From assembly GCA_035389045.1 (NCBI GenBank), contig DAOORA010000003.1, positions 1-64,000 of the forward strand: a DNA stretch of 64,000 nt, in the 5' to 3' direction. A program made the translations under genes and the position numbers. Under the pieces are notes generated by a model, which did no database searches, was not told the DNA's origin, and was given only the letters and a program-made list of their open reading frames with translations. Source of the stretch: Bacteroidales bacterium (GTDB lineage: Bacteria > Bacteroidota > Bacteroidia > Bacteroidales > CAIWKO01). Of this stretch, positions 1 to 64,000 are shown in pieces (within the stretch, counting starts at the first letter, position 1; every line of letters begins with the position of its first letter).

Positions 1-149
1 AAAAAATCGGACTTTCATTAAGTTAATATAATACGTAATTTTTTCCAAGTTAGGGATTAAACATCGTGAACGGCAAATTGGTAATGCAATGACACCCGGC
101 ATCCCCGGCTACACAAACAATAGAATCAAAAAATATATATAATTAACAA

Positions 150-1850
150 CTATTTCGGAGGCTGCCAGGAACCTTTAAGTCCAACAGTCCTGTTAAAAAC
201 AATCTTGTTGTCTGTCGAATCGGGATCCACGCAAAAATAACCCACCCGTTCAAATTGTACCTTGTCGCCTTTTTTAAGGTTTTTCACCAAAGGTTCGGCA
301 AAACAAGGCTGTACCTTCAGCGAATCCGGGTTGAGGTTCGACTTAAAATCTTCGCCTTCGGCCACATCTTCGGGATTTTCTTTCAGAAACAGCTTATCAT
401 AAAGACGGGCTTCCGCCTCAACGGCATGTGCCGCCGACACCCAGTGTATGGTCGCTTTCACCTTGCGGTTGCTGTCGGGCATGCCGCTGCGGGTGTTGGC
501 GTCGTAAGTGCAATGTATTTCTTTGATATGGCCGGATTCATCTTTTACAACATTTTCGCAACGTATGATATAGGCATACTTCAGGCGTACCTCGTTGCCC
601 GGGTAAAGACGAAAATATTTGTGTGCCGGCACTTCCATGAAATCTTCCTGTTCGATATACAGTTCCCGGGTGAAGGGCACCTTGCGCATTCCGGCATCCG
701 GGTTTTCGGGGTTGTTTACGGCATCCATTTCTTCGGTCTTGCCTTCCGGATAGTTGGTAAGCACAAGTTTTACCGGATTTACCACGGCCATCACCCTTGC
801 GGCCCTTTTGTTCAGGTCTTCGCGCAGGCAGTGTTCCAGCAGCGAAACATCAATTACGTTGTCGCGCTTGGCTACACCGATGATCTCGGCAAAATTCTGC
901 AATGCTCCGGGCGTATATCCCCGCCGCCGCAGCCCGCAGATGGTCGGCATGCGCGGGTCGTCCCAGCCGTTCACATATTTTTCCTGAACCAGCGTGAGCA
1001 GTTTGCGTTTGCTCATCACGGTATAGTTGACATTCAGGCGGGCAAACTCGATCTGCTGCGGGGCGTAGATCTCCAGCTCTTTGATGAACCAGTCGTAGAG
1101 CGGGCGGTGGACTTCAAACTCCAGCGTACAGATGGAATGGGTGATGCGCTCAATAGAATCGCATTGCCCGTGGGCAAAATCGTACATCGGGTAAATGCAC
1201 CAGTCATTTCCGGTGCGGTGATGCTCGGCATGTAAAATACGATATAATATGGGATCGCGCATGAGCATATTTGTGGAAGCCATATCTATTCTGGCTCTCA
1301 GCACCTTCGAACCGTCGGGAAATTCACCTTTGCGCATACGTTCAAAAAGTTCCGCATTTTCTTCTATGCTGCGGTTGCGGTAAGGGCTTTCGACGCCGGG
1401 TTTAGTGATGGTACCCCGCATTTCCCCGATTTCTTCCTGGGTCAGATCGCAAACATAAGCCTTGCCCTTACGGATCAGCATCATAGCATAATCATACAAG
1501 GTCTCAAAATAATCCGAAGCATAATACTCACCGTCCCAGTTGAATCCGAGCCACCTGACGTCTTCCTTTATAGAATCCACATATTCGGTGTCTTCTTTGG
1601 TGGGATTGGTGTCGTCGAAACGCAGGTTGCATTTGCCGCCGTATTTTTTGGCGAGGCCGAAATTCAGGCAGATGGATTTGGCATGGCCTATGTGCAGGTA
1701 TCCGTTAGGTTCGGGCGGGAATCGTGTATGTACGCGCTTTTCATTTTTTCCCTTTGAGATATCTTCTTCGATGATCTGTTCAATAAAATTCAGCGATTTG
1801 CCTTCTCCTGAAGGCGCCTCGTTTTTTGCTTGATGGTTGTTGGCTTCCAT
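150..1850 (-). CDS. glnS: glutamine--tRNA ligase
   Basis: [17 protein letters not shown] (HIGH) and MSKR (KMSKS-equivalent) class I motifs; typical GlnRS length. Confidence 0.97.
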
Positions 1851-1872
1851 GGATGGTTTTTCTTAAAGGGTA

Positions 1873-1910
1873 CAAAAGTAATCATTTGCTCTGTTTTTTG
1901 GCTAATTTTG
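1873..1910. promoter_or_regulatory. divergent Bacteroidota -7 promoter elements for glnS (TACTTTTG, minus, 1873-1880) and folB (TAATTTTG, plus, 1903-1910)
   Basis: both match the TAnnTTTG consensus, 22-23 bp upstream of the respective start codons. Confidence 0.6.
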
Positions 1911-1932
1911 CCTTTTCAAATTTTTTACCACT

Positions 1933-2283
1933 ATGGGACGGATCATCCTCGAAGATATGGAGTTTTATGCCTACCACGGCTGTTTTGCCGAAGAACAGGT
2001 CATTGGCGGCAGATTCCTGGTGACTGTGAAAATCGACACGGAAACAACGATAGCCGAACAAACAGACGATATTTCGGGAACCATTAATTATCAGGAAGTA
2101 TATGCGCTGATTAAAAAAGAAATGGCCGTCAAATCAAAACTTCTGGAACATGTAACTTCGCGTATTGCCTGTGCCGTAAAAGAGCATTTCCCTGCGGTAC
2201 ACAAAATTTCGGTGAAAGTAACCAAGACCAACCCGCCGGTAGGCGGAAAAATGGCCGGAGTAAGCGTGAGCATCAAAAAATAA
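1933..2283 (+). CDS. folB: dihydroneopterin aldolase
   Basis: FYAYHGCFAEEQVIG, DDISGTINY, LLE and KTNPP motifs; 116 aa. Confidence 0.95.
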   Translation: MGRIILEDMEFYAYHGCFAEEQVIGGRFLVTVKIDTETTIAEQTDDISGTINYQEVYALIKKEMAVKSKLLEHVTSRIACAVKEHFPAVHKISVKVTKTNPPVGGKMAGVSVSIKK

Positions 2284-2320
2284 GCCGGGCCCTGCGATAT
2301 ACGAACCATCCTCAAAAACC

Positions 2321-3478
2321 ATGAAAAACCCTGCTATGCTTGTTTTTTTTATCATTGTCTTCATCGTTCATTTTCTTGTAAATTTTTATATCTTCATCCG
2401 CGGATGGCAATCTCTTTCGGTGTTTCCGGCTGTCAGGCCTTATTATCTGGCATTGTTTGTCCTGCTGTTTTTATCATACATACTGGCACGGGTTCTTGAA
2501 AAATATATCGGGTTTTCTGTTGCCGGAGTTTTTAACTGGATAGGATCATTCTGGTTCGCAGCCATGCTGTATTTTTTCCTGTTTATTCTTGTCATTGATA
2601 TAGCCCGCCTGCTGGATCATTGGTTTCATTTCTTTCCGGATGTTATTACCGCAAACTATGCCAGGACCAAATTCATCACCATGATATTTACCATGGGGCT
2701 GGTGATGGTTCTGATAGCGTATGGCTTCATCAATGCCTCTGTCGTGAGGATAACCCGACTTCAACTACAGGTCGAAAAAGAAGCGGGTACATTGAAAAGC
2801 CTTCGTGCTGTGGTGCTTTCGGATATTCACCTGGGCACCGTCATTGGTGCAAAAAAACTCGGAAACATTGTTAAAAAAGTCAATGAACTTTCGCCCGATA
2901 TCGTCCTGCTGGCCGGGGATGTTGTTGATGAGAACATTAAGCATGTTATTAAACAAAACCTTGGCATTCATCTGGAAAACATAAAATCAAAATACGGCGT
3001 TTATGCTGTTACGGGTAACCATGAATTTATCGGAGGTGTCGGGCCTGCGGTGTCGTATCTCGAAAAACATAACGTTCATTTTTTGAGGGATACTGCAATA
3101 TTGATCAATAATTCTTTCTGGATCGTTGGCCGTAACGATAAAGATATGCCGCGTTTTAACGGAAAGTCAAGAAAAGCAATAGAAACACTGATGGCGGATG
3201 TGGATAAAAAATTCCCTGTCATTTTGCTCGACCACCAGCCTTTTTTCCTGGAAAATTCGGCAGAAACCGGTGTGGATATTCAATTTTCGGGACACACACA
3301 TAACGGACAGATGTTTCCACTCAACCTGATCACCCGTGGAATCTACCATCCGGACTGGGGATACAGAAGGATTGGGAACACCCATTTTTATGTTTCCTGC
3401 GGGGTGGGAACCTGGGGCCCACCGGTGCGTATAGGTAATTATCCCGAAATTATTAATGCTGAAATCTTATTCAAATAA
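2321..3478 (+). CDS. membrane-anchored metallophosphoesterase (YkuE/YaeI-like)
   Basis: N-terminal TM helices; DIHLG, GDVVD, GNHE and SGHTH calcineurin-like motifs; GTWGPPVR. Confidence 0.9.
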   Translation: MKNPAMLVFFIIVFIVHFLVNFYIFIRGWQSLSVFPAVRPYYLALFVLLFLSYILARVLEKYIGFSVAGVFNWIGSFWFAAMLYFFLFILVIDIARLLDHWFHFFPDVITANYARTKFITMIFTMGLVMVLIAYGFINASVVRITRLQLQVEKEAGTLKSLRAVVLSDIHLGTVIGAKKLGNIVKKVNELSPDIVLLAGDVVDENIKHVIKQNLGIHLENIKSKYGVYAVTGNHEFIGGVGPAVSYLEKHNVHFLRDTAILINNSFWIVGRNDKDMPRFNGKSRKAIETLMADVDKKFPVILLDHQPFFLENSAETGVDIQFSGHTHNGQMFPLNLITRGIYHPDWGYRRIGNTHFYVSCGVGTWGPPVRIGNYPEIINAEILFK

Positions 3479-3523
3479 TATAACAATCATAATTTATCTA
3501 ACTTTGTCGAAATTCTTTAATAA

Positions 3524-4570
3524 ATGAATACACAGGAAGCTCTGATGTTTGCGCTTTTTAATGTTTTCGTGCTTACCATGCTTTTTATTGACCTGAAGGT
3601 AATTGGCGGCAAAAGCCATGAAGTAAAATTCAAAGAAGCAGCCTTATGGTCACTTTTAATCATTGTATTAGCTATCGGGTTTTATTTTCTGATACGTATT
3701 CATGGCGAATGGGTACATGGCATTACAAGTATAGAGGACATACAGACCCGGATTGACAAATATCATCAGCCTGTGGATATCTCGGGATTATCCTACGAAG
3801 ATGCACTTACCCTTTATAAAAACAACCTTTCGCTGGAATATATTACCGGATATATCATAGAATTATCCCTCTCCGTAGATAATCTGTTTGTAATGATCAT
3901 GATTTTCTATGCTTTTGGCGTTCAGAAAAAATATTACAAAGAGGTTCTTTTCTGGGGAATACTTGGCGCGTTAGTCATGCGTTTTATTTTTATTTTTGGT
4001 GCAGCGGCTGTTATTAACCGTTTTGAATGGGTGCTTTATATTTTCGGGGCATTTCTTTTGTACACCGGTATAAAAATGTTCCTCGACCGTAATAAAAGAG
4101 AAAAAAAAATAGACATCGGCAAACATCCGATGGTTCGGTTTGCTTCAAAATATCTGAGGGTATACCCGAAATATGTAGGTAACCATTTTTATATCCGGAA
4201 ACCGGGAAGAAAGTTTTATTTTACCCCACTGTTTATTGTTGTGCTCGTCATTGAATTTACTGATGTTATTTTTGCCACCGATTCGGTACCTGCCATTTTT
4301 TCAATTACAAAAGATCCTTATATTGTATTTTTTTCAAATATCTTCGCCATACTTGGCCTGAGGTCACTGTTTTTTGTGTTACTGAACTTCCTGAACAGGT
4401 TTCACTATCTGAAACATGGCCTGGCAGTTTTACTGACTTTTATCGGCTTGAAACTCATTCTGGACCACTGGCTCAAAGAATGGGGGTTTACTACCACACA
4501 TTCGCTGATCGTCGTGCTGGGTGTTTTAGCCATCAGCATGATGGCCTCCATCATTTTTCCCAAAAAATGA
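3524..4570 (+). CDS. TerC/Alx family membrane protein
   Basis: ELSLSVDNLFV, FWGILGALVMR and DVIFATDSVPAI motifs; TAACTTTG -7 element at 3499-3506. Confidence 0.92.
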   Translation: MNTQEALMFALFNVFVLTMLFIDLKVIGGKSHEVKFKEAALWSLLIIVLAIGFYFLIRIHGEWVHGITSIEDIQTRIDKYHQPVDISGLSYEDALTLYKNNLSLEYITGYIIELSLSVDNLFVMIMIFYAFGVQKKYYKEVLFWGILGALVMRFIFIFGAAAVINRFEWVLYIFGAFLLYTGIKMFLDRNKREKKIDIGKHPMVRFASKYLRVYPKYVGNHFYIRKPGRKFYFTPLFIVVLVIEFTDVIFATDSVPAIFSITKDPYIVFFSNIFAILGLRSLFFVLLNFLNRFHYLKHGLAVLLTFIGLKLILDHWLKEWGFTTTHSLIVVLGVLAISMMASIIFPKK

Positions 4571-4678
4571 TTATTTTTGAAATGCGTAAAATAACATCAT
4601 AAAAACCAATATTTGTTGCAATTTTTAAAATATTTTGTATTTTTACAGTTCCTTATTTAATAATAAAAATATCAAATC

Positions 4679-6136
4679 ATGAAAAAACTATCTGCTCTTT
4701 GTTTAATTTTCATTGCGCTTGCATTCATCAGTAATGCACAGACTGAAGATAGAAAATGGAGTATCGGGATTCACGGCGGATTAAACCAATACAACGGCGA
4801 TCTTGGTTTTGGTTTTTATCGTTTCGATAAAGGCCTCTATGGATTCGGACAACTAAGTTTCTCTCGTTATATTAACCGTTTTCTTGATGTTTCACTGGTG
4901 GGTAATTATGGAACCATGGGATACAGCAACGGTGTGAAATCTTTTAAAAATAATATGCTGCATTTAAACCTTAATTTCCGGCTGAAATTCATCGGCAACG
5001 ATAAGCATAAGGTTTCGCCCTACATCTTTGCAGGGCTTGGATACATGAATTTCAGAACCACAGCACGGTCAATTAATAATGCAGCCCGGCCCGTTTGCGG
5101 TTTCGGCGCCACATTCCGCTTAGCTCCTGTGATTAGTCTGCAATTACAGGAATCATTTATTTTCAGCGATTACGATAAGGTAGATGGGCAGGTCGGCTGG
5201 AAACGATACAACGATAATTACCTGCAGCACAGCCTGGGCGTGTTATTCAATTTCGGAAAAGCCAAAGATACCGATAAAGACGGTATCCCCGATAAAAAAG
5301 ACAAGTGTCCTACAGTTTTCGGTCTGGCGCAGTTCGATGGGTGCCCCGATACAGACAAAGATGGTGTAGCAGATGCCACCGACCAGTGCCCGGGAACTCC
5401 CGAAGGCGTAAAAGTTGATGCAAAAGGCTGCCCGCTGGATACCGACGGTGACGGTATTGCCGATTACCTCGATAAATGTCCCGACGTAAAAGGCATTGCC
5501 AAATTCGAAGGATGCCCCGATACCGATAACGACGGCGTAGCTGATGCTGATGACCAGTGCCCGAATACACCCGCCAACGTAAAAGTGGATACAAAAGGCT
5601 GTCCCCTTGACACCGACGGTGATGGTATTGCCGATTACCTGGATAAATGTCCCGATATTAAAGGTCTTGCCCAGTTCGATGGATGCCCCGACAAGGACGG
5701 TGATGGTATTCCCGATTACTTAGATAAATGCCCCGATGTGAAAGGTATTCCCGAAAACAAAGGATGTCCCGAAGTAAAAGCTGAAGTAAAGGAAGTATTC
5801 CGTAAGGCTTTGCAGGGTATTCAGTTCGAAACAGCAAAGGATGTTATCCGCCCTGTCTCATTCCCTATCCTTGACAATGTGGTCACGATCATGAAAGAAA
5901 ACAAAGAATACAACCTGCTCATCAACGGACATACCGATAATGTCGGTAACGATGAATCCAATATGGATCTGTCGAACAGACGTGCGGCCTCCGTGAAGAA
6001 ATATCTTATCGAGCACGGTGTGGAAGCTACCCGCCTGAAATCATTCGGCTATGGTGAAACCAAACCGGTGGATGATAATAATACCACTGCCGGCCGCGCC
6101 AAGAACCGCCGTGTGGAATTCGTTGTAGAATTCTGA
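4679..6136 (+). CDS. OmpA family outer membrane protein (beta-barrel, thrombospondin type 3-like DxDxDG repeats, OmpA_C), copy 1
   Basis: signal peptide; repeated CPDxDGDG..D..DKCP; GHTDNVG...NRRVEF. Confidence 0.92.
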   Translation: MKKLSALCLIFIALAFISNAQTEDRKWSIGIHGGLNQYNGDLGFGFYRFDKGLYGFGQLSFSRYINRFLDVSLVGNYGTMGYSNGVKSFKNNMLHLNLNFRLKFIGNDKHKVSPYIFAGLGYMNFRTTARSINNAARPVCGFGATFRLAPVISLQLQESFIFSDYDKVDGQVGWKRYNDNYLQHSLGVLFNFGKAKDTDKDGIPDKKDKCPTVFGLAQFDGCPDTDKDGVADATDQCPGTPEGVKVDAKGCPLDTDGDGIADYLDKCPDVKGIAKFEGCPDTDNDGVADADDQCPNTPANVKVDTKGCPLDTDGDGIADYLDKCPDIKGLAQFDGCPDKDGDGIPDYLDKCPDVKGIPENKGCPEVKAEVKEVFRKALQGIQFETAKDVIRPVSFPILDNVVTIMKENKEYNLLINGHTDNVGNDESNMDLSNRRAASVKKYLIEHGVEATRLKSFGYGETKPVDDNNTTAGRAKNRRVEFVVEF

Positions 6137-6150
6137 TAATCTTATTTTTT

Positions 6151-6183
6151 AAAAAAGGCTGACTATCGTCAGCCTTTTTTTTT
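6151..6183 (+). terminator. rho-independent terminator
   Basis: AAAAAAGGCTGAC-TATC-GTCAGCCTTTTTTTTT perfect hairpin with U tract. Confidence 0.85.
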
Positions 6184-6402
6184 GATCCAACCCCAACACC
6201 CTTAAAACTATTGGCGGCAACGGCTACACGGCTCACGGCAGCATAAGCCTTTCGCATCCCGCAGGAGCTCCTGAAAAGCAGCAGTAATGCCACTTTCAGC
6301 CAAAAAGTCACAGGTAGGTAATAAATATTCGATATGTTTTCATATCCTGTCTTGTATAAATTTTAGTACTTTTGTGCACTTAATTTAAATAAACTTTAAC
6401 TC

Positions 6403-7863
6403 ATGAAAAAAATTCTTGTTCTGTGTCTGATTATTTTTGCCTGCATCTCCGGCATTAATGCACAAACAGCCGATAGAAAATGGAGTGTGGGGATCAACGG
6501 AGGTTCAACGCAATACTGGGGTGACCGGGGGCACGGTTTTTACAGATTCGATAAAGGTTTTTATGGTTTCGGCGGATTATCGGTTTCGCGTTACCTCTGC
6601 AACTTTTTTGATATTGTATTGCAAGGAAATTATGGCGGTATTGGTTATTCCAAATCAATGAACAATAACTTTCATTCTTCGCTGATCTTTTCTGATTTAA
6701 CAGCACGTTTTAAATTCCTGGGTAACGATAAAGCCAAACTTTCGCCTTATATCTTTTTTGGCATAGGATACATGCATTTTAAAGACATAAATACTGGTGA
6801 GACCTGGGACAATCTTGCTTTGCCATCATGCGGTATAGGACTTACTTACCACGTTCTCCCCTATCTCGACCTGCGTTTTCAGGAAAAATATATTTATTCG
6901 AATTACGACAAGGTGGATCACCTCGCACATAAAGATGATGACAGCTATCTGCAACACGATCTCAGCGTGTCATTTAATTTCGGCAAATCTAAAGATTCTG
7001 ATAAGGATGGCATCGCCGACAAGAACGACAAATGCCCTGATGTAAAAGGCCTGCTGAAATTCGACGGCTGTCCGGATTCCGATAACGACGGAGTGACTGA
7101 TGCCGAAGATGCCTGTCCCGGCACACCCGAAAAAGTTAAAGTGGACGCCAAAGGGTGCCCGCTCGATACCGATGGCGATGGTATTGCCGACTACCTTGAT
7201 AAATGCCCTGAAGTGAAAGGTCTTGCCAGATTCGAAGGTTGTCCCGATACCGATAACGATGGTGTAGTGGATGCTGGCGATCAATGCCCCAACACTCCTG
7301 CCGGGGTGAAAGTTGATTTAAAGGGTTGCCCGCTGGATACTGACGGCGATGGCATTGCTGATTACCTGGATAAATGCCCCGAAGTAAAAGGTCTTGCCAA
7401 TTTAGATGGTTGCCCGGATAAAGACGGCGACGGCATACCCGATTATCTTGATAAATGTCCCGAAGTAAAAGGTATACCCGCAAACAAAGGATGTCCCGAA
7501 GTAAAGCAGGAGGTAAAGGAAATATTCAGAAAGGCATTACAGGGTATACAGTTTGAAACCGGAAAAGATGTTATCCGGCCTGTTTCTTTCCCTATCCTTA
7601 ACAACGTAGTACAAATCATGAAAGAAAACAAAGAATACAACCTCCTCATCAACGGACATACCGACAACGTAGGCGATGACCAGTCGAACATGGTTTTGTC
7701 GCAAAAACGCGCCGATGCCGTAAAAGCTTACCTCATAAAAAATGGTATAGATGCTAACCGTATGAAAGCATTCGGTTATGGCGAAACCAAGCCGGTGGAC
7801 GATAACAATACCCCTGCCGGCCGCGCTAAAAACAGACGTGTTGAGTTTGTGGTTGAATTTTAA
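6403..7863 (+). CDS. OmpA family outer membrane protein with TSP3-like repeats, copy 2
   Basis: same architecture as copy 1; own TACTTTTG -7 element at 6367-6374. Confidence 0.92.
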   Translation: MKKILVLCLIIFACISGINAQTADRKWSVGINGGSTQYWGDRGHGFYRFDKGFYGFGGLSVSRYLCNFFDIVLQGNYGGIGYSKSMNNNFHSSLIFSDLTARFKFLGNDKAKLSPYIFFGIGYMHFKDINTGETWDNLALPSCGIGLTYHVLPYLDLRFQEKYIYSNYDKVDHLAHKDDDSYLQHDLSVSFNFGKSKDSDKDGIADKNDKCPDVKGLLKFDGCPDSDNDGVTDAEDACPGTPEKVKVDAKGCPLDTDGDGIADYLDKCPEVKGLARFEGCPDTDNDGVVDAGDQCPNTPAGVKVDLKGCPLDTDGDGIADYLDKCPEVKGLANLDGCPDKDGDGIPDYLDKCPEVKGIPANKGCPEVKQEVKEIFRKALQGIQFETGKDVIRPVSFPILNNVVQIMKENKEYNLLINGHTDNVGDDQSNMVLSQKRADAVKAYLIKNGIDANRMKAFGYGETKPVDDNNTPAGRAKNRRVEFVVEF

Positions 7864-7957
7864 GTTACCTCTTTATGTAACAAAAAATAACAATATTCGT
7901 ATTTTATATCAGTTTCTAAAAATTTAATTATATCAATTATCTGTAAAAGTAAAAGTT

Positions 7958-9424
7958 ATGAAAAAATTAATCATTCTTTGCTTAATCGTGTTTGCTGCGG
8001 CTTATAGTTCCACTGCTCAGACAGCAGACAGAAAATGGAGTGTCGGCCTTTACGGCGGCACCAATCAATATGCCGGTGACCTCGGAAACGGTTTTTACCG
8101 TTGTGATAAGGGATTGTACGGAATGGGACAGCTAACCTTTTCCCGTTACATCAACCGCTTTTTTGATGTTTCCCTGCTTGGAAATTATGGAGTAATGGGC
8201 TATGACAAGGATATGGATTCTGTTTTCCATACTACCTTTCTTCATGGCAATATTAACATCAGACTGAAATTTTTAGGGAACGACAGTTATAAACTTTCTC
8301 CATATATTTTCGCCGGCCTGGGAGGTATGAGATTCAAGAACCTGAATAACAAATCCCAGAAATGGAATAACGCAGCAATTCCTGCCTGTGGTTTCGGCCT
8401 TACCTATCACGTTGCACCCATGATCAGCCTGCAATTTCAGGAAGCATTTATTTTTTCAGATTATGATAATGTGGATGGCGATCTCGGAAAATCATACTAC
8501 GACAATTATATGCAGCACAGCCTTGGCGTGATGTTGAATTTCGGCAAATTAAAAGATTCTGATAATGACGGCATTGCCGACAAAAATGACAAATGCCCGA
8601 CCGTAAAAGGACTGTTGAAATTCGACGGCTGCCCTGACACTGATGGTGATGGTATTGTGGATGCCGACGACGCCTGCCCCGGCACACCCGAAAAAGTTAA
8701 AGTGGACTCCAAAGGATGTCCGTTGGATACCGATGGTGATGGTATTGCTGATTATCTTGACAAATGTCCTGATGTCAAAGGTATTGCAAAACTCGAAGGA
8801 TGCCCCGATTCTGATAACGACGGCGTGGCCGACAAAGATGATAAATGTCCTTCAACACCTCCGAATGTAAAAGTAGATGCTAAAGGATGCCCGATAGATT
8901 CCGACGGTGACGGTGTGGCCGACCACCTGGATAAATGCCCGACCGTAAAAGGACCTGAAAACCTTGATGGATGCCCAGACAGAGACGGCGACGGCATCGC
9001 AGACAATATTGACAAATGCCCGGATGTAAAAGGCATTGCCGCCAATAAAGGATGTCCTGAAGTAAAGCAGGAAGTAAAGGATGTCTTCCAGAAAGCATTA
9101 CAGGGCATACAGTTTGAAACCGGAAAAGATATCATCCGTCCTGTTTCATTCCCCATCCTTAACAACGTCGCGAAAATCATGAAAGAAAACAAAGAATACA
9201 ACCTGCTCATCAACGGACATACCGACAACGTCGGGGACGACCAGTCGAACATGACCTTGTCGCAAAAACGTGCCGATGCCGTGAAAGCCTATCTTATAAA
9301 AAATGGTATTGACGCAAACCGTATGAAAGCCTTCGGTTATGGCGAAACCAAGCCGGTGGACGATAACAATACCCCTGCAGGCCGCGCCAAAAACAGACGC
9401 GTTGAGTTTGTTGTCGAGTTCTAA
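7958..9424 (+). CDS. OmpA family outer membrane protein with TSP3-like repeats, copy 3
   Basis: same architecture; C-terminal ~110 aa nearly identical to copy 2. Confidence 0.92.
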   Translation: MKKLIILCLIVFAAAYSSTAQTADRKWSVGLYGGTNQYAGDLGNGFYRCDKGLYGMGQLTFSRYINRFFDVSLLGNYGVMGYDKDMDSVFHTTFLHGNINIRLKFLGNDSYKLSPYIFAGLGGMRFKNLNNKSQKWNNAAIPACGFGLTYHVAPMISLQFQEAFIFSDYDNVDGDLGKSYYDNYMQHSLGVMLNFGKLKDSDNDGIADKNDKCPTVKGLLKFDGCPDTDGDGIVDADDACPGTPEKVKVDSKGCPLDTDGDGIADYLDKCPDVKGIAKLEGCPDSDNDGVADKDDKCPSTPPNVKVDAKGCPIDSDGDGVADHLDKCPTVKGPENLDGCPDRDGDGIADNIDKCPDVKGIAANKGCPEVKQEVKDVFQKALQGIQFETGKDIIRPVSFPILNNVAKIMKENKEYNLLINGHTDNVGDDQSNMTLSQKRADAVKAYLIKNGIDANRMKAFGYGETKPVDDNNTPAGRAKNRRVEFVVEF

Positions 9425-9441
9425 ACATTTTTAACTACCCT

Positions 9442-9478
9442 AAAATGACCTCTTTATGATTAAAGCGGTCATTTTTTT
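9442..9478 (+). terminator. rho-independent terminator
   Basis: AAAATGACC-T-CTTTA...TAAAG-C-GGTCATTTTTTT hairpin just after the ompA copy 3 stop. Confidence 0.7.
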
Positions 9479-9539
9479 GCCCTTTCCGTTCCATTCCCCC
9501 GTTCCCGTGCGATCCTGCCACGACGAATATCCTGAAGCT

Positions 9540-9742
9540 CAATAAATAAAAGATCCCATTTTTTTTCTGAGTTTGACACTTCAGAAGCCTATCTTGCTGA
9601 ATACATGACCTTTAGCAAATCCATTTTCGCACTACACACATTGGCATACCCCTTCCCTCCTTTGACAGCGAAAATCCAAAAATAACAGAAATGTTCGCGG
9701 CTTAGCATAAGCCCTTTGTGCTTCCTCCATATTTCCCTTTGA
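9540..9742 (+). repeat. left copy of ~200 bp direct repeat bounding the island
   Basis: core 9561-9728 aligns to 24416-24582 with 7 substitutions and 1 indel counted by eye. Confidence 0.95.
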
Positions 9743-10032
9743 ACCCTAAATTTTTAAGTAAAAGCATTAACAACTAATCCCGCCGGGGCAGACACAAAAT
9801 ACATACAAAGAAAATTCAAAGGAAGATTCGAACAAAATATCTTTTGAGATGCCCTCTATACAATCTCGCTCTATTATGGAAGAAGGAGTGTTAAGGAGTG
9901 AAAAAAAATACCCGCCCCGTTATCTTTTTACTGAAAAAAGAAAAAAGGCAATCTCGACTTTGAGACTACCTCTATTCTTAATGCATTTATGTATTAAAAG
10001 AAAAATGTTACCTGATTATGTTCGGAACTGGA

Positions 10033-10518
10033 TTATTTGCGCCATTCATATCGTGCATAATAGTCCGGAATTTGCGTGTCTTCATCAATTTCAATGATGG
10101 TTTCGTTGAAAACAAATAAAGTCCCGATGTAGCGTCCATCATTACCGTAGGTGTATTCATAAACACCGTTTATTGCACTTTCGTTATTCTGAATGTCAAC
10201 GGTTTTTTCAAAAGCTTTTGCGTTCTTGCCTTTTGATGATATGATCTTTTGTAGTACATACTCATTTTTGTTGCCATTTTTAAAGTACCATTTACAGAGC
10301 AATGCTCCGGTCCCGTTATCGGTCAGCACAATCTTTTCAACTTCGGTTTGAGATGAATACCATACACCAGAAAGAGTAAATTCTGGTATTTCAGGCAAAT
10401 TACTATTTGCCAAATCAACGCTTCTTGTCTGTTTTTGAGCGTTGATATTTGATGTGATTGCAAGGATTAATAAAAATGTTGCAACCATTAACTTGAAAGT
10501 TTTTTTTAATGTGTCCAT
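10033..10518 (-). CDS. hypothetical exported protein
   Basis: 161 aa ORF with signal peptide ending INA-Q; beta-rich; family not recognised. Confidence 0.75.
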   Translation of the reverse strand: MDTLKKTFKLMVATFLLILAITSNINAQKQTRSVDLANSNLPEIPEFTLSGVWYSSQTEVEKIVLTDNGTGALLCKWYFKNGNKNEYVLQKIISSKGKNAKAFEKTVDIQNNESAINGVYEYTYGNDGRYIGTLFVFNETIIEIDEDTQIPDYYARYEWRK

Positions 10519-10595
10519 AGTATAATGATTTATTTATTTTTACCTACTCTGTTATGGGTTTTCGGTTACTCCCGTTAATTGTTCGTATGACTGGT

Positions 10596-11657
10596 TTAAT
10601 TTTTTAATACGGCTACAGGCATTTTTGTATCATAAGAGCCATTTAATACCGGATTTTGTTCATAATTGGTATAGGTACTAACTCCGTCCTTAACATATTT
10701 ATATAACTCTATGATTGTAATGATCTTATCGTTATCTTTATTTGCAAGCCCTTGTAGTCCTTTGATCAGAAAATATGTGAAGACACCGTGCTTTAATTCA
10801 CTATATTCCCCCGATACTTCAGCTGCTGTACATGACATGAGCCTGGGCATACTCGGTTTTGAATTAATAATTGCCAAATCCAGTGTCGTACTGGCTGTTT
10901 TTACACCTTTGTAAATACCTGCATAGCATGCATCTGCTAGACAGATTTTATTTTTTGCACGGCTTGCATTAAATGATGCTTCAATAATAGAATAGTATAA
11001 TGCTTTTTCATCGCTTGTTACAAAATAACCCTCCTTGCTCCCATGCCCTGAGAAATAAAAATAAATAACATCATTTGACTGTGCTTTTGAAAAAACATTA
11101 TTCATAGCCTTATTAATATTAACCAACGTAGCATTTTCATTAAGCAATAATTGCATCTGAGAAGAGGGCGTGCCCCCGCCTGCCTCGCTTTTTAAAAAAT
11201 CATAAACAGTTTTCGCATCCGATGCTGCAAAATGAAGCTGGTTAGCTTCACTTGCGTAATTGGAAATACCAACAATCACGGCATAAATGTTTACCCTGAT
11301 CGTATTAGTGTTGCTGGTTCCAGAATTTGCGGAAAGTAAATTGGAAAAATTTAAATCCGTACCATTTGCCTGTGATGTATTAGCTCCACTTGTGCCTGAT
11401 GATGTCATTTGAGTAGGAGGAGTCGTTGTAAAACTTCCATTATAATAATAGCAGTTTGTTGCCCTTGTTGGCTTGGTTTGAGGTGGTGGGGTCGTTGTAA
11501 ATTTGCCATTATAATAATAGGCGTTTGAAGCCCTAATGGGCTTGGTCGGCGCTTGTCCTTGAGCTTGTATTTGTCTGTTTTGCGAAAACACTGTCACTGA
11601 TTGCAGGGCAATCAAAGTGATGATTAAAATTTTCATTTTTGTTTTCATAATTTTCAT
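10596..11657 (-). CDS. secreted caspase-family (peptidase C14) protein
   Basis: signal peptide; AVIVGISNY, LHFAASDA, FYFSGHG (His), ADACYAG (Cys), HGVFTYFLIKGL, QNP. Confidence 0.9.
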   Translation of the reverse strand: MKIMKTKMKILIITLIALQSVTVFSQNRQIQAQGQAPTKPIRASNAYYYNGKFTTTPPPQTKPTRATNCYYYNGSFTTTPPTQMTSSGTSGANTSQANGTDLNFSNLLSANSGTSNTNTIRVNIYAVIVGISNYASEANQLHFAASDAKTVYDFLKSEAGGGTPSSQMQLLLNENATLVNINKAMNNVFSKAQSNDVIYFYFSGHGSKEGYFVTSDEKALYYSIIEASFNASRAKNKICLADACYAGIYKGVKTASTTLDLAIINSKPSMPRLMSCTAAEVSGEYSELKHGVFTYFLIKGLQGLANKDNDKIITIIELYKYVKDGVSTYTNYEQNPVLNGSYDTKMPVAVLKN

Positions 11658-11677
11658 TTTTAATTTGATAAATTTTA

Positions 11678-11854
11678 TTATCTTAATTTTACTTTTACTG
11701 CTTTAATAATTGAGATAACCTGTTCTTCAAACATATCGAATTGTAAAAGAGCATTGATAACCTCTTTCTCCGTTTTACCCTGTTCCAGCATGATTTTAGC
11801 AAGCTTTTTTGTTGCATTTGCTATCATTTCATAATTGTTTATTAACAGTATCAT
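11678..11854 (-). CDS. small hypothetical protein (58 aa, below the ORF-track cutoff)
   Basis: MILLINNYEMIANATKKLAKIMLEQGKTEKEVINALLQFDMFEEQVISIIKAVKVKLR*; fills the gap between a -7 element and the caspase gene. Confidence 0.55.
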   Translation of the reverse strand: MILLINNYEMIANATKKLAKIMLEQGKTEKEVINALLQFDMFEEQVISIIKAVKVKLR

Positions 11855-11876
11855 TTTATTTGGTTTTATTGTTAAA

Positions 11877-11928
11877 CAAAATTACCTTCAACTTGTTCTT
11901 ATAACAATTACAGTAAATATTCAGTAAA
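11877..11928 (-). promoter_or_regulatory. regulated promoter P1: 11-bp tandem repeat plus -7 element
   Basis: plus strand ATTACAGTAAA-TATTCAGTAAA (11907-11928); TAATTTTG on minus at 11877-11884. Confidence 0.7.
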
Positions 11929-12171
11929 TGTTTTTTTTGTCTTTTTCAGATACTTTTTAAAATATACAACAGGCAATCTCAGTTCCCCCAAATTAACCCA
12001 GTCGCCATCTCTCACAAGAAAATCATAATATAAAAAGTCCGGTAGGCTGGAATAACTGTAAATTATTTTATTATCCAAATTTAATCCGTAAATTAATATT
12101 TGTACGCCATGTTCAATAGGGACTATTTGTTCGAGTTTATGCCTTTGTCCGTTTTGTTTTTTTATCTTCAT
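11908..12171 (-). CDS. hypothetical protein (~87 aa)
   Basis: ORF with ATG at 12171 directly downstream of promoter P2; family not recognised. Confidence 0.5.
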   Translation of the reverse strand: MKIKKQNGQRHKLEQIVPIEHGVQILIYGLNLDNKIIYSYSSLPDFLYYDFLVRDGDWVNLGELRLPVVYFKKYLKKTKKTFTEYLL

Positions 12172-12200
12172 ATGCAATAGAGATTTAACAATTTATTAAA

Positions 12201-12252
12201 CAAAAATAGCCCGCTAATGCAGGCTATCCTATTACAGTAAAATTACAGTAAA
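12201..12252 (-). promoter_or_regulatory. regulated promoter P2: perfect 11-bp tandem repeat plus -7 element
   Basis: plus strand ATTACAGTAAA x2 (12231-12252); TATTTTTG on minus at 12201-12208. Confidence 0.7.
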
Positions 12253-12324
12253 TTAATGCGCTTGTTCCTCAGGTGTGAAATTTACACTTTGGGTTTTGAC
12301 ACCAATAGGAAAAAAATGAATCAT

Positions 12325-13578
12325 TTATTCTTCAAGATTTTCAATGATTTCGTCAATTGTTTTTTTATGCCGGGTATCACCTATCCACCGGTCAACAATT
12401 ATAAATTTCATCTTATTAATCGTATCAGGGATATAGCTCTTTTCAATATTAAGGGCCTTAGTTTGTTTTAACACATCGGGTTTCAGTACCTGCTCCTTAT
12501 ATAAATAATGTAATTTAAGCTCTTCATGAATTCTACTCCACACACCGTTGTCTGCAATGTATTGAGTGTTTTCTTCATGCAGGGCAAAATATAAATAAAG
12601 AAGAGACCCCAAATCCCCAAGCCATTTTATATGCGTATACGAAGGGATTCCATAGTGATGGTCCTTAAAAACCTCATACGGCGTTTCAGTGTCAATAAGT
12701 TTTACGGAATTTCCCATATCGCCAATCTTTTCTCCACACAATGCTTTGTGCAATTTTTTTAACCAGGATTCTTCCTTTTGCCACATCAATAAAGGAGTTT
12801 CTTCTGCCCGGGCAATATCCTTATCTGTAATAACCCTTGTCTTTTTCGAAGATTTTAATGCCTTGCTGATAATGGTATGCAAATAAATAATATTATCACA
12901 TTCCAAACTGGCAAGCCTCTCGCATCCCTCCGGTGATAATACTTTTTCATCTTGATATAAATGTTTGTTGATTTGGTCAAAAATTATCTGGACGAGCAGG
13001 CGTTTCTCTTCTGTTTTCTGTAGATTATTGTTTTTTGTAAGATTAAAAAACTTAATCAGGCTGCTATTTAGTACTTCCAATCTTTTATTGCTTAATATAA
13101 GCTGATTCTGAAGTTCAAAAATTCTCAAACTTGTGGTAACCATTGCACGAAGGATGTAATAGTTCTTATCTGTTTTATCAATAAACCCGTTAATTTCATA
13201 CCCCAGGGCAATCTCGTGCGGAAACATAATTGTTTTTCCTGCCTGCCCCGTACATATGATTATTTGAGTAAGTTTGTTTTTCTGATGATGCCGCAGGAAA
13301 TTGACAACTTCAAATCCGCTTTTGTCGTTTTCCATTACAATATCTAACAAAATAACTGCCGGGCCGGCAACTTTTAACGATGCAATTGTATCTGCTGCAT
13401 TTGTGAAAAAATGAAGTTTCAAATTTTTGCCATTGTATGTAAAATCATCAAGGGCTAATTCTGTTGATTTTAGTGTGTTTGGGTCATCATCTACCACGTA
13501 AACAATCCATGGATCGTTATCCAATACTATTGTTTCTTTTCCCTTTGCAAATTGATACATCTCTTTTTCCATAAACAT
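12325..13578 (-). CDS. response regulator (receiver domain plus uncharacterised C-terminal domains)
   Basis: VVDDDP, ILLDIVME (phosphoacceptor Asp), TGQAG, FIDK; lies 15 bp downstream of the kinase. Confidence 0.88.
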   Translation of the reverse strand: MFMEKEMYQFAKGKETIVLDNDPWIVYVVDDDPNTLKSTELALDDFTYNGKNLKLHFFTNAADTIASLKVAGPAVILLDIVMENDKSGFEVVNFLRHHQKNKLTQIIICTGQAGKTIMFPHEIALGYEINGFIDKTDKNYYILRAMVTTSLRIFELQNQLILSNKRLEVLNSSLIKFFNLTKNNNLQKTEEKRLLVQIIFDQINKHLYQDEKVLSPEGCERLASLECDNIIYLHTIISKALKSSKKTRVITDKDIARAEETPLLMWQKEESWLKKLHKALCGEKIGDMGNSVKLIDTETPYEVFKDHHYGIPSYTHIKWLGDLGSLLYLYFALHEENTQYIADNGVWSRIHEELKLHYLYKEQVLKPDVLKQTKALNIEKSYIPDTINKMKFIIVDRWIGDTRHKKTIDEIIENLEE

Positions 13579-13593
13579 ATATATTTACTTTAT

Positions 13594-15513
13594 CTAATTA
13601 TCATTGTCAGAACTTTTAATAGGGAAAGTAATTGTAAAAGTCACGCCAAGTGATTCATCGCTTTCGCAGCGAATATTTCCTTCCAGCCCTTGTTCCACAA
13701 TTCTTTTGACATTGCTTAACCCCATTCCTTTAATGCCCTTCTGAGTTGAAAAATAATCATCAAATATTTTTGGCAAAATGTCTGGGGGTACGGGTCGCCC
13801 ATTGTTGTTGCAATTAATAATTAGTTCCTCTTCTTTCTTATCAACAAAAATAGATATTTTTTTATCTGGGATCTCATAATGATTAAAACCGTGTTCAATT
13901 GCATTGTTTACAAGGTTTAATATTACCTGTGAAATAAATCCCGGATGTGTTGAAATGCATAAGTTCTCAGGGGCTAATATGCTATATGATATTTTTTCTT
14001 TTTGTAGTTTATATGAAAGTGTTTGTACACATAACTCCAGGTATTCTTTTAATTGAATAGTTTTTAACTCATTTCTTACCTGATCGGCAGTGATGGTCTG
14101 GAAGCTATCTATCCATTCTGCCACCCGGTTCATGTCCGAATAAATAAGTTCGCCTATTTCAAAACTTTTATTTCTGAAACTAATCAAATCTGATTCTGAT
14201 AATTCTTGCTCTTTTAATTTTAAATCCAGTTTTGTGATTAAAGCGCATAATGTGCTTGAAAACAATTTTGTGCTACCTATAGGTGTTTTCAGGTCATGAG
14301 CCAAACCTACTACCATATCGCTTATGAAGGCTTTTTTCTGCGATTCAAACAACTTTGCAGATGATTCTTCCAATTCATCTGTAGTTTGTTGAAGTTTTAA
14401 ATGCATATCTTTTAAATCAGAATAAGCAGTATGTATTTGCTTGTTCTTTTTTGATAATTTTTTTAAGAAAAATAAAAAAGTAAACAATAATAAAATACAA
14501 AGTGTTATGATGCTTAATGCTACAAATAATTTTATCGATAACTTCTTTTTTGCTTTTGTGGTTTCACTAATTATATCGTATTGGTTTTGTATTGAATCTT
14601 GCTGTTTGCTTATTATTATTGCGTTATTATTTATAGTATTACATGCTCTTTCTATTTCCTTATCCAATGAAATAAGGCTGTCTTTTTTAAGTGCTATTAT
14701 GGAATTTGTTGACAATATCCAGGAGTACATTTTATAATACATAAGATAATCAGCACTAACAAAAACATCATTAAAATTTAAATTTTTCTCTTCAGGTAAA
14801 TATTTAATATTTTTTAAATCAGCCGCTAAGAGTTCTGATTGTTCATCATAATCACCCTCATAGCGGTAACGAAAATTGATTAAATATGCAGGTAGTGTTC
14901 TCAATTTTGTGCTACTAATATTAAGAACGGCAAGTGAATACTTTAATTTAATAAATGATTCAGGCAATTCTTCAAAATCATTATTATGTAAATATAAATC
15001 TAAAAGCGTTGTTAGTGCTCCAATATTTTCAGGTAATTTTTTTAATTTGTTATACGATAAATTCAAATACCTTAGGTTACAAAGATGTTCAATATTCTCA
15101 GGCAATACTTGTATCTCATTAAAACTTAAGTTCAGGAATTCAAGCGACTTTAGTTCAAATAATTGGGGTGATATCTTTTTAATTTTATTGTTCCCCAAAC
15201 TAAGGTGTTTTAAATTTTTCAGTTTCGACCAATCAAGACCACCTAAGCTTTCATTATCACAGGAGTCAGCTTCAAGCCATAATAGATTGGGAAATTTAAT
15301 CAACTTCTCTGTTATATTTTTATCTTGATAGTTAGAAATGTTTAATTTAATCATTTGTTCCGGACTAATCTGTTCCAAGTCGCGATAAGTGTGAGCAGGC
15401 ATATCCATTAACTCATCATATGTTTTGCCTTGCTGTGCGTATAGAGAAACAGATATGCCAACTAAAAACACTGTAAGAAACTTTGTAAAAATTGTGCTAA
15501 TGTTATTTTTCAT
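13594..15513 (-). CDS. leucine-rich-repeat sensor histidine kinase
   Basis: signal peptide; ~6 LxxLxLxxNxLxxLP repeats; one TM helix; H-box LAHDLKTP; N-box NLVNNAIEHG; NNNG, IFDDYFST and GMGL boxes. Confidence 0.92.
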   Translation of the reverse strand: MKNNISTIFTKFLTVFLVGISVSLYAQQGKTYDELMDMPAHTYRDLEQISPEQMIKLNISNYQDKNITEKLIKFPNLLWLEADSCDNESLGGLDWSKLKNLKHLSLGNNKIKKISPQLFELKSLEFLNLSFNEIQVLPENIEHLCNLRYLNLSYNKLKKLPENIGALTTLLDLYLHNNDFEELPESFIKLKYSLAVLNISSTKLRTLPAYLINFRYRYEGDYDEQSELLAADLKNIKYLPEEKNLNFNDVFVSADYLMYYKMYSWILSTNSIIALKKDSLISLDKEIERACNTINNNAIIISKQQDSIQNQYDIISETTKAKKKLSIKLFVALSIITLCILLLFTFLFFLKKLSKKNKQIHTAYSDLKDMHLKLQQTTDELEESSAKLFESQKKAFISDMVVGLAHDLKTPIGSTKLFSSTLCALITKLDLKLKEQELSESDLISFRNKSFEIGELIYSDMNRVAEWIDSFQTITADQVRNELKTIQLKEYLELCVQTLSYKLQKEKISYSILAPENLCISTHPGFISQVILNLVNNAIEHGFNHYEIPDKKISIFVDKKEEELIINCNNNGRPVPPDILPKIFDDYFSTQKGIKGMGLSNVKRIVEQGLEGNIRCESDESLGVTFTITFPIKSSDNDN

Positions 15514-15560
15514 ATTCGTTTTGTATTTTGGGGTTACCGTTCAAAAAAAATAAGATAATA

Positions 15561-15612
15561 CAAAATAACCTTAAAAAAAAATCCTGATAACTATCAGTAA
15601 ATTTACGGTAAA
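15561..15612 (-). promoter_or_regulatory. regulated promoter P3 upstream of the kinase-regulator operon
   Basis: plus strand CTATCAGTAAA-TTTACGGTAAA (15591-15612); TTATTTTG on minus at 15561-15568, same spacing as P1 and P2. Confidence 0.6.
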
Positions 15613-15667
15613 TTAAATATTCTTGCATTAATATGATTTTTGTTCAAACAATTTAAAATTTTTAATT

Positions 15668-16402
15668 ATGAAAAAAATTATTATTGCAAGCGTGCTGATC
15701 ATGTTATATATAACATGTGTAAAATCCCAAAATGACATGTCCTTAAATGAGGCAATATCAAAATCCAAAGATTTGACGGATAATAACTGGCCATTAAAGG
15801 ATTCCTCAATAGCCAGGCAAATAGCAAATACATTTATATATAATTCCGTGCCGGAAAACATTAAGGCTAAATCATTAGATTATCTCAATAAGGCAACACT
15901 CATAATTTCTGTATATTCTCCATATTTTAACAATATGAATGGCCTGGTTGATGAAATGAAAACGGGAATAACCGAAAAAGACAGGCAGATTCTGGAGGAA
16001 AATATTCAAATTGCCTTCCCTGAACTCCAGGACTTTTCTTTATGGAGTTGTACAAAATTTCTGCTCAAAAACCATTCTAAATTTCCGGTATATTTAGCAA
16101 ATGAAATCATACTTAAAGTAATCTTTGGTACTCCGGAAAGAAATGGTGATGATGGTTTGTTCAAATGGATCAACTGTAATGTTTTAGAAGATAAATGCTT
16201 TGAAGCTATTGCGCCCATGTTTGATTATTATTTATTAGAATATGCTCCAAAAACCATTGTTTACGATAAAAAATCAATTAAATTCGATGATTTATGTGGG
16301 GCCTATGGATGTTACGAAGAATTTTTGAACAATTGTAAACTGGCAATAACAAAAGGTTATGTCTTCCCTGAAATTGATAAAATTAATTGCAAACCAAAAT
16401 AA
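15668..16402 (+). CDS. hypothetical exported protein
   Basis: 244 aa ORF with N-terminal signal peptide; Cys-rich C-terminus. Confidence 0.75.
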   Translation: MKKIIIASVLIMLYITCVKSQNDMSLNEAISKSKDLTDNNWPLKDSSIARQIANTFIYNSVPENIKAKSLDYLNKATLIISVYSPYFNNMNGLVDEMKTGITEKDRQILEENIQIAFPELQDFSLWSCTKFLLKNHSKFPVYLANEIILKVIFGTPERNGDDGLFKWINCNVLEDKCFEAIAPMFDYYLLEYAPKTIVYDKKSIKFDDLCGAYGCYEEFLNNCKLAITKGYVFPEIDKINCKPK

Positions 16403-17212
16403 ATGAAAAAAACACACAAAACCGCCAGGCTTGTCTATCAAAGCATTTTCATGGTTGTGATTAGCATAAATATTGCCTGTTCACACCATAAAAGCGAAAA
16501 TATTGATGCCCATTGCAATGGTCAAACAGCAACCGAAAGGTCATCTATAAATAAAGATTCTGCGATTGACAAAATCCTTCTTGTTGGTTTCAGTGATGAT
16601 AGCATTCAAAAAAATAAAGAAATAAGCATGCTTTTAGAATATATGGAAAAAAAAGAATTGGATTTAAAATACAGAAAAACAATGCTCATTAGTCTTGAAT
16701 CAATGGAAGTATGCATGAATTCATCACAAAAACTCAGATTTGTAAAATTAAGGGATTCCAAAACAACAAATGTGTGTTACGTTAATCAATCCGGTGGCGA
16801 ATTTGATACGGTTACTTTTAATAAGAATCTGAAATTATATTTAAGGTCGAATCATTATAAGGTTTATGATGATTTAAGTACTGAGCAGCTTGCAGCAAAA
16901 TGCAATGAAATTTTTACTGATAAAGTTAACGCAAGATATGCATCAGGCGTTCCGGCAAACCAGGTTTTAACAGCTGATGATTTAAACTATTTGGCCGGGT
17001 CAAGTGGCTTTTTGGAATATTGCTATGAAAAAATCATTTCAATAAATGACAGTACAAAGAAATTAGCCTGGGTTAAAAGCTTAAGCATTATAAATGAAAT
17101 GATAAATGCCGTACCGGTTGTTTTGTGGAATGATAAAAAAGTAAAAGTGAAGCGGGCTTCGCAATATTACCTTAATTCAAAATACAATGAATTAATTGAG
17201 AATTATAAATAA
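16403..17212 (+). CDS. hypothetical lipoprotein
   Basis: 269 aa; lipobox-like NIAC; ATG abuts the upstream TAA. Confidence 0.72.
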   Translation: MKKTHKTARLVYQSIFMVVISINIACSHHKSENIDAHCNGQTATERSSINKDSAIDKILLVGFSDDSIQKNKEISMLLEYMEKKELDLKYRKTMLISLESMEVCMNSSQKLRFVKLRDSKTTNVCYVNQSGGEFDTVTFNKNLKLYLRSNHYKVYDDLSTEQLAAKCNEIFTDKVNARYASGVPANQVLTADDLNYLAGSSGFLEYCYEKIISINDSTKKLAWVKSLSIINEMINAVPVVLWNDKKVKVKRASQYYLNSKYNELIENYK

Positions 17213-17231
17213 TTTCCTTATGACAACGATA

Positions 17232-17383
17232 AATTAGTGTATGTCCATAAAGTCGGAGTTTGAACCAGTATGTTCGAATTCGAGGCTTTCGAAGTTTTGA
17301 AAATCAAGGAGTTTGCTTTTGCAAATGACTGTTTTTAAAACGAGAATAACGATGAAGTCGGACATGATGGACAAACTCTAATT
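17232..17383. mobile_element. MITE/REP-like element with terminal inverted repeats
   Basis: AATTAGTGTATGTCCAT (17232-17248) vs ATGGACAAACTCTAATT (17367-17383), 15/17 complementary; non-coding interior. Confidence 0.6.
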
Positions 17384-17396
17384 AATAAACAAAAAC

Positions 17397-17840
17397 ATGA
17401 ATAGTACAAGAAAACAATTAATCACAATTATTATTGCAGTTATAGCCCCTTTAGGTGCTTTTAGCTCTTGTTCAAACAACAATGTCAAGCCCTATGATGG
17501 TTCGGGCGACACAACAAAAATAGAAATAATTAAGAAAATACTAGCGGATAGCATCCACGACTTTACTGATTATGAGGTATTATTTTCAGGTACAGATCCT
17601 CTGGTGATGGAAGCAGTAAATGTTTTCAAATCAGACACCTCTGAAGTTAATGCTAAAAGATTATTAGTATTAGAAAAGTTATATCGTTCTGCTGAGGAAA
17701 TGTCGAACAGGCTTTTGCTAACAAAGGAGGCAAAAACACAGGCCGATTCAATTATCAGTTGGCCTATTTTCAGGTGGGGGTCTGAACCACATAAAAAATG
17801 GCGCAATGCAATATCGGAAGCGGCAAAAAAGATTTACTAA
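17397..17840 (+). CDS. hypothetical lipoprotein
   Basis: 147 aa; hydrophobic leader ending FSSC. Confidence 0.72.
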   Translation: MNSTRKQLITIIIAVIAPLGAFSSCSNNNVKPYDGSGDTTKIEIIKKILADSIHDFTDYEVLFSGTDPLVMEAVNVFKSDTSEVNAKRLLVLEKLYRSAEEMSNRLLLTKEAKTQADSIISWPIFRWGSEPHKKWRNAISEAAKKIY

Positions 17841-17881
17841 ATTGTATTGTTCAGAATTTCAAATTTAAAAACCTTCTGCCA

Positions 17882-18781
17882 ATGAGTTTAATTTTTTTAA
17901 GCAAAATAAAAAGTCAGACCGCTGCGATTTTAAAAGCGCATGAAGTAATTGAAGATGCTGAGGCAGGTCAGATTGATTATAGTAAAGCTAATAACCTCAA
18001 CTTTTGGAGTCATAAGGGCTTGTGTTTTAAGCTTAATTATAACAAATTTTCTACCGGCCTTATGTTTTTTGAAATTTTAGGTAAAGAAGAATTATTCGAC
18101 AATGAACCATCTGATGCACCTTTAATTATAGATGGCAGCCATAATGAGACCAATAAAATTGTAAGTGATATTTTTTATAATGATTACCGCATAGAATTAA
18201 GCTATGATAATGGTAAAAACTTCATTAGAAAAACTTATGTGGACAAAACTAAATCACAAGCTGTGCAATGCGATTACAATGTATTAATTAATCCAATTTC
18301 CGGATATTTATTAAATTTTCAATTGACCTTATCTGGCGCATACAATGACCCTCAAGGGGAAAATAAAAGAATTGAATATCACAACTCCATTTTTTTTATG
18401 TCCGAGCCGCATCCTTCTGATAATACAATAATTGATTATCAAACACTTTTTGTCGTTGAAAAGAACTGCTCATTGATGACGATATATAATCCGATAAAAA
18501 AAGAACCCTTCCCGATGGACAAACGAAACACGTATGTTTTTAGATTTAACAAAAACTGGGTATTTGAAGAAGCATATAAGTTGTTTATGAATAAAGATCA
18601 AAAATGCTGGTCTGCCTCCATGGATGCGGAAGAAATAAAAAGTATTTTCATCCCGGGCTTTGGTTTTGATCCTTTCAATACAACTTTCAATTTCAATTCA
18701 AGCATGGAAAATATTATGAAAGGTGTTGATGACAGTGAAAATATTGACCTGAAAAAATGTATTATAAAAAATTACCATTGA
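17882..18781 (+). CDS. hypothetical protein
   Basis: long ORF; ATG at 17882 chosen to avoid overlap with the upstream gene; no signal peptide. Confidence 0.7.
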   Translation: MSLIFLSKIKSQTAAILKAHEVIEDAEAGQIDYSKANNLNFWSHKGLCFKLNYNKFSTGLMFFEILGKEELFDNEPSDAPLIIDGSHNETNKIVSDIFYNDYRIELSYDNGKNFIRKTYVDKTKSQAVQCDYNVLINPISGYLLNFQLTLSGAYNDPQGENKRIEYHNSIFFMSEPHPSDNTIIDYQTLFVVEKNCSLMTIYNPIKKEPFPMDKRNTYVFRFNKNWVFEEAYKLFMNKDQKCWSASMDAEEIKSIFIPGFGFDPFNTTFNFNSSMENIMKGVDDSENIDLKKCIIKNYH

Positions 18782-18924
18782 TTTTCGATTTAAAAGAATA
18801 TAATGACTGTTCCTTAAAATTGTATTCCAAAGCTTGCCAGCTTTCTAAAGCATTAAATTGTCTTTGCAAGATAATTCATGTTGGAACTGCATGGTGCATT
18901 TGAATAGATAAAATAAAAATATAT

Positions 18925-21900
18925 ATGAGTACAACTAATGAGCAAAAAGCAGATGATCTGCTAAACAACATGGAAAGTAACAAAAAGATGGAGAAGGATA
19001 TTCATGAACTCATTTTAAAATATCCTGAGGTATACACAAAAGAAGCGGTAAAGGGACTTATAACAAAAGCTATAAACGCCAGAACAATTATGACCTCAAG
19101 GGATTATCTATCAAAAGCGGGAATAATAATTAATCATGCCGGATGGAGAGATGAAGATGAAATTATTACTTTATTTAATGATGCAATAGCCGAGATCAGC
19201 ATAACTCCACAACGACTGATGTTACTAAGGACAAAACTATTATACCAGAGTAATAAAATGGCTGACAACAGTCCTCTTTATGAAAAAAATTATTACAAAC
19301 TACTCATGACTGAGGCAGATCATTTGAAAGAAATCGTTGATATTTTTAAATTGTCCGTAATTTCATTAGATTCGTTAAAAGTAATGATGAATATAAATTT
19401 AGATAGATTGAATGATAGCTATATTTCATTGCCATTATATGGAACTTTTGCTTTGAATTTTGAAGATAGTCTTTTATATAATGCAAATAGACTAAGGAGA
19501 AAGGAATTTATTGATAATGCAAGGGTGGCGTATGGCTTAAAAGCAGAAAAATGCGATGATAATTTACTGAAAGGATATATGCTTGATCTGGTAAAAAAGA
19601 TGGATGAAATTGAAATCGAATGTGAGGATGTTTTGAAATTATTCAGAGTATTACTGTTATGCAATAATGATTTTATTGATTACGGTGGTGTCAAACCTAT
19701 TAGAAATTTTTTTTCAGAGAATTCAGAAATGGCATTATTTTTAATTGGCGAATATCCCCGGATTGATTTTAATTTAAGCAAACTGACTCCAGAGGATTTT
19801 ATGAATTATGAGAATGAAGAAAAAATTATTTCTTTAAGTAAGGGCCTTGAATTATTAAAATATATTCAAGGATTAAAAAATGATAAAGAGGCGGTTTTAG
19901 TTGCTATTAATAAAGATGTCAAAGCATTGAAACATACCGCTGATGTGTTAAAAGATGATAAAGAGTTTATTTTGGAAGCAGTTAAACATGATGGGAGGGC
20001 GTTAGAATTTGTATCTGAAGAATTAAGAGCAGATAAGAAATTAGTTCGGCAGGCGGTAAGTAATTATGGAGGGGCATTGCAATATGCCTCTGAAGAATTA
20101 AAAGCAGACAAAGAATTGGTTTTGACGGCGGTTAATAATAATGGATGGGCATTGCAATTTGCATCTAAAGAATTCAAAAATAATAAAGAAGTGGTATTGA
20201 AGGCAGTTGAACAAGAAGGAGATGCTTTGCAATTTGCAACTGATTTATTTAAAGCGGACAAAGATATCGTTTTAACTGCTGTAATCTCTAATGGTAAAGC
20301 TATACGATTTGCTGCAGATTTACTCAAAAATGATAAAGATGTGGTTTTAACTGCTATTATTAAAGATGTCGAAGCGTTGAAATATGCCGCTGAAGTGTTA
20401 AAAGCAGACAAAGAATTTGTTTTGGAGGCGGTTAAACAGAGTGGCGATGCATTGGAATACGCCTCCGAAGAATTAAAAGCAGACAAAGAATTTGTTTTGG
20501 AGGTGGTTAAACAAAATGGCTTAGCACTTAAAGGTGCCACTGAAGAATTAAAAGAAGATAAAGAAGTTGTTCTGGTAGCTGTAAAAAATTCCGGTTGTGC
20601 TTTAAAATATGCCTCTGATAAATTTAAAGCAGACAAAGAAGTGGTTTTGGAGGCTGTCAATCAAAATTTTTATGCATTGGAATATGCTTCCCCGGAACTC
20701 AAAAATGAAAAAGAATTTGCATTAATAGCAATTATTAATAATGACTCTGATATTCATGAAGATGAAACCTTATTGCAAGATGTTTCCGAAGAACTAAAAA
20801 ATGATATTGACGTTGTTCTTGCAGCGATTAGAAAAGACGGAAGAAACCTGAAATTTGCCTCTGAAGAATTAAAAGCAAACAAAGATGTTATTTTGGCAGC
20901 GGTTAATCAAAATGGAATGGCATTGGAATATGCCCCCGATAAATATAAAGCAGACAAAGAAGTGGTTTGGGAGGCGGTTAGTAACATTGGATGGGCATTA
21001 GAATTTACTTCTGAAGAATTAAGAGCAGATAAGAAATTAGTTCGGCAGGCGGTAAGTAATTATGGTATGGCATTGCAATATGCCTCTGAAGAATTAAAAG
21101 CAGACAAAGAATTGGTCTCAGCGGCAGTTAAAAATGCTGGCTGGGCATTGCAATTTGCTTCTGAAGAGTTAAAAGAAGACAAAGTTGTGGTTTTATTGGC
21201 AGTTATAGAAAATGTAACGGCATTGAAATTCTTATCTGAAAAACTAAAAAATGATAAAGAGTTCGTTTTGACGGTGGTTAAAAAATATTGGGAAGCCTTG
21301 CAATATGCTTCCCCTGAACTCAAAAATGACAAAGAAATTGTATTTACGGCGGTAAATAAAAATTTCAAAGCATTAGAATTCGCATCAAAAGAACTAAAAA
21401 ATGATAAAGAGTTTGTTTTGACGACAGTTGAACAAAAATGGGAAGCATTACAATACGCTTCTCAGGAACTCAAAAATGATATTGAAATAGTATTTGCAGC
21501 GGTTAAACAAAATGGGTGTTCATTGGGATATGCCTCTGATAAATATAAAGCAGACAAAGAAATGGTTTTGACGGCGATTAGAAATAATGGAGGGGCATTG
21601 CAATATGCCGCTGATGAATTAAAAGCAGATAAAGAAGTTGTATGTGTCGCTGTTTGTAACTATGGCTATGCATTGGCATATGCCTCTGAAAAATTAAAAG
21701 CGGACAAAGAAGTGGTTTTAGCTGCTGTTAGAAAAGATGGATGGGCATTTCAATTTGCTTCTGAAGAGTTAAAAGAAGACAAAGAAGTGGTTTTGGCGGC
21801 GGTTAAACAAAAAGGCTATGTATTGCAATCTGCCTCTTGGATTCAAAAGGCAGACAAAGATGTGGTTATGGCAGCGGTTAATCAAGATGGCGGAGCATTG

Positions 21901-22665
21901 GATTATGCCTCTGAAGAATTAAAAGCAGACAAAGAAGTGGTTTTGGAGGCGGTTAATCAAAATGGCTATGCATTGCAATATGCCTCTGAAGAATTAAAAG
22001 CAGATAAAGAAGTGGTTTGGACAGCAGTCAGAAAGTATGGTGGTGCATTGGATTTTGTCTCTGAAGAATTTATAACAAACAAAGAATTGGTTTGGACAGC
22101 TGTTAGAAATTATGGTACAGCAATTATTTGTGCCTCTGAAGAATTTCAAACGGACAAAGAACTTATTATAACAGCAATTAATAATTGGGACCCTTATGGC
22201 TCTGATAACATATTGAAACATATTTCTGAAGAACTTAAAAATGACAAAGACGTTGTTCTTGCTGCAGTAAGATATGATGGAAGAAACTTGATGTTTGCCT
22301 CTGAAGAATTAAAAGCGGACAAAGAAGTAGTTTTAGCGGCGGTTAATCAACATTACTGGATATCACAATTTGTATCTGATGATTTTAAAGCAGACAAAGA
22401 TGTATTTTTGGCAGCAGTTAAACAAAATGGTGGGGCATTGGCATATGCCTCTGAAGAATTAAAGGCAGATAAAGAAATAGTCTTGACGGCGGTTAAACAA
22501 GATGGTGCGGCATTGGAATTTGCCTCTGACGAGTTAAGGGCAGACAAAGAAGTAGTATTAGCGGCTGTTAGTATTTATAACAAGGCATTGAAATATGTAA
22601 GTTCTGCGCTTATAACTGACAAGGATTTTATTGAGGAAGTTAAAAAAAGAATAATAGCAGACTAA
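18925..22665 (+). CDS. DUF4116-like helical repeat protein (1246 aa) with unknown ~315 aa N-terminal domain
   Basis: 36 tandem ~25-aa repeats, consensus LKADKEVVLAAVxxxGxALQYASEE, starting at nt 19873. Confidence 0.88.
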   Translation: MSTTNEQKADDLLNNMESNKKMEKDIHELILKYPEVYTKEAVKGLITKAINARTIMTSRDYLSKAGIIINHAGWRDEDEIITLFNDAIAEISITPQRLMLLRTKLLYQSNKMADNSPLYEKNYYKLLMTEADHLKEIVDIFKLSVISLDSLKVMMNINLDRLNDSYISLPLYGTFALNFEDSLLYNANRLRRKEFIDNARVAYGLKAEKCDDNLLKGYMLDLVKKMDEIEIECEDVLKLFRVLLLCNNDFIDYGGVKPIRNFFSENSEMALFLIGEYPRIDFNLSKLTPEDFMNYENEEKIISLSKGLELLKYIQGLKNDKEAVLVAINKDVKALKHTADVLKDDKEFILEAVKHDGRALEFVSEELRADKKLVRQAVSNYGGALQYASEELKADKELVLTAVNNNGWALQFASKEFKNNKEVVLKAVEQEGDALQFATDLFKADKDIVLTAVISNGKAIRFAADLLKNDKDVVLTAIIKDVEALKYAAEVLKADKEFVLEAVKQSGDALEYASEELKADKEFVLEVVKQNGLALKGATEELKEDKEVVLVAVKNSGCALKYASDKFKADKEVVLEAVNQNFYALEYASPELKNEKEFALIAIINNDSDIHEDETLLQDVSEELKNDIDVVLAAIRKDGRNLKFASEELKANKDVILAAVNQNGMALEYAPDKYKADKEVVWEAVSNIGWALEFTSEELRADKKLVRQAVSNYGMALQYASEELKADKELVSAAVKNAGWALQFASEELKEDKVVVLLAVIENVTALKFLSEKLKNDKEFVLTVVKKYWEALQYASPELKNDKEIVFTAVNKNFKALEFASKELKNDKEFVLTTVEQKWEALQYASQELKNDIEIVFAAVKQNGCSLGYASDKYKADKEMVLTAIRNNGGALQYAADELKADKEVVCVAVCNYGYALAYASEKLKADKEVVLAAVRKDGWAFQFASEELKEDKEVVLAAVKQKGYVLQSASWIQKADKDVVMAAVNQDGGALDYASEELKADKEVVLEAVNQNGYALQYASEELKADKEVVWTAVRKYGGALDFVSEEFITNKELVWTAVRNYGTAIICASEEFQTDKELIITAINNWDPYGSDNILKHISEELKNDKDVVLAAVRYDGRNLMFASEELKADKEVVLAAVNQHYWISQFVSDDFKADKDVFLAAVKQNGGALAYASEELKADKEIVLTAVKQDGAALEFASDELRADKEVVLAAVSIYNKALKYVSSALITDKDFIEEVKKRIIAD

Positions 22666-22764
22666 GCCCTGAAGAGAGGAAAAAATGATCTTTCAACGGT
22701 TTTATATTTACAAAATAAATCACAAGTTTTGCAATGCGATAACAATATCTTAATTAAAAAAACT

Positions 22765-23883
22765 ATGAAAACAAACATCACCCGGCATTTTTTGAAGTTT
22801 ATTAGAATCATCTTTCCCCTTGTTTTTCTAATGGGGGTTATTGTTTTGTCGTGCGGGAGGCATAAGAACCTGGACCCGAAATCGACTATTGACAGCACGC
22901 TGCAGGCAGCCACTGAACAAAAATTAAAAGAATACATGATGATGTGTGATGCTGATTGGGCATGTGTTGTATTGATGCAAGCCGACAGCGGACAAATAAG
23001 AGCCCTGGTTAACCTCAGCAGGGATACCGCTGCAAATAGTTATTCGGGGGCTTACAATTATGCTGTTACTGAACTTATAGAACCAGGACAATTGTTTACC
23101 CTTGCAACAATAATGGCCTGTTTGGAAGATAAGGTTATTAGTCTCAAAGACTCAATAAATATTGAAAAAGGAACGGAAATTTTTGATGGAAAAACTGTTG
23201 CTGACGCACAAAATCTTGAAAAAAACTTTCTAACTGTGCAGGACGCATTCATAGTATCATCTAATATAGCATTTGCGCGCATCGTGAATGCATATTATAA
23301 AAATAACCCGGGTAAATTTATAGATCGTCTTAAATCGTTCAGGCTTGATAAATCATTGGGTATAGATGATTTAAATGAACCAGTACCTTATCTGCCTGAC
23401 GTTAACTCTTCGTCCTAGTCTCCATCCTCACTGATAACGTTATCTTTTGGTTATGGGATAAAATTAACACCGCTTCAAATTCTTGCGTTTTACAATGCGG
23501 TGATTAACGATGGAAAATTGATAAAACCGGTATTATCACAATGTGATTCAACTACTGTTCCGTATGTTCTTAAAGAAAGAATTTGTTCTCCTGATGTTCT
23601 GACTGAAGCAAAAAATTTGCTTGAATCAACCGCCGATAAAGTTCCCATGAGGCAGACCAGCATTCCGGGCACAACTGTTGCCGGTAAAGGTGCTATTGTG
23701 AGAAGTTACGCGGATAAAAACAATCATTCGGTTTTTATGCAATGTATCGGCCATTTTCCCGCAGAAAACCCCAAATACTCATGTGTGGTTGTTATTCATG
23801 CTAATCGTAATGATATCGGTAAATTAGCTTTGCCTATGCTAAAGAGAATAATGGAATTTGTGGAATGTGGGTATGATAAATAG
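22765..23883 (+). pseudogene. penicillin-binding transpeptidase-like lipoprotein interrupted by in-frame TAG (23416-23418)
   Basis: the frame continues past TAG as SPSSLITLSFGYGIKLTPLQILAFYNAVINDGKLIKP into the 23500-23883 ORF; FtsI-like EPG, SSN and GHFPAENPKYSC motifs. Confidence 0.85.
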
Positions 23884-24018
23884 TTTTTGGTTAAGTAAAT
23901 AAACCAAAAATTATAAATGTAAAATTGTTTTGATTACGTTTAAAGATGGAAAATATTGATTAATAATGAACCACAATAGTTTTTTGTTGTAGTATACGTA
24001 TATTTAAAATTTATTATT

Positions 24019-24559
24019 ATGGAAAGAATTTCAACTGTTAAAGAATAAAAGCATTATTACTTTATTATTATTCTTCATAATGGCCTCATTTGTTTATGGA
24101 CAAAATGCTGGCTATTCGTATAAAACCATCATTGATAATGAATGTATGTCTGTTTATGTTAAATGTGATTATTATTGGTCTGATCCTATAAATCATACTG
24201 GAATTAATACCGTGGCAAATGTTTATGTAAAAAATATGTGCTCCAAAAAAATTAAAGTCTGGTGGCATCTTTATTATAGCGGTTGTGAAAGTAGAAATAG
24301 TATTTCTACCGGAAATCCAATTGAAGGAAATGGCCAACTTCATTTTGATATGTCATGGGAATGGCGAAATAGTGGAGTTGACCCTTCTTGCCCAATAAAT
24401 AAAATGTTCCATTATTTTTTTCTGAGTTTGACACTTCAGAAGCCTATCTTGCTGAATACATCACCTTTAACAAATCCGTTTTCGCACTACACCCATTGGC
24501 CTACCCCTTCCCCCTTTGACAGCGAAAATCCAAAAATAACAGAAATGTTCGCGGCATAG
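24019..24559 (+). pseudogene. frameshifted/truncated exported protein whose 3' end runs into the right direct repeat
   Basis: signal-peptide-like KNKSIITLLLFFIMASFVYGQ is in frame with the 24080 ORF, but the ATG at 24019 is out of frame; the last ~55 codons are repeat-derived. Confidence 0.55.
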
Positions 24560-24596
24560 CAAAAGCCCTTTGTGCTTCCTCCCTGTTATCCTTTGA
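24393..24596 (+). repeat. right copy of ~200 bp direct repeat
   Basis: matches 9540-9742. Confidence 0.95.
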
Positions 24597-24682
24597 GCTT
24601 TGTGGTTAATAAAAGGTACTGAACCTCAAAGGAACTTCTAAAAAACTTTTTCATTTCCGGGATTTGCATTCGATATGAATAC

Positions 24683-27130
24683 TTACCGGCTTCCTGAAAT
24701 CTTAAAACTAAGCTTAAAAGCAATGTTTTTCCATGGATTTTCATAGGCATAACAGCCATAACGGTAAAAACCGCCCGCACCCAGTTTCAGATAGGCCAGA
24801 TTGAATAACTTGAGCCGAACGAGATTATCAAGTATTAACCCCGATTCAAAATACCATTCGCCGGGTACCTGAAAATCTATGCCGGTATGTGAGTTTTTAT
24901 CAGACAGCCCGCCGTATAATATGCTTTGGCAAATACTCAGCTCTGGCCTGAACTTTTTGGCTCTGAACAGGTAACTGCCAAAAGAATGTCTGAAATGTAA
25001 TGCGGCATACTTGTCAAACAAAAATTCATCAATACGCATGGTCTGAAACGTGTTCCTGAAATAAAAAATAAAACTCGAACTATACGAGCCTTTGCCTTTG
25101 AATAGTTTCATGTAGGGCGACTTACCCCATAAATATCCCGTTTCAAGAAAAAGACTGGTTTTGCCCAAATGTTTTATCATAAAATCCTTTTCAATGGCAA
25201 TTTCCAGCTTGTCATAGTTGTACATTCCGCCTAAAACGCCATTGAATCCGTGAATATATGTCATATAAAGTACAGGATAATTTGTGCCAAGCGTATAACG
25301 CTTATTGAATGCATCAATCAGTTTTTCATCATAGGCATAACGTATGCCCAGGCTCAGCTCGGTGAATTTATATTGATTCCCGGCAACGGTATCGGTGGCA
25401 AAAGGCAGATAAAAATACGGGTATTCCGGCGTCCGGTTTTCGTGCAGGCCGCGAATCTCAACCTGTGCGTAACGCAACGCTCTGAATTTAAAGTAAGCAT
25501 CAATTCGTTCAACGAAATCTGTCCGGTCAACCAGGTACTCATTCCAATATGAAAAATTATTATATTCATAAAGTTGTGTCCTGCCCGGTGTTTCGAGGTC
25601 TTTCATATATCCGGCGCCTAAAAAGACTTCATGTTTTTTGGAAATCGTGAATTCCAGATGGCCGCCATACTTAAATCGTTTATCCCAGAAGCCATAACCT
25701 GCGTATCCTCCGACGGAAAACCATTTACATAATTTTTCGTTGGTCCGTAATCCCAATCCAACCCGAACTCCTTCTATGTTATTGTAATTGAACAGATACG
25801 AAAGCGAAAAATCAAAAATGCTCAGGGGAATATAGCCCTCCAGGATTTTTTCGGCGAGATCAGGAATATAATCGAATTTCTTCTTTTTCCCCAGTGAATC
25901 CATCTTTTCATAAGTCGTCAGCTCTTTTGTCGTCAGTGTATCCTGACGATGAGCCGTCCAGTAGTTCTCATCTTTCTTCCCCGCGCCTTCTTCAAAAATA
26001 ATATTACTCGGCCCGAAATCTTTGTTTCTGTTCTCTGAACTAAAATCAATCCCGGATATATAACTCCTGCCCCTCATTACAACACCTACTTTTTCGGAGG
26101 GATAGTTCGGCAACAACCAGTCATAGTTCAACTGAACCGGAAACCAGTATTTGTCGCCGGTAAAACAATACATCTGCTGAATTTTTATCGACCACAACCC
26201 CTCTTCGGCAGGCTGCGCAATTACATTTTGTATGGCATATCTGTTCGAATTAATGGACAATACTCCTTTCAGCCCGTTAAAACTTTTTCCTTTCATCGGC
26301 TTGAAAGAAATGACAAAAACGCTGTCGTTATTGACATATAGCGTGTCTTCGATCAAAAAACTGTATCTGCCAATGCTTCCTTTACTTATTGGATTTAAAT
26401 AATCTTTTACATCTGTAAGCGAGATAGAGATAAAGTCAGTGTAAAAAGAAAAGGGCTGCACATCGGTGGCCAGAGAGGTGAAATTGGGATTGGAAAAACC
26501 CGAAACCCTTGTTCCGAGAACTTTTTCCTGGCTTTTTCCGTTCAGGAATATACGCTCAGAAAAAGACTCCATCATCATGATATACTGCTCTGCTGCCTGC
26601 CGGTTCAGGCGACGGAACGTGCTGTCGTCCTTCAGTTTTGATTCGGGATCCGAACTGATATCGTACTTGGTCTTATCCAGGTACCATTCCGCAGTGACTT
26701 TGTTGTAACAATTATAACGGAACGAAGGGATGTTCTCCGGATCATTAAGTTCTTTGTTCTCCTGAACTTTACGGATAATGGCATGGGCCGGATTTTCACC
26801 GGGATAGATCACTACGCCGCTTAATTCAATGTTTTTACGTACCAGGCACACCCGCATCATTTTTTGCGATAATACCGCGCTTAAATGCCTGGTATGATAC
26901 CCGACAAATGTAAATGTAAGCGATTGTATCGGCGTTGAAGAGCGGATATAAAAATTACCGTCAATGTCGGTAGATCCGCCATAATCGTTATCGTTTACCA
27001 CAATATTCACAAAGGCAAGCGGCGAACCTGTAACCGAATCCGTGACTTTTCCCGACACCACATGCTGGGCCAATAAATGCTGCGGCATAATGAATACAAG
27101 GAAAGCCAATATGAAAATACGGTTTTTCAT
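24683..27130 (-). CDS. CarboxypepD_reg-like/DUF5686 outer membrane protein
   Basis: signal peptide; VSGKVTDSVTGSPLAFVNI; GENPAHAIIRKV; YNNIEGVRVGLG; beta-barrel-like C-terminus. Confidence 0.8.
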   Translation of the reverse strand: MKNRIFILAFLVFIMPQHLLAQHVVSGKVTDSVTGSPLAFVNIVVNDNDYGGSTDIDGNFYIRSSTPIQSLTFTFVGYHTRHLSAVLSQKMMRVCLVRKNIELSGVVIYPGENPAHAIIRKVQENKELNDPENIPSFRYNCYNKVTAEWYLDKTKYDISSDPESKLKDDSTFRRLNRQAAEQYIMMMESFSERIFLNGKSQEKVLGTRVSGFSNPNFTSLATDVQPFSFYTDFISISLTDVKDYLNPISKGSIGRYSFLIEDTLYVNNDSVFVISFKPMKGKSFNGLKGVLSINSNRYAIQNVIAQPAEEGLWSIKIQQMYCFTGDKYWFPVQLNYDWLLPNYPSEKVGVVMRGRSYISGIDFSSENRNKDFGPSNIIFEEGAGKKDENYWTAHRQDTLTTKELTTYEKMDSLGKKKKFDYIPDLAEKILEGYIPLSIFDFSLSYLFNYNNIEGVRVGLGLRTNEKLCKWFSVGGYAGYGFWDKRFKYGGHLEFTISKKHEVFLGAGYMKDLETPGRTQLYEYNNFSYWNEYLVDRTDFVERIDAYFKFRALRYAQVEIRGLHENRTPEYPYFYLPFATDTVAGNQYKFTELSLGIRYAYDEKLIDAFNKRYTLGTNYPVLYMTYIHGFNGVLGGMYNYDKLEIAIEKDFMIKHLGKTSLFLETGYLWGKSPYMKLFKGKGSYSSSFIFYFRNTFQTMRIDEFLFDKYAALHFRHSFGSYLFRAKKFRPELSICQSILYGGLSDKNSHTGIDFQVPGEWYFESGLILDNLVRLKLFNLAYLKLGAGGFYRYGCYAYENPWKNIAFKLSFKISGSR

Positions 27131-27269
27131 GGGGCAAAGTAAACAAGAAATCCTGAAAATATTATATTAAACGTGTTTATTGTTAAAATAACATATGATG
27201 ACTTTTATTTTTGAAAAAAAACATACATTTGAATTGGATAAATTTTTTGGTTGCACCAGCATTCATATT

Positions 27270-27632
27270 ATGGCAGAACACAACGACCTGGGCAAAGAAG
27301 GCGAAAATATTGTGGTACGTTTCCTCACGGATAAAGGCTTCCGCATCCTCGACCGGAACTGGCATTACGGAAAAGATGAACTGGATATTGTTGCAGAAAC
27401 CGATACCCACCTCGTTTTCGTTGAAGTAAAAACCAGAAGCAACATCATTTACGGGGAACCCGAAGAAGCCGTCACCAAAAAGAAACAACGCTTTCTGATC
27501 CGCGCGGCAAATGCCTATATCGAAAAAAATAATTGCACCAAAGAAGCCCGCTTTGACATAATTTCCGTAATTTTGCCGTCGCATCCATTGCATATCAACC
27601 ACATTGAAGATGCATTTTATCCAACTCTTTGA
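27270..27632 (+). CDS. yraN: YraN/UPF0102 family putative nuclease
   Basis: LGKEGE, RNW...ELDIVA, VFVEVKTR and RFDII motifs. Confidence 0.9.
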   Translation: MAEHNDLGKEGENIVVRFLTDKGFRILDRNWHYGKDELDIVAETDTHLVFVEVKTRSNIIYGEPEEAVTKKKQRFLIRAANAYIEKNNCTKEARFDIISVILPSHPLHINHIEDAFYPTL

Positions 27633-27644
27633 AAAACCTGAACT

Positions 27645-29419
27645 ATGAAAAATTCCGGCAGTTCCCCAACCCATAAAAAGTCATTACCCAGGAAAAGCCG
27701 GAATCCCCGGGATAAAAAACCCTTTTCCCGGAAACCTGATGACCAGCCTTTAGAGAAAAGTTTTTCTAAAAAAACTGCAACAAAAAAACCATTAAAAAAA
27801 ACGATGGATAGTGTTGCTGACAGACCGGTAAAGCGAAGTTACGTCCGCAAACAAGCCGGCGATGATAAAAAACCTTATTCCGGTAAGCCCTACCCTTCGC
27901 GCGAAAGAAAATACGACGACCGCAATAAACATTCGGATAAGGGGGAGTACAAAAACAGAGGGAAAAAACCTTACGAAAAAAAACAGGATGACGGTANNNN
28001 NNNNNNNNNNNNNNNNNNNNNNNNNNNNNNNNNNNNNNNNNNNNNNNNNNNNNNNNNNNNNNNNNNNNNNNNNNNNNNNNNNNNNNNNNNNNNNNNAAAA
28101 AACAGGATGACGGTATAGACAGGCCGGTAGAACGTTACGTCCGCAAACAAGCCGGTGATGATAAAAAACCTTATTCCGGTAAGCCCTACCCTTCGCGCGA
28201 AAGAAAATACGACGACCGCAACAAACATGCTGATAAAGGGGATTACAAAAACAGAGGAAAAAAAACCTACGAAAAAAAACAGGATGACGGTATAGACAGG
28301 CCGGTAAAACGCTATGTCCGCAAACAAGCCGGTGATGATAAAAAACCTTATGCCGATAAACCCTACCCTTCGCGCGAAAGAAAATACGACGACCGCAATA
28401 AACATTCGGATAAAGGGGAGTACAAAAACAGAGGGAAAAAACCTTACGAAAAAAAACAGGATCGTGATAAGGACAGGCCGGTTGAACGTTACGTCCGAAA
28501 AAAAATAAATGAAAACGACAGATCTTTTCCAAACAATAAAAATAGTTCAGGTGAAGAGCTAAAAGACAAAAAAAGTTTTTCGAAAAATAAAAGAGCGCGC
28601 CTGACCGAACCAAAAACATATATCGGGAGAAAACGTGAATATCACGAGACCGAAATTTATATAAAGGATAACACTTACGAAAAACGCCCTTCGTTCCGCA
28701 ACTTTTCAGATGCAAAAGGAATACGCCTGAATAAATTTATCGCTAATGCCGGCATTTGTTCTCGCCGGGAGGCCGATACGCTTATCGAGACGGGAGTTAT
28801 CACCATCAATGGGAAAATTGTTACCCAGCTTGGTACCAAGGTGATGCCCGGCGATGTGGTTAAATTCAACGATCAGGTATTAAGCGGCGAACAGCACCAG
28901 TACCTCTTACTTAATAAGCCCAAAGGATATATCACCACTACCGACGACCCGCAGGAGCGCAAAACCGTGATGGAGATCATTAAACACGCCTGCAAAGAAA
29001 GAATATATCCCGTAGGCCGCCTCGACAAAAATACCTGCGGGCTTTTACTGTTCACCAACGATGGCGAACTAGCCAAAAAGCTTACTCATCCCAGCCATAA
29101 AGTGGAAAAGGTTTATAAAGCCGAACTCGACAAAGCCCTCGCTAAAGCCGACCTGGAAAAAATCATAGATGGTATCGAACTTGAAGATGGCCTCATAAAA
29201 GTGGATGCCATCGCTTATGGCGAGACTAAAAAGGAAATAGGCATCGAACTCCACTCGGGCAAAAATCGCATCGTACGGCGCATATTTGAGAGCCTGGGGT
29301 ATGAGGTGGAAAAACTTGACAGGGTGGTTTTTGCCGGACTGACCAAAAAAGACCTTCCGCGTGGAAAATACCGGTTCTTAAGCCAGGAAGAAATAAACAT
29401 ACTGCGAAGGATCAGATAG
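27645..29419 (+). CDS. S4-domain 23S rRNA pseudouridine synthase (RluB-like) with long repetitive N-terminal extension; spans an assembly gap
   Basis: open frame from 28097 through GIRLNKFIANAGICSRREAD (S4) to NKPKG, GRLD and GKNRIVRR; 5' part 27645-27996 carries the same repeat. Confidence 0.88.
27819..28500 (+). repeat. 177-bp (59-aa) coding tandem repeat, at least 3 units
   Basis: CAGGAT(GACGG) anchors at 27984, 28103, 28280 and 28457, period 177 after the gap. Confidence 0.9.
27997..28096. other. assembly gap (100 N)
   Basis: N run inside the tandem repeat. Confidence 1.
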
Positions 29420-29537
29420 CCCTCCCCTCCCACCTGCATATTCGTTTTTCTGTTTTAACTTTTATATTTAATATTTTTTTATTATGTAAAAATATTTTTT
29501 TTATATACTTTTGCGCTTTAAACATCACCGAAAACTT

Positions 29538-30707
29538 ATGATCAATAAAATCCACCGTTACAAAGAAAAAACCTTTCCTTTTGTGTGCATTGTTTTTGTC
29601 CTTTTAACGTCATGTAAAAAAGACAATAATGATGATAATGGAAATACAACTCCCGACCAGACTCATTTTTCCGTTCAATGGAATAACAGATTCAATTTCT
29701 GGTTAAACAATGATGCCTGTCTTCATAATCTTGCGGCTACTGCAGATGGTGGCGCCGTTTTGTTTTTTCCCTGGTTCACCGATGATAATGATGGCACCTG
29801 CCTGATGAAAATCTCATCTGCCGGCGTAACAGAATTTCAGCAGGTTTACCCCGTTACAGATTTTGGTTGTGCTTATGCCTCAGTGTTACCGGTTTCCGGT
29901 AACGGATACCTGCTGTATGGACATTACGCCTTTCCCGTTTTCGGAAAAACAGATGCCGCAGGAAATATTCTTTGGAAAAAAGAGATGAATTTTCATAATC
30001 TGTTACGCATAAACTGTATCACCGAAAAACCTGACGGCGGTTTTTTGGCTCTTGCCACAACATTTTCAAGTATTTACATTATTGATATGAATGCTGCCGG
30101 TGATACCAACCGTTGTATTCTACTCAGGGACACGCTTGCCAATGCCGAAGGTGTACAAATTGAATATAATCATTCAAAAGAGATTATTGTCACTTATTCA
30201 GGCAAAACAGACAACAGGTATGCAGGCTTTGTCACAGCCCTGGATTCCAATTTTAATGAAAAATGGGCACATACTTTTAATTCCTCCGATGGTCATATTT
30301 TTCTGAACGCCTTTTGCATCAATAATGACAATTCAATGGTCGCGGCGGGTTCGTACTCGTTGATTGGCTCTCTAATTCACGATACCTATATTGCAGGCAT
30401 TTCACCGGACGGTTTGATAACTTTTACAAAAAACATCAACAATGAGGCGCATGCCGATATGGTTCTGGATATTGAACCGGCGCCTTCGGGTGGGTATTAT
30501 GTTGTAGCATACCACGACCCGATGATTACCAAAATAAACACAAACGGAGAGGCATTATGGCGGGAATCACTCGACCCGTCGAACCAGCTGGGACCGTCGG
30601 GAAATACCATAAAAGCCACAGGCAATAGTGTATATTTTTTGGGTAATACTATCGATTTTACCTCTCTCAATATGAATCCTGTCCTGATTAAGTTTACAGA
30701 GCCCTGA
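29538..30707 (+). CDS. hypothetical lipoprotein, probable beta-propeller
   Basis: LTSC lipobox; recurring KTDAAGNILWKK/KINTNGEALWR-type blades. Confidence 0.75.
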   Translation: MINKIHRYKEKTFPFVCIVFVLLTSCKKDNNDDNGNTTPDQTHFSVQWNNRFNFWLNNDACLHNLAATADGGAVLFFPWFTDDNDGTCLMKISSAGVTEFQQVYPVTDFGCAYASVLPVSGNGYLLYGHYAFPVFGKTDAAGNILWKKEMNFHNLLRINCITEKPDGGFLALATTFSSIYIIDMNAAGDTNRCILLRDTLANAEGVQIEYNHSKEIIVTYSGKTDNRYAGFVTALDSNFNEKWAHTFNSSDGHIFLNAFCINNDNSMVAAGSYSLIGSLIHDTYIAGISPDGLITFTKNINNEAHADMVLDIEPAPSGGYYVVAYHDPMITKINTNGEALWRESLDPSNQLGPSGNTIKATGNSVYFLGNTIDFTSLNMNPVLIKFTEP

Positions 30708-30747
30708 AAACCACATCGGAAATCCGCTAATAATGTGTTCCTGTAAA

Positions 30748-31650
30748 TCAGGTTTTTTCACTTTTCTGTTTCCGCTGGCCGGCCTTTTTGACGATAAAAA
30801 CAAAAATTACTGCCGTAAAAAACGAAAACATAGCATATACCACTGCGGGTTTTTCCATTGCCGCACTGTTTAAGATCGTGCCGGAAATAAGCAGCGCCAA
30901 TGCTGTGTTGTGCAATCCCACCTCTATTGAAATCGTATACTGATCCTTAAACGCCAGTTTCAGTTTCCGGGCCACATAAAAGCCCAGCGACATAGCCCCG
31001 AAATTAAGTAACAGCAGATAAGGCAGCAATTCTGTGGTTTCGTCAAAAGTAATACCGGTGCCGCCATATTCTTTATCAAAAAATATTTTTATTGTGAAAA
31101 CAAAACCCAGCATCAGGGTAAGAATAATTTTTACCGGTTTTTCGAGCTTCACAGCCCGGTCACCGGTTTTTCTTCTTAAATAAACCCCTGCTCCTGCCGG
31201 AATAATAGTAATCATGAAAATCTGTACTATCGTTTCCCAAAAAGGAAGATGTATTTCCCTGTCAACACCCATAAAAACATAAAGCGCCAGGTTGGCTAAC
31301 AAGGGGATGCTGATCAAAGTAATAAAACTGTTGAGCGTGGTCATGGATATTGCCAATGCTACATTACCCCTGAAAAGATGAGTGATCAGGTTAGAAGATG
31401 CACCGCTGGCACATAAGGAAATTATTACAATGCCAACACGGACTTCGCTGGATAATCCCGAAATAAATGCAATAACAAACGCTACAACAGGAACCAGAAA
31501 AAGCTGGACACTCAGCGCTGTTATAAGTGGCCGGGGACGGACAAACAGATTTCTAAAATCATTTATGGTCAACGATAATCCTATGCCCAGCATAATAAGC
31601 GCCAGCACAATGTTTATGATAATATCTACATAATTATAATCTAAAAACAT
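30748..31650 (-). CDS. bile acid:sodium symporter (BASS) family transporter
   Basis: IMLGIGLSLT, SSNLITHLFRGNVALAISMT, ISIEVGLHN; multiple TM helices. Confidence 0.92.
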   Translation of the reverse strand: MFLDYNYVDIIINIVLALIMLGIGLSLTINDFRNLFVRPRPLITALSVQLFLVPVVAFVIAFISGLSSEVRVGIVIISLCASGASSNLITHLFRGNVALAISMTTLNSFITLISIPLLANLALYVFMGVDREIHLPFWETIVQIFMITIIPAGAGVYLRRKTGDRAVKLEKPVKIILTLMLGFVFTIKIFFDKEYGGTGITFDETTELLPYLLLLNFGAMSLGFYVARKLKLAFKDQYTISIEVGLHNTALALLISGTILNSAAMEKPAVVYAMFSFFTAVIFVFIVKKAGQRKQKSEKT

Positions 31651-31739
31651 ATGACGGCATCAAAGGTATAAAATCAAAACAAGCCTGCAAGGTATATTTA
31701 TTTATATTTGCCATATCGTATTCTAAAGTATTGCACAAA

Positions 31740-34051
31740 ATGTCCAAAAACCTTACCCGTAAAAAATCCGGCACCCCTGATTCGACCGAAGAGCTTATAC
31801 TCCGTGCTTTCTTCAAAAATCCTTACGCAGGTCTGAATTACAAGCAGATTTCCAATGCTACCGGTATCAAAGACAAAACCCTTAAAGAACTGATACGCCG
31901 AAAGCTTGAAATTTTGCTGAAAAACAAAAGCCTGGTTGAAGAAAAAAGAGGCAAATACAAGCTGAACCCGGAAAAACATCCTTCATTTTTCCCCAGCAAA
32001 ACCTATGTTTCCGGTACCGTGGATATGAAACAGACCGGCAAAGCATATATCATCTGTGATGAACCGGGTCCGGATATTTTTATCGCCCCATACAACACCA
32101 ACAGGGCGCTGAACGGCGATAAAGTCAGGGTGTTGCTCCTGCCCGGACGGCAGGGTAAAAAACCCGAAGGCCAGGTGGTGGAAATAGTAAAAAGGGCTAA
32201 AGAGCAATTTGTCGGTACGCTCCAGGTGACCCGCTATTACTCTTTTTTGGTTCCCGACAATCAAAGTATTCCTGTTGACATTTATATACCAAACGATAAA
32301 ATCAAAGGGGCACAAAACGGCGACAAGGTGGTGGTGAAAATTGCTGACTGGCCCGAAAATTCTAAAAATCCGTTTGGCGAAGTGGTTCAGGTGATCGGAA
32401 AACCCGGCGATAATAATGTCGAAATGCAATCCATCATCGCTGAGTTTGGATTTCCCCTTTCGTTTCCGGAACAGGTGGAACGTGATGCCGCTAATATTAA
32501 CATTAAAATAAGTCCGGATGAAATAAAAAAACGCCGTGACTTTCGTGAAGTCTTTACCATCACTATTGATCCTGAGGATGCCAAAGATTTTGACGATGCG
32601 GTTTCCCTTTGTAAATTAACATCCGGCAACTGGGAAGTGGGTGTTCACATTGCTGATGTTTCCTACTATGTAAAAGAAAATTCAATCATTGATGAAGAGG
32701 CTTACGAACGCGGAACCTCTATTTATTTAGCCGACCGCGTGGTTCCCATGTTACCTGAAGTGCTGTCAAATAATGTTTGCTCATTAAGGCCTAAAGAAGA
32801 TAAACTTTGTTTCTCAGCCGTTTTTGAAATGACAGATAAGGCTGAAATTGTCAGTCAATGGTTCGGAAAAACCATCATAAACTCTAATTACCGTTTTAAT
32901 TATGATGAAGTACAGTCCACAATTGTAAACAAACAAGGCCTTTTTGCCGAAGAAATTCTTACGCTGAACCAACTCGCAGGAATACTGAGAGAAAAACGAT
33001 TTCAGAGCGGTTCCTTTGATTTTGACACTGAAGAAGTACGTTTCAGGTACGATGAAAAAGGCAAACCCATAGAAGTTTATATAAAACAACAAACGGAAGC
33101 CAATAAACTCATAGAAGACTTTATGCTTCTGGCCAACCGTAGTGTGGCGGAGTTAATAGGAAAAACGCAAAATAATAAACCTGCTAAAACTTTTGTTTAC
33201 CGTATTCACGACAGGCCCCTGCCCGAAAAACTTGAAACTTTCACAAAATTTGTGGCAAAATTAGGCTACAAAATCAACAATAAAAGTACCAAAACCCTTG
33301 CAGATTCGTATAATGCACTGTTTACAAGTGTAAAAGGCAAGGGTGAAGAAAATATGATAAACAACCTGGCTATACGAACCATGGCTAAAGCCGTTTACTC
33401 AACCGAAAATATAGGCCATTACGGGCTGTCATTCCGGTATTATACTCATTTTACATCTCCCATCCGGCGTTACCCCGATCTGATGGTACACAGGCTGCTG
33501 TCGCGATATATGGCCGATAAATCATCTGTGGATAAAAATGAATTTGAAGACAAATGTAAACATTCGTCTGATATGGAAAAACTGGCAACCGATGCCGAAC
33601 GGGCCTCAATAAAATATAAACAGGCCGAATATATGGCNNNNNNNNNNNNNNNNNNNNNNNNNNNNNNNNNNNNNNNNNNNNNNNNNNNNNNNNNNNNNNN
33701 NNNNNNNNNNNNNNNNNNNNNNNNNNNNNNNNNNNNNTGGCAACCGATGCCGAACGGGCCTCAATAAAATATAAACAGGCCGAATATATGGCAGATAAGG
33801 TGGGACAAATATTCGACGGTCATATCAGCGGTGTGAGCAAATGGGGCATCTATGTAGAGATCATCGAAAATAAATGCGAAGGTATGGTTTCCATCCGCGA
33901 TATGGGCGACGACGTTTATTTTATTGATGAAGAAAATTATACGGTCATTGGAAGGTATAGCAGCAAAAAATACCGTCTCGGCGACAAGGTAAAAATCAAA
34001 GTGAAAAAAATACTGTTATCCAGAAAACAGATTGACTTTCTGTTTGTATAA
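31740..34051 (+). CDS. rnr: ribonuclease R (spans an assembly gap)
   Basis: TIDPEDAKDFDDA, HFTSPIRRYPD, C-terminal S1 domain; the gap flanks share a 55-bp overlap, so the gene is continuous. Confidence 0.95.
33638..33737. other. assembly gap (100 N) with 55-bp duplicated flanks
   Basis: 33583-33637 is identical to 33738-33792. Confidence 1.
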
Positions 34052-34168
34052 TACCATTATCGGCTTACAGTCATAGCATAAACACTGTCGCATGATCACA
34101 AGACATATCTGTTCACACGGTACTGGTGTGCGGAAATTATTAAAGGCCAAAAGTAAATAAGACAGCTC

Positions 34169-34921
34169 TTACAGCATATTCAGCCGGCTGTAAAGATCTT
34201 TGCGGTAAAAATTGCCCACAGGCAGTTCTTTCATCGAGTTTTCAACGATCAGGCTGGTATATTTGATCGAAAATATTTTATCCATGCGCACGATGAAAGA
34301 CTTGTGTATTCTTACGAAATCCCGTTCAGGTAAGAATTTCTGTATTTCTTTCATGTTGATTCGTACGGTATAATTTTCGGTAACCGTGTTTATGGTGATA
34401 TAGTCCCGTAAAGCTTCAACGTAACAAATTTCTTCGTATTTGACCCTTTTAAGACGGCTGTTGGTCCTGATATAAATACTGTCGGCGGTATTTTTGTTTT
34501 CTATTACCGAGTAATACAGATCCCGTTCTTTTTTTAGCTGTTTCACTTTGGAATGTTTATGCAGAGCCATTTCAATAGTGGTCTGCAACTCTTTTTCATA
34601 GAATGGTTTTACGAGATAACCATACGGATCAGAATCTTTGGCCATTTCTATGGTCTTTTCATCCGTATAAGCCGTCAGAAAAACAATAGGAACATCAAGC
34701 ATTTCGGTGATCTTTACCGCTGCTTCGGTGCCGTTCATTTTTCCGCTTAAGCGTATATCCATTAGAATAAGATTAGGATTGAGCTCTTCGGCATTAGCCA
34801 CGGCTTCTTCTCCTGAAGCATAGACTCCGGTAATTTCATATCCCAGATTCGTTAAGCATGATTCAATATATTTAGAAACTATTACTTCGTCTTCTACGAT
34901 TAAAATTCTTGATTTTGCCAT
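34169..34921 (-). CDS. LytTR family response regulator
   Basis: receiver (IVEDE, LMDI, KP) plus LytTR domain FVRIHKSFIV. Confidence 0.92.
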   Translation of the reverse strand: MAKSRILIVEDEVIVSKYIESCLTNLGYEITGVYASGEEAVANAEELNPNLILMDIRLSGKMNGTEAAVKITEMLDVPIVFLTAYTDEKTIEMAKDSDPYGYLVKPFYEKELQTTIEMALHKHSKVKQLKKERDLYYSVIENKNTADSIYIRTNSRLKRVKYEEICYVEALRDYITINTVTENYTVRINMKEIQKFLPERDFVRIHKSFIVRMDKIFSIKYTSLIVENSMKELPVGNFYRKDLYSRLNML

Positions 34922-34970
34922 ATTATAATTTTTTATAGGGGATAAAATTAATTAATTTTTTTTATTTTAA

Positions 34971-36467
34971 TCATTTTTTATCAATTTTATTTCCGTCGTA
35001 ACTAATTTCTATTCCGTCTTCAAACCGTATGGTTATTATTTTAATACCTTCGGAATCATAAATATACCAGTCACCTTCCTTTTTTCCCATAATATATTTA
35101 CCTTTTTCTTTTATTTTTTCATTCGGCCAAAAATACACAAAATCTCCATTTGGATTTCCCTCTATATAATTCCCTTCAAAATTTAAAATATCTCCGGCAT
35201 AATGTTTCCATGTTCCTTCCCTTCTTCCTGCAATATAAGAGCCTGTTTCCTTTTCGTCGCCTACTTCATAGAACCATTCACCCTCTTCCTCACCATCAGC
35301 AAATTCGCCTTTTATTATTATTTTTCCTGAATCGTCCTGTTCAATATGGATTCCATGGAGTACTCCATTTTTAAAATTATCTTCTTTTCGAAGGTTTCCC
35401 GATTCAAAAAACCATCTCCATTTGCCATCGGGTTTGCCATTGTTACCGTATTTTCCAGTCTGTTCCAGGGCGCCGTTTTTAAAATAAAATTTCCAGTCGC
35501 CTTGCCGTAAATCATTCTTATATGAACCTTCTCCGCTTTTTTCTCCGCTTTCATAATACTCTTTCCAGTCGCCTTGCCTCATCCCCTGTTCATCAACTAT
35601 GCCTTCACCAATGATAATACCGTTACGGAAAATAAACGCCTTGCTGATCTTTCCATCCTGGGTATATTCCCTTCGGATACCCTCAGGTATTTTATCTTTA
35701 TAACTCTGAACTATTTTCACTCTCCCGTTTTTGTAATAATCCGTTTTTATCTCATAATTTACAAGTTCGGGAGCATCATGTATCAGCTCATCGTTCTTAT
35801 ATTTTTCTATTTTTAACAGGTTCCCCTTTTTATCATATTCTTTGAAGTATCCATCCCTTTTACCGTAACTATAATATCCTTCGGATTTCACCTGTTCATT
35901 ATCATAAAACTCCTTCCATAATCCATGTTTTAAACCGTCTCTGTTGCGATTAATATTTTCACTGTTCACCACATAACCTTTTTTATATTCAATAAGGGTT
36001 ATGATTACTCCGTCGGGGGAATATTCTTTGGTGATACCTTCTTCTCTGCCATTAATAAAATTAGATTTCATCTTTATTTTTCCATCGGGATAACGATGAT
36101 AAGAAATACCATTTTTTATATCATTTTCAAATGTTTCTTCTATAGTTTCATCTTTAAGGTATGTTTTTCTTATACCGTTTTTCTTTCCTGCAATATAATT
36201 TATTTCGAGTACAATGTTTCCCGAATCGCTGTAGAATTTCCACAGACTGTCCAGTTCAAATTTATTTCTGTTTCCTTCTGATTTGATAAAACCATTTTCA
36301 TAATAATTTTTCCAGTATCCGTTAGGCCTTCCCTGCTCAAGAAAACCTTCACTTTGTTTTTTTCCTGATGGATAATAAAAAATATTATAACCATTACTAT
36401 TAATGGTATCTTGTGCAAAACCCTGTTCGGCTGCTAAAAATAAAATAATTATAAATAATTTTTTCAT
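34971..36467 (-). CDS. exported MORN-variant/YwqK-like repeat protein
   Basis: signal peptide from ATG 36467; many GxWKxYYENGxxKSEGxY repeats. Confidence 0.85.
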   Translation of the reverse strand: MKKLFIIILFLAAEQGFAQDTINSNGYNIFYYPSGKKQSEGFLEQGRPNGYWKNYYENGFIKSEGNRNKFELDSLWKFYSDSGNIVLEINYIAGKKNGIRKTYLKDETIEETFENDIKNGISYHRYPDGKIKMKSNFINGREEGITKEYSPDGVIITLIEYKKGYVVNSENINRNRDGLKHGLWKEFYDNEQVKSEGYYSYGKRDGYFKEYDKKGNLLKIEKYKNDELIHDAPELVNYEIKTDYYKNGRVKIVQSYKDKIPEGIRREYTQDGKISKAFIFRNGIIIGEGIVDEQGMRQGDWKEYYESGEKSGEGSYKNDLRQGDWKFYFKNGALEQTGKYGNNGKPDGKWRWFFESGNLRKEDNFKNGVLHGIHIEQDDSGKIIIKGEFADGEEEGEWFYEVGDEKETGSYIAGRREGTWKHYAGDILNFEGNYIEGNPNGDFVYFWPNEKIKEKGKYIMGKKEGDWYIYDSEGIKIITIRFEDGIEISYDGNKIDKK

Positions 36468-36480
36468 CGTATAAATATAA

Positions 36481-37413
36481 CTATTTTTTTGCTGCTGCTG
36501 ATATTTCAAGCATTTTAAATAAGGGTTTTCCGGCTTTTTCTATCGTTTTTTTATCCAGCGTAATTTCCGGCTCTTCGTTTTGCAGACAAAGAAACAATTT
36601 TTCAAGCGTAGTCAGTTTCATATATTCACAATCGTTGCAGTTACACGATTTATCGCCCGCAACTATGATAAACTGCTTTTCAGGCTCCGCTTTTTTCATT
36701 TGGTGAATAATCCCTGATTCGGTTGCTACTATATATTTTTTACTATTATTTTTCTTTATATATTTTAACATGGCTGCTGTAGAACCAACAAAATCGGCCA
36801 ATTCAAGAACGGAGGCCTGACATTCGGGATGTGCAATCAATTCCGCATCCCGGTTTTCAATTTTTAGACGTATTATTTCTTCCGCTTTCAAAATATCATG
36901 AACCTTACATATACCATCCCAGAGCAACATATTTCTTCCGGTAATTTTATTGATATAACTGCCTAGGTTTTTATCGGGAGCAAATAGTATCGGTTTATCA
37001 GCAGGAATGGAACTTATTATATCTAAAGCATTTCCCGATGTACATATAATATCCGACAAGGTTTTTACTTCGGCAGAACAATTTATATAAGAAACAATAA
37101 TATGATCGGGGTATTTTTCTTTTAATTTTTTAAGATCTTTATATTCACAAGAATCCGCAAGTGAACAACCGGCGTTTATATCAGGTATTAACACTTTTTT
37201 TTCAGGATTTAATATTTTGGCTGTCTCTGCCATGAATTTTACGCCGCAAAAAACTATTATATTCGCATCCGTATTGGCGGCTTTTTGAGAAAGTCCTAAG
37301 CTATCCTCGACATGGTCTGCAATCTCCTGTATTTCGGGCAACTGGTAAAAATGAGCGAGTATTATAGCATTTTTTTGCTTTTTTAACTCAAGTATTTTTT
37401 CCTGATAGTTCAT
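36481..37413 (-). CDS. nadA: quinolinate synthase
   Basis: ILAHFYQ, FCGVKFMAE, AGCSLA, HPEC and CEYMK motifs. Confidence 0.96.
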   Translation of the reverse strand: MNYQEKILELKKQKNAIILAHFYQLPEIQEIADHVEDSLGLSQKAANTDANIIVFCGVKFMAETAKILNPEKKVLIPDINAGCSLADSCEYKDLKKLKEKYPDHIIVSYINCSAEVKTLSDIICTSGNALDIISSIPADKPILFAPDKNLGSYINKITGRNMLLWDGICKVHDILKAEEIIRLKIENRDAELIAHPECQASVLELADFVGSTAAMLKYIKKNNSKKYIVATESGIIHQMKKAEPEKQFIIVAGDKSCNCNDCEYMKLTTLEKLFLCLQNEEPEITLDKKTIEKAGKPLFKMLEISAAAKK

Positions 37414-37910
37414 TTCTTAAAATTCTGTGCAATATTACAACGTTTTATTATTACATTATTTTATCTTTTGTAATATTAATAAAATTTTTTTTATAAATTA
37501 TTATTATTAAATAAAGGCTGTTAATAGTGTTTAAAAAAATTGCAAATGTTCTTTTTACTTTGAAATATTATTTTTTATCAACATGATATAAACACTTTTT
37601 TTTTCTTAACGCATTATAAAATAAAAAAATAAAAAAATATTAACGATTTATTGAAAACAATACGGTTTGATAAAATTTGACTATTTTTACTTTGAAAACT
37701 TGTTCATATTTTTTGATAAGATCATAAAACCGGCATTGTAAAATGACAGCAGAAAAATGAAACACATTTTATTAACAGATAATAACATTTTTTAACAGCA
37801 ACGTGTTTAAAACATAGTATTGTCACAGATAATGAATTGTAAAAATCTGTAAAAATTAGAAAACTAAAACACAGACAATTATAAAAAAGAAACTATCTTA
37901 AGTTACTAAC
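37414..37910. other. putative replication origin oriC
   Basis: ~500 bp very AT-rich intergenic region; DnaA-box-like TTATCAACA (37575), TTATTAACA (37769), tandem TGTTAATAG/TGTTTAAAA (37519-37536) next to GGC and TTA triplets. Confidence 0.6.
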
Positions 37911-38354
37911 ATGACAAAATCAGTCGGATTGGGATGTGATCATGCCGGTTATGAATTAAAAATTTATCTGAAAAAGAAATTGGAAGAATTAGGTTACAAC
38001 GTTATTGACTATGGTGTAAAGAGTCCCGAAAAAGTCGACTATCCTGATATTATTCATCCTTTAGCCAGCGATATTGATAAAAATAAGTTGAATAAAGCCG
38101 TAATTATATGCGGAAGCGGAAATGGAGTGGCTATAACGGCCAATAAATATATTAATGTGCGCGCTGCATTGTGCTGGAAGGAAGAAATTGCCCGGTTTGC
38201 CCGGCTTCATAATGATGCAAACATTGTTTCATTACCGGCTCGTTTTATTGGTAAACACAAAGCCTGGATGATCGTAAGGGAATTTTTAACCACGGATTTT
38301 GAAGGAGGCAGACACGCCATAAGGGTAAAAAAAATAAAAAATAGTATTGGCTGA
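37911..38354 (+). CDS. rpiB: ribose-5-phosphate isomerase B
   Basis: GCDHAG, DYPD, ICGSGNG, ARLHNDAN and FEGGRH motifs. Confidence 0.95.
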   Translation: MTKSVGLGCDHAGYELKIYLKKKLEELGYNVIDYGVKSPEKVDYPDIIHPLASDIDKNKLNKAVIICGSGNGVAITANKYINVRAALCWKEEIARFARLHNDANIVSLPARFIGKHKAWMIVREFLTTDFEGGRHAIRVKKIKNSIG

Positions 38355-38355
38355 T

Positions 38356-39738
38356 ATGAACGAAAAACAGAAAGTTTTTACTAAAAAGGCTGAGATAAAA
38401 GCTTTTGACAAGAATCACCGGAAAATTATCAATCATAATATTTCAAAGTATAATACGGCAGTTATAAAAGGAAAGGAACAATTCAGCAATCTTGAAGTTG
38501 CCCGGCAACGCGTTTCGTTTTTAAAACACCGTGCTATTAATAATCTTGAAAATTATCTGAAAGAATTTGAATACAATTTTGTAAAAAACGGTGGTAAAGT
38601 GATCTGGGCGCATAATACAGAGGAAGCGACCGAAGAGATACTTAAAATCTTTAAAAACAATAATGCCCGGATGGCTGTGAAATCAAAATCCATGGCCACC
38701 GAAGAAATCGAATTAAATCACGTATTGGAACAAAACAAAATCGAATCGGTAGAGACCGATCTTGGAGAATATATAGTGCAGATTGCCGGAGAAAAACCCT
38801 ATCATATTATAACACCGGCTATGCATAAATCCAAAGAGGATATTGCCCGGCTTTTTCATGAGAAGTTCAATACACCTCCCGGAAGTACTCCCGAAGAACT
38901 TACAGCCTATGTGCGGCAATTGTTAAGGGAGAAATTTACCGGGGCAGATATTGGCGTAAGCGGCGCCAATTTCATTATTGCCGACATAGGCGCTATAGCC
39001 CTTACCGAAAATGAAGGAAACGCCCTGATGACCGTTTCTTTTCCTAAGATTCATATTGTAATTGCTGGCATCGATAAAATTATTCCTTCAGTTAAAGATC
39101 TGGCTCTCTTATGGCCCGTTCTGGCCAGTCATGGCACCGGCCAGAATATTACAGTTTATAATTCAATTGTTTCATCCCCGAAAAAAGAAAATGAGATTGA
39201 TGGTCCTGATGAAATGTATGTTGTTTTGCTTGATAACGGACGAACCAACCTGCTGGCGCAGAAAAAACAAAAATCAGCGCTGACCTGTATCCGCTGCGGC
39301 GCCTGTCTGAATGCATGTCCTGTATACCGTAATATCGGCGGCCATACCTATCAGACTGTTTACAGCGGGCCTATTGGTTCGGTGATCACACCTTACATGA
39401 GCGGATTAAAAGATTACAAACATCTGAGTTTTGCCTCTTCCTTATGCGGCAAATGTACCGAAGTTTGTCCGTCTGCGATTAAAATACATAAATTGTTGCT
39501 TTATAACAGAAATGATGCCGTGAATAAAAAAATGGCCGGTCTGGTGGATAAAACCGTTATGTTCGGCTGGAGAACCATCATGCTGAACCGCTGGATACTC
39601 GATAAAACGGATTACAGAATCAAGAATGCGGTTATTCGCATGTTCTTTAAATACAGCTGGGGAAGCAGAAGGGATGTTCCTGTGGTAAAACCCAGGTCAT
39701 TTAACAGAATGTGGAAAGACAAAAAAGGAATCAAATAA
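38356..39738 (+). CDS. lutB: lactate utilization Fe-S protein LutB/LldF
   Basis: KSKSM, ETDLGEYI, HIITPAMH, NEGNA, CIRCGACLNACPVY, LCGKCTEVCP. Confidence 0.88.
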   Translation: MNEKQKVFTKKAEIKAFDKNHRKIINHNISKYNTAVIKGKEQFSNLEVARQRVSFLKHRAINNLENYLKEFEYNFVKNGGKVIWAHNTEEATEEILKIFKNNNARMAVKSKSMATEEIELNHVLEQNKIESVETDLGEYIVQIAGEKPYHIITPAMHKSKEDIARLFHEKFNTPPGSTPEELTAYVRQLLREKFTGADIGVSGANFIIADIGAIALTENEGNALMTVSFPKIHIVIAGIDKIIPSVKDLALLWPVLASHGTGQNITVYNSIVSSPKKENEIDGPDEMYVVLLDNGRTNLLAQKKQKSALTCIRCGACLNACPVYRNIGGHTYQTVYSGPIGSVITPYMSGLKDYKHLSFASSLCGKCTEVCPSAIKIHKLLLYNRNDAVNKKMAGLVDKTVMFGWRTIMLNRWILDKTDYRIKNAVIRMFFKYSWGSRRDVPVVKPRSFNRMWKDKKGIK

Positions 39739-39741
39739 AAA

Positions 39742-40200
39742 ATGATAAAGAAGATTTCATTTGTTTATGACCTGACTGATGAATACCGCACCGTTGGTAT
39801 TTGCAGCCATCTGAAAGATTATAAGCTTTGCTGGAACCTGAATAAAGTTTTGAATTACAATCTTATAAGATTTGATGATTTTGTTCCCGAAGGAAAAAAA
39901 ACGACAGATGAAAGATATACATTTTTTTATTTTTATGACCAGAATCACCGTAATGGTGTTTATTTACTTTCTAACAAAAAAAACAACATCCCCCTGCTTG
40001 AAAAAATTCCCGAAGCCGATTACTTATTAATGATAAAAGGGGTATGTACAGAAAAAAAAACAAAAGAACTTATCTCCGGCATAAAAAAGATCAGTAATGT
40101 TCTTACTGTATTTCAGGTGGAAATGGATAAAATAAAAACTATTAATTCTTTTCTTACGGAATTGGAACTTCACCAGTTGTATCAGGAAAAAAAGAAATAA
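39742..40200 (+). CDS. IPExxxVDY-like family protein
   Basis: GICSHLKDYKLCWNLN and KIPEADYLL resemble this Bacteroidota family. Confidence 0.65.
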   Translation: MIKKISFVYDLTDEYRTVGICSHLKDYKLCWNLNKVLNYNLIRFDDFVPEGKKTTDERYTFFYFYDQNHRNGVYLLSNKKNNIPLLEKIPEADYLLMIKGVCTEKKTKELISGIKKISNVLTVFQVEMDKIKTINSFLTELELHQLYQEKKK

Positions 40201-40201
40201 A

Positions 40202-40234
40202 AAAATCCGTTTCATCAATGACAAAACGGATTTT
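40202..40234. terminator. bidirectional terminator between convergent genes
   Basis: AAAATCCGTTT...AAACGGATTTT inverted repeat. Confidence 0.75.
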
Positions 40235-40249
40235 CTGTAAGAAAAAAAA

Positions 40250-41287
40250 TTATTTTATTTCCCAGGTATCTCCGCTATTCATAAGGTCATCCACATTTTT
40301 GATGACAGCATTGACTTTTGACCTTTTTATTTGTTCTTCAACCAGGTCGTCGTAAGTGGGAAACAAAGCCGAGCGGATAACTCCTAATGCGATGGGGAAA
40401 TAAGGAGGCGTCATTTTTGCCAGCATCAGATGTATACCCGGATCCTGGGCATATTGATCGTGAACCAGCAGATCCTGTTCCGTGATGCCATATTGTCCCA
40501 AAGTCACGATCTCAAGTCCATGAGGCCTTAAAATAAGCCCTTTGTCTTTGTTTTTGCCGAATATCATCGGTTCACCGTTTTTCAGAATCAACTGGTGTTC
40601 GTCTCTTAGATCCTTTGAAGTGATGACCTGATGAGCGCCTTCGTTAAAAATGACACAGTTTTGTAAAATTTCCACCACGGAAGTACCGTCATGTTTAGCC
40701 GCTTCGAACATGATTTCGGTCATTAATTTGGGATTGGTATCCACGGCTCGTGCAAAAAAGGTTCCCTGGGCTCCCAGCACAAGTTCTCCGGGGTTGAAAG
40801 GATGTTCGATGGTTCCCTGCGGAGAGGTCTTGGTAACGCTGCCCATAGGTGATGTCGGGGAATATTGCCCTTTGGTTAGTCCGTATATCTGATTGTTGAA
40901 CAACATGATGTTGATATCAACATTGCGCCTGATAATATGAATAAAATGATTTCCTCCGATAGCCATCGAATCTCCGTCACCTGTGGCCACCCATACGCTG
41001 AGATGGGGATTGGAAACCTTCACTCCTGTAGCTATGGCATTCGCTCTTCCGTGAATTCCATGAAAACCATAAGTGTTTACGTAATATGGAAACCGCGATG
41101 AACAACCGATACCGGAAACTACACAGAAATTCTCTTTTCGGTAACCAATTTTTGGAAAAACATTGGCCAGCGAAGAAAGGATGGCGTGGTCGCCACAACC
41201 CGGGCACCATTTGACCATCTGGTCGCTTACAAAATCCTCTTTACCCAGAGGAACTCTTGTTCTGTCAACTGTCAAATTTTCTTCCAT
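40250..41287 (-). CDS. korB: 2-oxoacid:ferredoxin oxidoreductase beta subunit
   Basis: WCPGCGD, SGIGCSSR, GDGD...NN TPP-binding motif, YGLTKGQ. Confidence 0.92.
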   Translation of the reverse strand: MEENLTVDRTRVPLGKEDFVSDQMVKWCPGCGDHAILSSLANVFPKIGYRKENFCVVSGIGCSSRFPYYVNTYGFHGIHGRANAIATGVKVSNPHLSVWVATGDGDSMAIGGNHFIHIIRRNVDINIMLFNNQIYGLTKGQYSPTSPMGSVTKTSPQGTIEHPFNPGELVLGAQGTFFARAVDTNPKLMTEIMFEAAKHDGTSVVEILQNCVIFNEGAHQVITSKDLRDEHQLILKNGEPMIFGKNKDKGLILRPHGLEIVTLGQYGITEQDLLVHDQYAQDPGIHLMLAKMTPPYFPIALGVIRSALFPTYDDLVEEQIKRSKVNAVIKNVDDLMNSGDTWEIK

Positions 41288-41290
41288 AGC

Positions 41291-43138
41291 TTATTTCTCC
41301 TTTATTATTTTGTTAAACGCATCTTTCAGTTCGGAAACATTAAAAGGCAACCCTTGTATTTTGTTATACTGGCGGTATTTATACTGTGGAAAATTCATTC
41401 TCAGATAATTTACGAATTGTCCTGCATTCAGCTCACAAACAATGATCTTTTTGTATTTGCCAAGAAGGCTTTCCGTATTTTTCGGCAACGGCATGATGTA
41501 TTTGAAATGAGCATGGCTGACCGGTTTACCTTCATTGATCATTTCTTCCACAGCGGTATGCACAGCCCCGAAAGTACCCCCCCAGCTTACTACCAGAAGG
41601 TCATTTTCGGCAGCACCGAAAATTTGTTGTTCTGGTAAATGATCGGCTATTTTCATCACTTTATTATAGCGCAGTTCCGTCATCAGTTGATGGTTTTCAG
41701 CATTCATGCTGACGTTTCCGGTGATATTTTCTTTTTCAAGACCCCCTACCCTATGCCTTAAACCTTCTGTTCCGGGTAGGGCCCATTTTCTTACCAGAGT
41801 CTTCGGGTTTCTTTTAAATGGTTTGTAATCCGGATCGTTGGGTTCGGCTATAGGAGGTTTGATTTCAGCAAGATCGGCCACTTTGGGTATTTTAAACAGT
41901 TCTGAACCCTGGCCAATATAACCATCGGTTAATAAAATTGCCGGAGTCATATGTTCCATTGAAAGCTTGGCTATTTCATAAGCGCTCATGAAACAATCCG
42001 AAGGAGAACTGGCTGCAATAATTAATACCGGGCATTCGCCATTCCTTCCGAAAAGCGCCTGCATCAGGTCGGATTGTTCCGACTTTGTCGGCAACCCTGT
42101 TGAGGGGCCTCCACGCTGCACATCGACGATTACCAATGGTAATTCGGTCATCACAGCCAGACCGATAGCTTCGCTTTTCAGCGATAGTCCGGGACCCGAC
42201 GTGGTCGTCAAAGCCATAGACCCGGCAAAACTGGCGCCTATGGCTGAGCAGATTCCTGCAATTTCGTCTTCAGCCTGAAAAACTTTTGCCCCCAGCGATT
42301 TGTATTTGGCAAGCTCCATCAGAATTTCAGTTGCCGGGGTAATCGGATATGAACCTAAAAACAATGGACGACCTGAACGTTCGGAAGCCGCGAGAAAACC
42401 CCAGGCCGTGGCAACATTCCCTGAAATATTACGGTATCTCCCCTTTTCTAATGTGGCTGCAGGTACGTTGTAGGTAACACTTATAGCTTCTACGGTTTCT
42501 GCATAATTAAAACCAGCCTGCAATGCTATTTTGTTTGATTCGATCAGTTCGGGTTTCTTCTTGAATTTTTTAGCAAAAAAATCAAAAGCAATTTCCTGTT
42601 TCCAGTTGAACATGAAGTACATCATGCCTAAGGCAAACATATTCCTCGATTTTTCGGCTGTTTTAGGATCAAGGTTCAGATGTTTCAGGGCGTCTTTGGT
42701 AAGAGTTGTGATCGGCGCCTTGATCACATTATACCCCTGAAGTGTGTTATCTTCTAAGGGATTGCTTGAGTATCCTGATTTTTCCACAGCTTTTTCGTCG
42801 TAAGCATCAAGATCGGTGATAATGGTACCGCCTTTTTTGGCCCATTTCAGATTGGCTTTCAATGATGCAGGATTCATGGCAACCAGTACATCGCACAAGT
42901 CGCCGGAGCTGTAAACCCTTTTTCCGATGTGTACCTGAAAACCGGATACGCCGGCAACGGTATTGTGCGGCCCCCTGATCTCGGCAGGGTAGTCAGGAAA
43001 GTTGGCAAGATCATTGCCTTCCAGTGCGGCAGTGTCTGAAAAGAGGTTGCCTGTAAGCTGCATTCCGTCGCCGGAATCTCCAACAAACTTAACAACCACA
43101 TCCTCTTTGGTAACCACCTTATTTTTCTTTTGTGTCAT
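41291..43138 (-). CDS. korA: 2-oxoacid:ferredoxin oxidoreductase alpha subunit
   Basis: GDSGDGMQLTG, YPITPA, QAEDEIA, TSGPG and QRGGPSTG motifs. Confidence 0.92.
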   Translation of the reverse strand: MTQKKNKVVTKEDVVVKFVGDSGDGMQLTGNLFSDTAALEGNDLANFPDYPAEIRGPHNTVAGVSGFQVHIGKRVYSSGDLCDVLVAMNPASLKANLKWAKKGGTIITDLDAYDEKAVEKSGYSSNPLEDNTLQGYNVIKAPITTLTKDALKHLNLDPKTAEKSRNMFALGMMYFMFNWKQEIAFDFFAKKFKKKPELIESNKIALQAGFNYAETVEAISVTYNVPAATLEKGRYRNISGNVATAWGFLAASERSGRPLFLGSYPITPATEILMELAKYKSLGAKVFQAEDEIAGICSAIGASFAGSMALTTTSGPGLSLKSEAIGLAVMTELPLVIVDVQRGGPSTGLPTKSEQSDLMQALFGRNGECPVLIIAASSPSDCFMSAYEIAKLSMEHMTPAILLTDGYIGQGSELFKIPKVADLAEIKPPIAEPNDPDYKPFKRNPKTLVRKWALPGTEGLRHRVGGLEKENITGNVSMNAENHQLMTELRYNKVMKIADHLPEQQIFGAAENDLLVVSWGGTFGAVHTAVEEMINEGKPVSHAHFKYIMPLPKNTESLLGKYKKIIVCELNAGQFVNYLRMNFPQYKYRQYNKIQGLPFNVSELKDAFNKIIKEK

Positions 43139-43216
43139 AAATTTATTGTATATAATTTCGGGCAAAGTTAGAGGTTTATTTTTAAAGGACACGGAATAGG
43201 TTATAATTTTATATAA

Positions 43217-43252
43217 GAAAAAAAAGGGCGCTGAACCAGCGCCCTTTTTTTC
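43217..43252 (-). terminator. rho-independent terminator after susD
   Basis: GAAAAAAAAGGGCGCTG-AAC-CAGCGCCCTTTTTTTC hairpin. Confidence 0.88.
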
Positions 43253-43281
43253 TGAAATTACAATTGTTAATGAGAAAAAAA

Positions 43282-44715
43282 TCAGAATTTATCCCAGAAA
43301 AGTTTTGTGGTCACATCATCACCGCCAATAGCTGAAGAAGCGCTTGAATAGTTGGCGCCGTTTAATGTTTGTTCAGCAATAGGATAAGTGAATCTCACCG
43401 GTAGATCGGTCATAGCATCCGGAGGAGCCACCAAAACCGGATAATCATATCTTCTCCAGTTGGTCCATGCTTCAAACCCACGGTTATATAAAGCAATCCA
43501 CATCTGTGTACCTATTTTTTGCTGCCAGGTTCCTGTAGCCGTAGTATAAGCCACGGCCGTATTGGAAAGATACGTGGCTATTTCGCCCGGTGTCCCGCCC
43601 CAGTAAGATATCGAAGCCGTAATGGCATTGTTGTAATGGCCTTCGGCGGTTCCCCCTACGGCAAACCCTCTCGCTGCTGCTTCTGCAAGATAAAATTCAA
43701 TTTCAGCATAATCAAGGATTATTCCTTCAAAAGTGGGTAACTGTATTTTATCAGCCACATGTGAATATTGTGTGAAATCATTGGAAGCGCCATATTCTCC
43801 GCCAATATATACATTGGTATCCGGCGCCAGGGTAAAATAGAAAGGTCTTCTGGGGTCGTCAAGGGCATTCATGGCATCAACAATGGTATTGGCAGCCACA
43901 AAATCGTGTCTTCCGCTGGCGACCAGGTCGTCATATATCGGATTGGCGTTTGGCTGGGATGAGGCATAGATCAAACGGGCATTATCAGCATTCGATAAAA
44001 ATACATGAGGCGCAGCGGCTTCCACAACGGTTTGCGCATAGGCGGCATCAGCATCAGCGAGAACCAACCCCATTTTAAGTTTTAACGAATAGGCAAATTT
44101 CAGCCACTGTGATACATTTCCATAGTACATATTGTCAGCCATATCAAAACTGCCCCATGAAGGATCCAGGCCGGCTATGGCGGTATTAAGACGTGCGATC
44201 AGGTCTTTGTAAACAGTAAGTCCGTCATCATATTTCGGAGTGGGTTTATCGATATCCAGAGCTTCTGAATAGGGAATGTTTCCGAAAGTTTCAACAAGTA
44301 CCGACCAGGTATAAATAGACATAATTTCAACAATAGCAAGCTTATTTGATTTTATTTTTGGGCTTGCATCGGTGGGATAATCCGTTTCGCCAATCACCTT
44401 TGCAGATTCTTTGAGATCCTTCAGGACATCGCGGTATAAAATATCCCAATGATTATCGGGAATGGTGCGGGTAACCAAATCATAATTGGCCTCGTCGGTA
44501 TAAGTGGTTTCTGTCCAGTATTGAGCAAACATTCTGAAAATGTTCAGGTTTACATTCGAGCTTACCATCTGGTCGAAAAGGCTTTTCTGAGCATTGGTAA
44601 ACAACGATTCTCCTGTAACTTCAGCAGGGTCTTTCGTGTTTTCATTCAGATCTTCCAGCTTTTTACAAGCCGAAAACAAAAGAATTACGAGTAATAAAGC
44701 TAATATCTTTTTCAT
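43282..44715 (-). CDS. SusD/RagB family lipoprotein
   Basis: FSAC lipobox; FGNIPYSEAL, DPRR, EAWTNWRR, C-terminal FWD. Confidence 0.93.
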   Translation of the reverse strand: MKKILALLLVILLFSACKKLEDLNENTKDPAEVTGESLFTNAQKSLFDQMVSSNVNLNIFRMFAQYWTETTYTDEANYDLVTRTIPDNHWDILYRDVLKDLKESAKVIGETDYPTDASPKIKSNKLAIVEIMSIYTWSVLVETFGNIPYSEALDIDKPTPKYDDGLTVYKDLIARLNTAIAGLDPSWGSFDMADNMYYGNVSQWLKFAYSLKLKMGLVLADADAAYAQTVVEAAAPHVFLSNADNARLIYASSQPNANPIYDDLVASGRHDFVAANTIVDAMNALDDPRRPFYFTLAPDTNVYIGGEYGASNDFTQYSHVADKIQLPTFEGIILDYAEIEFYLAEAAARGFAVGGTAEGHYNNAITASISYWGGTPGEIATYLSNTAVAYTTATGTWQQKIGTQMWIALYNRGFEAWTNWRRYDYPVLVAPPDAMTDLPVRFTYPIAEQTLNGANYSSASSAIGGDDVTTKLFWDKF

Positions 44716-44726
44716 AGTTTTATTAT

Positions 44727-47700
44727 TTAGAAGGTTAATTTAACATTAAAACTAAAATCCCGGGTCGAAGGCAGCGAACCGACAGAGTATCCTTGTAAGT
44801 TGCCAGCGCCTAATCCTGATTCGGGGTCGGCATAAGGAAGTTTTTTGTATATAATCCACGGATTCGATGCAACCGCAGACAATGTTAAACCAGAGATGAA
44901 ACATTTGCTGAACCACTTGGAAGGCATGGTATACGATAAAGAAACCTCTCTGAGCTTGACAAAAGACGCATCATAAACAAAAGCTTTGTCGGGATTCCTT
45001 AGATAACCAAAAGCGCCATAGTTGCTGGCAGCAATTCTGGTCGTATTTTCAGATCCGTCAGGATTAATACCTTCATTGATAAAACCGCCGCTGTTGGAAG
45101 CATAGCCTAAGCTTGGATCAGAAGGATCAACCCATACGATCGGGTCTCTTACAGGATTTCCAAGGTCGTTCAGATAGGAGGTTTCTTCATATAAACCGGT
45201 AGCCAGTCCATAATACATATCCAGTGAGAAAATATCACCCCCCTTGGAGACGTCAATCAGAAAACTGAAATTCCATCCGCCGTAAGTGAAGGAGTTCAGG
45301 ATACCTCCTGTCCAGTCAGGATTGATATTACCGATGACATTATCCGAGGTGGCTGTTTTATAATATCTTCCGTTCGCCGGATTGATAAGTCTTGCACTGT
45401 CTGATTCGCCAACAGGTTTTTTATTTATGGTAACATAATCCGTGCCGCAGATCACACCGTAGGGTTCCCCTACCCTGGCGTTGATCGTTATACCTCCCTG
45501 GTACGAACCTAATTGCAGGTTTTCAACACCTTCGGCCAGCGAAAGCACCTTGTTCCAGTTCTTAGCCCAGTTGACTGTGATGTTCCACTGGAATTTTTTG
45601 CCTTTTACCGGGGTTGCATTCAACGCAAGTTCTATTCCCTGGTTTTGTATCTGTCCGGCATTTATGATCTTGTAGGTATAACCGGTTGAAGTTGAAACCG
45701 CCAGGGGTAATATCTGGTTCGATGTATTACTGTTGTAATAAGCGAGGTCAAATCCTACACGCCTTCCTATGAAATACATTTCAAGACCGGCTTCGATGCT
45801 ACGGGTTTTTTCGGGTAACAGATCGGGATTCTTTTTTGTTCCGGCAACAGAGGTCATTGGGGAATTCAGAGGAGTAAGGATATTATAGTTATCCGTCAGT
45901 TGATCAAAACTGGCGCTATTGCCTACCATAGCATAGTTCAAACGGACTTTTCCGTAAGATAACCATTTGTTGTCGGGAATTAAGTTGGAGAATATAAAAC
46001 TGGTAGCTATAGAAGGATAATAGTATACACTATTTCCTATAGGTAAGGTTGATGAGTGGTCGCGTCTCAGCGATCCGTCAAGATAGATCAGGCTCTTGTA
46101 ACCCACAGAAGCGCTGGCATAAATACCATTCACCCCTACTTTTGAGGCAAGTTCTTTTGATAAGGGCAAAGGACCCACACTGTTCTGGAGCGAATATAAA
46201 TCAGGAACAGCCAGGCCGCCATTTGTTGCAGATATGATCCTGTTGAAATTGGTTCTTCTGATATTCGTACCCAGAACACCTCTTAAGTTCCAGTTTTTTC
46301 CGAAATCTTTATTGAAATTACCCATCAGGTCAAAATTGTATTCGCTGAACGTAATATCTCTTCTGAGATATCCTGAACCCTGATCGCTTCTGCCAATGCT
46401 TCCGTCAGAACCTGTTCCAATACCAAACGGTGCGGCAATACTGCCTACAGCCCTTCTTTCTTCCTGTAATTCACTGTATGTGTCAGCCGAAAAACGTCCG
46501 AATATGTCTAACCATTTCAACACTTTATAATTAACAGACATATAGCCGATAAAACGGTTCCTGTTGTCATTCTGGTAATTCTTGTAACGGGTCCAGTAAT
46601 AATTGTCCCAGAAAATAGGTTGGGCATCCGAAGGGTCCGCATAATTCCAGGTAATATTTCTGCCGGTCAGATCATAAAGTTCTTCTTGCTGCTGTAAATC
46701 AACATTGGTCTGCATCCACTGGCGGAATGATGACATGATATTGTCGCTGTATCCGGTTGAGTTACGGCCCAGCCCTCTCGTACTTACATAATTACCCGAA
46801 CCGGCTACGGTCAGTTTATCGGTGACATTCCATGAACCATTCAGTAATACATTATCCTTATTTAATTTGCTGTTTGGCAAAAGTCCTTTTTGTGTAAAAT
46901 TGGTATAGGATAAATGGTATGAGCCTTTGTTACTTGAATTGTCAAGAGCCACCGAGTTGGTGAACGTAAGTGGTTTCTGGAAAAAGGTGATCGGCCCGTT
47001 TTTGGCAGCCACCCAGGGTGTTGCCTGCATATAATACGGTGATTCCGGGTCAACGGCGTTCCACTGGTAAACCAGACGACTTTCGTCAAAAGGAGCTCCG
47101 TAGGAGGCATCCTCCGAAGTGACTACCCATTGTTCGTCAACACCATCGCCGTTAATATCGCGGTAGTACCAGAACTCATCGCCGGGATCGCCTTCATAAT
47201 AATGTCCGTAACCTCCGCCATAATCCATTTGATAGGAGGGGAAGGTGGTCTTGTCTACGAAGCCGACCGTTACTCCGGAATTGATCGTTATTCCAATACC
47301 TTTCCTTTTTACTTCAATACCGCCCCCGGTGGTGCCTCCTTTTTTGGTGGTGATCATAATTACACCGCCTGCAGCACGCGATCCGTAAAGCGCTGTAGCG
47401 GCAGCCCCCTTGAGTACGTTGATCGATTCTATGTCATCAGCGTTGATATCTGATGCCATATTTCCATAGTCATACCCCAGCCCTGCCTGTGATTGCGAGG
47501 TAGTATTGAACGTGCTGTTGTTTATGGGGACACCATCTACGACAAAAAGAACCTGGTTATCGCCGGTCAGCGATTTATTACCACGAAGGAGAACATTCGT
47601 TGATCCTCCCATGTTGGTGTTCTTTTTGATCTGCACGCCGGAAACCTTGCCCGACAATGAATTGATAAAATTATCCGTTTTAACAGTCTGAACCTGATCG

Positions 47701-48086
47701 CCGGTCACTTCCTGTGTGGAATAACCCAACGACTTCTTTTCCCTCGGAATACCCAGGGCGGTTACAACAACCCCTTCAATGTTCATCACGTCGGCCTCCA
47801 TCACGACATCAACGTTTCCGCTTGAGGTTACCTGCACTTCCTGTTGCTTCATACCAACAAATGAAAAAATAAGCACATCATATTTCGGAGGAACCAAAAT
47901 AGTGTACTTTCCATTGGCATCAGTAACAGTTCCAATGGTTGTTCCTTTCACAACAACCGTAACACCGGGCAACGTTGTTCCGTCTTCTTTGCTGGTTACC
48001 TTACCCGTGATGGTCTTTTGTTGTGCAAAAGCCACCTGTAATCCTGTAAATAGCAGAATTACAATTAACAATGTAAATCTTCTCAT
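44727..48086 (-). CDS. SusC/RagA family TonB-dependent transporter
   Basis: N-terminal CarboxypepD-like domain; VLKGAAATALYGSRAAGGVIMITTKKG plug motif; C-terminal Phe. Confidence 0.96.
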   Translation of the reverse strand: MRRFTLLIVILLFTGLQVAFAQQKTITGKVTSKEDGTTLPGVTVVVKGTTIGTVTDANGKYTILVPPKYDVLIFSFVGMKQQEVQVTSSGNVDVVMEADVMNIEGVVVTALGIPREKKSLGYSTQEVTGDQVQTVKTDNFINSLSGKVSGVQIKKNTNMGGSTNVLLRGNKSLTGDNQVLFVVDGVPINNSTFNTTSQSQAGLGYDYGNMASDINADDIESINVLKGAAATALYGSRAAGGVIMITTKKGGTTGGGIEVKRKGIGITINSGVTVGFVDKTTFPSYQMDYGGGYGHYYEGDPGDEFWYYRDINGDGVDEQWVVTSEDASYGAPFDESRLVYQWNAVDPESPYYMQATPWVAAKNGPITFFQKPLTFTNSVALDNSSNKGSYHLSYTNFTQKGLLPNSKLNKDNVLLNGSWNVTDKLTVAGSGNYVSTRGLGRNSTGYSDNIMSSFRQWMQTNVDLQQQEELYDLTGRNITWNYADPSDAQPIFWDNYYWTRYKNYQNDNRNRFIGYMSVNYKVLKWLDIFGRFSADTYSELQEERRAVGSIAAPFGIGTGSDGSIGRSDQGSGYLRRDITFSEYNFDLMGNFNKDFGKNWNLRGVLGTNIRRTNFNRIISATNGGLAVPDLYSLQNSVGPLPLSKELASKVGVNGIYASASVGYKSLIYLDGSLRRDHSSTLPIGNSVYYYPSIATSFIFSNLIPDNKWLSYGKVRLNYAMVGNSASFDQLTDNYNILTPLNSPMTSVAGTKKNPDLLPEKTRSIEAGLEMYFIGRRVGFDLAYYNSNTSNQILPLAVSTSTGYTYKIINAGQIQNQGIELALNATPVKGKKFQWNITVNWAKNWNKVLSLAEGVENLQLGSYQGGITINARVGEPYGVICGTDYVTINKKPVGESDSARLINPANGRYYKTATSDNVIGNINPDWTGGILNSFTYGGWNFSFLIDVSKGGDIFSLDMYYGLATGLYEETSYLNDLGNPVRDPIVWVDPSDPSLGYASNSGGFINEGINPDGSENTTRIAASNYGAFGYLRNPDKAFVYDASFVKLREVSLSYTMPSKWFSKCFISGLTLSAVASNPWIIYKKLPYADPESGLGAGNLQGYSVGSLPSTRDFSFNVKLTF

Positions 48087-48312
48087 AAGGTTAATTTTTA
48101 GTTAATATAAATTAGACAGCAATATTACAAATTTTTACAGGTAAAAGCAAGTTTTTTATCGGTAAATATGACCGGTTGTTATTAAACACAAATATTTTTT
48201 ACAGAAAATTTAATGGTATAGGCACATGTATATAAAGAAAAGCGTAATTTTTTATAAATTTGCACAGTAATAAAATATACTTTTTGAACGTTGTATCTTA
48301 TTTAATTTGTTT

Positions 48313-51300
48313 ATGACCGAAAGCTATTCACAGCTTATTACAAAGCTCGACCAGTTTATCAGAAAATATTATAAAAATCAGCTTCTGAGAGGCATTCTGC
48401 TATGCCTTACTTTTTTCATTGCTTTTTTCCTGGTTTTAGCGCTGATGGAATATTTTGCGTATTTCAATACTACAGCGCGTACCGTTTTGTTTTATTCTTT
48501 TCTGCTGATCAATGCTGTTGTAATTGTGAAACTCATCATCATCCCTTTGCTGGGATTATACAGAATAGGCCGGATTATAACCTACGAACAGGCTGCTGAT
48601 ATCATTGGCAAACATTTTAATGAGGTGGGCGATAAACTCTTAAATACACTTCAGCTGAAACATGCCGATTCCTTTTCCTTTGAATCCTCAAGTATAGAAC
48701 TTATTAATGCCAGTATTGATCAGAAAATAAAAAACTTAAAACCCATACCTTTTAATACTGCGATCGATCTTAAAATAAATAAAAAATTCCTCAAGTTTTT
48801 ATTGCCTCCCGTCATCATACTTATGGTAATTCTTATTGCTTCTCCGGAAGTAGTTACCGAGCCTACAAAGCGATATTATCATTACGCGGCTTTTTTTGAA
48901 AAACAGGCACCCTTCCAATTCAATGTCCTGAATAAAAATCTTGAAGTGTTACAACAGCAGGATTTTGTTTTAGATGTAAAACTTACAGGAGATGATATTC
49001 CGGGAGAAGTATTTGTTGTATATAATGAAAACGAATATAAGCTGACCAAAGAAAATATCATTTCGTTTCATTATACGTTTAAAAACATTCAGAAAGACCT
49101 GGTTTTTTATCTGAAAGCCAACGAATTCAGATCGAAAGATTATACACTAAAGGTCATTCCTAAGCCCATAATCCTCGATTTTGAGGTGCTGTTAAATTAT
49201 CCTGCGTATACAGGCAAAAAAAATGAAACGATTCAGAATTCAGGGGATCTGTCGGTTCCGGCAGGAACAAATATAAGCTGGAAATTAAAAACAAAAGATA
49301 CCAAAAAAATTATATTCAGATTTTCTGATAAGAAAATATTGCTTGATCCGGTCGGCAGCGAAACATTTCTGTACAGCCGTAATTTTTTGATGTCACAGAA
49401 CTATACTGTGATCACGCGGAATCAATTCATCACCAATAACGATTCTCTTGCATACACGATCAATGTCATTCCTGACGCCTATCCCATGATCGATGTTAAA
49501 GAATACCGCGACTCGGTTTATAACAGTCACCTTTATTTTAAAGGGCTGATCAAGGACGACTATGGTTTTAGCAAACTGCTTTTTAAATACCGGAAATATA
49601 AAGTTGATGACGACAACAGTGATGTTGAATTTTCGAAGAACATCAGTATGAATAACCTCATAAATCAGGGGGATTTTTATCACTATTTTGATATATCGGC
49701 GCTGAATGTTTCTCCCGGTGACCAGATAGAATACTATTTTGAAATTTGGGATAATGATGGTGTAAATGGAAGCAAAGCCACACGGTCTTCCAAAATGGTG
49801 TTTAAAATCCCCACCACCGACGAACTGGAAAAACAGAGCGAAAAAAATAATGAAGACCTGAAAAATAAAGTTGATCAGGCCATAAAAGATATCAGCCTGC
49901 TGCAAAAACAGGCTGATGATATCAGCCAGAAAATGCTTGATAAAAAAAATCTCAACTGGCAGGAGCGAAAACAGATTGAAGATTTACTTATCAGGCAGCA
50001 ACAGCTTCAGATGAGTGTTGAGGATATTAAAGAACAGCTTCACGAAAACAACATCTCGGAACAACAATTTCAGAAACCGGACAGCAGTATTCTTGAAAAA
50101 CAGAAACAATTGGAAGAGCTTTTCAATAAACTCATGTCGGACGAGATGAAAGATCTTTTCAAACAAATGCAGGAAATGCTGGATAAACTTGATAAGACAA
50201 AAATAGGCGAGATGCTCGACAAGATAAAAATGAGCAATAAAGACCTGGAAAAGGAGCTGGACCGGAACCTGGAATTGTTCAAACAATTGGAGTTTGAGAA
50301 AAAAATGACCGAAACGATTGATAAACTTCAAAAACTTGCCGAAGAACAAAAAAATCTTTCCGAAAAAACTCCCGATGAAAAGCAGAACCAGCAGGACTTG
50401 CTTGATGAACAAAAGAAGATCAATGATGATTTTGACCAGGTAAAAAAGGAACTGCAAGATCTGGAGAAAAAGAATAAGGAACTGGAAGACCCGAAAAACC
50501 TGAAAAATACCGATGAAAAACAGAATGCGATCCAGCAGGAACTGAATAACAGCAAAAATAATCTCGAAAATAATAAAAGGAAAAATGCTGCAAAATCACA
50601 GCAAAATGCCGGCCAACAGATGGACGAATTAAGTGATGAGCTTCAGAAAATGCTGGAAGAAATGCAGCAGGAAGAAATGGCCGAAGACGAACAGGCCTTC
50701 CGGCAGTTGCTTGAAAACCTTATAAAAGTTTCTTTTGCCCAGGAAAACCTGATCGACAGGCTTAAGACTACGAATATCAATGACCCGAAGTATATCGACA
50801 TAATGGACAAGCAAAAGGAGCTGAAAGACGACCTGAAAATGATTGAGGATTCATTGTTTGCACTCAGCAAAAGGCAACCCATTATTGAACCCCTGGTCAA
50901 TAAAGAAATTTCGGCTATTAATAATAATGTGGCTAAAATCCTCGAATCATTGCATAACCGTAACACCCCGCAGGCACAAAAATGGCAGCAGTTTGTGATG
51001 ACATCGGTAAACAATCTGGCGCTTATGCTGTCAGAATCCTTAGAACAGATGCAGCAGCAGATGCAGTCGATGTCGAGTAAATCCTGTAATAAAAAAGGAG
51101 GAAAATGTAAAAAACCGGGTAGCGGGAAGCCCTCTTCAAGCACCATGAAACAGATGCAGGAACAGCTCAACAAACAAATAGAAGCCTTAAAAAAACAACT
51201 CGAAAACGGCCAGAAACCGGGACAAAAAGGACAGTCGATGAGTGAACAGTTAGCCCGTATGGCTGCACAACAGGAAGCGATACGTAAAATGCTTCAGCAA

Positions 51301-51663
51301 TATGGCGAAGAACAGAAAAAAGAAGGTGTGGGAAACGACGGAAACATCAGTGAAATGATGAAAAAAATGGAGCAAACCGAAACCGATCTGGTAAATAAAA
51401 TATTGAATAGCGAAACTTTAAAACGCCAGCAGGAAATTTTAACACGCTTGCTCGAATCTGAAAAAGCCGATAAAGAAAGGGAGTTGGACGATAAAAGAAA
51501 ATCAAATGAAGCGATTGAGAAAAATTTTAGTAACCCAAATCAATTTTTTGAGTATAACAGGTTAAAATCGAAAGAACTCGAATTATTAAAAACAATTCCT
51601 GTAACATTGACACCATTTTTTAAGTATAAGACCAATGAGTATTTTTATAAATTTGACGATTGA
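48313..51663 (+). CDS. large membrane-anchored coiled-coil protein (DUF4175-like)
   Basis: N-terminal TMs; YYFEIWDNDGVNGSK; long Q/E/K-rich coiled coil; TAAATTTG -7 at 48255-48262. Confidence 0.75.
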   Translation: MTESYSQLITKLDQFIRKYYKNQLLRGILLCLTFFIAFFLVLALMEYFAYFNTTARTVLFYSFLLINAVVIVKLIIIPLLGLYRIGRIITYEQAADIIGKHFNEVGDKLLNTLQLKHADSFSFESSSIELINASIDQKIKNLKPIPFNTAIDLKINKKFLKFLLPPVIILMVILIASPEVVTEPTKRYYHYAAFFEKQAPFQFNVLNKNLEVLQQQDFVLDVKLTGDDIPGEVFVVYNENEYKLTKENIISFHYTFKNIQKDLVFYLKANEFRSKDYTLKVIPKPIILDFEVLLNYPAYTGKKNETIQNSGDLSVPAGTNISWKLKTKDTKKIIFRFSDKKILLDPVGSETFLYSRNFLMSQNYTVITRNQFITNNDSLAYTINVIPDAYPMIDVKEYRDSVYNSHLYFKGLIKDDYGFSKLLFKYRKYKVDDDNSDVEFSKNISMNNLINQGDFYHYFDISALNVSPGDQIEYYFEIWDNDGVNGSKATRSSKMVFKIPTTDELEKQSEKNNEDLKNKVDQAIKDISLLQKQADDISQKMLDKKNLNWQERKQIEDLLIRQQQLQMSVEDIKEQLHENNISEQQFQKPDSSILEKQKQLEELFNKLMSDEMKDLFKQMQEMLDKLDKTKIGEMLDKIKMSNKDLEKELDRNLELFKQLEFEKKMTETIDKLQKLAEEQKNLSEKTPDEKQNQQDLLDEQKKINDDFDQVKKELQDLEKKNKELEDPKNLKNTDEKQNAIQQELNNSKNNLENNKRKNAAKSQQNAGQQMDELSDELQKMLEEMQQEEMAEDEQAFRQLLENLIKVSFAQENLIDRLKTTNINDPKYIDIMDKQKELKDDLKMIEDSLFALSKRQPIIEPLVNKEISAINNNVAKILESLHNRNTPQAQKWQQFVMTSVNNLALMLSESLEQMQQQMQSMSSKSCNKKGGKCKKPGSGKPSSSTMKQMQEQLNKQIEALKKQLENGQKPGQKGQSMSEQLARMAAQQEAIRKMLQQYGEEQKKEGVGNDGNISEMMKKMEQTETDLVNKILNSETLKRQQEILTRLLESEKADKERELDDKRKSNEAIEKNFSNPNQFFEYNRLKSKELELLKTIPVTLTPFFKYKTNEYFYKFDD

Positions 51664-52148
51664 TGAAAAAGCATACTTTAAAAATAAAATCTGATCCTCA
51701 CGAAATTACCGAAGTAGAAAGGTTTGTTGAGAATATTTGTGACTATTATAACCTGAATAGCTCATATTTTGGCAATATCATGGTTGCCGTTACCGAAGCC
51801 GTTGAAAATGCCATTGTCCACGGAAACAAACGGGATAAGGATAAACTTGTACACATTCATTTTGATTTTTCTAAGAAAGGTATCGTTTTTACTATCGAGG
51901 ACGATGGCTCCGGATTTGATTACAAATCAATCCCGGACGCCTCGGATGCCGAAGGTAATCCGGAAAAAAAAGGAACCGGAATCTATTTGATAATGGCCCT
52001 CGCTGATGAAGTTTTTTTCAAGGATAACGGCCGAAAAATTCAACTCGTATTCAACATTACATCCATTAATAAAGAAGTGTTTATCAACCGGAAAAAACAT
52101 ATTGAAGAATATTTTAAAGTCAAGAAGAATATCTTTGAGAAAAAATAA
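51663..52148 (+). CDS. RsbW-like anti-sigma factor/ATP-binding protein (HATPase_c_2)
   Basis: AVTEAVENAIVHGN, IEDDGSGFD and GTGIYLI motifs. Confidence 0.85.
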   Translation: MKKHTLKIKSDPHEITEVERFVENICDYYNLNSSYFGNIMVAVTEAVENAIVHGNKRDKDKLVHIHFDFSKKGIVFTIEDDGSGFDYKSIPDASDAEGNPEKKGTGIYLIMALADEVFFKDNGRKIQLVFNITSINKEVFINRKKHIEEYFKVKKNIFEKK

Positions 52149-52156
52149 TCATAAAA

Positions 52157-52633
52157 ATGCCTGATTTTAAAATTGATTTTTTCCAGAAAGATGTTTGTTT
52201 CTCTCTAAAAAATCAAAAAAAAATCAAATCCTGGCTTATTGACCTGGCCAAAAAAGAAAAGAAATGTCAGGAAGGGTTAGAGGTAAGTATTATCCTGTGT
52301 GACGACAGTTATCTTTTATCACTCAACAGACAATTCCTCCATAAAGAAACGTTAACCGACATCATAACGTTTGATTATTCCGAAAATAAGTCACTCAGGG
52401 GTGATATTTTTATCAGTATCGACCGAATCGTTGAAAATGCTGAAAAATATACACAAACCACAGCGGATGAATTAATGAGAATAATGGCTCACGGTATGTT
52501 ACATTTATGCGGATATACCGATAAAACCCGTAAAGAAAAAACACAAATGACCGCTAAGGAGGACTTTTATTTAAATTTGCTGAGAAATATTAAAGAAGAT
52601 GGTGAATATAAGAAAAAATCACTTTCAAAATAA
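52157..52633 (+). CDS. ybeY: rRNA maturation endoribonuclease YbeY
   Basis: LNRQFL, TDIITFDY, GDIFIS and HGMLHLCGY motifs. Confidence 0.93.
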   Translation: MPDFKIDFFQKDVCFSLKNQKKIKSWLIDLAKKEKKCQEGLEVSIILCDDSYLLSLNRQFLHKETLTDIITFDYSENKSLRGDIFISIDRIVENAEKYTQTTADELMRIMAHGMLHLCGYTDKTRKEKTQMTAKEDFYLNLLRNIKEDGEYKKKSLSK

Positions 52634-54464
52634 GTTATCGTACCTTGTTTTATTTGCCTTGCTTATTTTTATTATCATTGAGCGTTTTGTGTATCATGCT
52701 CCGCGAAGCGTGCTGACCTGGGATGTCTTTGCTTATTATTTATATCTTCCGGCAAAATTTATCTATAAAGACCTTGACCTTTTAAACCCTGCCTGGCTGA
52801 ACGAAATATTCCAGAAATATCATCCTTCGGATACCTTTTATCAGGCGTTCCCCGGACCACAGGGCCCGCTGGTAATAACGGTCACCATCAGTCTCGCTAT
52901 TATGTATTCCCCCTTTTTCTTCCTGGCACATGGATATGCCGCTATGTTCGGGTATCCTAACGATGGTTTTTCAATGCCGTATCAATACGGAATGGCGATA
53001 GGAGGGGTGGTGTACACCTTAATCGGATTGTATTTCTTCAGAAAAGTATTACTGAAGTTTTTCAATGATAGACTGGCTTCCCTGTTATTGATTTTGACTG
53101 TTCTCGGAACCAATTATATCAACCACGCTATAACCAACAACCTGGCGCCTCATAATATTTTGTTTTCTTTATTTGCCGTTTTGGTTTGGTGTGTAATTAA
53201 GTGGCACGAAAGCCCCAAAATACATTATATGGCCTTAATGGGCCTGCTCATGGGTATGATTACACTTATAAGACCCACAGAGGTAGTGTGTGTGCTGGTG
53301 CCGGTATGTTGGGGCGTATATAATAAAAAAACGCTTTTAGAAAAACTTAATTTAATAAAAGAGCACAAATTTCAGATGCTGATAGGAATGATCTGCTTTG
53401 CTCTTGTTATTTTACCGCAACTTTATTATTGGAAACGCCAAACAGGAAACTTCATTTATTATAGCTATCCTAACCCCAACGAAGGACTCGATTGGCTTAG
53501 CCCTCATGTGGGGAATTTTCTTCTGAGTTTCAGAAAAGGATGGATGATTTACACACCGCTGGCCTTTTTTTATTTTCTTGGGATGATACCTTTATATAAA
53601 AAGCGAAAAGACCTTTTTTATCCTGTATTACTGTTTTTTTTGGCGAGTTTGTACCTGGTCTCAAGCTGGTCGTGCTGGTGGTATGCCGGCGCATGCTACA
53701 GTCAGCGGGCGATAGTAACCACTTACGTACTGCTGGCATTACCACTGGGTTATTTTATTCAGTGGGTAAGCAGGAGCCCCCTTATCAAAATTCCGTTATA
53801 CCTGATATTCGTTTTCCTTATCATGCTGAATCTATTTCAGTGCTGGCAGTTTTATAACGGGATATTGAAGGGTTATTCCATGACCGGCAAGTATTACCGG
53901 GCTATTTTCGGAAAGACCCAAATACCCGAAGGGGCAGAAAATCTGCTTATGGTAAACAGGTCCTTTACCCTGGATGAAACCATGCCCGATGTGTCGCAGT
54001 TTAACAGGAAGATACTCGGATATTTCGACTTTTCGGGCAAGGACACATCTTATAAAAACCTGGTAAAAGACACAAGAGATACTGCCAGTTCATGTCTTTT
54101 GATGGATAGTAACTATATGTACTCTCCCGGTCTCTACATTAAATTTAAAAATATTACAGGTGAATATTATGCCTGGATAAAGGCTCATGCAGAATTTTTG
54201 TTGCCCGAATCATACAATGAACCGCCACCGCTTATCGTGGTGACCTTTGTGCACGATAAAAAATGTTATAAGTATCTTACCAGAGAGTTGAAATACGAAG
54301 ATGATGCAAAAGGAGACTGGAAAAAATCATCGGTTGATTATTTAACACCTGAAGTCAGAGATAAGGAAGATACGCTACAGGTGTACATTTGGCATCGGGG
54401 AAAAAACCCGGTCTATATTAAGAATCTTATCGTTGAAGCTTATGATCCGGTCAATCCCCAATAG
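52599..54464 (+). CDS. polytopic membrane protein, probable GT-C-fold glycosyltransferase
   Basis: WDVFAYYLYLP after TM1, LIRPTE, SWSCWWY; many TM helices plus a soluble C-terminal domain. Confidence 0.65.
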   Translation: MVNIRKNHFQNKLSYLVLFALLIFIIIERFVYHAPRSVLTWDVFAYYLYLPAKFIYKDLDLLNPAWLNEIFQKYHPSDTFYQAFPGPQGPLVITVTISLAIMYSPFFFLAHGYAAMFGYPNDGFSMPYQYGMAIGGVVYTLIGLYFFRKVLLKFFNDRLASLLLILTVLGTNYINHAITNNLAPHNILFSLFAVLVWCVIKWHESPKIHYMALMGLLMGMITLIRPTEVVCVLVPVCWGVYNKKTLLEKLNLIKEHKFQMLIGMICFALVILPQLYYWKRQTGNFIYYSYPNPNEGLDWLSPHVGNFLLSFRKGWMIYTPLAFFYFLGMIPLYKKRKDLFYPVLLFFLASLYLVSSWSCWWYAGACYSQRAIVTTYVLLALPLGYFIQWVSRSPLIKIPLYLIFVFLIMLNLFQCWQFYNGILKGYSMTGKYYRAIFGKTQIPEGAENLLMVNRSFTLDETMPDVSQFNRKILGYFDFSGKDTSYKNLVKDTRDTASSCLLMDSNYMYSPGLYIKFKNITGEYYAWIKAHAEFLLPESYNEPPPLIVVTFVHDKKCYKYLTRELKYEDDAKGDWKKSSVDYLTPEVRDKEDTLQVYIWHRGKNPVYIKNLIVEAYDPVNPQ

Positions 54465-54489
54465 CCTAAAAATCAGTCATTTATATCTG

Positions 54490-54505
54490 TGTTTCACGTG
54501 AAACA
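54490..54505. promoter_or_regulatory. parS centromere-like site
   Basis: perfect palindrome TGTTTCACGTGAAACA. Confidence 0.9.
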
Positions 54506-54510
54506 TCATT

Positions 54511-56385
54511 ATGTTTTTAAAAAAATATGACATTATAGTAGTTGGAGCCGGCCATGCCGGTTGTGAAGCTGCTGCTTCGGCTGCGGCAATGGGAGCTTCA
54601 GTATTGCTGATTACTATGAATATGAACCTGATCGCTCAGATGTCGTGTAACCCTTCTATAGGAGGTGTTGCCAAAGGTCAGATCGTAAGGGAAATAGATG
54701 CACTTGGAGGAAAAACGGGTATTGTCACCGATGAATCCATGATACAGTTCCGTATGCTGAACCGATCCAAAGGCCCGGCTATGTGGAGCCCCAGGGCTCA
54801 ATGCGACCGTATGTTGTTTTCTGAAAAATGGAGACTCACACTGGAACAAATTGTCAATCTCGACTTCTGGCAGGATCAGGTAAAAAGAATATTGATCAGA
54901 AACGGAAAAGTGGCCGGAATCGAAACATCCCTTGGGATAAAAATATATTCAAAAGCTGTAATTCTTACCTCTGGAACTTTTTTAAACGGGATCATTCATA
55001 TTGGTGAAAAAACACTAAGCGGTGGCAGAATAGGAGAGGGTGCATCCACGGGTTTGAGCGATTTCCTGGTGAAAGAAGGTTTTTTAAAAGAACGCCTGAA
55101 AACAGGAACCCCCGTCAGAATTGATGGCAGGACTGTGAAATTTGATGTTCTGGAAGAACAAAAAGGAGATCAAAATCCGGGTAAATTCTCTTTTACGGAG
55201 ACCCACCCCCTGAAGAAACAGAAAAGTTGCTATCTGGCCTATACCAATCAAGCCGTGCATGATATTTTGAGTACCGGATTTGAAAAGTCCCCGCTTTTTA
55301 AAGGTCGTATCAAAGGGAAAGGACCACGGTACTGCCCCTCTATCGAAGATAAAATAGTACGGTTTGCAGATAAAACCAGACATCAGCTTTTTCTCGAACC
55401 TGAAGGATGGAACACTGTTGAATATTATCTGAATGGGTTTTCATCATCACTGCCTGAAAAAGTTCAGCTTAAGGCCTTACGGCAAATCCATGGCCTGGAA
55501 AAAGCCAAAATTTTCAGGCCCGGATATGCCATAGAATATGATTATTTTCCACCGCATCAGTTAAATTATACTCTTGAAACAAGACTCGTGGAGTATCTTT
55601 ATTTTGCAGGACAAATAAACGGCACCACAGGCTATGAAGAAGCCGCTGCCCAGGGGTTGATGGCCGGAATAAATGCATATAATAAAATAAATGGCAAACC
55701 GGAATTCATGCTTAAAAGGTCAGAGGCTTATATTGGTGTTTTAATTGACGATCTTATCACCAAAAGTATTGATGAGCCTTACCGGATGTTTACCTCTAGA
55801 GCCGAGTACCGGATTCTGCTGCGTCAGGATAATGCCGATATACGTCTGACAAAAACAGGTAATCACCTTGGTCTGATTCATGCTGAACAAATGAAAAAAT
55901 TCAGGAAAAAGATAAGAAAAATTGATGCATTGACGGATTTTATCAAAACCGAAACAATCAATCCCGATGAAATAAATCAACACCTGGTATCATTAAACAA
56001 ACCCGGAATTAACCAAAAAACAAAACTCGTTAATGTACTTTTAAGGCCGGAAATTTCAATACAGTCATTGATATCATCAAGTGAAAAACTGAAAAATTTT
56101 ATCAGAGTTAATAGAATAAACGAAGCGGAAATTTTTGAAGAAGCAGAAATACAGATTAAATATAATTCATACATAGAAAAAGAGAAAGAAATAGCAGATA
56201 AAATTACAAAACTTGAAAATATCGTTCTGAATAAAAATCTCGATTACAGAAAAATTACGGCACTGTCCAAAGAAAGCAGGGAAAAATTGTCTTTGTTTAA
56301 ACCCAGGACAATAGGGCAGGCATCGAGGATAAGCGGTGTTTCCCCTGCTGATATAACGGTGCTTCTGGTATGTTTAGGACGGTGA
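54511..56385 (+). CDS. mnmG: tRNA uridine 5-carboxymethylaminomethyl modification enzyme
   Basis: [32 protein letters not shown] and [16 protein letters not shown] motifs. Confidence 0.97.
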
Positions 56386-56401
56386 TGTTTCACGTGAAAC
56401 T
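56386..56401. promoter_or_regulatory. parS centromere-like site
   Basis: TGTTTCACGTGAAACT, 15/16 match, immediately after the mnmG stop. Confidence 0.85.
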
Positions 56402-56408
56402 TTAAAAA

Positions 56409-57296
56409 ATGGAAAAAATAATTAATTGCGAACTGTGTGGAAATGATACCTTTGAAGAATACCTGAAATCCAAAGATTATTTCCTGACTAATGAGGAATT
56501 CACAATTGTAAAATGCCCCCAATGTGGGTTGCTATTTGTAAATCCACGGCCTTCGGTGACTGAAATTGCTAAATATTATAAGTCAGAAAATTATATTTCC
56601 CATTCCACCAAACAAAAAGGGTGGCTGGATAAAATCTATGCACTGGTAAGAAAGAAAAACCACCAAAAAAAATTCGAACTAATCAATACGTACAAACAAA
56701 ACGGTTCCATCTTGGATATTGGTTGTGCCACAGGTGAATTTCTTGATTTTTTTAAGAAAAAAGGGTGGAAGGTAAGCGGCGTTGAGCCGAACGAAAGTGC
56801 CAGGAATTATGCCATACAAACTTATAACCTGAATGTTATGGAGGAAAAAGATATTCAGGCTCTGGCTGATGAAAAATTTGATGTCGTTACCATGTGGCAC
56901 GTCCTTGAACATGTTCATGATATTAATGAACGCGTATCCCAGATATACAGGATTTTAAAAAATGATGGATCAACCGTTATCGCTGTGCCCAATTTCATGA
57001 GTAACGATGCGTCATTTTATAAACAATTCTGGGCTGGTTACGATCTGCCCAGACATCTTTTTCACTTTTCGGAAAAAACCATTACAGCGCTTTTCGAAAA
57101 ATCCGGTTTCAGCTTCATTGAAAAAATACCATTACGATATGATGCGTTTTATATTAGTTTAATAAGTGAAAAATATAAAACCGGTAAAAAAAATCTGATC
57201 ACAGCTTTTTATCACGGATTGAAATCCAATTTCCTCGCCCCAAAAAATAATAACGAGTTTTCGAGCATGATCTACATTTTTAAGAAAACGGCTTAA
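56409..57296 (+). CDS. class I SAM-dependent methyltransferase with N-terminal Zn ribbon
   Basis: CxxC...CxxC; ILDIGCATG; MWHVLEH; PRHLFHF. Confidence 0.9.
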   Translation: MEKIINCELCGNDTFEEYLKSKDYFLTNEEFTIVKCPQCGLLFVNPRPSVTEIAKYYKSENYISHSTKQKGWLDKIYALVRKKNHQKKFELINTYKQNGSILDIGCATGEFLDFFKKKGWKVSGVEPNESARNYAIQTYNLNVMEEKDIQALADEKFDVVTMWHVLEHVHDINERVSQIYRILKNDGSTVIAVPNFMSNDASFYKQFWAGYDLPRHLFHFSEKTITALFEKSGFSFIEKIPLRYDAFYISLISEKYKTGKKNLITAFYHGLKSNFLAPKNNNEFSSMIYIFKKTA

Positions 57297-57422
57297 AATA
57301 AGCCCTTATAATGAACGATACCCCCTTTGTGAGGTCTTTACCCGGAAAAAAAAGAAAAATGCGTCAGATTATTTAATTTTAAGCCGTTTTTTTGAGATGA
57401 AAAATTTTTTTATTGAATAAAA

Positions 57423-60400
57423 ATGAAAAAAAATATCACCAAACGTATTTTTTTTGCTGCAGCCGTTTTTTTATTTTTAATAATCCTGAACTTCTTTTAT
57501 AAAGAGTATGTTTTGGATTTCCAAATCCGAAAGGAAACATTACTAAAAAATGTTGAAGAGCAAATTAAGCGAAAGGAAAAAATTGCGGGTAATATTTTAG
57601 ACCACTTAATTCTTGATTCCACTTCGGGTTTTACTCAAAAAATTTTTATTAAGGAAAATCTCCTGCAAATTTCGGAAGACGAAGCCATCACCTTTTTGAA
57701 GTATAAAAACGATACCCTGGTTTTTTGGACCGACAATTTTTTTTCATCACCGGAACTGTTTAATGAAAAAAGGCCGGATAAAAGCATCGTAAAAACCGAT
57801 AATGGCTGGTACTATCTGATCAGAAAAAAATCGGATAATAAGACTTGCTGGGCTGCAGTTTTAATAAAACATGATTATAAGTATGAAAACGATTACCTCG
57901 AAAACCATTTTTGCAAAGGTATAAAGGTGAATATTGATGGTGCCGGGATTTCAGGAAATACCGCCGAAAATTTTATCAGAAATTCAGATAACCAAAAAAT
58001 TTTTTCATTAACCTTCGGTGATGAATCGGTTTATTCCCCCGCACAGCAATCTATTATTGTGATATTTTACTTTCTCGGGCTTATAATTTTCGTTTACCTC
58101 TTATGCCTGATTTATAGACTTCTTTACCAAAAAAGACGTTTAGGAAAAACGGCTTATGTTTTATTTTTTACAGCCACAGTCGTTATGTTAAGGGCGATTT
58201 TATTTTATCTGAAACAGCCAGCAGCATTGTATTCAACCGATTTGTTCGGCCCGTTGTTTTATGCGTCTTCGGGTTTTCTTCCGTCATTTGGAGACCTGCT
58301 TATAAATACAGTACTGTTTTTCATTCTTTCAATTTTTATTTATAAAAACATTTCTGTAAACAGCATCCGTGTAAACAATCAATATTTACAGCTGTTTTTT
58401 CTGGCCGTAATAATTTCATTTCTGGCTGTTTCATTTTTGTTTATCATTTCGACAATCCAGTCGGTCGTACTTGATTCAACCATCTCGTACAACCTGAGCC
58501 AGCTTTTTACCCTAAGCGGGCTGAGTATTGTTGGTTTACTGATTATTTCACTGCTTGTACTTTCATATTTTTTAGTAGCTACTGTGCTGCTGAAGTTATG
58601 TTCGGGCTTCCGTATACATATTCTTATAGCGATTGCTATTATTATATTTAATGGCGTTTTATGGGCAGTTACTGATTATTTTGGTTTGATATGTCCGGTT
58701 CTGTCTGCAGCATGTTTCGTTTTGTTTTCCATACTTTATTTATTATTGCGGAAACTGAACAAACATAAATACTTCTATTACGAAATCCTGGCCTTTTTGA
58801 TCGTTTTTACTTTTACAATTTACTATACGGTGAATAAATCAAATTCAGGCAAGGAAATCGAAAAACGAAAATCTTTTGCTCATAAGCTCTCGTCAGGTGA
58901 AGATCCTCTTGCCGAAAATATTTTTAAGGATGTCCGGAAACAGATTATTGATGATCAGTTATTACTGAAAAAATTATCAGCATATCCTGATAATGAAAAT
59001 GAAATTAAAGAATATCTGACCAAAAAATATTTCTCCGGTTATTGGGACAAATACAAAGTGCAGATCACTGTGTGTAACCCGCTCGACAGTTTGGTTGTTG
59101 AAGCAGGATCCCAGACAGAAAATTGTATCATGTTTTTTGACAACCTGGAAAAAAGCTACGGAAAACCATCATCCTGTAAGAATTTGATGATGCTGAACTA
59201 TGGAACAGGGGGAAATAATTATTTATCACGCCTCGATTTTGTAATAGATTCCTCTAACCTTTACCTGTTCATTGAACTGAATTCAAAATTTATTCCTAAA
59301 GGCTTGGGATATCTGGAGTTATTGATCGATAAAAAGCTCTTTTTAGACACCGATCTCTCAGATTATTCTTATGCAAAATATTTCAGAAATGATTTAATTG
59401 ATGCATATGGAAACTATTATTATTCAACATATTATTCTTTTGATACATCTGCATTTTTAAATAATACGTATATATTTAACCGTAATGGTTATAATCATTT
59501 ATGTTATCAGCCCGAGAAGTCATCTGTGGTCGTCATTAGTAAGAAAAACGGAAATATTTTGGATATTCTTGCGCCGTTTTCGATACTTTTTACCCTGTTT
59601 TCTGTTGTTGTTCTGATCTTTTATTTGTTTGAGTTCATGCTCCCCAACATGAAAACCATACAATTCAATTTTAAAAACCGCCTGCAGGTTTTTATGGTAT
59701 CCATAATCCTTATTTCAATTTTTATTATCGGAATATCAACAATTTATTTTATTAGAAATCTGAATGAAAATAAAAATCTGGATCTCCTGAGCGAGAAATC
59801 CATGTCGGTACTTATTGAACTGCAGAGTAAAATAGGAGACACGGAACATTTAAATGAAGAACAAATGACTTTTTTGAACAGTGCCCTGATAAAGTTTTCA
59901 AATGTGTTTTTTACCGATATCAATATTTTTGATGACGAAGGAAAATTAATTTCTTCATCCAGACCACAGATATTCAGTGAAGGTTTATTATCGGACAGAA
60001 TTAATCCGCTGGCTTATTATCAATTACTTACCCAAAAGAAAACACTGTTTATTCATAAAGAACATATCGGGAAACTAAATTATTATTCCTCGTATGTGCC
60101 TTTCTACGACAGAAGTCATAAAGTATTATATTACATTAATTTACCATATTTTGCCAAAGAAGGTGAGTTAAACAGAGAGCTATCGTCGTTTATGTCGGCA
60201 TTTATTAATATCTATGTGATTATCATTGCAATAACAACCCTGATTGCCTTGTTTGTAGCCGGCCACATAACCAGGCCGCTGAATGTGATCAGAACTAAGC
60301 TCAGGAATATAAAACTAGGAAAAAAGAATGAAAAAATTGTGTGGACAGGCAGGGACGAAATTGGCGGGTTAATTTCCGAATACAACAGGATGATAGATGA

Positions 60401-61124
60401 ACTGGCCGAAAGCGCCGAAATTTTGTCACGTTCCGAACGCGAAAGCGCCTGGAGGGTTATGGCCATGCAGGTGGCTCATGAAATAAAAAACCCGCTCACG
60501 CCGATGAAACTCAGTGTCCAGCACCTTGAACGATCATGGAAGGATAATGCCCCCGACTGGAAAGAAAAACTGGAACACTTCACCAAAAATATCGTGGAAC
60601 AAATTGATAATCTGTCCGCTATTGCATCCGAATTTTCTTATTTTGCCCAGATGCCTAAGCCTGAAAATGAACGAATTAAAATCACAGAACTGGTTGCCAA
60701 TTCCATTTCTATTTTTATGTCAAACAGGGATATAACGATTTCTTTTGATAAAGAAAATGCTCCTGCCGGCTGCGTGGTATTTGCCGATAAAAAGCAGTTG
60801 ATCAGGGTGATGAATAATATTTTAACCAATGCTATTCAGGCGATTGGCGATAAGAAAAGCGGTTTGATCGAAATCGGGATCGGAAAAAAAGTAAACAGTG
60901 TGGTCATTACTGTTAAAGACAATGGCGCCGGTATTTCAGACGAAATGAAACCGAAGATTTTTACACCGAATTTTTCGACAAAATCGGAAGGTATGGGACT
61001 GGGGCTTGCCATTGTAAAGGGAATTATTGAGAACAGTCACGGGAAAATATGGTTTGACTCCGGGCAGGATGCCGGAACAACCTTCTATATCGAACTTCCG
61101 CTTGTTGATGACAATGCTGAATAA
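57423..61124 (+). CDS. large multi-TM sensor histidine kinase (HAMP plus NtrY-like kinase)
   Basis: many TM helices; DEIGGL HAMP; VAHEIKNPLTP, NILTNAIQA, DNGAGI and GMGLGL motifs. Confidence 0.92.
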   Translation: MKKNITKRIFFAAAVFLFLIILNFFYKEYVLDFQIRKETLLKNVEEQIKRKEKIAGNILDHLILDSTSGFTQKIFIKENLLQISEDEAITFLKYKNDTLVFWTDNFFSSPELFNEKRPDKSIVKTDNGWYYLIRKKSDNKTCWAAVLIKHDYKYENDYLENHFCKGIKVNIDGAGISGNTAENFIRNSDNQKIFSLTFGDESVYSPAQQSIIVIFYFLGLIIFVYLLCLIYRLLYQKRRLGKTAYVLFFTATVVMLRAILFYLKQPAALYSTDLFGPLFYASSGFLPSFGDLLINTVLFFILSIFIYKNISVNSIRVNNQYLQLFFLAVIISFLAVSFLFIISTIQSVVLDSTISYNLSQLFTLSGLSIVGLLIISLLVLSYFLVATVLLKLCSGFRIHILIAIAIIIFNGVLWAVTDYFGLICPVLSAACFVLFSILYLLLRKLNKHKYFYYEILAFLIVFTFTIYYTVNKSNSGKEIEKRKSFAHKLSSGEDPLAENIFKDVRKQIIDDQLLLKKLSAYPDNENEIKEYLTKKYFSGYWDKYKVQITVCNPLDSLVVEAGSQTENCIMFFDNLEKSYGKPSSCKNLMMLNYGTGGNNYLSRLDFVIDSSNLYLFIELNSKFIPKGLGYLELLIDKKLFLDTDLSDYSYAKYFRNDLIDAYGNYYYSTYYSFDTSAFLNNTYIFNRNGYNHLCYQPEKSSVVVISKKNGNILDILAPFSILFTLFSVVVLIFYLFEFMLPNMKTIQFNFKNRLQVFMVSIILISIFIIGISTIYFIRNLNENKNLDLLSEKSMSVLIELQSKIGDTEHLNEEQMTFLNSALIKFSNVFFTDINIFDDEGKLISSSRPQIFSEGLLSDRINPLAYYQLLTQKKTLFIHKEHIGKLNYYSSYVPFYDRSHKVLYYINLPYFAKEGELNRELSSFMSAFINIYVIIIAITTLIALFVAGHITRPLNVIRTKLRNIKLGKKNEKIVWTGRDEIGGLISEYNRMIDELAESAEILSRSERESAWRVMAMQVAHEIKNPLTPMKLSVQHLERSWKDNAPDWKEKLEHFTKNIVEQIDNLSAIASEFSYFAQMPKPENERIKITELVANSISIFMSNRDITISFDKENAPAGCVVFADKKQLIRVMNNILTNAIQAIGDKKSGLIEIGIGKKVNSVVITVKDNGAGISDEMKPKIFTPNFSTKSEGMGLGLAIVKGIIENSHGKIWFDSGQDAGTTFYIELPLVDDNAE

Positions 61125-61133
61125 AAAAAACGA

Positions 61134-62156
61134 TCAGACATAATTTTCAAATTGTTTCAGAAACCGTATATCGTTCTCTGAAAACAATCGAAGGTCTTTT
61201 ACCGCATATTTAAGGTTGGTGATACGTTCTATACCCATTCCAAATGCAAATCCGGTATAGACGCTGCTGTCGATATTACAATTTTCAAGTACGGCAGGAT
61301 CAACCATACCGCACCCTAAAATTTCCACCCAGCCCGTTTTTTTGCACATCGGGCAACCTTTTCCACCGCAAATACTGCAGGAGATATCCATCTCCGCCGA
61401 AGGCTCTGTAAAAGGGAAATAGGAGGGACGCAGACGAATTTGAGTGCCGGCGCCGAACATCTCTTTCGAAAAATAAAGCAGCGTTTGTTTTAGGTCGGCA
61501 AAGGATACATTTTTATCAATGTACAATCCTTCGACCTGGTTGAAAAAACAATGTGCCCGTGCCGAAATGGCTTCATTACGGTATACCCTGCCGGGCATCA
61601 GGGCGCGAAGCGGCGGACGCTGGCTTTGCATGAGCCGTATCTGAACCGAGGAAGTATGTGTCCTCAACACAATGTCAGGGTCTTGTTCAATAAAAAAAGT
61701 ATCCTGCATCTCGCGCGCAGGATGATCGGGCTGAAAATTCAACGCTGAAAAATTATGCCAGTCATCTTCTATCTCAGGACCTTCAACCACCGTAAAACCC
61801 GTTCTTGAAAAGATCTGTATGATCTCATTTCTGATGATGGATACCGGATGCCGGGCGCCGTAATTCCCGAAATTCGTATGAAGAGACAGGTCTGTATGAT
61901 CTGCCACCGCAGACACATCGGTTTCAATCAAATTTTTAATATATAAATACTTTTCGCTGGCAGCAGTTTTTAGGGCATTTAATAATTTACCCAATGCCTG
62001 TTTTTGTTGAGGGGGCTGCAATTTAAATTCTTCAAAAAAACTATTCAGAATGCCGTTTTTGCCAAGATATTTTATGCGGAATTGCTCGAGTTCATCGGGA
62101 TTTGTCGTGATAAATACACTAATCTCGTCAAGATGACGCTTAATATTGTTTTCCAT
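61134..62156 (-). CDS. pheS: phenylalanine--tRNA ligase alpha subunit
   Basis: HPAREMQDTF, LRTHTS, RPSYFPFTEPS and GFAFGMGIER motifs. Confidence 0.97.
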   Translation of the reverse strand: MENNIKRHLDEISVFITTNPDELEQFRIKYLGKNGILNSFFEEFKLQPPQQKQALGKLLNALKTAASEKYLYIKNLIETDVSAVADHTDLSLHTNFGNYGARHPVSIIRNEIIQIFSRTGFTVVEGPEIEDDWHNFSALNFQPDHPAREMQDTFFIEQDPDIVLRTHTSSVQIRLMQSQRPPLRALMPGRVYRNEAISARAHCFFNQVEGLYIDKNVSFADLKQTLLYFSKEMFGAGTQIRLRPSYFPFTEPSAEMDISCSICGGKGCPMCKKTGWVEILGCGMVDPAVLENCNIDSSVYTGFAFGMGIERITNLKYAVKDLRLFSENDIRFLKQFENYV

Positions 62157-62214
62157 TGTATTGAACAGTTAATTTTTGAAAAGCCGGCCAGAAATGTACT
62201 TATAATTGAAGTAC

Positions 62215-62856
62215 TTACTTCAATTCAATGATTTCCATTTTAACGTCTTCTACCGGTTTATCGCCGGGCTGTGTTTTTACGGCGGCAATTTTGTGTATTA
62301 CATCAAAGCCATCGGTAACTTCACCGAAAACAGTATAATTTCCATCCAGATGAGGCGTGCCGCCTTTGGTTTTGTAAGTTTCACGCTCTGTTGCGGTAAA
62401 CTTTTTATTCATGCGCTGTTCAAAGGAATTAAGTTCCTCATCGGTATATACTTTTCCCTGAACAATGTAAAATTGTGAGCCCGATGATGCTTTTAGCGGG
62501 TTGACCTGATCGCCCATGCGTGCTGCGGCCAGGGCGCCGAATTTATGAAAATACTTAGGCGTAATTTCGGCAGGTATGGTATAGCCCACATCTTCACCAC
62601 CGGCCTTGGCGCCCCCGCCTTGGATCATGAAATGATTGATGACGCGGTGAAAAACCGATCCGTTATAAAAACCCTCCTTGACGAGTTTTGCAAAATTGTC
62701 GCGGTGCTGCGGGGTTTCATTATATAGCTTCAGCGTAATGTCGCCATAGCTGGTTTTAAGCAAAAACTTAAGTTCAGTCCCGGATTGTTCGTTTTGACCA
62801 AAACCTGCTGCATTGATTAGAAACAGGCCTAAAAAGAAGACAATAATTTTTTTCAT
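62215..62856 (-). CDS. cyclophilin-type peptidyl-prolyl isomerase (exported)
   Basis: FHRVINHFMIQGG, SSGSQFYIV, HLDGNYTVFG; signal peptide. Confidence 0.93.
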   Translation of the reverse strand: MKKIIVFFLGLFLINAAGFGQNEQSGTELKFLLKTSYGDITLKLYNETPQHRDNFAKLVKEGFYNGSVFHRVINHFMIQGGGAKAGGEDVGYTIPAEITPKYFHKFGALAAARMGDQVNPLKASSGSQFYIVQGKVYTDEELNSFEQRMNKKFTATERETYKTKGGTPHLDGNYTVFGEVTDGFDVIHKIAAVKTQPGDKPVEDVKMEIIELK

Positions 62857-62951
62857 AACGATATTTTTTTTAAATTTGTCTATATTTTAAAACAAAATGA
62901 TTTAATTTGCGTATAAAATTGTTCAGAACAAAATTAAATAAAAAAATAACA

Positions 62952-63317
62952 ATGAAAATAGTTCTACCGAAAAATGTATTTGCGATACTTATGGTTGCAG
63001 GCTTGTTTTTTCTTGTTTTTTATGGCTGTAAAAAAGAAAGCACTGACTGTACGGCAATAATCACCGCGAAACAATTGAATGACACCAATGTGGTCGTTTC
63101 TTATGCAGATATTATTATTGCTCCTCAGTATCAAGATGTTAGAGTTGAAGGAAAAACAGATATCGCAGGTATTTTTCAACATGTTTTCAAGTATGAAGGC
63201 ATTCTTGATGTAATTGTTTTTAAACCCATAACAGGAACTACAGATTCATTGATCGGCAGGGGTGTTATCCGGTTAAAACCGGGAGAAACCACCCTGAAAA
63301 CAATTTTTGTAAAGTAA
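62952..63317 (+). CDS. hypothetical lipoprotein
   Basis: hydrophobic leader ending FYGC followed by KKE. Confidence 0.65.
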   Translation: MKIVLPKNVFAILMVAGLFFLVFYGCKKESTDCTAIITAKQLNDTNVVVSYADIIIAPQYQDVRVEGKTDIAGIFQHVFKYEGILDVIVFKPITGTTDSLIGRGVIRLKPGETTLKTIFVK

Positions 63318-63905
63318 TCATTCGCTGGCAGGGGGTTTCATAACCTCATTATAACAATTTCTGCACAAAGGTTCATAAGTATCTGTTTCTCCAAGCAAGA
63401 CTAGTTTATTATTTTCGACCATACGATGTGATACGTGTGCCAGGCTGCCGCAACGCACACAGATAGCATGTACCTTGGTAACGTACTCTGCAGAGGCCAT
63501 CAGCGCCGGCATAGGCCCAAAAGGTTTTCCGAGATAATCCATGTCGAGGCCGGCAACAATGACCCGTATTCCGCGATCGGCCAGCATATTGCAAACATTG
63601 ATGATCTCTGCATCAAAAAACTGAGCCTCATCAATACCCACAACATCCACATCCGTAGAGAGCAGCAGGATTTCTGAAGAAGAATCTACGGGTGTGGATT
63701 TAATCGAGTTTTCATCATGGGATACCACATTTTCTAAATCGTAACGGGTGTCCACAGCAGGTTTGAAAATCTCAACACGTTGTTTTGCATATTTGGCTCG
63801 TTTCAACAAACGTATCAATTCTTCGGTTTTGCCGGAAAACATCGATCCGCAAATGACTTCGATATATCCTTTTCTGCACGTTTCATGGGTTTTTTCTGTA
63901 AACAT
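63318..63905 (-). CDS. tdk: thymidine kinase
   Basis: [12 protein letters not shown]-loop, IDEAQFF, GLDMD, CxxC...YEPLCRNC. Confidence 0.97.
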
Positions 63906-64000
63906 TGCCGGGAGTATTAAAATTTTATAATTTTATGCCTGTAAAATATCGCAAATTTAATATTAACCTTTAAGTTTTCAAATATGGCAATCAATCTTGT

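Follow-up and report, generated by a model that had tools for sequence, protein, structure and literature searches.

Two-component systems perceive what their sensor domains allow them to perceive, and the closest described systems are single-pass kinases of the Bacteroidota with periplasmic TPR or beta-propeller heads, among them the hybrid two-component systems (HTCS) of Bacteroides of the BT4663 type. Leucine-rich repeats (LRRs), with which eukaryotic receptors of innate immunity and development classically recognize proteins and peptides, are not listed among the sensors of bacterial histidine kinases in the literature searched. The window analysed here, a stretch of 64,000 nucleotides of a wastewater Bacteroidales bacterium, contains an open reading frame of 639 amino acids with an ATG start (13594..15513, minus strand, as are all parts of the kinase and of the response regulator described below), which combines an LRR domain with a histidine kinase core. 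The sequence strings that a first-pass annotation had quoted for this protein (...SVSLYA-Q, LRYLNLSYNKLKKLPENIGALTT, LFVALSIITLCILLLFTFLFFL and KKLSKK) are all present in the reading frame. Our analysis supports a sensor histidine kinase with an extracytoplasmic LRR, which is single-pass after cleavage of its signal peptide. The variant is genuine yet rare, and the signalling design behind it is ordinary for bacteria: a known modular scheme whose sensor domain has been swapped.

The kinase possesses two hydrophobic segments only, at residues 4-26 (Kyte-Doolittle 1.82) and 323-355 (2.88). The former lies in the signal peptide, residues 1-26 (15436..15513; MKNNISTIFTKFLTVFLVGISVSLYA, then QQ), with SVSLYA followed by QQ at residues 21-28. 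An Ala-Gln junction after the hydrophobic stretch occurs in six of the seven full-length LRR-kinase relatives, the query counted, and in the kinase it fits the Q-rule for signal peptidase I sites of Bacteroidetes (PMC5837995). The signal peptide is thus probably cleaved; an uncleaved one would make the kinase a two-pass protein and would leave the location of the LRR unchanged. The second segment contains the transmembrane (TM) helix LFVALSIITLCILLLFTFLFFL (residues 329-350, 14464..14529), at the Kyte-Doolittle peak. The orientation of this helix had been deduced from the basic residues that follow it, an argument that fails: five lysine or arginine residues are found on each flank (KAKKKLSIK before, KKLSKKNK after), and the positive-inside rule therefore decides nothing at this helix. 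The topology follows instead from the N-terminal signal sequence and from the fact that an ATP-dependent kinase must be cytoplasmic. Since the relatives are named as Bacteroidales or Bacteroidota, which have a diderm envelope, the LRR should face the periplasm, behind the outer membrane. For this reason, a macromolecular ligand, which had been read from the topology, is not implied as it would be for a receptor exposed on the cell surface.

The ectodomain begins with an N-terminal cap region (residues 27-52, 15358..15435), for which short helices at residues 32-36 and 43-47 are predicted, and continues with seven LRRs (residues 53-215, 14869..15357). The structure discussed here is an AlphaFold model whose underlying alignment comprises only seven sequences. 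The repeats were recognized by Pfam LRR_8 (E 5.7e-15, 55.3 bits against a cut-off of 27), LRR_14 (E 2.9e-17, 62.9 bits against 40), LRR_4 (E 2.7e-10, 40.6 bits against 27) and LRR_1, by sequence matches in the PDB and by the strands of the model. The best PDB sequence matches are LRRD1, the Leptospira proteins LIC11098, LIC10831 and LIC12759, and SHOC2 (E 1e-46 to 1e-35). About six repeats of 23 residues had been counted before; the repeats themselves are borne out, but their number is seven, of which the two N-terminal ones are degenerate and repeats 3 to 7 follow the canonical pattern LxxLxLxxNxLxxLPxxI, for example LRYLNLSYNKLKKLPENIGALTT at residues 147-169. In the model, seven short beta-strands at residues 56, 79, 103, 126, 149, 172 and 196 recur with a period of 23 to 24 residues, and the predicted fold is a curved solenoid with one short strand per repeat, which matches the typical/SDS22-like 23-residue class. 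Block pLDDT values are 77-95 over residues 31-190, with 77-78 in the cap region (residues 31-50), and 81-82 over residues 191-210. In the closest homologue, P0002, the LRR is 66% identical to the query, and the DHp and CA domains are 67-69% identical; on this one pair, the LRR is conserved like the catalytic core, which argues for constraint and gives no hint of diversifying selection.

The repeats are followed by a segment that possibly serves as a C-terminal cap (residues 216-253, 14755..14868); it has low model confidence (block pLDDT 48-72), gave no family match in Pfam and is 47% identical to its counterpart in P0002. Between this segment and the membrane lies the periplasmic stalk (residues 254-328, 14530..14754), modelled as one helix over residues 254-321. 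The first-pass annotation had called it a coiled coil: the helix is supported by the model, and a coiled coil is plausible, as 63-88% of the heptad a/d positions are hydrophobic compared with 44% for the whole segment, although the register drifts. Length and sequence of the stalk vary among homologues. A further model helix, residues 327-436, passes through the TM segment into the DHp domain; the TM/DHp region has low confidence (block pLDDT 42-67).

The cytoplasmic part consists of a linker and a HisKA-like DHp domain (residues 351-480, 14074..14463), which aligns with the H-box of HK853, and of the CA domain (residues 481-639 and stop codon, 13594..14073). Both a HisKA and a HATPase domain had been proposed for it. 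HATPase_c was recovered with an E value of 2.8e-19 (70 bits against a cut-off of 26.4), and the block pLDDT of the CA domain is 74-91 apart from a dip at the ATP lid. Pfam HisKA (PF00512) stayed below its gathering score (14.6 against 26.9 bits, E 0.035), yet phmmer aligns residues 398-639 to HK853 (2c2a/3dge, E 1.4e-12), with H406 in AHDLKTP (codon 14296-14298) placed on the histidine of the SHELRTP H-box. The HisKA matches of the relatives P0188, P0151 and P0201 (E 1e-4 to 1e-6; 4.5e-6 for P0188) likewise lie at or below the cut-off.

Fifteen nucleotides downstream of the kinase gene, on the same strand, lies the gene for its cognate response regulator (417 amino acids, 12325..13578). On the other side of the kinase gene, the 154-bp region 15514-15667 presumably holds a divergent promoter. 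Its receiver domain (REC, approximately residues 24-136, nt 13171-13509; Response_reg E 4.8e-9) has the expected fold (Z 19.4 to 3cfy) and an intact active site, in which D30, D79, T110 and K135 are invariant. A long helix (residues 140-181) leads to a mostly helical, unannotated C-terminal domain of about 230 amino acids (approximately residues 185-417, nt 12328-13026), which carries invariant His, Glu, Trp and Tyr residues, among them H307, H351, E353 and H357. For this part of the protein, Foldseek against the PDB and the wide VIA-align search returned REC matches alone (PorX, NtrC1 and others), whose alignments barely reach beyond residue 166; the Atlas gave no usable match, a profile search against PDB sequences gave REC matches alone (E of at least 0.016), and no Pfam family recurred across all six members. 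The domain might have an enzymatic function or bind DNA through a new type of fold. In one metatranscriptome, whose RNA library may contain DNA, short exact contigs lie on the response regulator gene at 12258-12481, 12570-12834 and 13290-13469; such contigs were also found on a reading frame of 161 amino acids. The metatranscriptome pieces listed on the kinase are only stretches of 18 to 21 bases of an unrelated 13-kb contig, which show neither expression nor silence.

A homologous response regulator adjoins an LRR kinase in a second genome, G043 (30% identity over 421 columns, E 7e-35), and this recurrence of the pair defines the unit as a two-gene module. Besides kinase and response regulator, the two loci have nothing in common; with no conserved third gene at the two loci compared, the gene neighbourhood offers no candidate for the ligand. 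The DNA of the island around the pair is low in GC and unmatched in five genomes of the same genus, and the copy in G043 is surrounded by integrases, RadC, RepO-like and Dam genes. The pair thus sits in accessory or mobile DNA. Neither the kinase nor the response regulator matched a defence system in PADLOC. A neighbouring caspase-like protein matches the PADLOC 'caspase' model.

Judged by sequence homology, the kinase core is that of a Bacteroidales family in which TPRs or a beta-propeller usually form the outer domain. Among 19 relatives scanned with Pfam, 11 carry TPRs, three a Reg_prop/Y_Y_Y propeller, two LRRs and one PAS alone, and two showed no outer domain; one kinase core under different periplasmic heads points to a swap of the sensor domain. 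The architecture is uncommon, as the first-pass annotation had suggested: among 401 genomes of the order, at least three carry it, and none of 17 genomes of the same genus gave an LRR-spanning match. Eight cluster representatives with this architecture were recovered among 12 scanned, which were drawn from the best 150 matches of an exhaustive search. P0002 is a full-length relative with 56-59% identity and the same order of parts, P0003 (831 amino acids) keeps this order with extra LRRs, and the domain order of the query is also found in P0126, P0179, P0201 and the fragment P0188; the architecture is thus conserved and not a chimera of the assembly. In P0155 and P0174, LRRs are attached to a second kinase subfamily. 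The span of a match was also tried as a proxy for the LRR; G030 and G175 matched from residues 122/125 to 630/631 yet are TPR kinases, and the span was therefore replaced by Pfam scans. A contig search with back-translated patterns retained 80 loci, all of them ordinary kinases of other phyla with 20-34% identity, as the patterns were too generic. In a profile word search, only P0002, P0003 and the self-fragment P0001 carried PF02518 among the 120 matches listed, and plant and animal LRR proteins swamped the rest; since P0126, a member of the alignment, is absent from these matches, the search gives no count of the architecture. In agreement with the first-pass annotation, which knew of no periplasmic LRR as a standard kinase sensor, no description of an LRR-headed bacterial histidine kinase was found in the literature searched. 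The expectation that LRR-headed kinases are described in a review of eukaryotic histidine kinases was not borne out: the terms 'LRR' and 'leucine-rich' occur in neither PMC6324907 nor PMC6944256, two reviews of eukaryotic and archaeal histidine kinase sensor domains.

In GHKL ATPases, the aspartate of the G1 box contacts adenine, and its replacement by asparagine abolishes ATP binding in other GHKL proteins. The query departs from the canonical DxGxG, as its G1 box reads N570-N-G572-R-P574 where HK853 has D-N-G-I-G; with Asn570 and with proline in place of the second glycine, kinase activity is not assured. Ten of the 11 family members have this asparagine, TPR-type kinases among them. Together with the sub-threshold HisKA score and the preserved HDxxT phosphatase motif (HDLKT in the query, which we take to fit the HisKA pattern E/DxxT/N), this would be compatible with a pseudokinase, in which the asparagine blocks ATP and the ligand regulates a phosphatase or scaffold function towards the response regulator, whose phosphorylation would come from another donor. 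We regard this as unlikely, since the remaining motifs of the ATP site are invariant or nearly so (N537 of the N box, G572 and the G2 glycines G596-M-G598-L are invariant across the 11 members, and the F box is retained) and H406 is invariant in all 11, which is hard to explain without nucleotide binding. Moreover, asparagine may still be able to form a hydrogen bond with adenine N6, and P0179, whose core is otherwise similar, retains the canonical DNGKG. The query is thus presumed to be an active kinase despite its G1 asparagine.

A different question is whether the LRR senses at all, as it might constitutively dock the kinase to a protein or complex of the envelope, or localise it there, with the stimulus being perceived by this partner or by the membrane and stalk. 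The 23-residue class to which the best PDB matches, SHOC2 and the Leptospira LIC proteins, belong comprises protein-interaction scaffolds, access of external macromolecules to a diderm periplasm is presumably limited, and some other kinases work with a co-sensor protein, for example LuxQ with LuxP. However, the two loci share no partner gene, and the number of LRRs ranges from about seven to about 14 among homologues, as expected for a head under specificity tuning; docking alone is accordingly a quite improbable role. The equally basic TM flanks would also permit a reversed topology with a cytoplasmic LRR, and no single contig piece in the public runs examined spans LRR and kinase core, as would be seen if the fusion were a chimera of assembly or annotation. 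Both possibilities are very remote: the kinase needs cytoplasmic ATP and its response regulator, exactly one strong TM segment separates it from the LRR, the N-terminal signal with its Ala-Gln site is shared by six of the seven full-length LRR-kinase relatives (the query counted), and the domain order is repeated in the independently assembled P0002, P0003, P0126, P0179 and P0201 and in G043.

The reading we prefer, and consider probable, is that of a functional two-component module of two genes on accessory DNA, consisting of the LRR-headed kinase and the adjacent response regulator; it builds on the observed domain order, homology, gene pairing, rarity and mobility. The signal peptide would export the kinase and be removed, thereby yielding a single-pass protein whose periplasmic part comprises a horseshoe of seven LRRs and a helical stalk of about 70 residues, and whose HK853-like DHp and CA domains lie in the cytoplasm beyond one TM helix. 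From the TM segment, the helix is predicted to continue unbroken into helix 1 of the DHp domain, and the kinase presumably acts as a dimer, as do the related TPR- and propeller-headed kinases of the Bacteroidota. A ligand accessible in the periplasm would bind the concave face of the LRR and thereby alter how the two stalk/TM helices pack, and this piston- or scissor-like movement may shift the balance of kinase and phosphatase activity at His406. The ligand is most likely a protein or peptide, either a partner that resides in the envelope or periplasm or a fragment that has been imported. The phosphoryl group would then be passed to Asp79 of the response regulator, whose novel C-terminal domain is expected to deliver the output. 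A bolder version, which we consider conceivable but doubtful, is that of a horizontally mobile and self-contained cassette, in which the periplasmic LRR reads a specific protein or peptide cue (e.g., an imported fragment that stems from neighbours, from phage or from the envelope of the cell itself), the nucleotide pocket is atypical because of the G1 asparagine, and the C-terminal domain of about 230 amino acids constitutes a new output module.

With an LRR head that is small and conserved, and with a kinase that is tractable, the protein could serve as a minimal system for solenoid-driven signalling across a single TM helix, with the natural TPR- and propeller-headed cousins as domain-swap controls. 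It would also reveal which proteinaceous cues the diderm periplasm can sense, and the output domain of the partner regulator is unannotated, with very few relatives known. Rarity limits the value of the system, as it is known from a handful of uncultured lineages from sludge, digesters and other metagenomes.

Compared with the TPR- and propeller-headed kinases of the Bacteroidota, which come from the same taxon, the query has a homologous DHp/CA core (E 1e-31 to 1e-84) and the same layout of signal peptide, repeat head, helical stalk, one TM helix and kinase, but its head is an LRR solenoid (two of 19 relatives as against 14 of 19 with TPR or propeller). It differs from the Bacteroides HTCS in that Pfam found no Reg_prop, Y_Y_Y, Response_reg or HTH_18 in the kinase; no REC or AraC domain is fused to it, and the response regulator is encoded by a separate gene and has an unannotated output domain. 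The H-, N-, F- and G2 boxes align with HK853 of Thermotoga maritima and the EnvZ class of HisKA kinases over residues 398-639, whereas the G1 box is NNGRP instead of DNGIG and HisKA is sub-threshold in Pfam; furthermore, the PDC-like or helical sensor of that class lies between two TM helices, while the query would have a single one after cleavage. The closest solved bacterial LRRs, those of Leptospira LIC11098, LIC10831 and LIC12759 (PDB 4u08, 4u06 and 4u09; E 1e-41 to 1e-35), are exported 23-residue repeats like those of the query, but they are stand-alone, secreted or surface proteins without TM helix or kinase. With the plant LRR receptor kinases (FLS2, TDR/PXY and ERL2) and TLRs, to which the first-pass annotation had likened the protein, the query shares the order of signal peptide, LRR, single TM helix and cytoplasmic signalling domain, and its LRRs match the TDR and ERL2 ectodomains (E 1e-16 to 1e-19). 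Beyond this topology the parallel breaks down: the repeats are of the 23-residue SHOC2/LIC-like type (LPxxI) and not of the 24-residue plant type, no LRRNT_2 cysteine cap (PF08263) was matched at E <= 0.1, the output domain is a histidine kinase with no Pkinase or TIR match in Pfam, and the LRR presumably lies behind an outer membrane. The resemblance to plant receptors and TLRs is thus an analogy of topology only and not membership in these families.

The kinase encoded at 13594..15513 on the minus strand has an exported leucine-rich repeat (LRR) head, a helical stalk, one transmembrane (TM) helix and a core like that of Thermotoga maritima HK853, in which the His, N, F and G2 boxes are intact. 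The reading frame reported by the first-pass annotation was recovered as a single frame of 639 codons, the translation of which holds all strings quoted there. Pfam matches comprise the LRRs at residues ~96-212 (LRR_8, E 5.7e-15; LRR_14, 2.9e-17; LRR_4 and LRR_1), HATPase_c at residues 525-633 (E 2.8e-19) and a sub-threshold HisKA at residues 399-428 (E 0.035). NCBIfam likewise gives LRR matches and partial matches to the kinase core (PnpS, VanS, AtoS and others), all far under the equivalog cut-offs. A phmmer search of PDB sequences aligned residues 398-639 to HK853 (2c2a/3dge, E 1.4e-12) and placed His406 at the phospho-acceptor histidine; for the LRRs, the matches were LRRD1, Leptospira LIC11098/10831/12759 and SHOC2 (E 1e-46 to 1e-35). 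Residues 327-634, with the TM helix and the kinase part, are also matched (E 6e-13) by a 1233-aa kinase encoded elsewhere in the window (57423-61124, plus strand).

An AlphaFold2 model was built from a 7-sequence family alignment (mean pLDDT 71.9, pTM 0.43). The LRR solenoid has block pLDDT values of 77-95 for residues 31-190 and 81-82 for residues 191-210, and strands at 56, 79, 103, 126, 149, 172 and 196 reveal seven repeats with a period of 23-24 residues, compared to about six of 23 residues in the first-pass annotation. Repeats 3-7 follow the canonical pattern LxxLxLxxNxLxxLPxxI, and repeats 1-2 are degenerate. Residues 216-253 have no family match and low model confidence. The stalk is predicted as one helix (254-321), whose heptad a/d positions are 63-88% hydrophobic compared to 44% across the segment, with a drifting register. 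A second predicted helix (327-436) spans the TM segment (329-350) and runs without a break into helix 1 of the dimerisation domain DHp, followed by DHp helix 2 and the alpha/beta catalytic domain CA; this continuity is suggestive only, since model confidence is low in the TM/DHp region (block pLDDT 42-67).

A Kyte-Doolittle scan revealed only two hydrophobic segments, 4-26 (1.82) and 323-355 (2.88). The positive-inside argument previously put forward for the orientation fails, as five Lys/Arg are found in the 15 residues before the TM helix and five in the 15 after it. The topology follows instead from the requirement of the kinase for ATP and a cytoplasmic regulator, from the presence of exactly one strong TM helix between kinase and LRR, and from the N-terminus, where a short run of hydrophobic residues ends in Ala|Gln-Gln. 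A hydrophobic stretch followed by Ala-Gln is found in six of the seven full-length LRR-kinase relatives, including the query, the exception being P0155. The junction agrees with the Q-rule described for substrates of signal peptidase I in Bacteroidetes (PMC5837995, PMC10653852). Neighbouring exported proteins within the window carry the same junction. We infer from sequence that the signal peptide is cleaved; the LRR would be periplasmic even if the N-terminal segment remained uncleaved.

In the proposed mechanism, the kinase would dimerise through DHp, as is established for all HisKA kinases, and the two stalk/TM helices would relay to DHp a change that ligand binding induces in the LRR heads. 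Such a helix relay has also been proposed for the propeller-headed hybrid systems of Bacteroides. The phosphoryl group would then be transferred from His406 to Asp79 of the response regulator. A proteinaceous ligand, present in or reaching the periplasm, is favoured by analogy because LRRs of this class, with SHOC2 and the LIC proteins as best PDB matches, bind proteins or peptides; this is the weakest step of the mechanism. The sequence HDLKT, which fits the HisKA phosphatase motif E/DxxT/N, suggests that the protein may also work as a phosphatase. The G1 box reads N570-N-G-R-P (region of residues 566-570, 13804-13818) compared to D-N-G-I-G in HK853, with Asn for Asp and Pro for the second Gly; 10 of the 11 kinase subfamily members share this Asn, TPR-headed ones included. 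In GHKL ATPases, the equivalent Asp contacts adenine, and Asp-to-Asn exchanges in Hsp90 and GyrB abolish ATP binding. The loss of this contact residue could point to a phosphatase-only protein or a pseudokinase; however, every other nucleotide-site motif is strictly conserved, which argues that nucleotide is still bound, and we consider such a role unlikely.

The cognate response regulator is encoded 15 nt downstream on the same strand (12325..13578, minus strand) and has 417 amino acids. Its receiver domain (REC) is recognised by Pfam (E 4.8e-9) and by VIA-align (Z 19.4, rmsd 1.8 over 130 residues vs 3cfy), and six homologues all share D30, D79, T110 and K135. A long helix (140-181) leads to a mostly helical domain of ~230 residues (~185-417; 12325-13026), in which W266, H307, W319, Y330, H351, E353, H357 and Y358 are invariant. 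No match to this domain came from Pfam, NCBIfam, PADLOC, the PDB sequences or the Atlas, and fold searches with the regulator were filled by REC matches. A word search yielded eight matches, two to REC only and six covering >=89% of the query, among them the regulator itself and a 100%-identical 415-aa form; judged by this search, the family appears to be tiny.

Among 1.84 billion representatives, an exhaustive phmmer search with the kinase gave 171,637 matches, the best 150 of which are mostly giant LRR proteins. In 13 of these 150, the top stretch lies in or reaches the kinase region, and 12 were scanned with Pfam, omitting the self-fragment P0001. Eight combine LRR and HATPase_c (P0002, P0003, P0126, P0155, P0174, P0179, P0188 and P0201; P0174 and P0188 are fragments), two combine TPR and HATPase_c (P0129, P0131) and two have no recognised head (P0128, P0151). 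With their canonical DNGHG/DNGSG, P0155 and P0174 fall into another kinase subfamily; LRR heads therefore joined histidine kinases at least twice. A word-index search returned 293 proteins (E <= 0.001); of the 120 matches listed, just two carry PF02518 together with LRR families: P0002, with 631 aa, 56% identity and 99% coverage, and P0003, with 831 aa and 38% identity. The query and P0002 share 66% identity in the LRR, 67% in DHp and 69% in CA, compared to 23-47% in stalk, TM and caps; on this single pair, the LRR head appears constrained rather than diversifying. Source names of the relatives, where given, are generic, e.g., "ATP-binding protein [Bacteroidales bacterium]" or "signal transduction histidine kinase". 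The ESM Atlas clusters listed for the kinase (>=50 members) are histidine-kinase clusters, none with an LRR family.

The genome of origin, G000 (4.46 Mb, 96% complete), encodes one LRR kinase, ordinary kinases and one stand-alone LRR ORF. None of 17 same-genus genomes gave a match covering the LRR; in two (G001, G007), only the kinase core was matched (E ~1e-25). In an order-level sample of 401 genomes, G000 included, 16 had a match at E <= 1e-30, and a phylum-level sample of 400 other genomes gave none at E <= 1e-35. The head is exchangeable within the kinase family, TPR being more frequent than propeller and propeller more frequent than LRR: the kinase ORFs of 19 loci from the order sample (nine further listed matches without a locus were left out) carry 11 TPR heads (two also with PAS), three Reg_prop/Y_Y_Y, two LRR and one PAS only, and two of the ORFs have no recognised head. 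The LRR-headed loci are in G043 (identical to P0126) and G200, where no start codon precedes residue 226. LRR kinases thus occur in at least three of the 401 genomes (G000, G043, G200), a lower bound since three candidates per genome were scored. The G200 frame (L093, contig 213, 619-2301; 561 codons, second kinase subfamily) starts inside the LRRs and may be truncated or broken.

In G043 (locus L109, contig 36, 1-18000), the LRR kinase (7465-9462, minus strand) adjoins a homologue of the regulator (6265-7443, minus strand; 30% identity over 421 columns, E 7e-35). When 14 ORFs of the window and the 18 ORFs of this 18-kb locus were compared all against all by BLASTP, the kinase and regulator were the only genes in common, apart from a weak, integrase-like match of 38 residues, which makes the pair of genes the conserved unit. 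Downstream of the window's regulator, an 89-aa ORF (11908-12177, minus strand) shows weak similarity to an inner part of a phage-type integrase from the G043 locus (39% over 38 residues, E 0.001) and may be a mobile-element remnant. Around the G043 pair are genes for three tyrosine integrases, for RadC and a RepO-like protein, and for a Dam methylase; two family-less ORFs follow the pair, one of 622 aa with a weak PADLOC mad8 match (E 5e-5), the other of 219 aa. The module is part of the accessory DNA and is probably mobile. In the window, it lies in an island of ~9500-22700 with a GC content of 0.29-0.36, compared to 0.41-0.47 in the flanks, which contains a secreted caspase-like protein (Peptidase_C14; 10596-11657, minus strand), a 1246-aa protein with 22 DUF4116 repeats (18925-22665, plus strand) and several exported ORFs without families. 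A comparison of 20 kb of DNA (6001-26000) with five good genomes of the same genus gave matches in the flanking OmpA, PBP and DUF5686 genes (65-75% identity) and otherwise just in one 162-bp intergenic stretch. This stretch (17234-17395) is 83% identical to a G010 contig on which the surrounding genes are unmatched, and could be a small repeat, regulatory element or RNA. Three tandem OmpA-family paralogues with thrombospondin type-3 repeats (485, 486 and 488 aa) are encoded at 4679-9424 (plus strand). At the edge of the island, two adjacent ORFs (22729-23418 and 23500-23883, plus strand) each hold part of a PBP transpeptidase domain (profile positions 2-139 and 174-299), probably a broken gene. 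The stretch with the module recurs at about 100% identity in DNA runs from several activated-sludge and digester studies.

The first-pass annotation had called a periplasmic LRR a non-standard sensor, which is borne out by its presence in at least 3 of 401 genomes of the order and by the literature searched, which covered few subscription journals and yielded no description of an LRR-headed histidine kinase of this type; reviews of histidine-kinase sensor domains (eukaryotic/archaeal) do not mention LRRs. The kinase is real, rare and uncharacterised, a familiar signalling design with a variant sensor domain, and travels with a regulator carrying an unannotated output domain. It shares homology and mode of action with the TPR- or propeller-headed single-pass sensor kinases of Bacteroidota, an LRR having been swapped in as its head. 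The plant LRR-RLK and TLR families do not include it; it differs from them in its repeat subclass, the absence of an LRRNT cap, its cytoplasmic domain and the predicted location of the LRR, periplasmic rather than at the surface.
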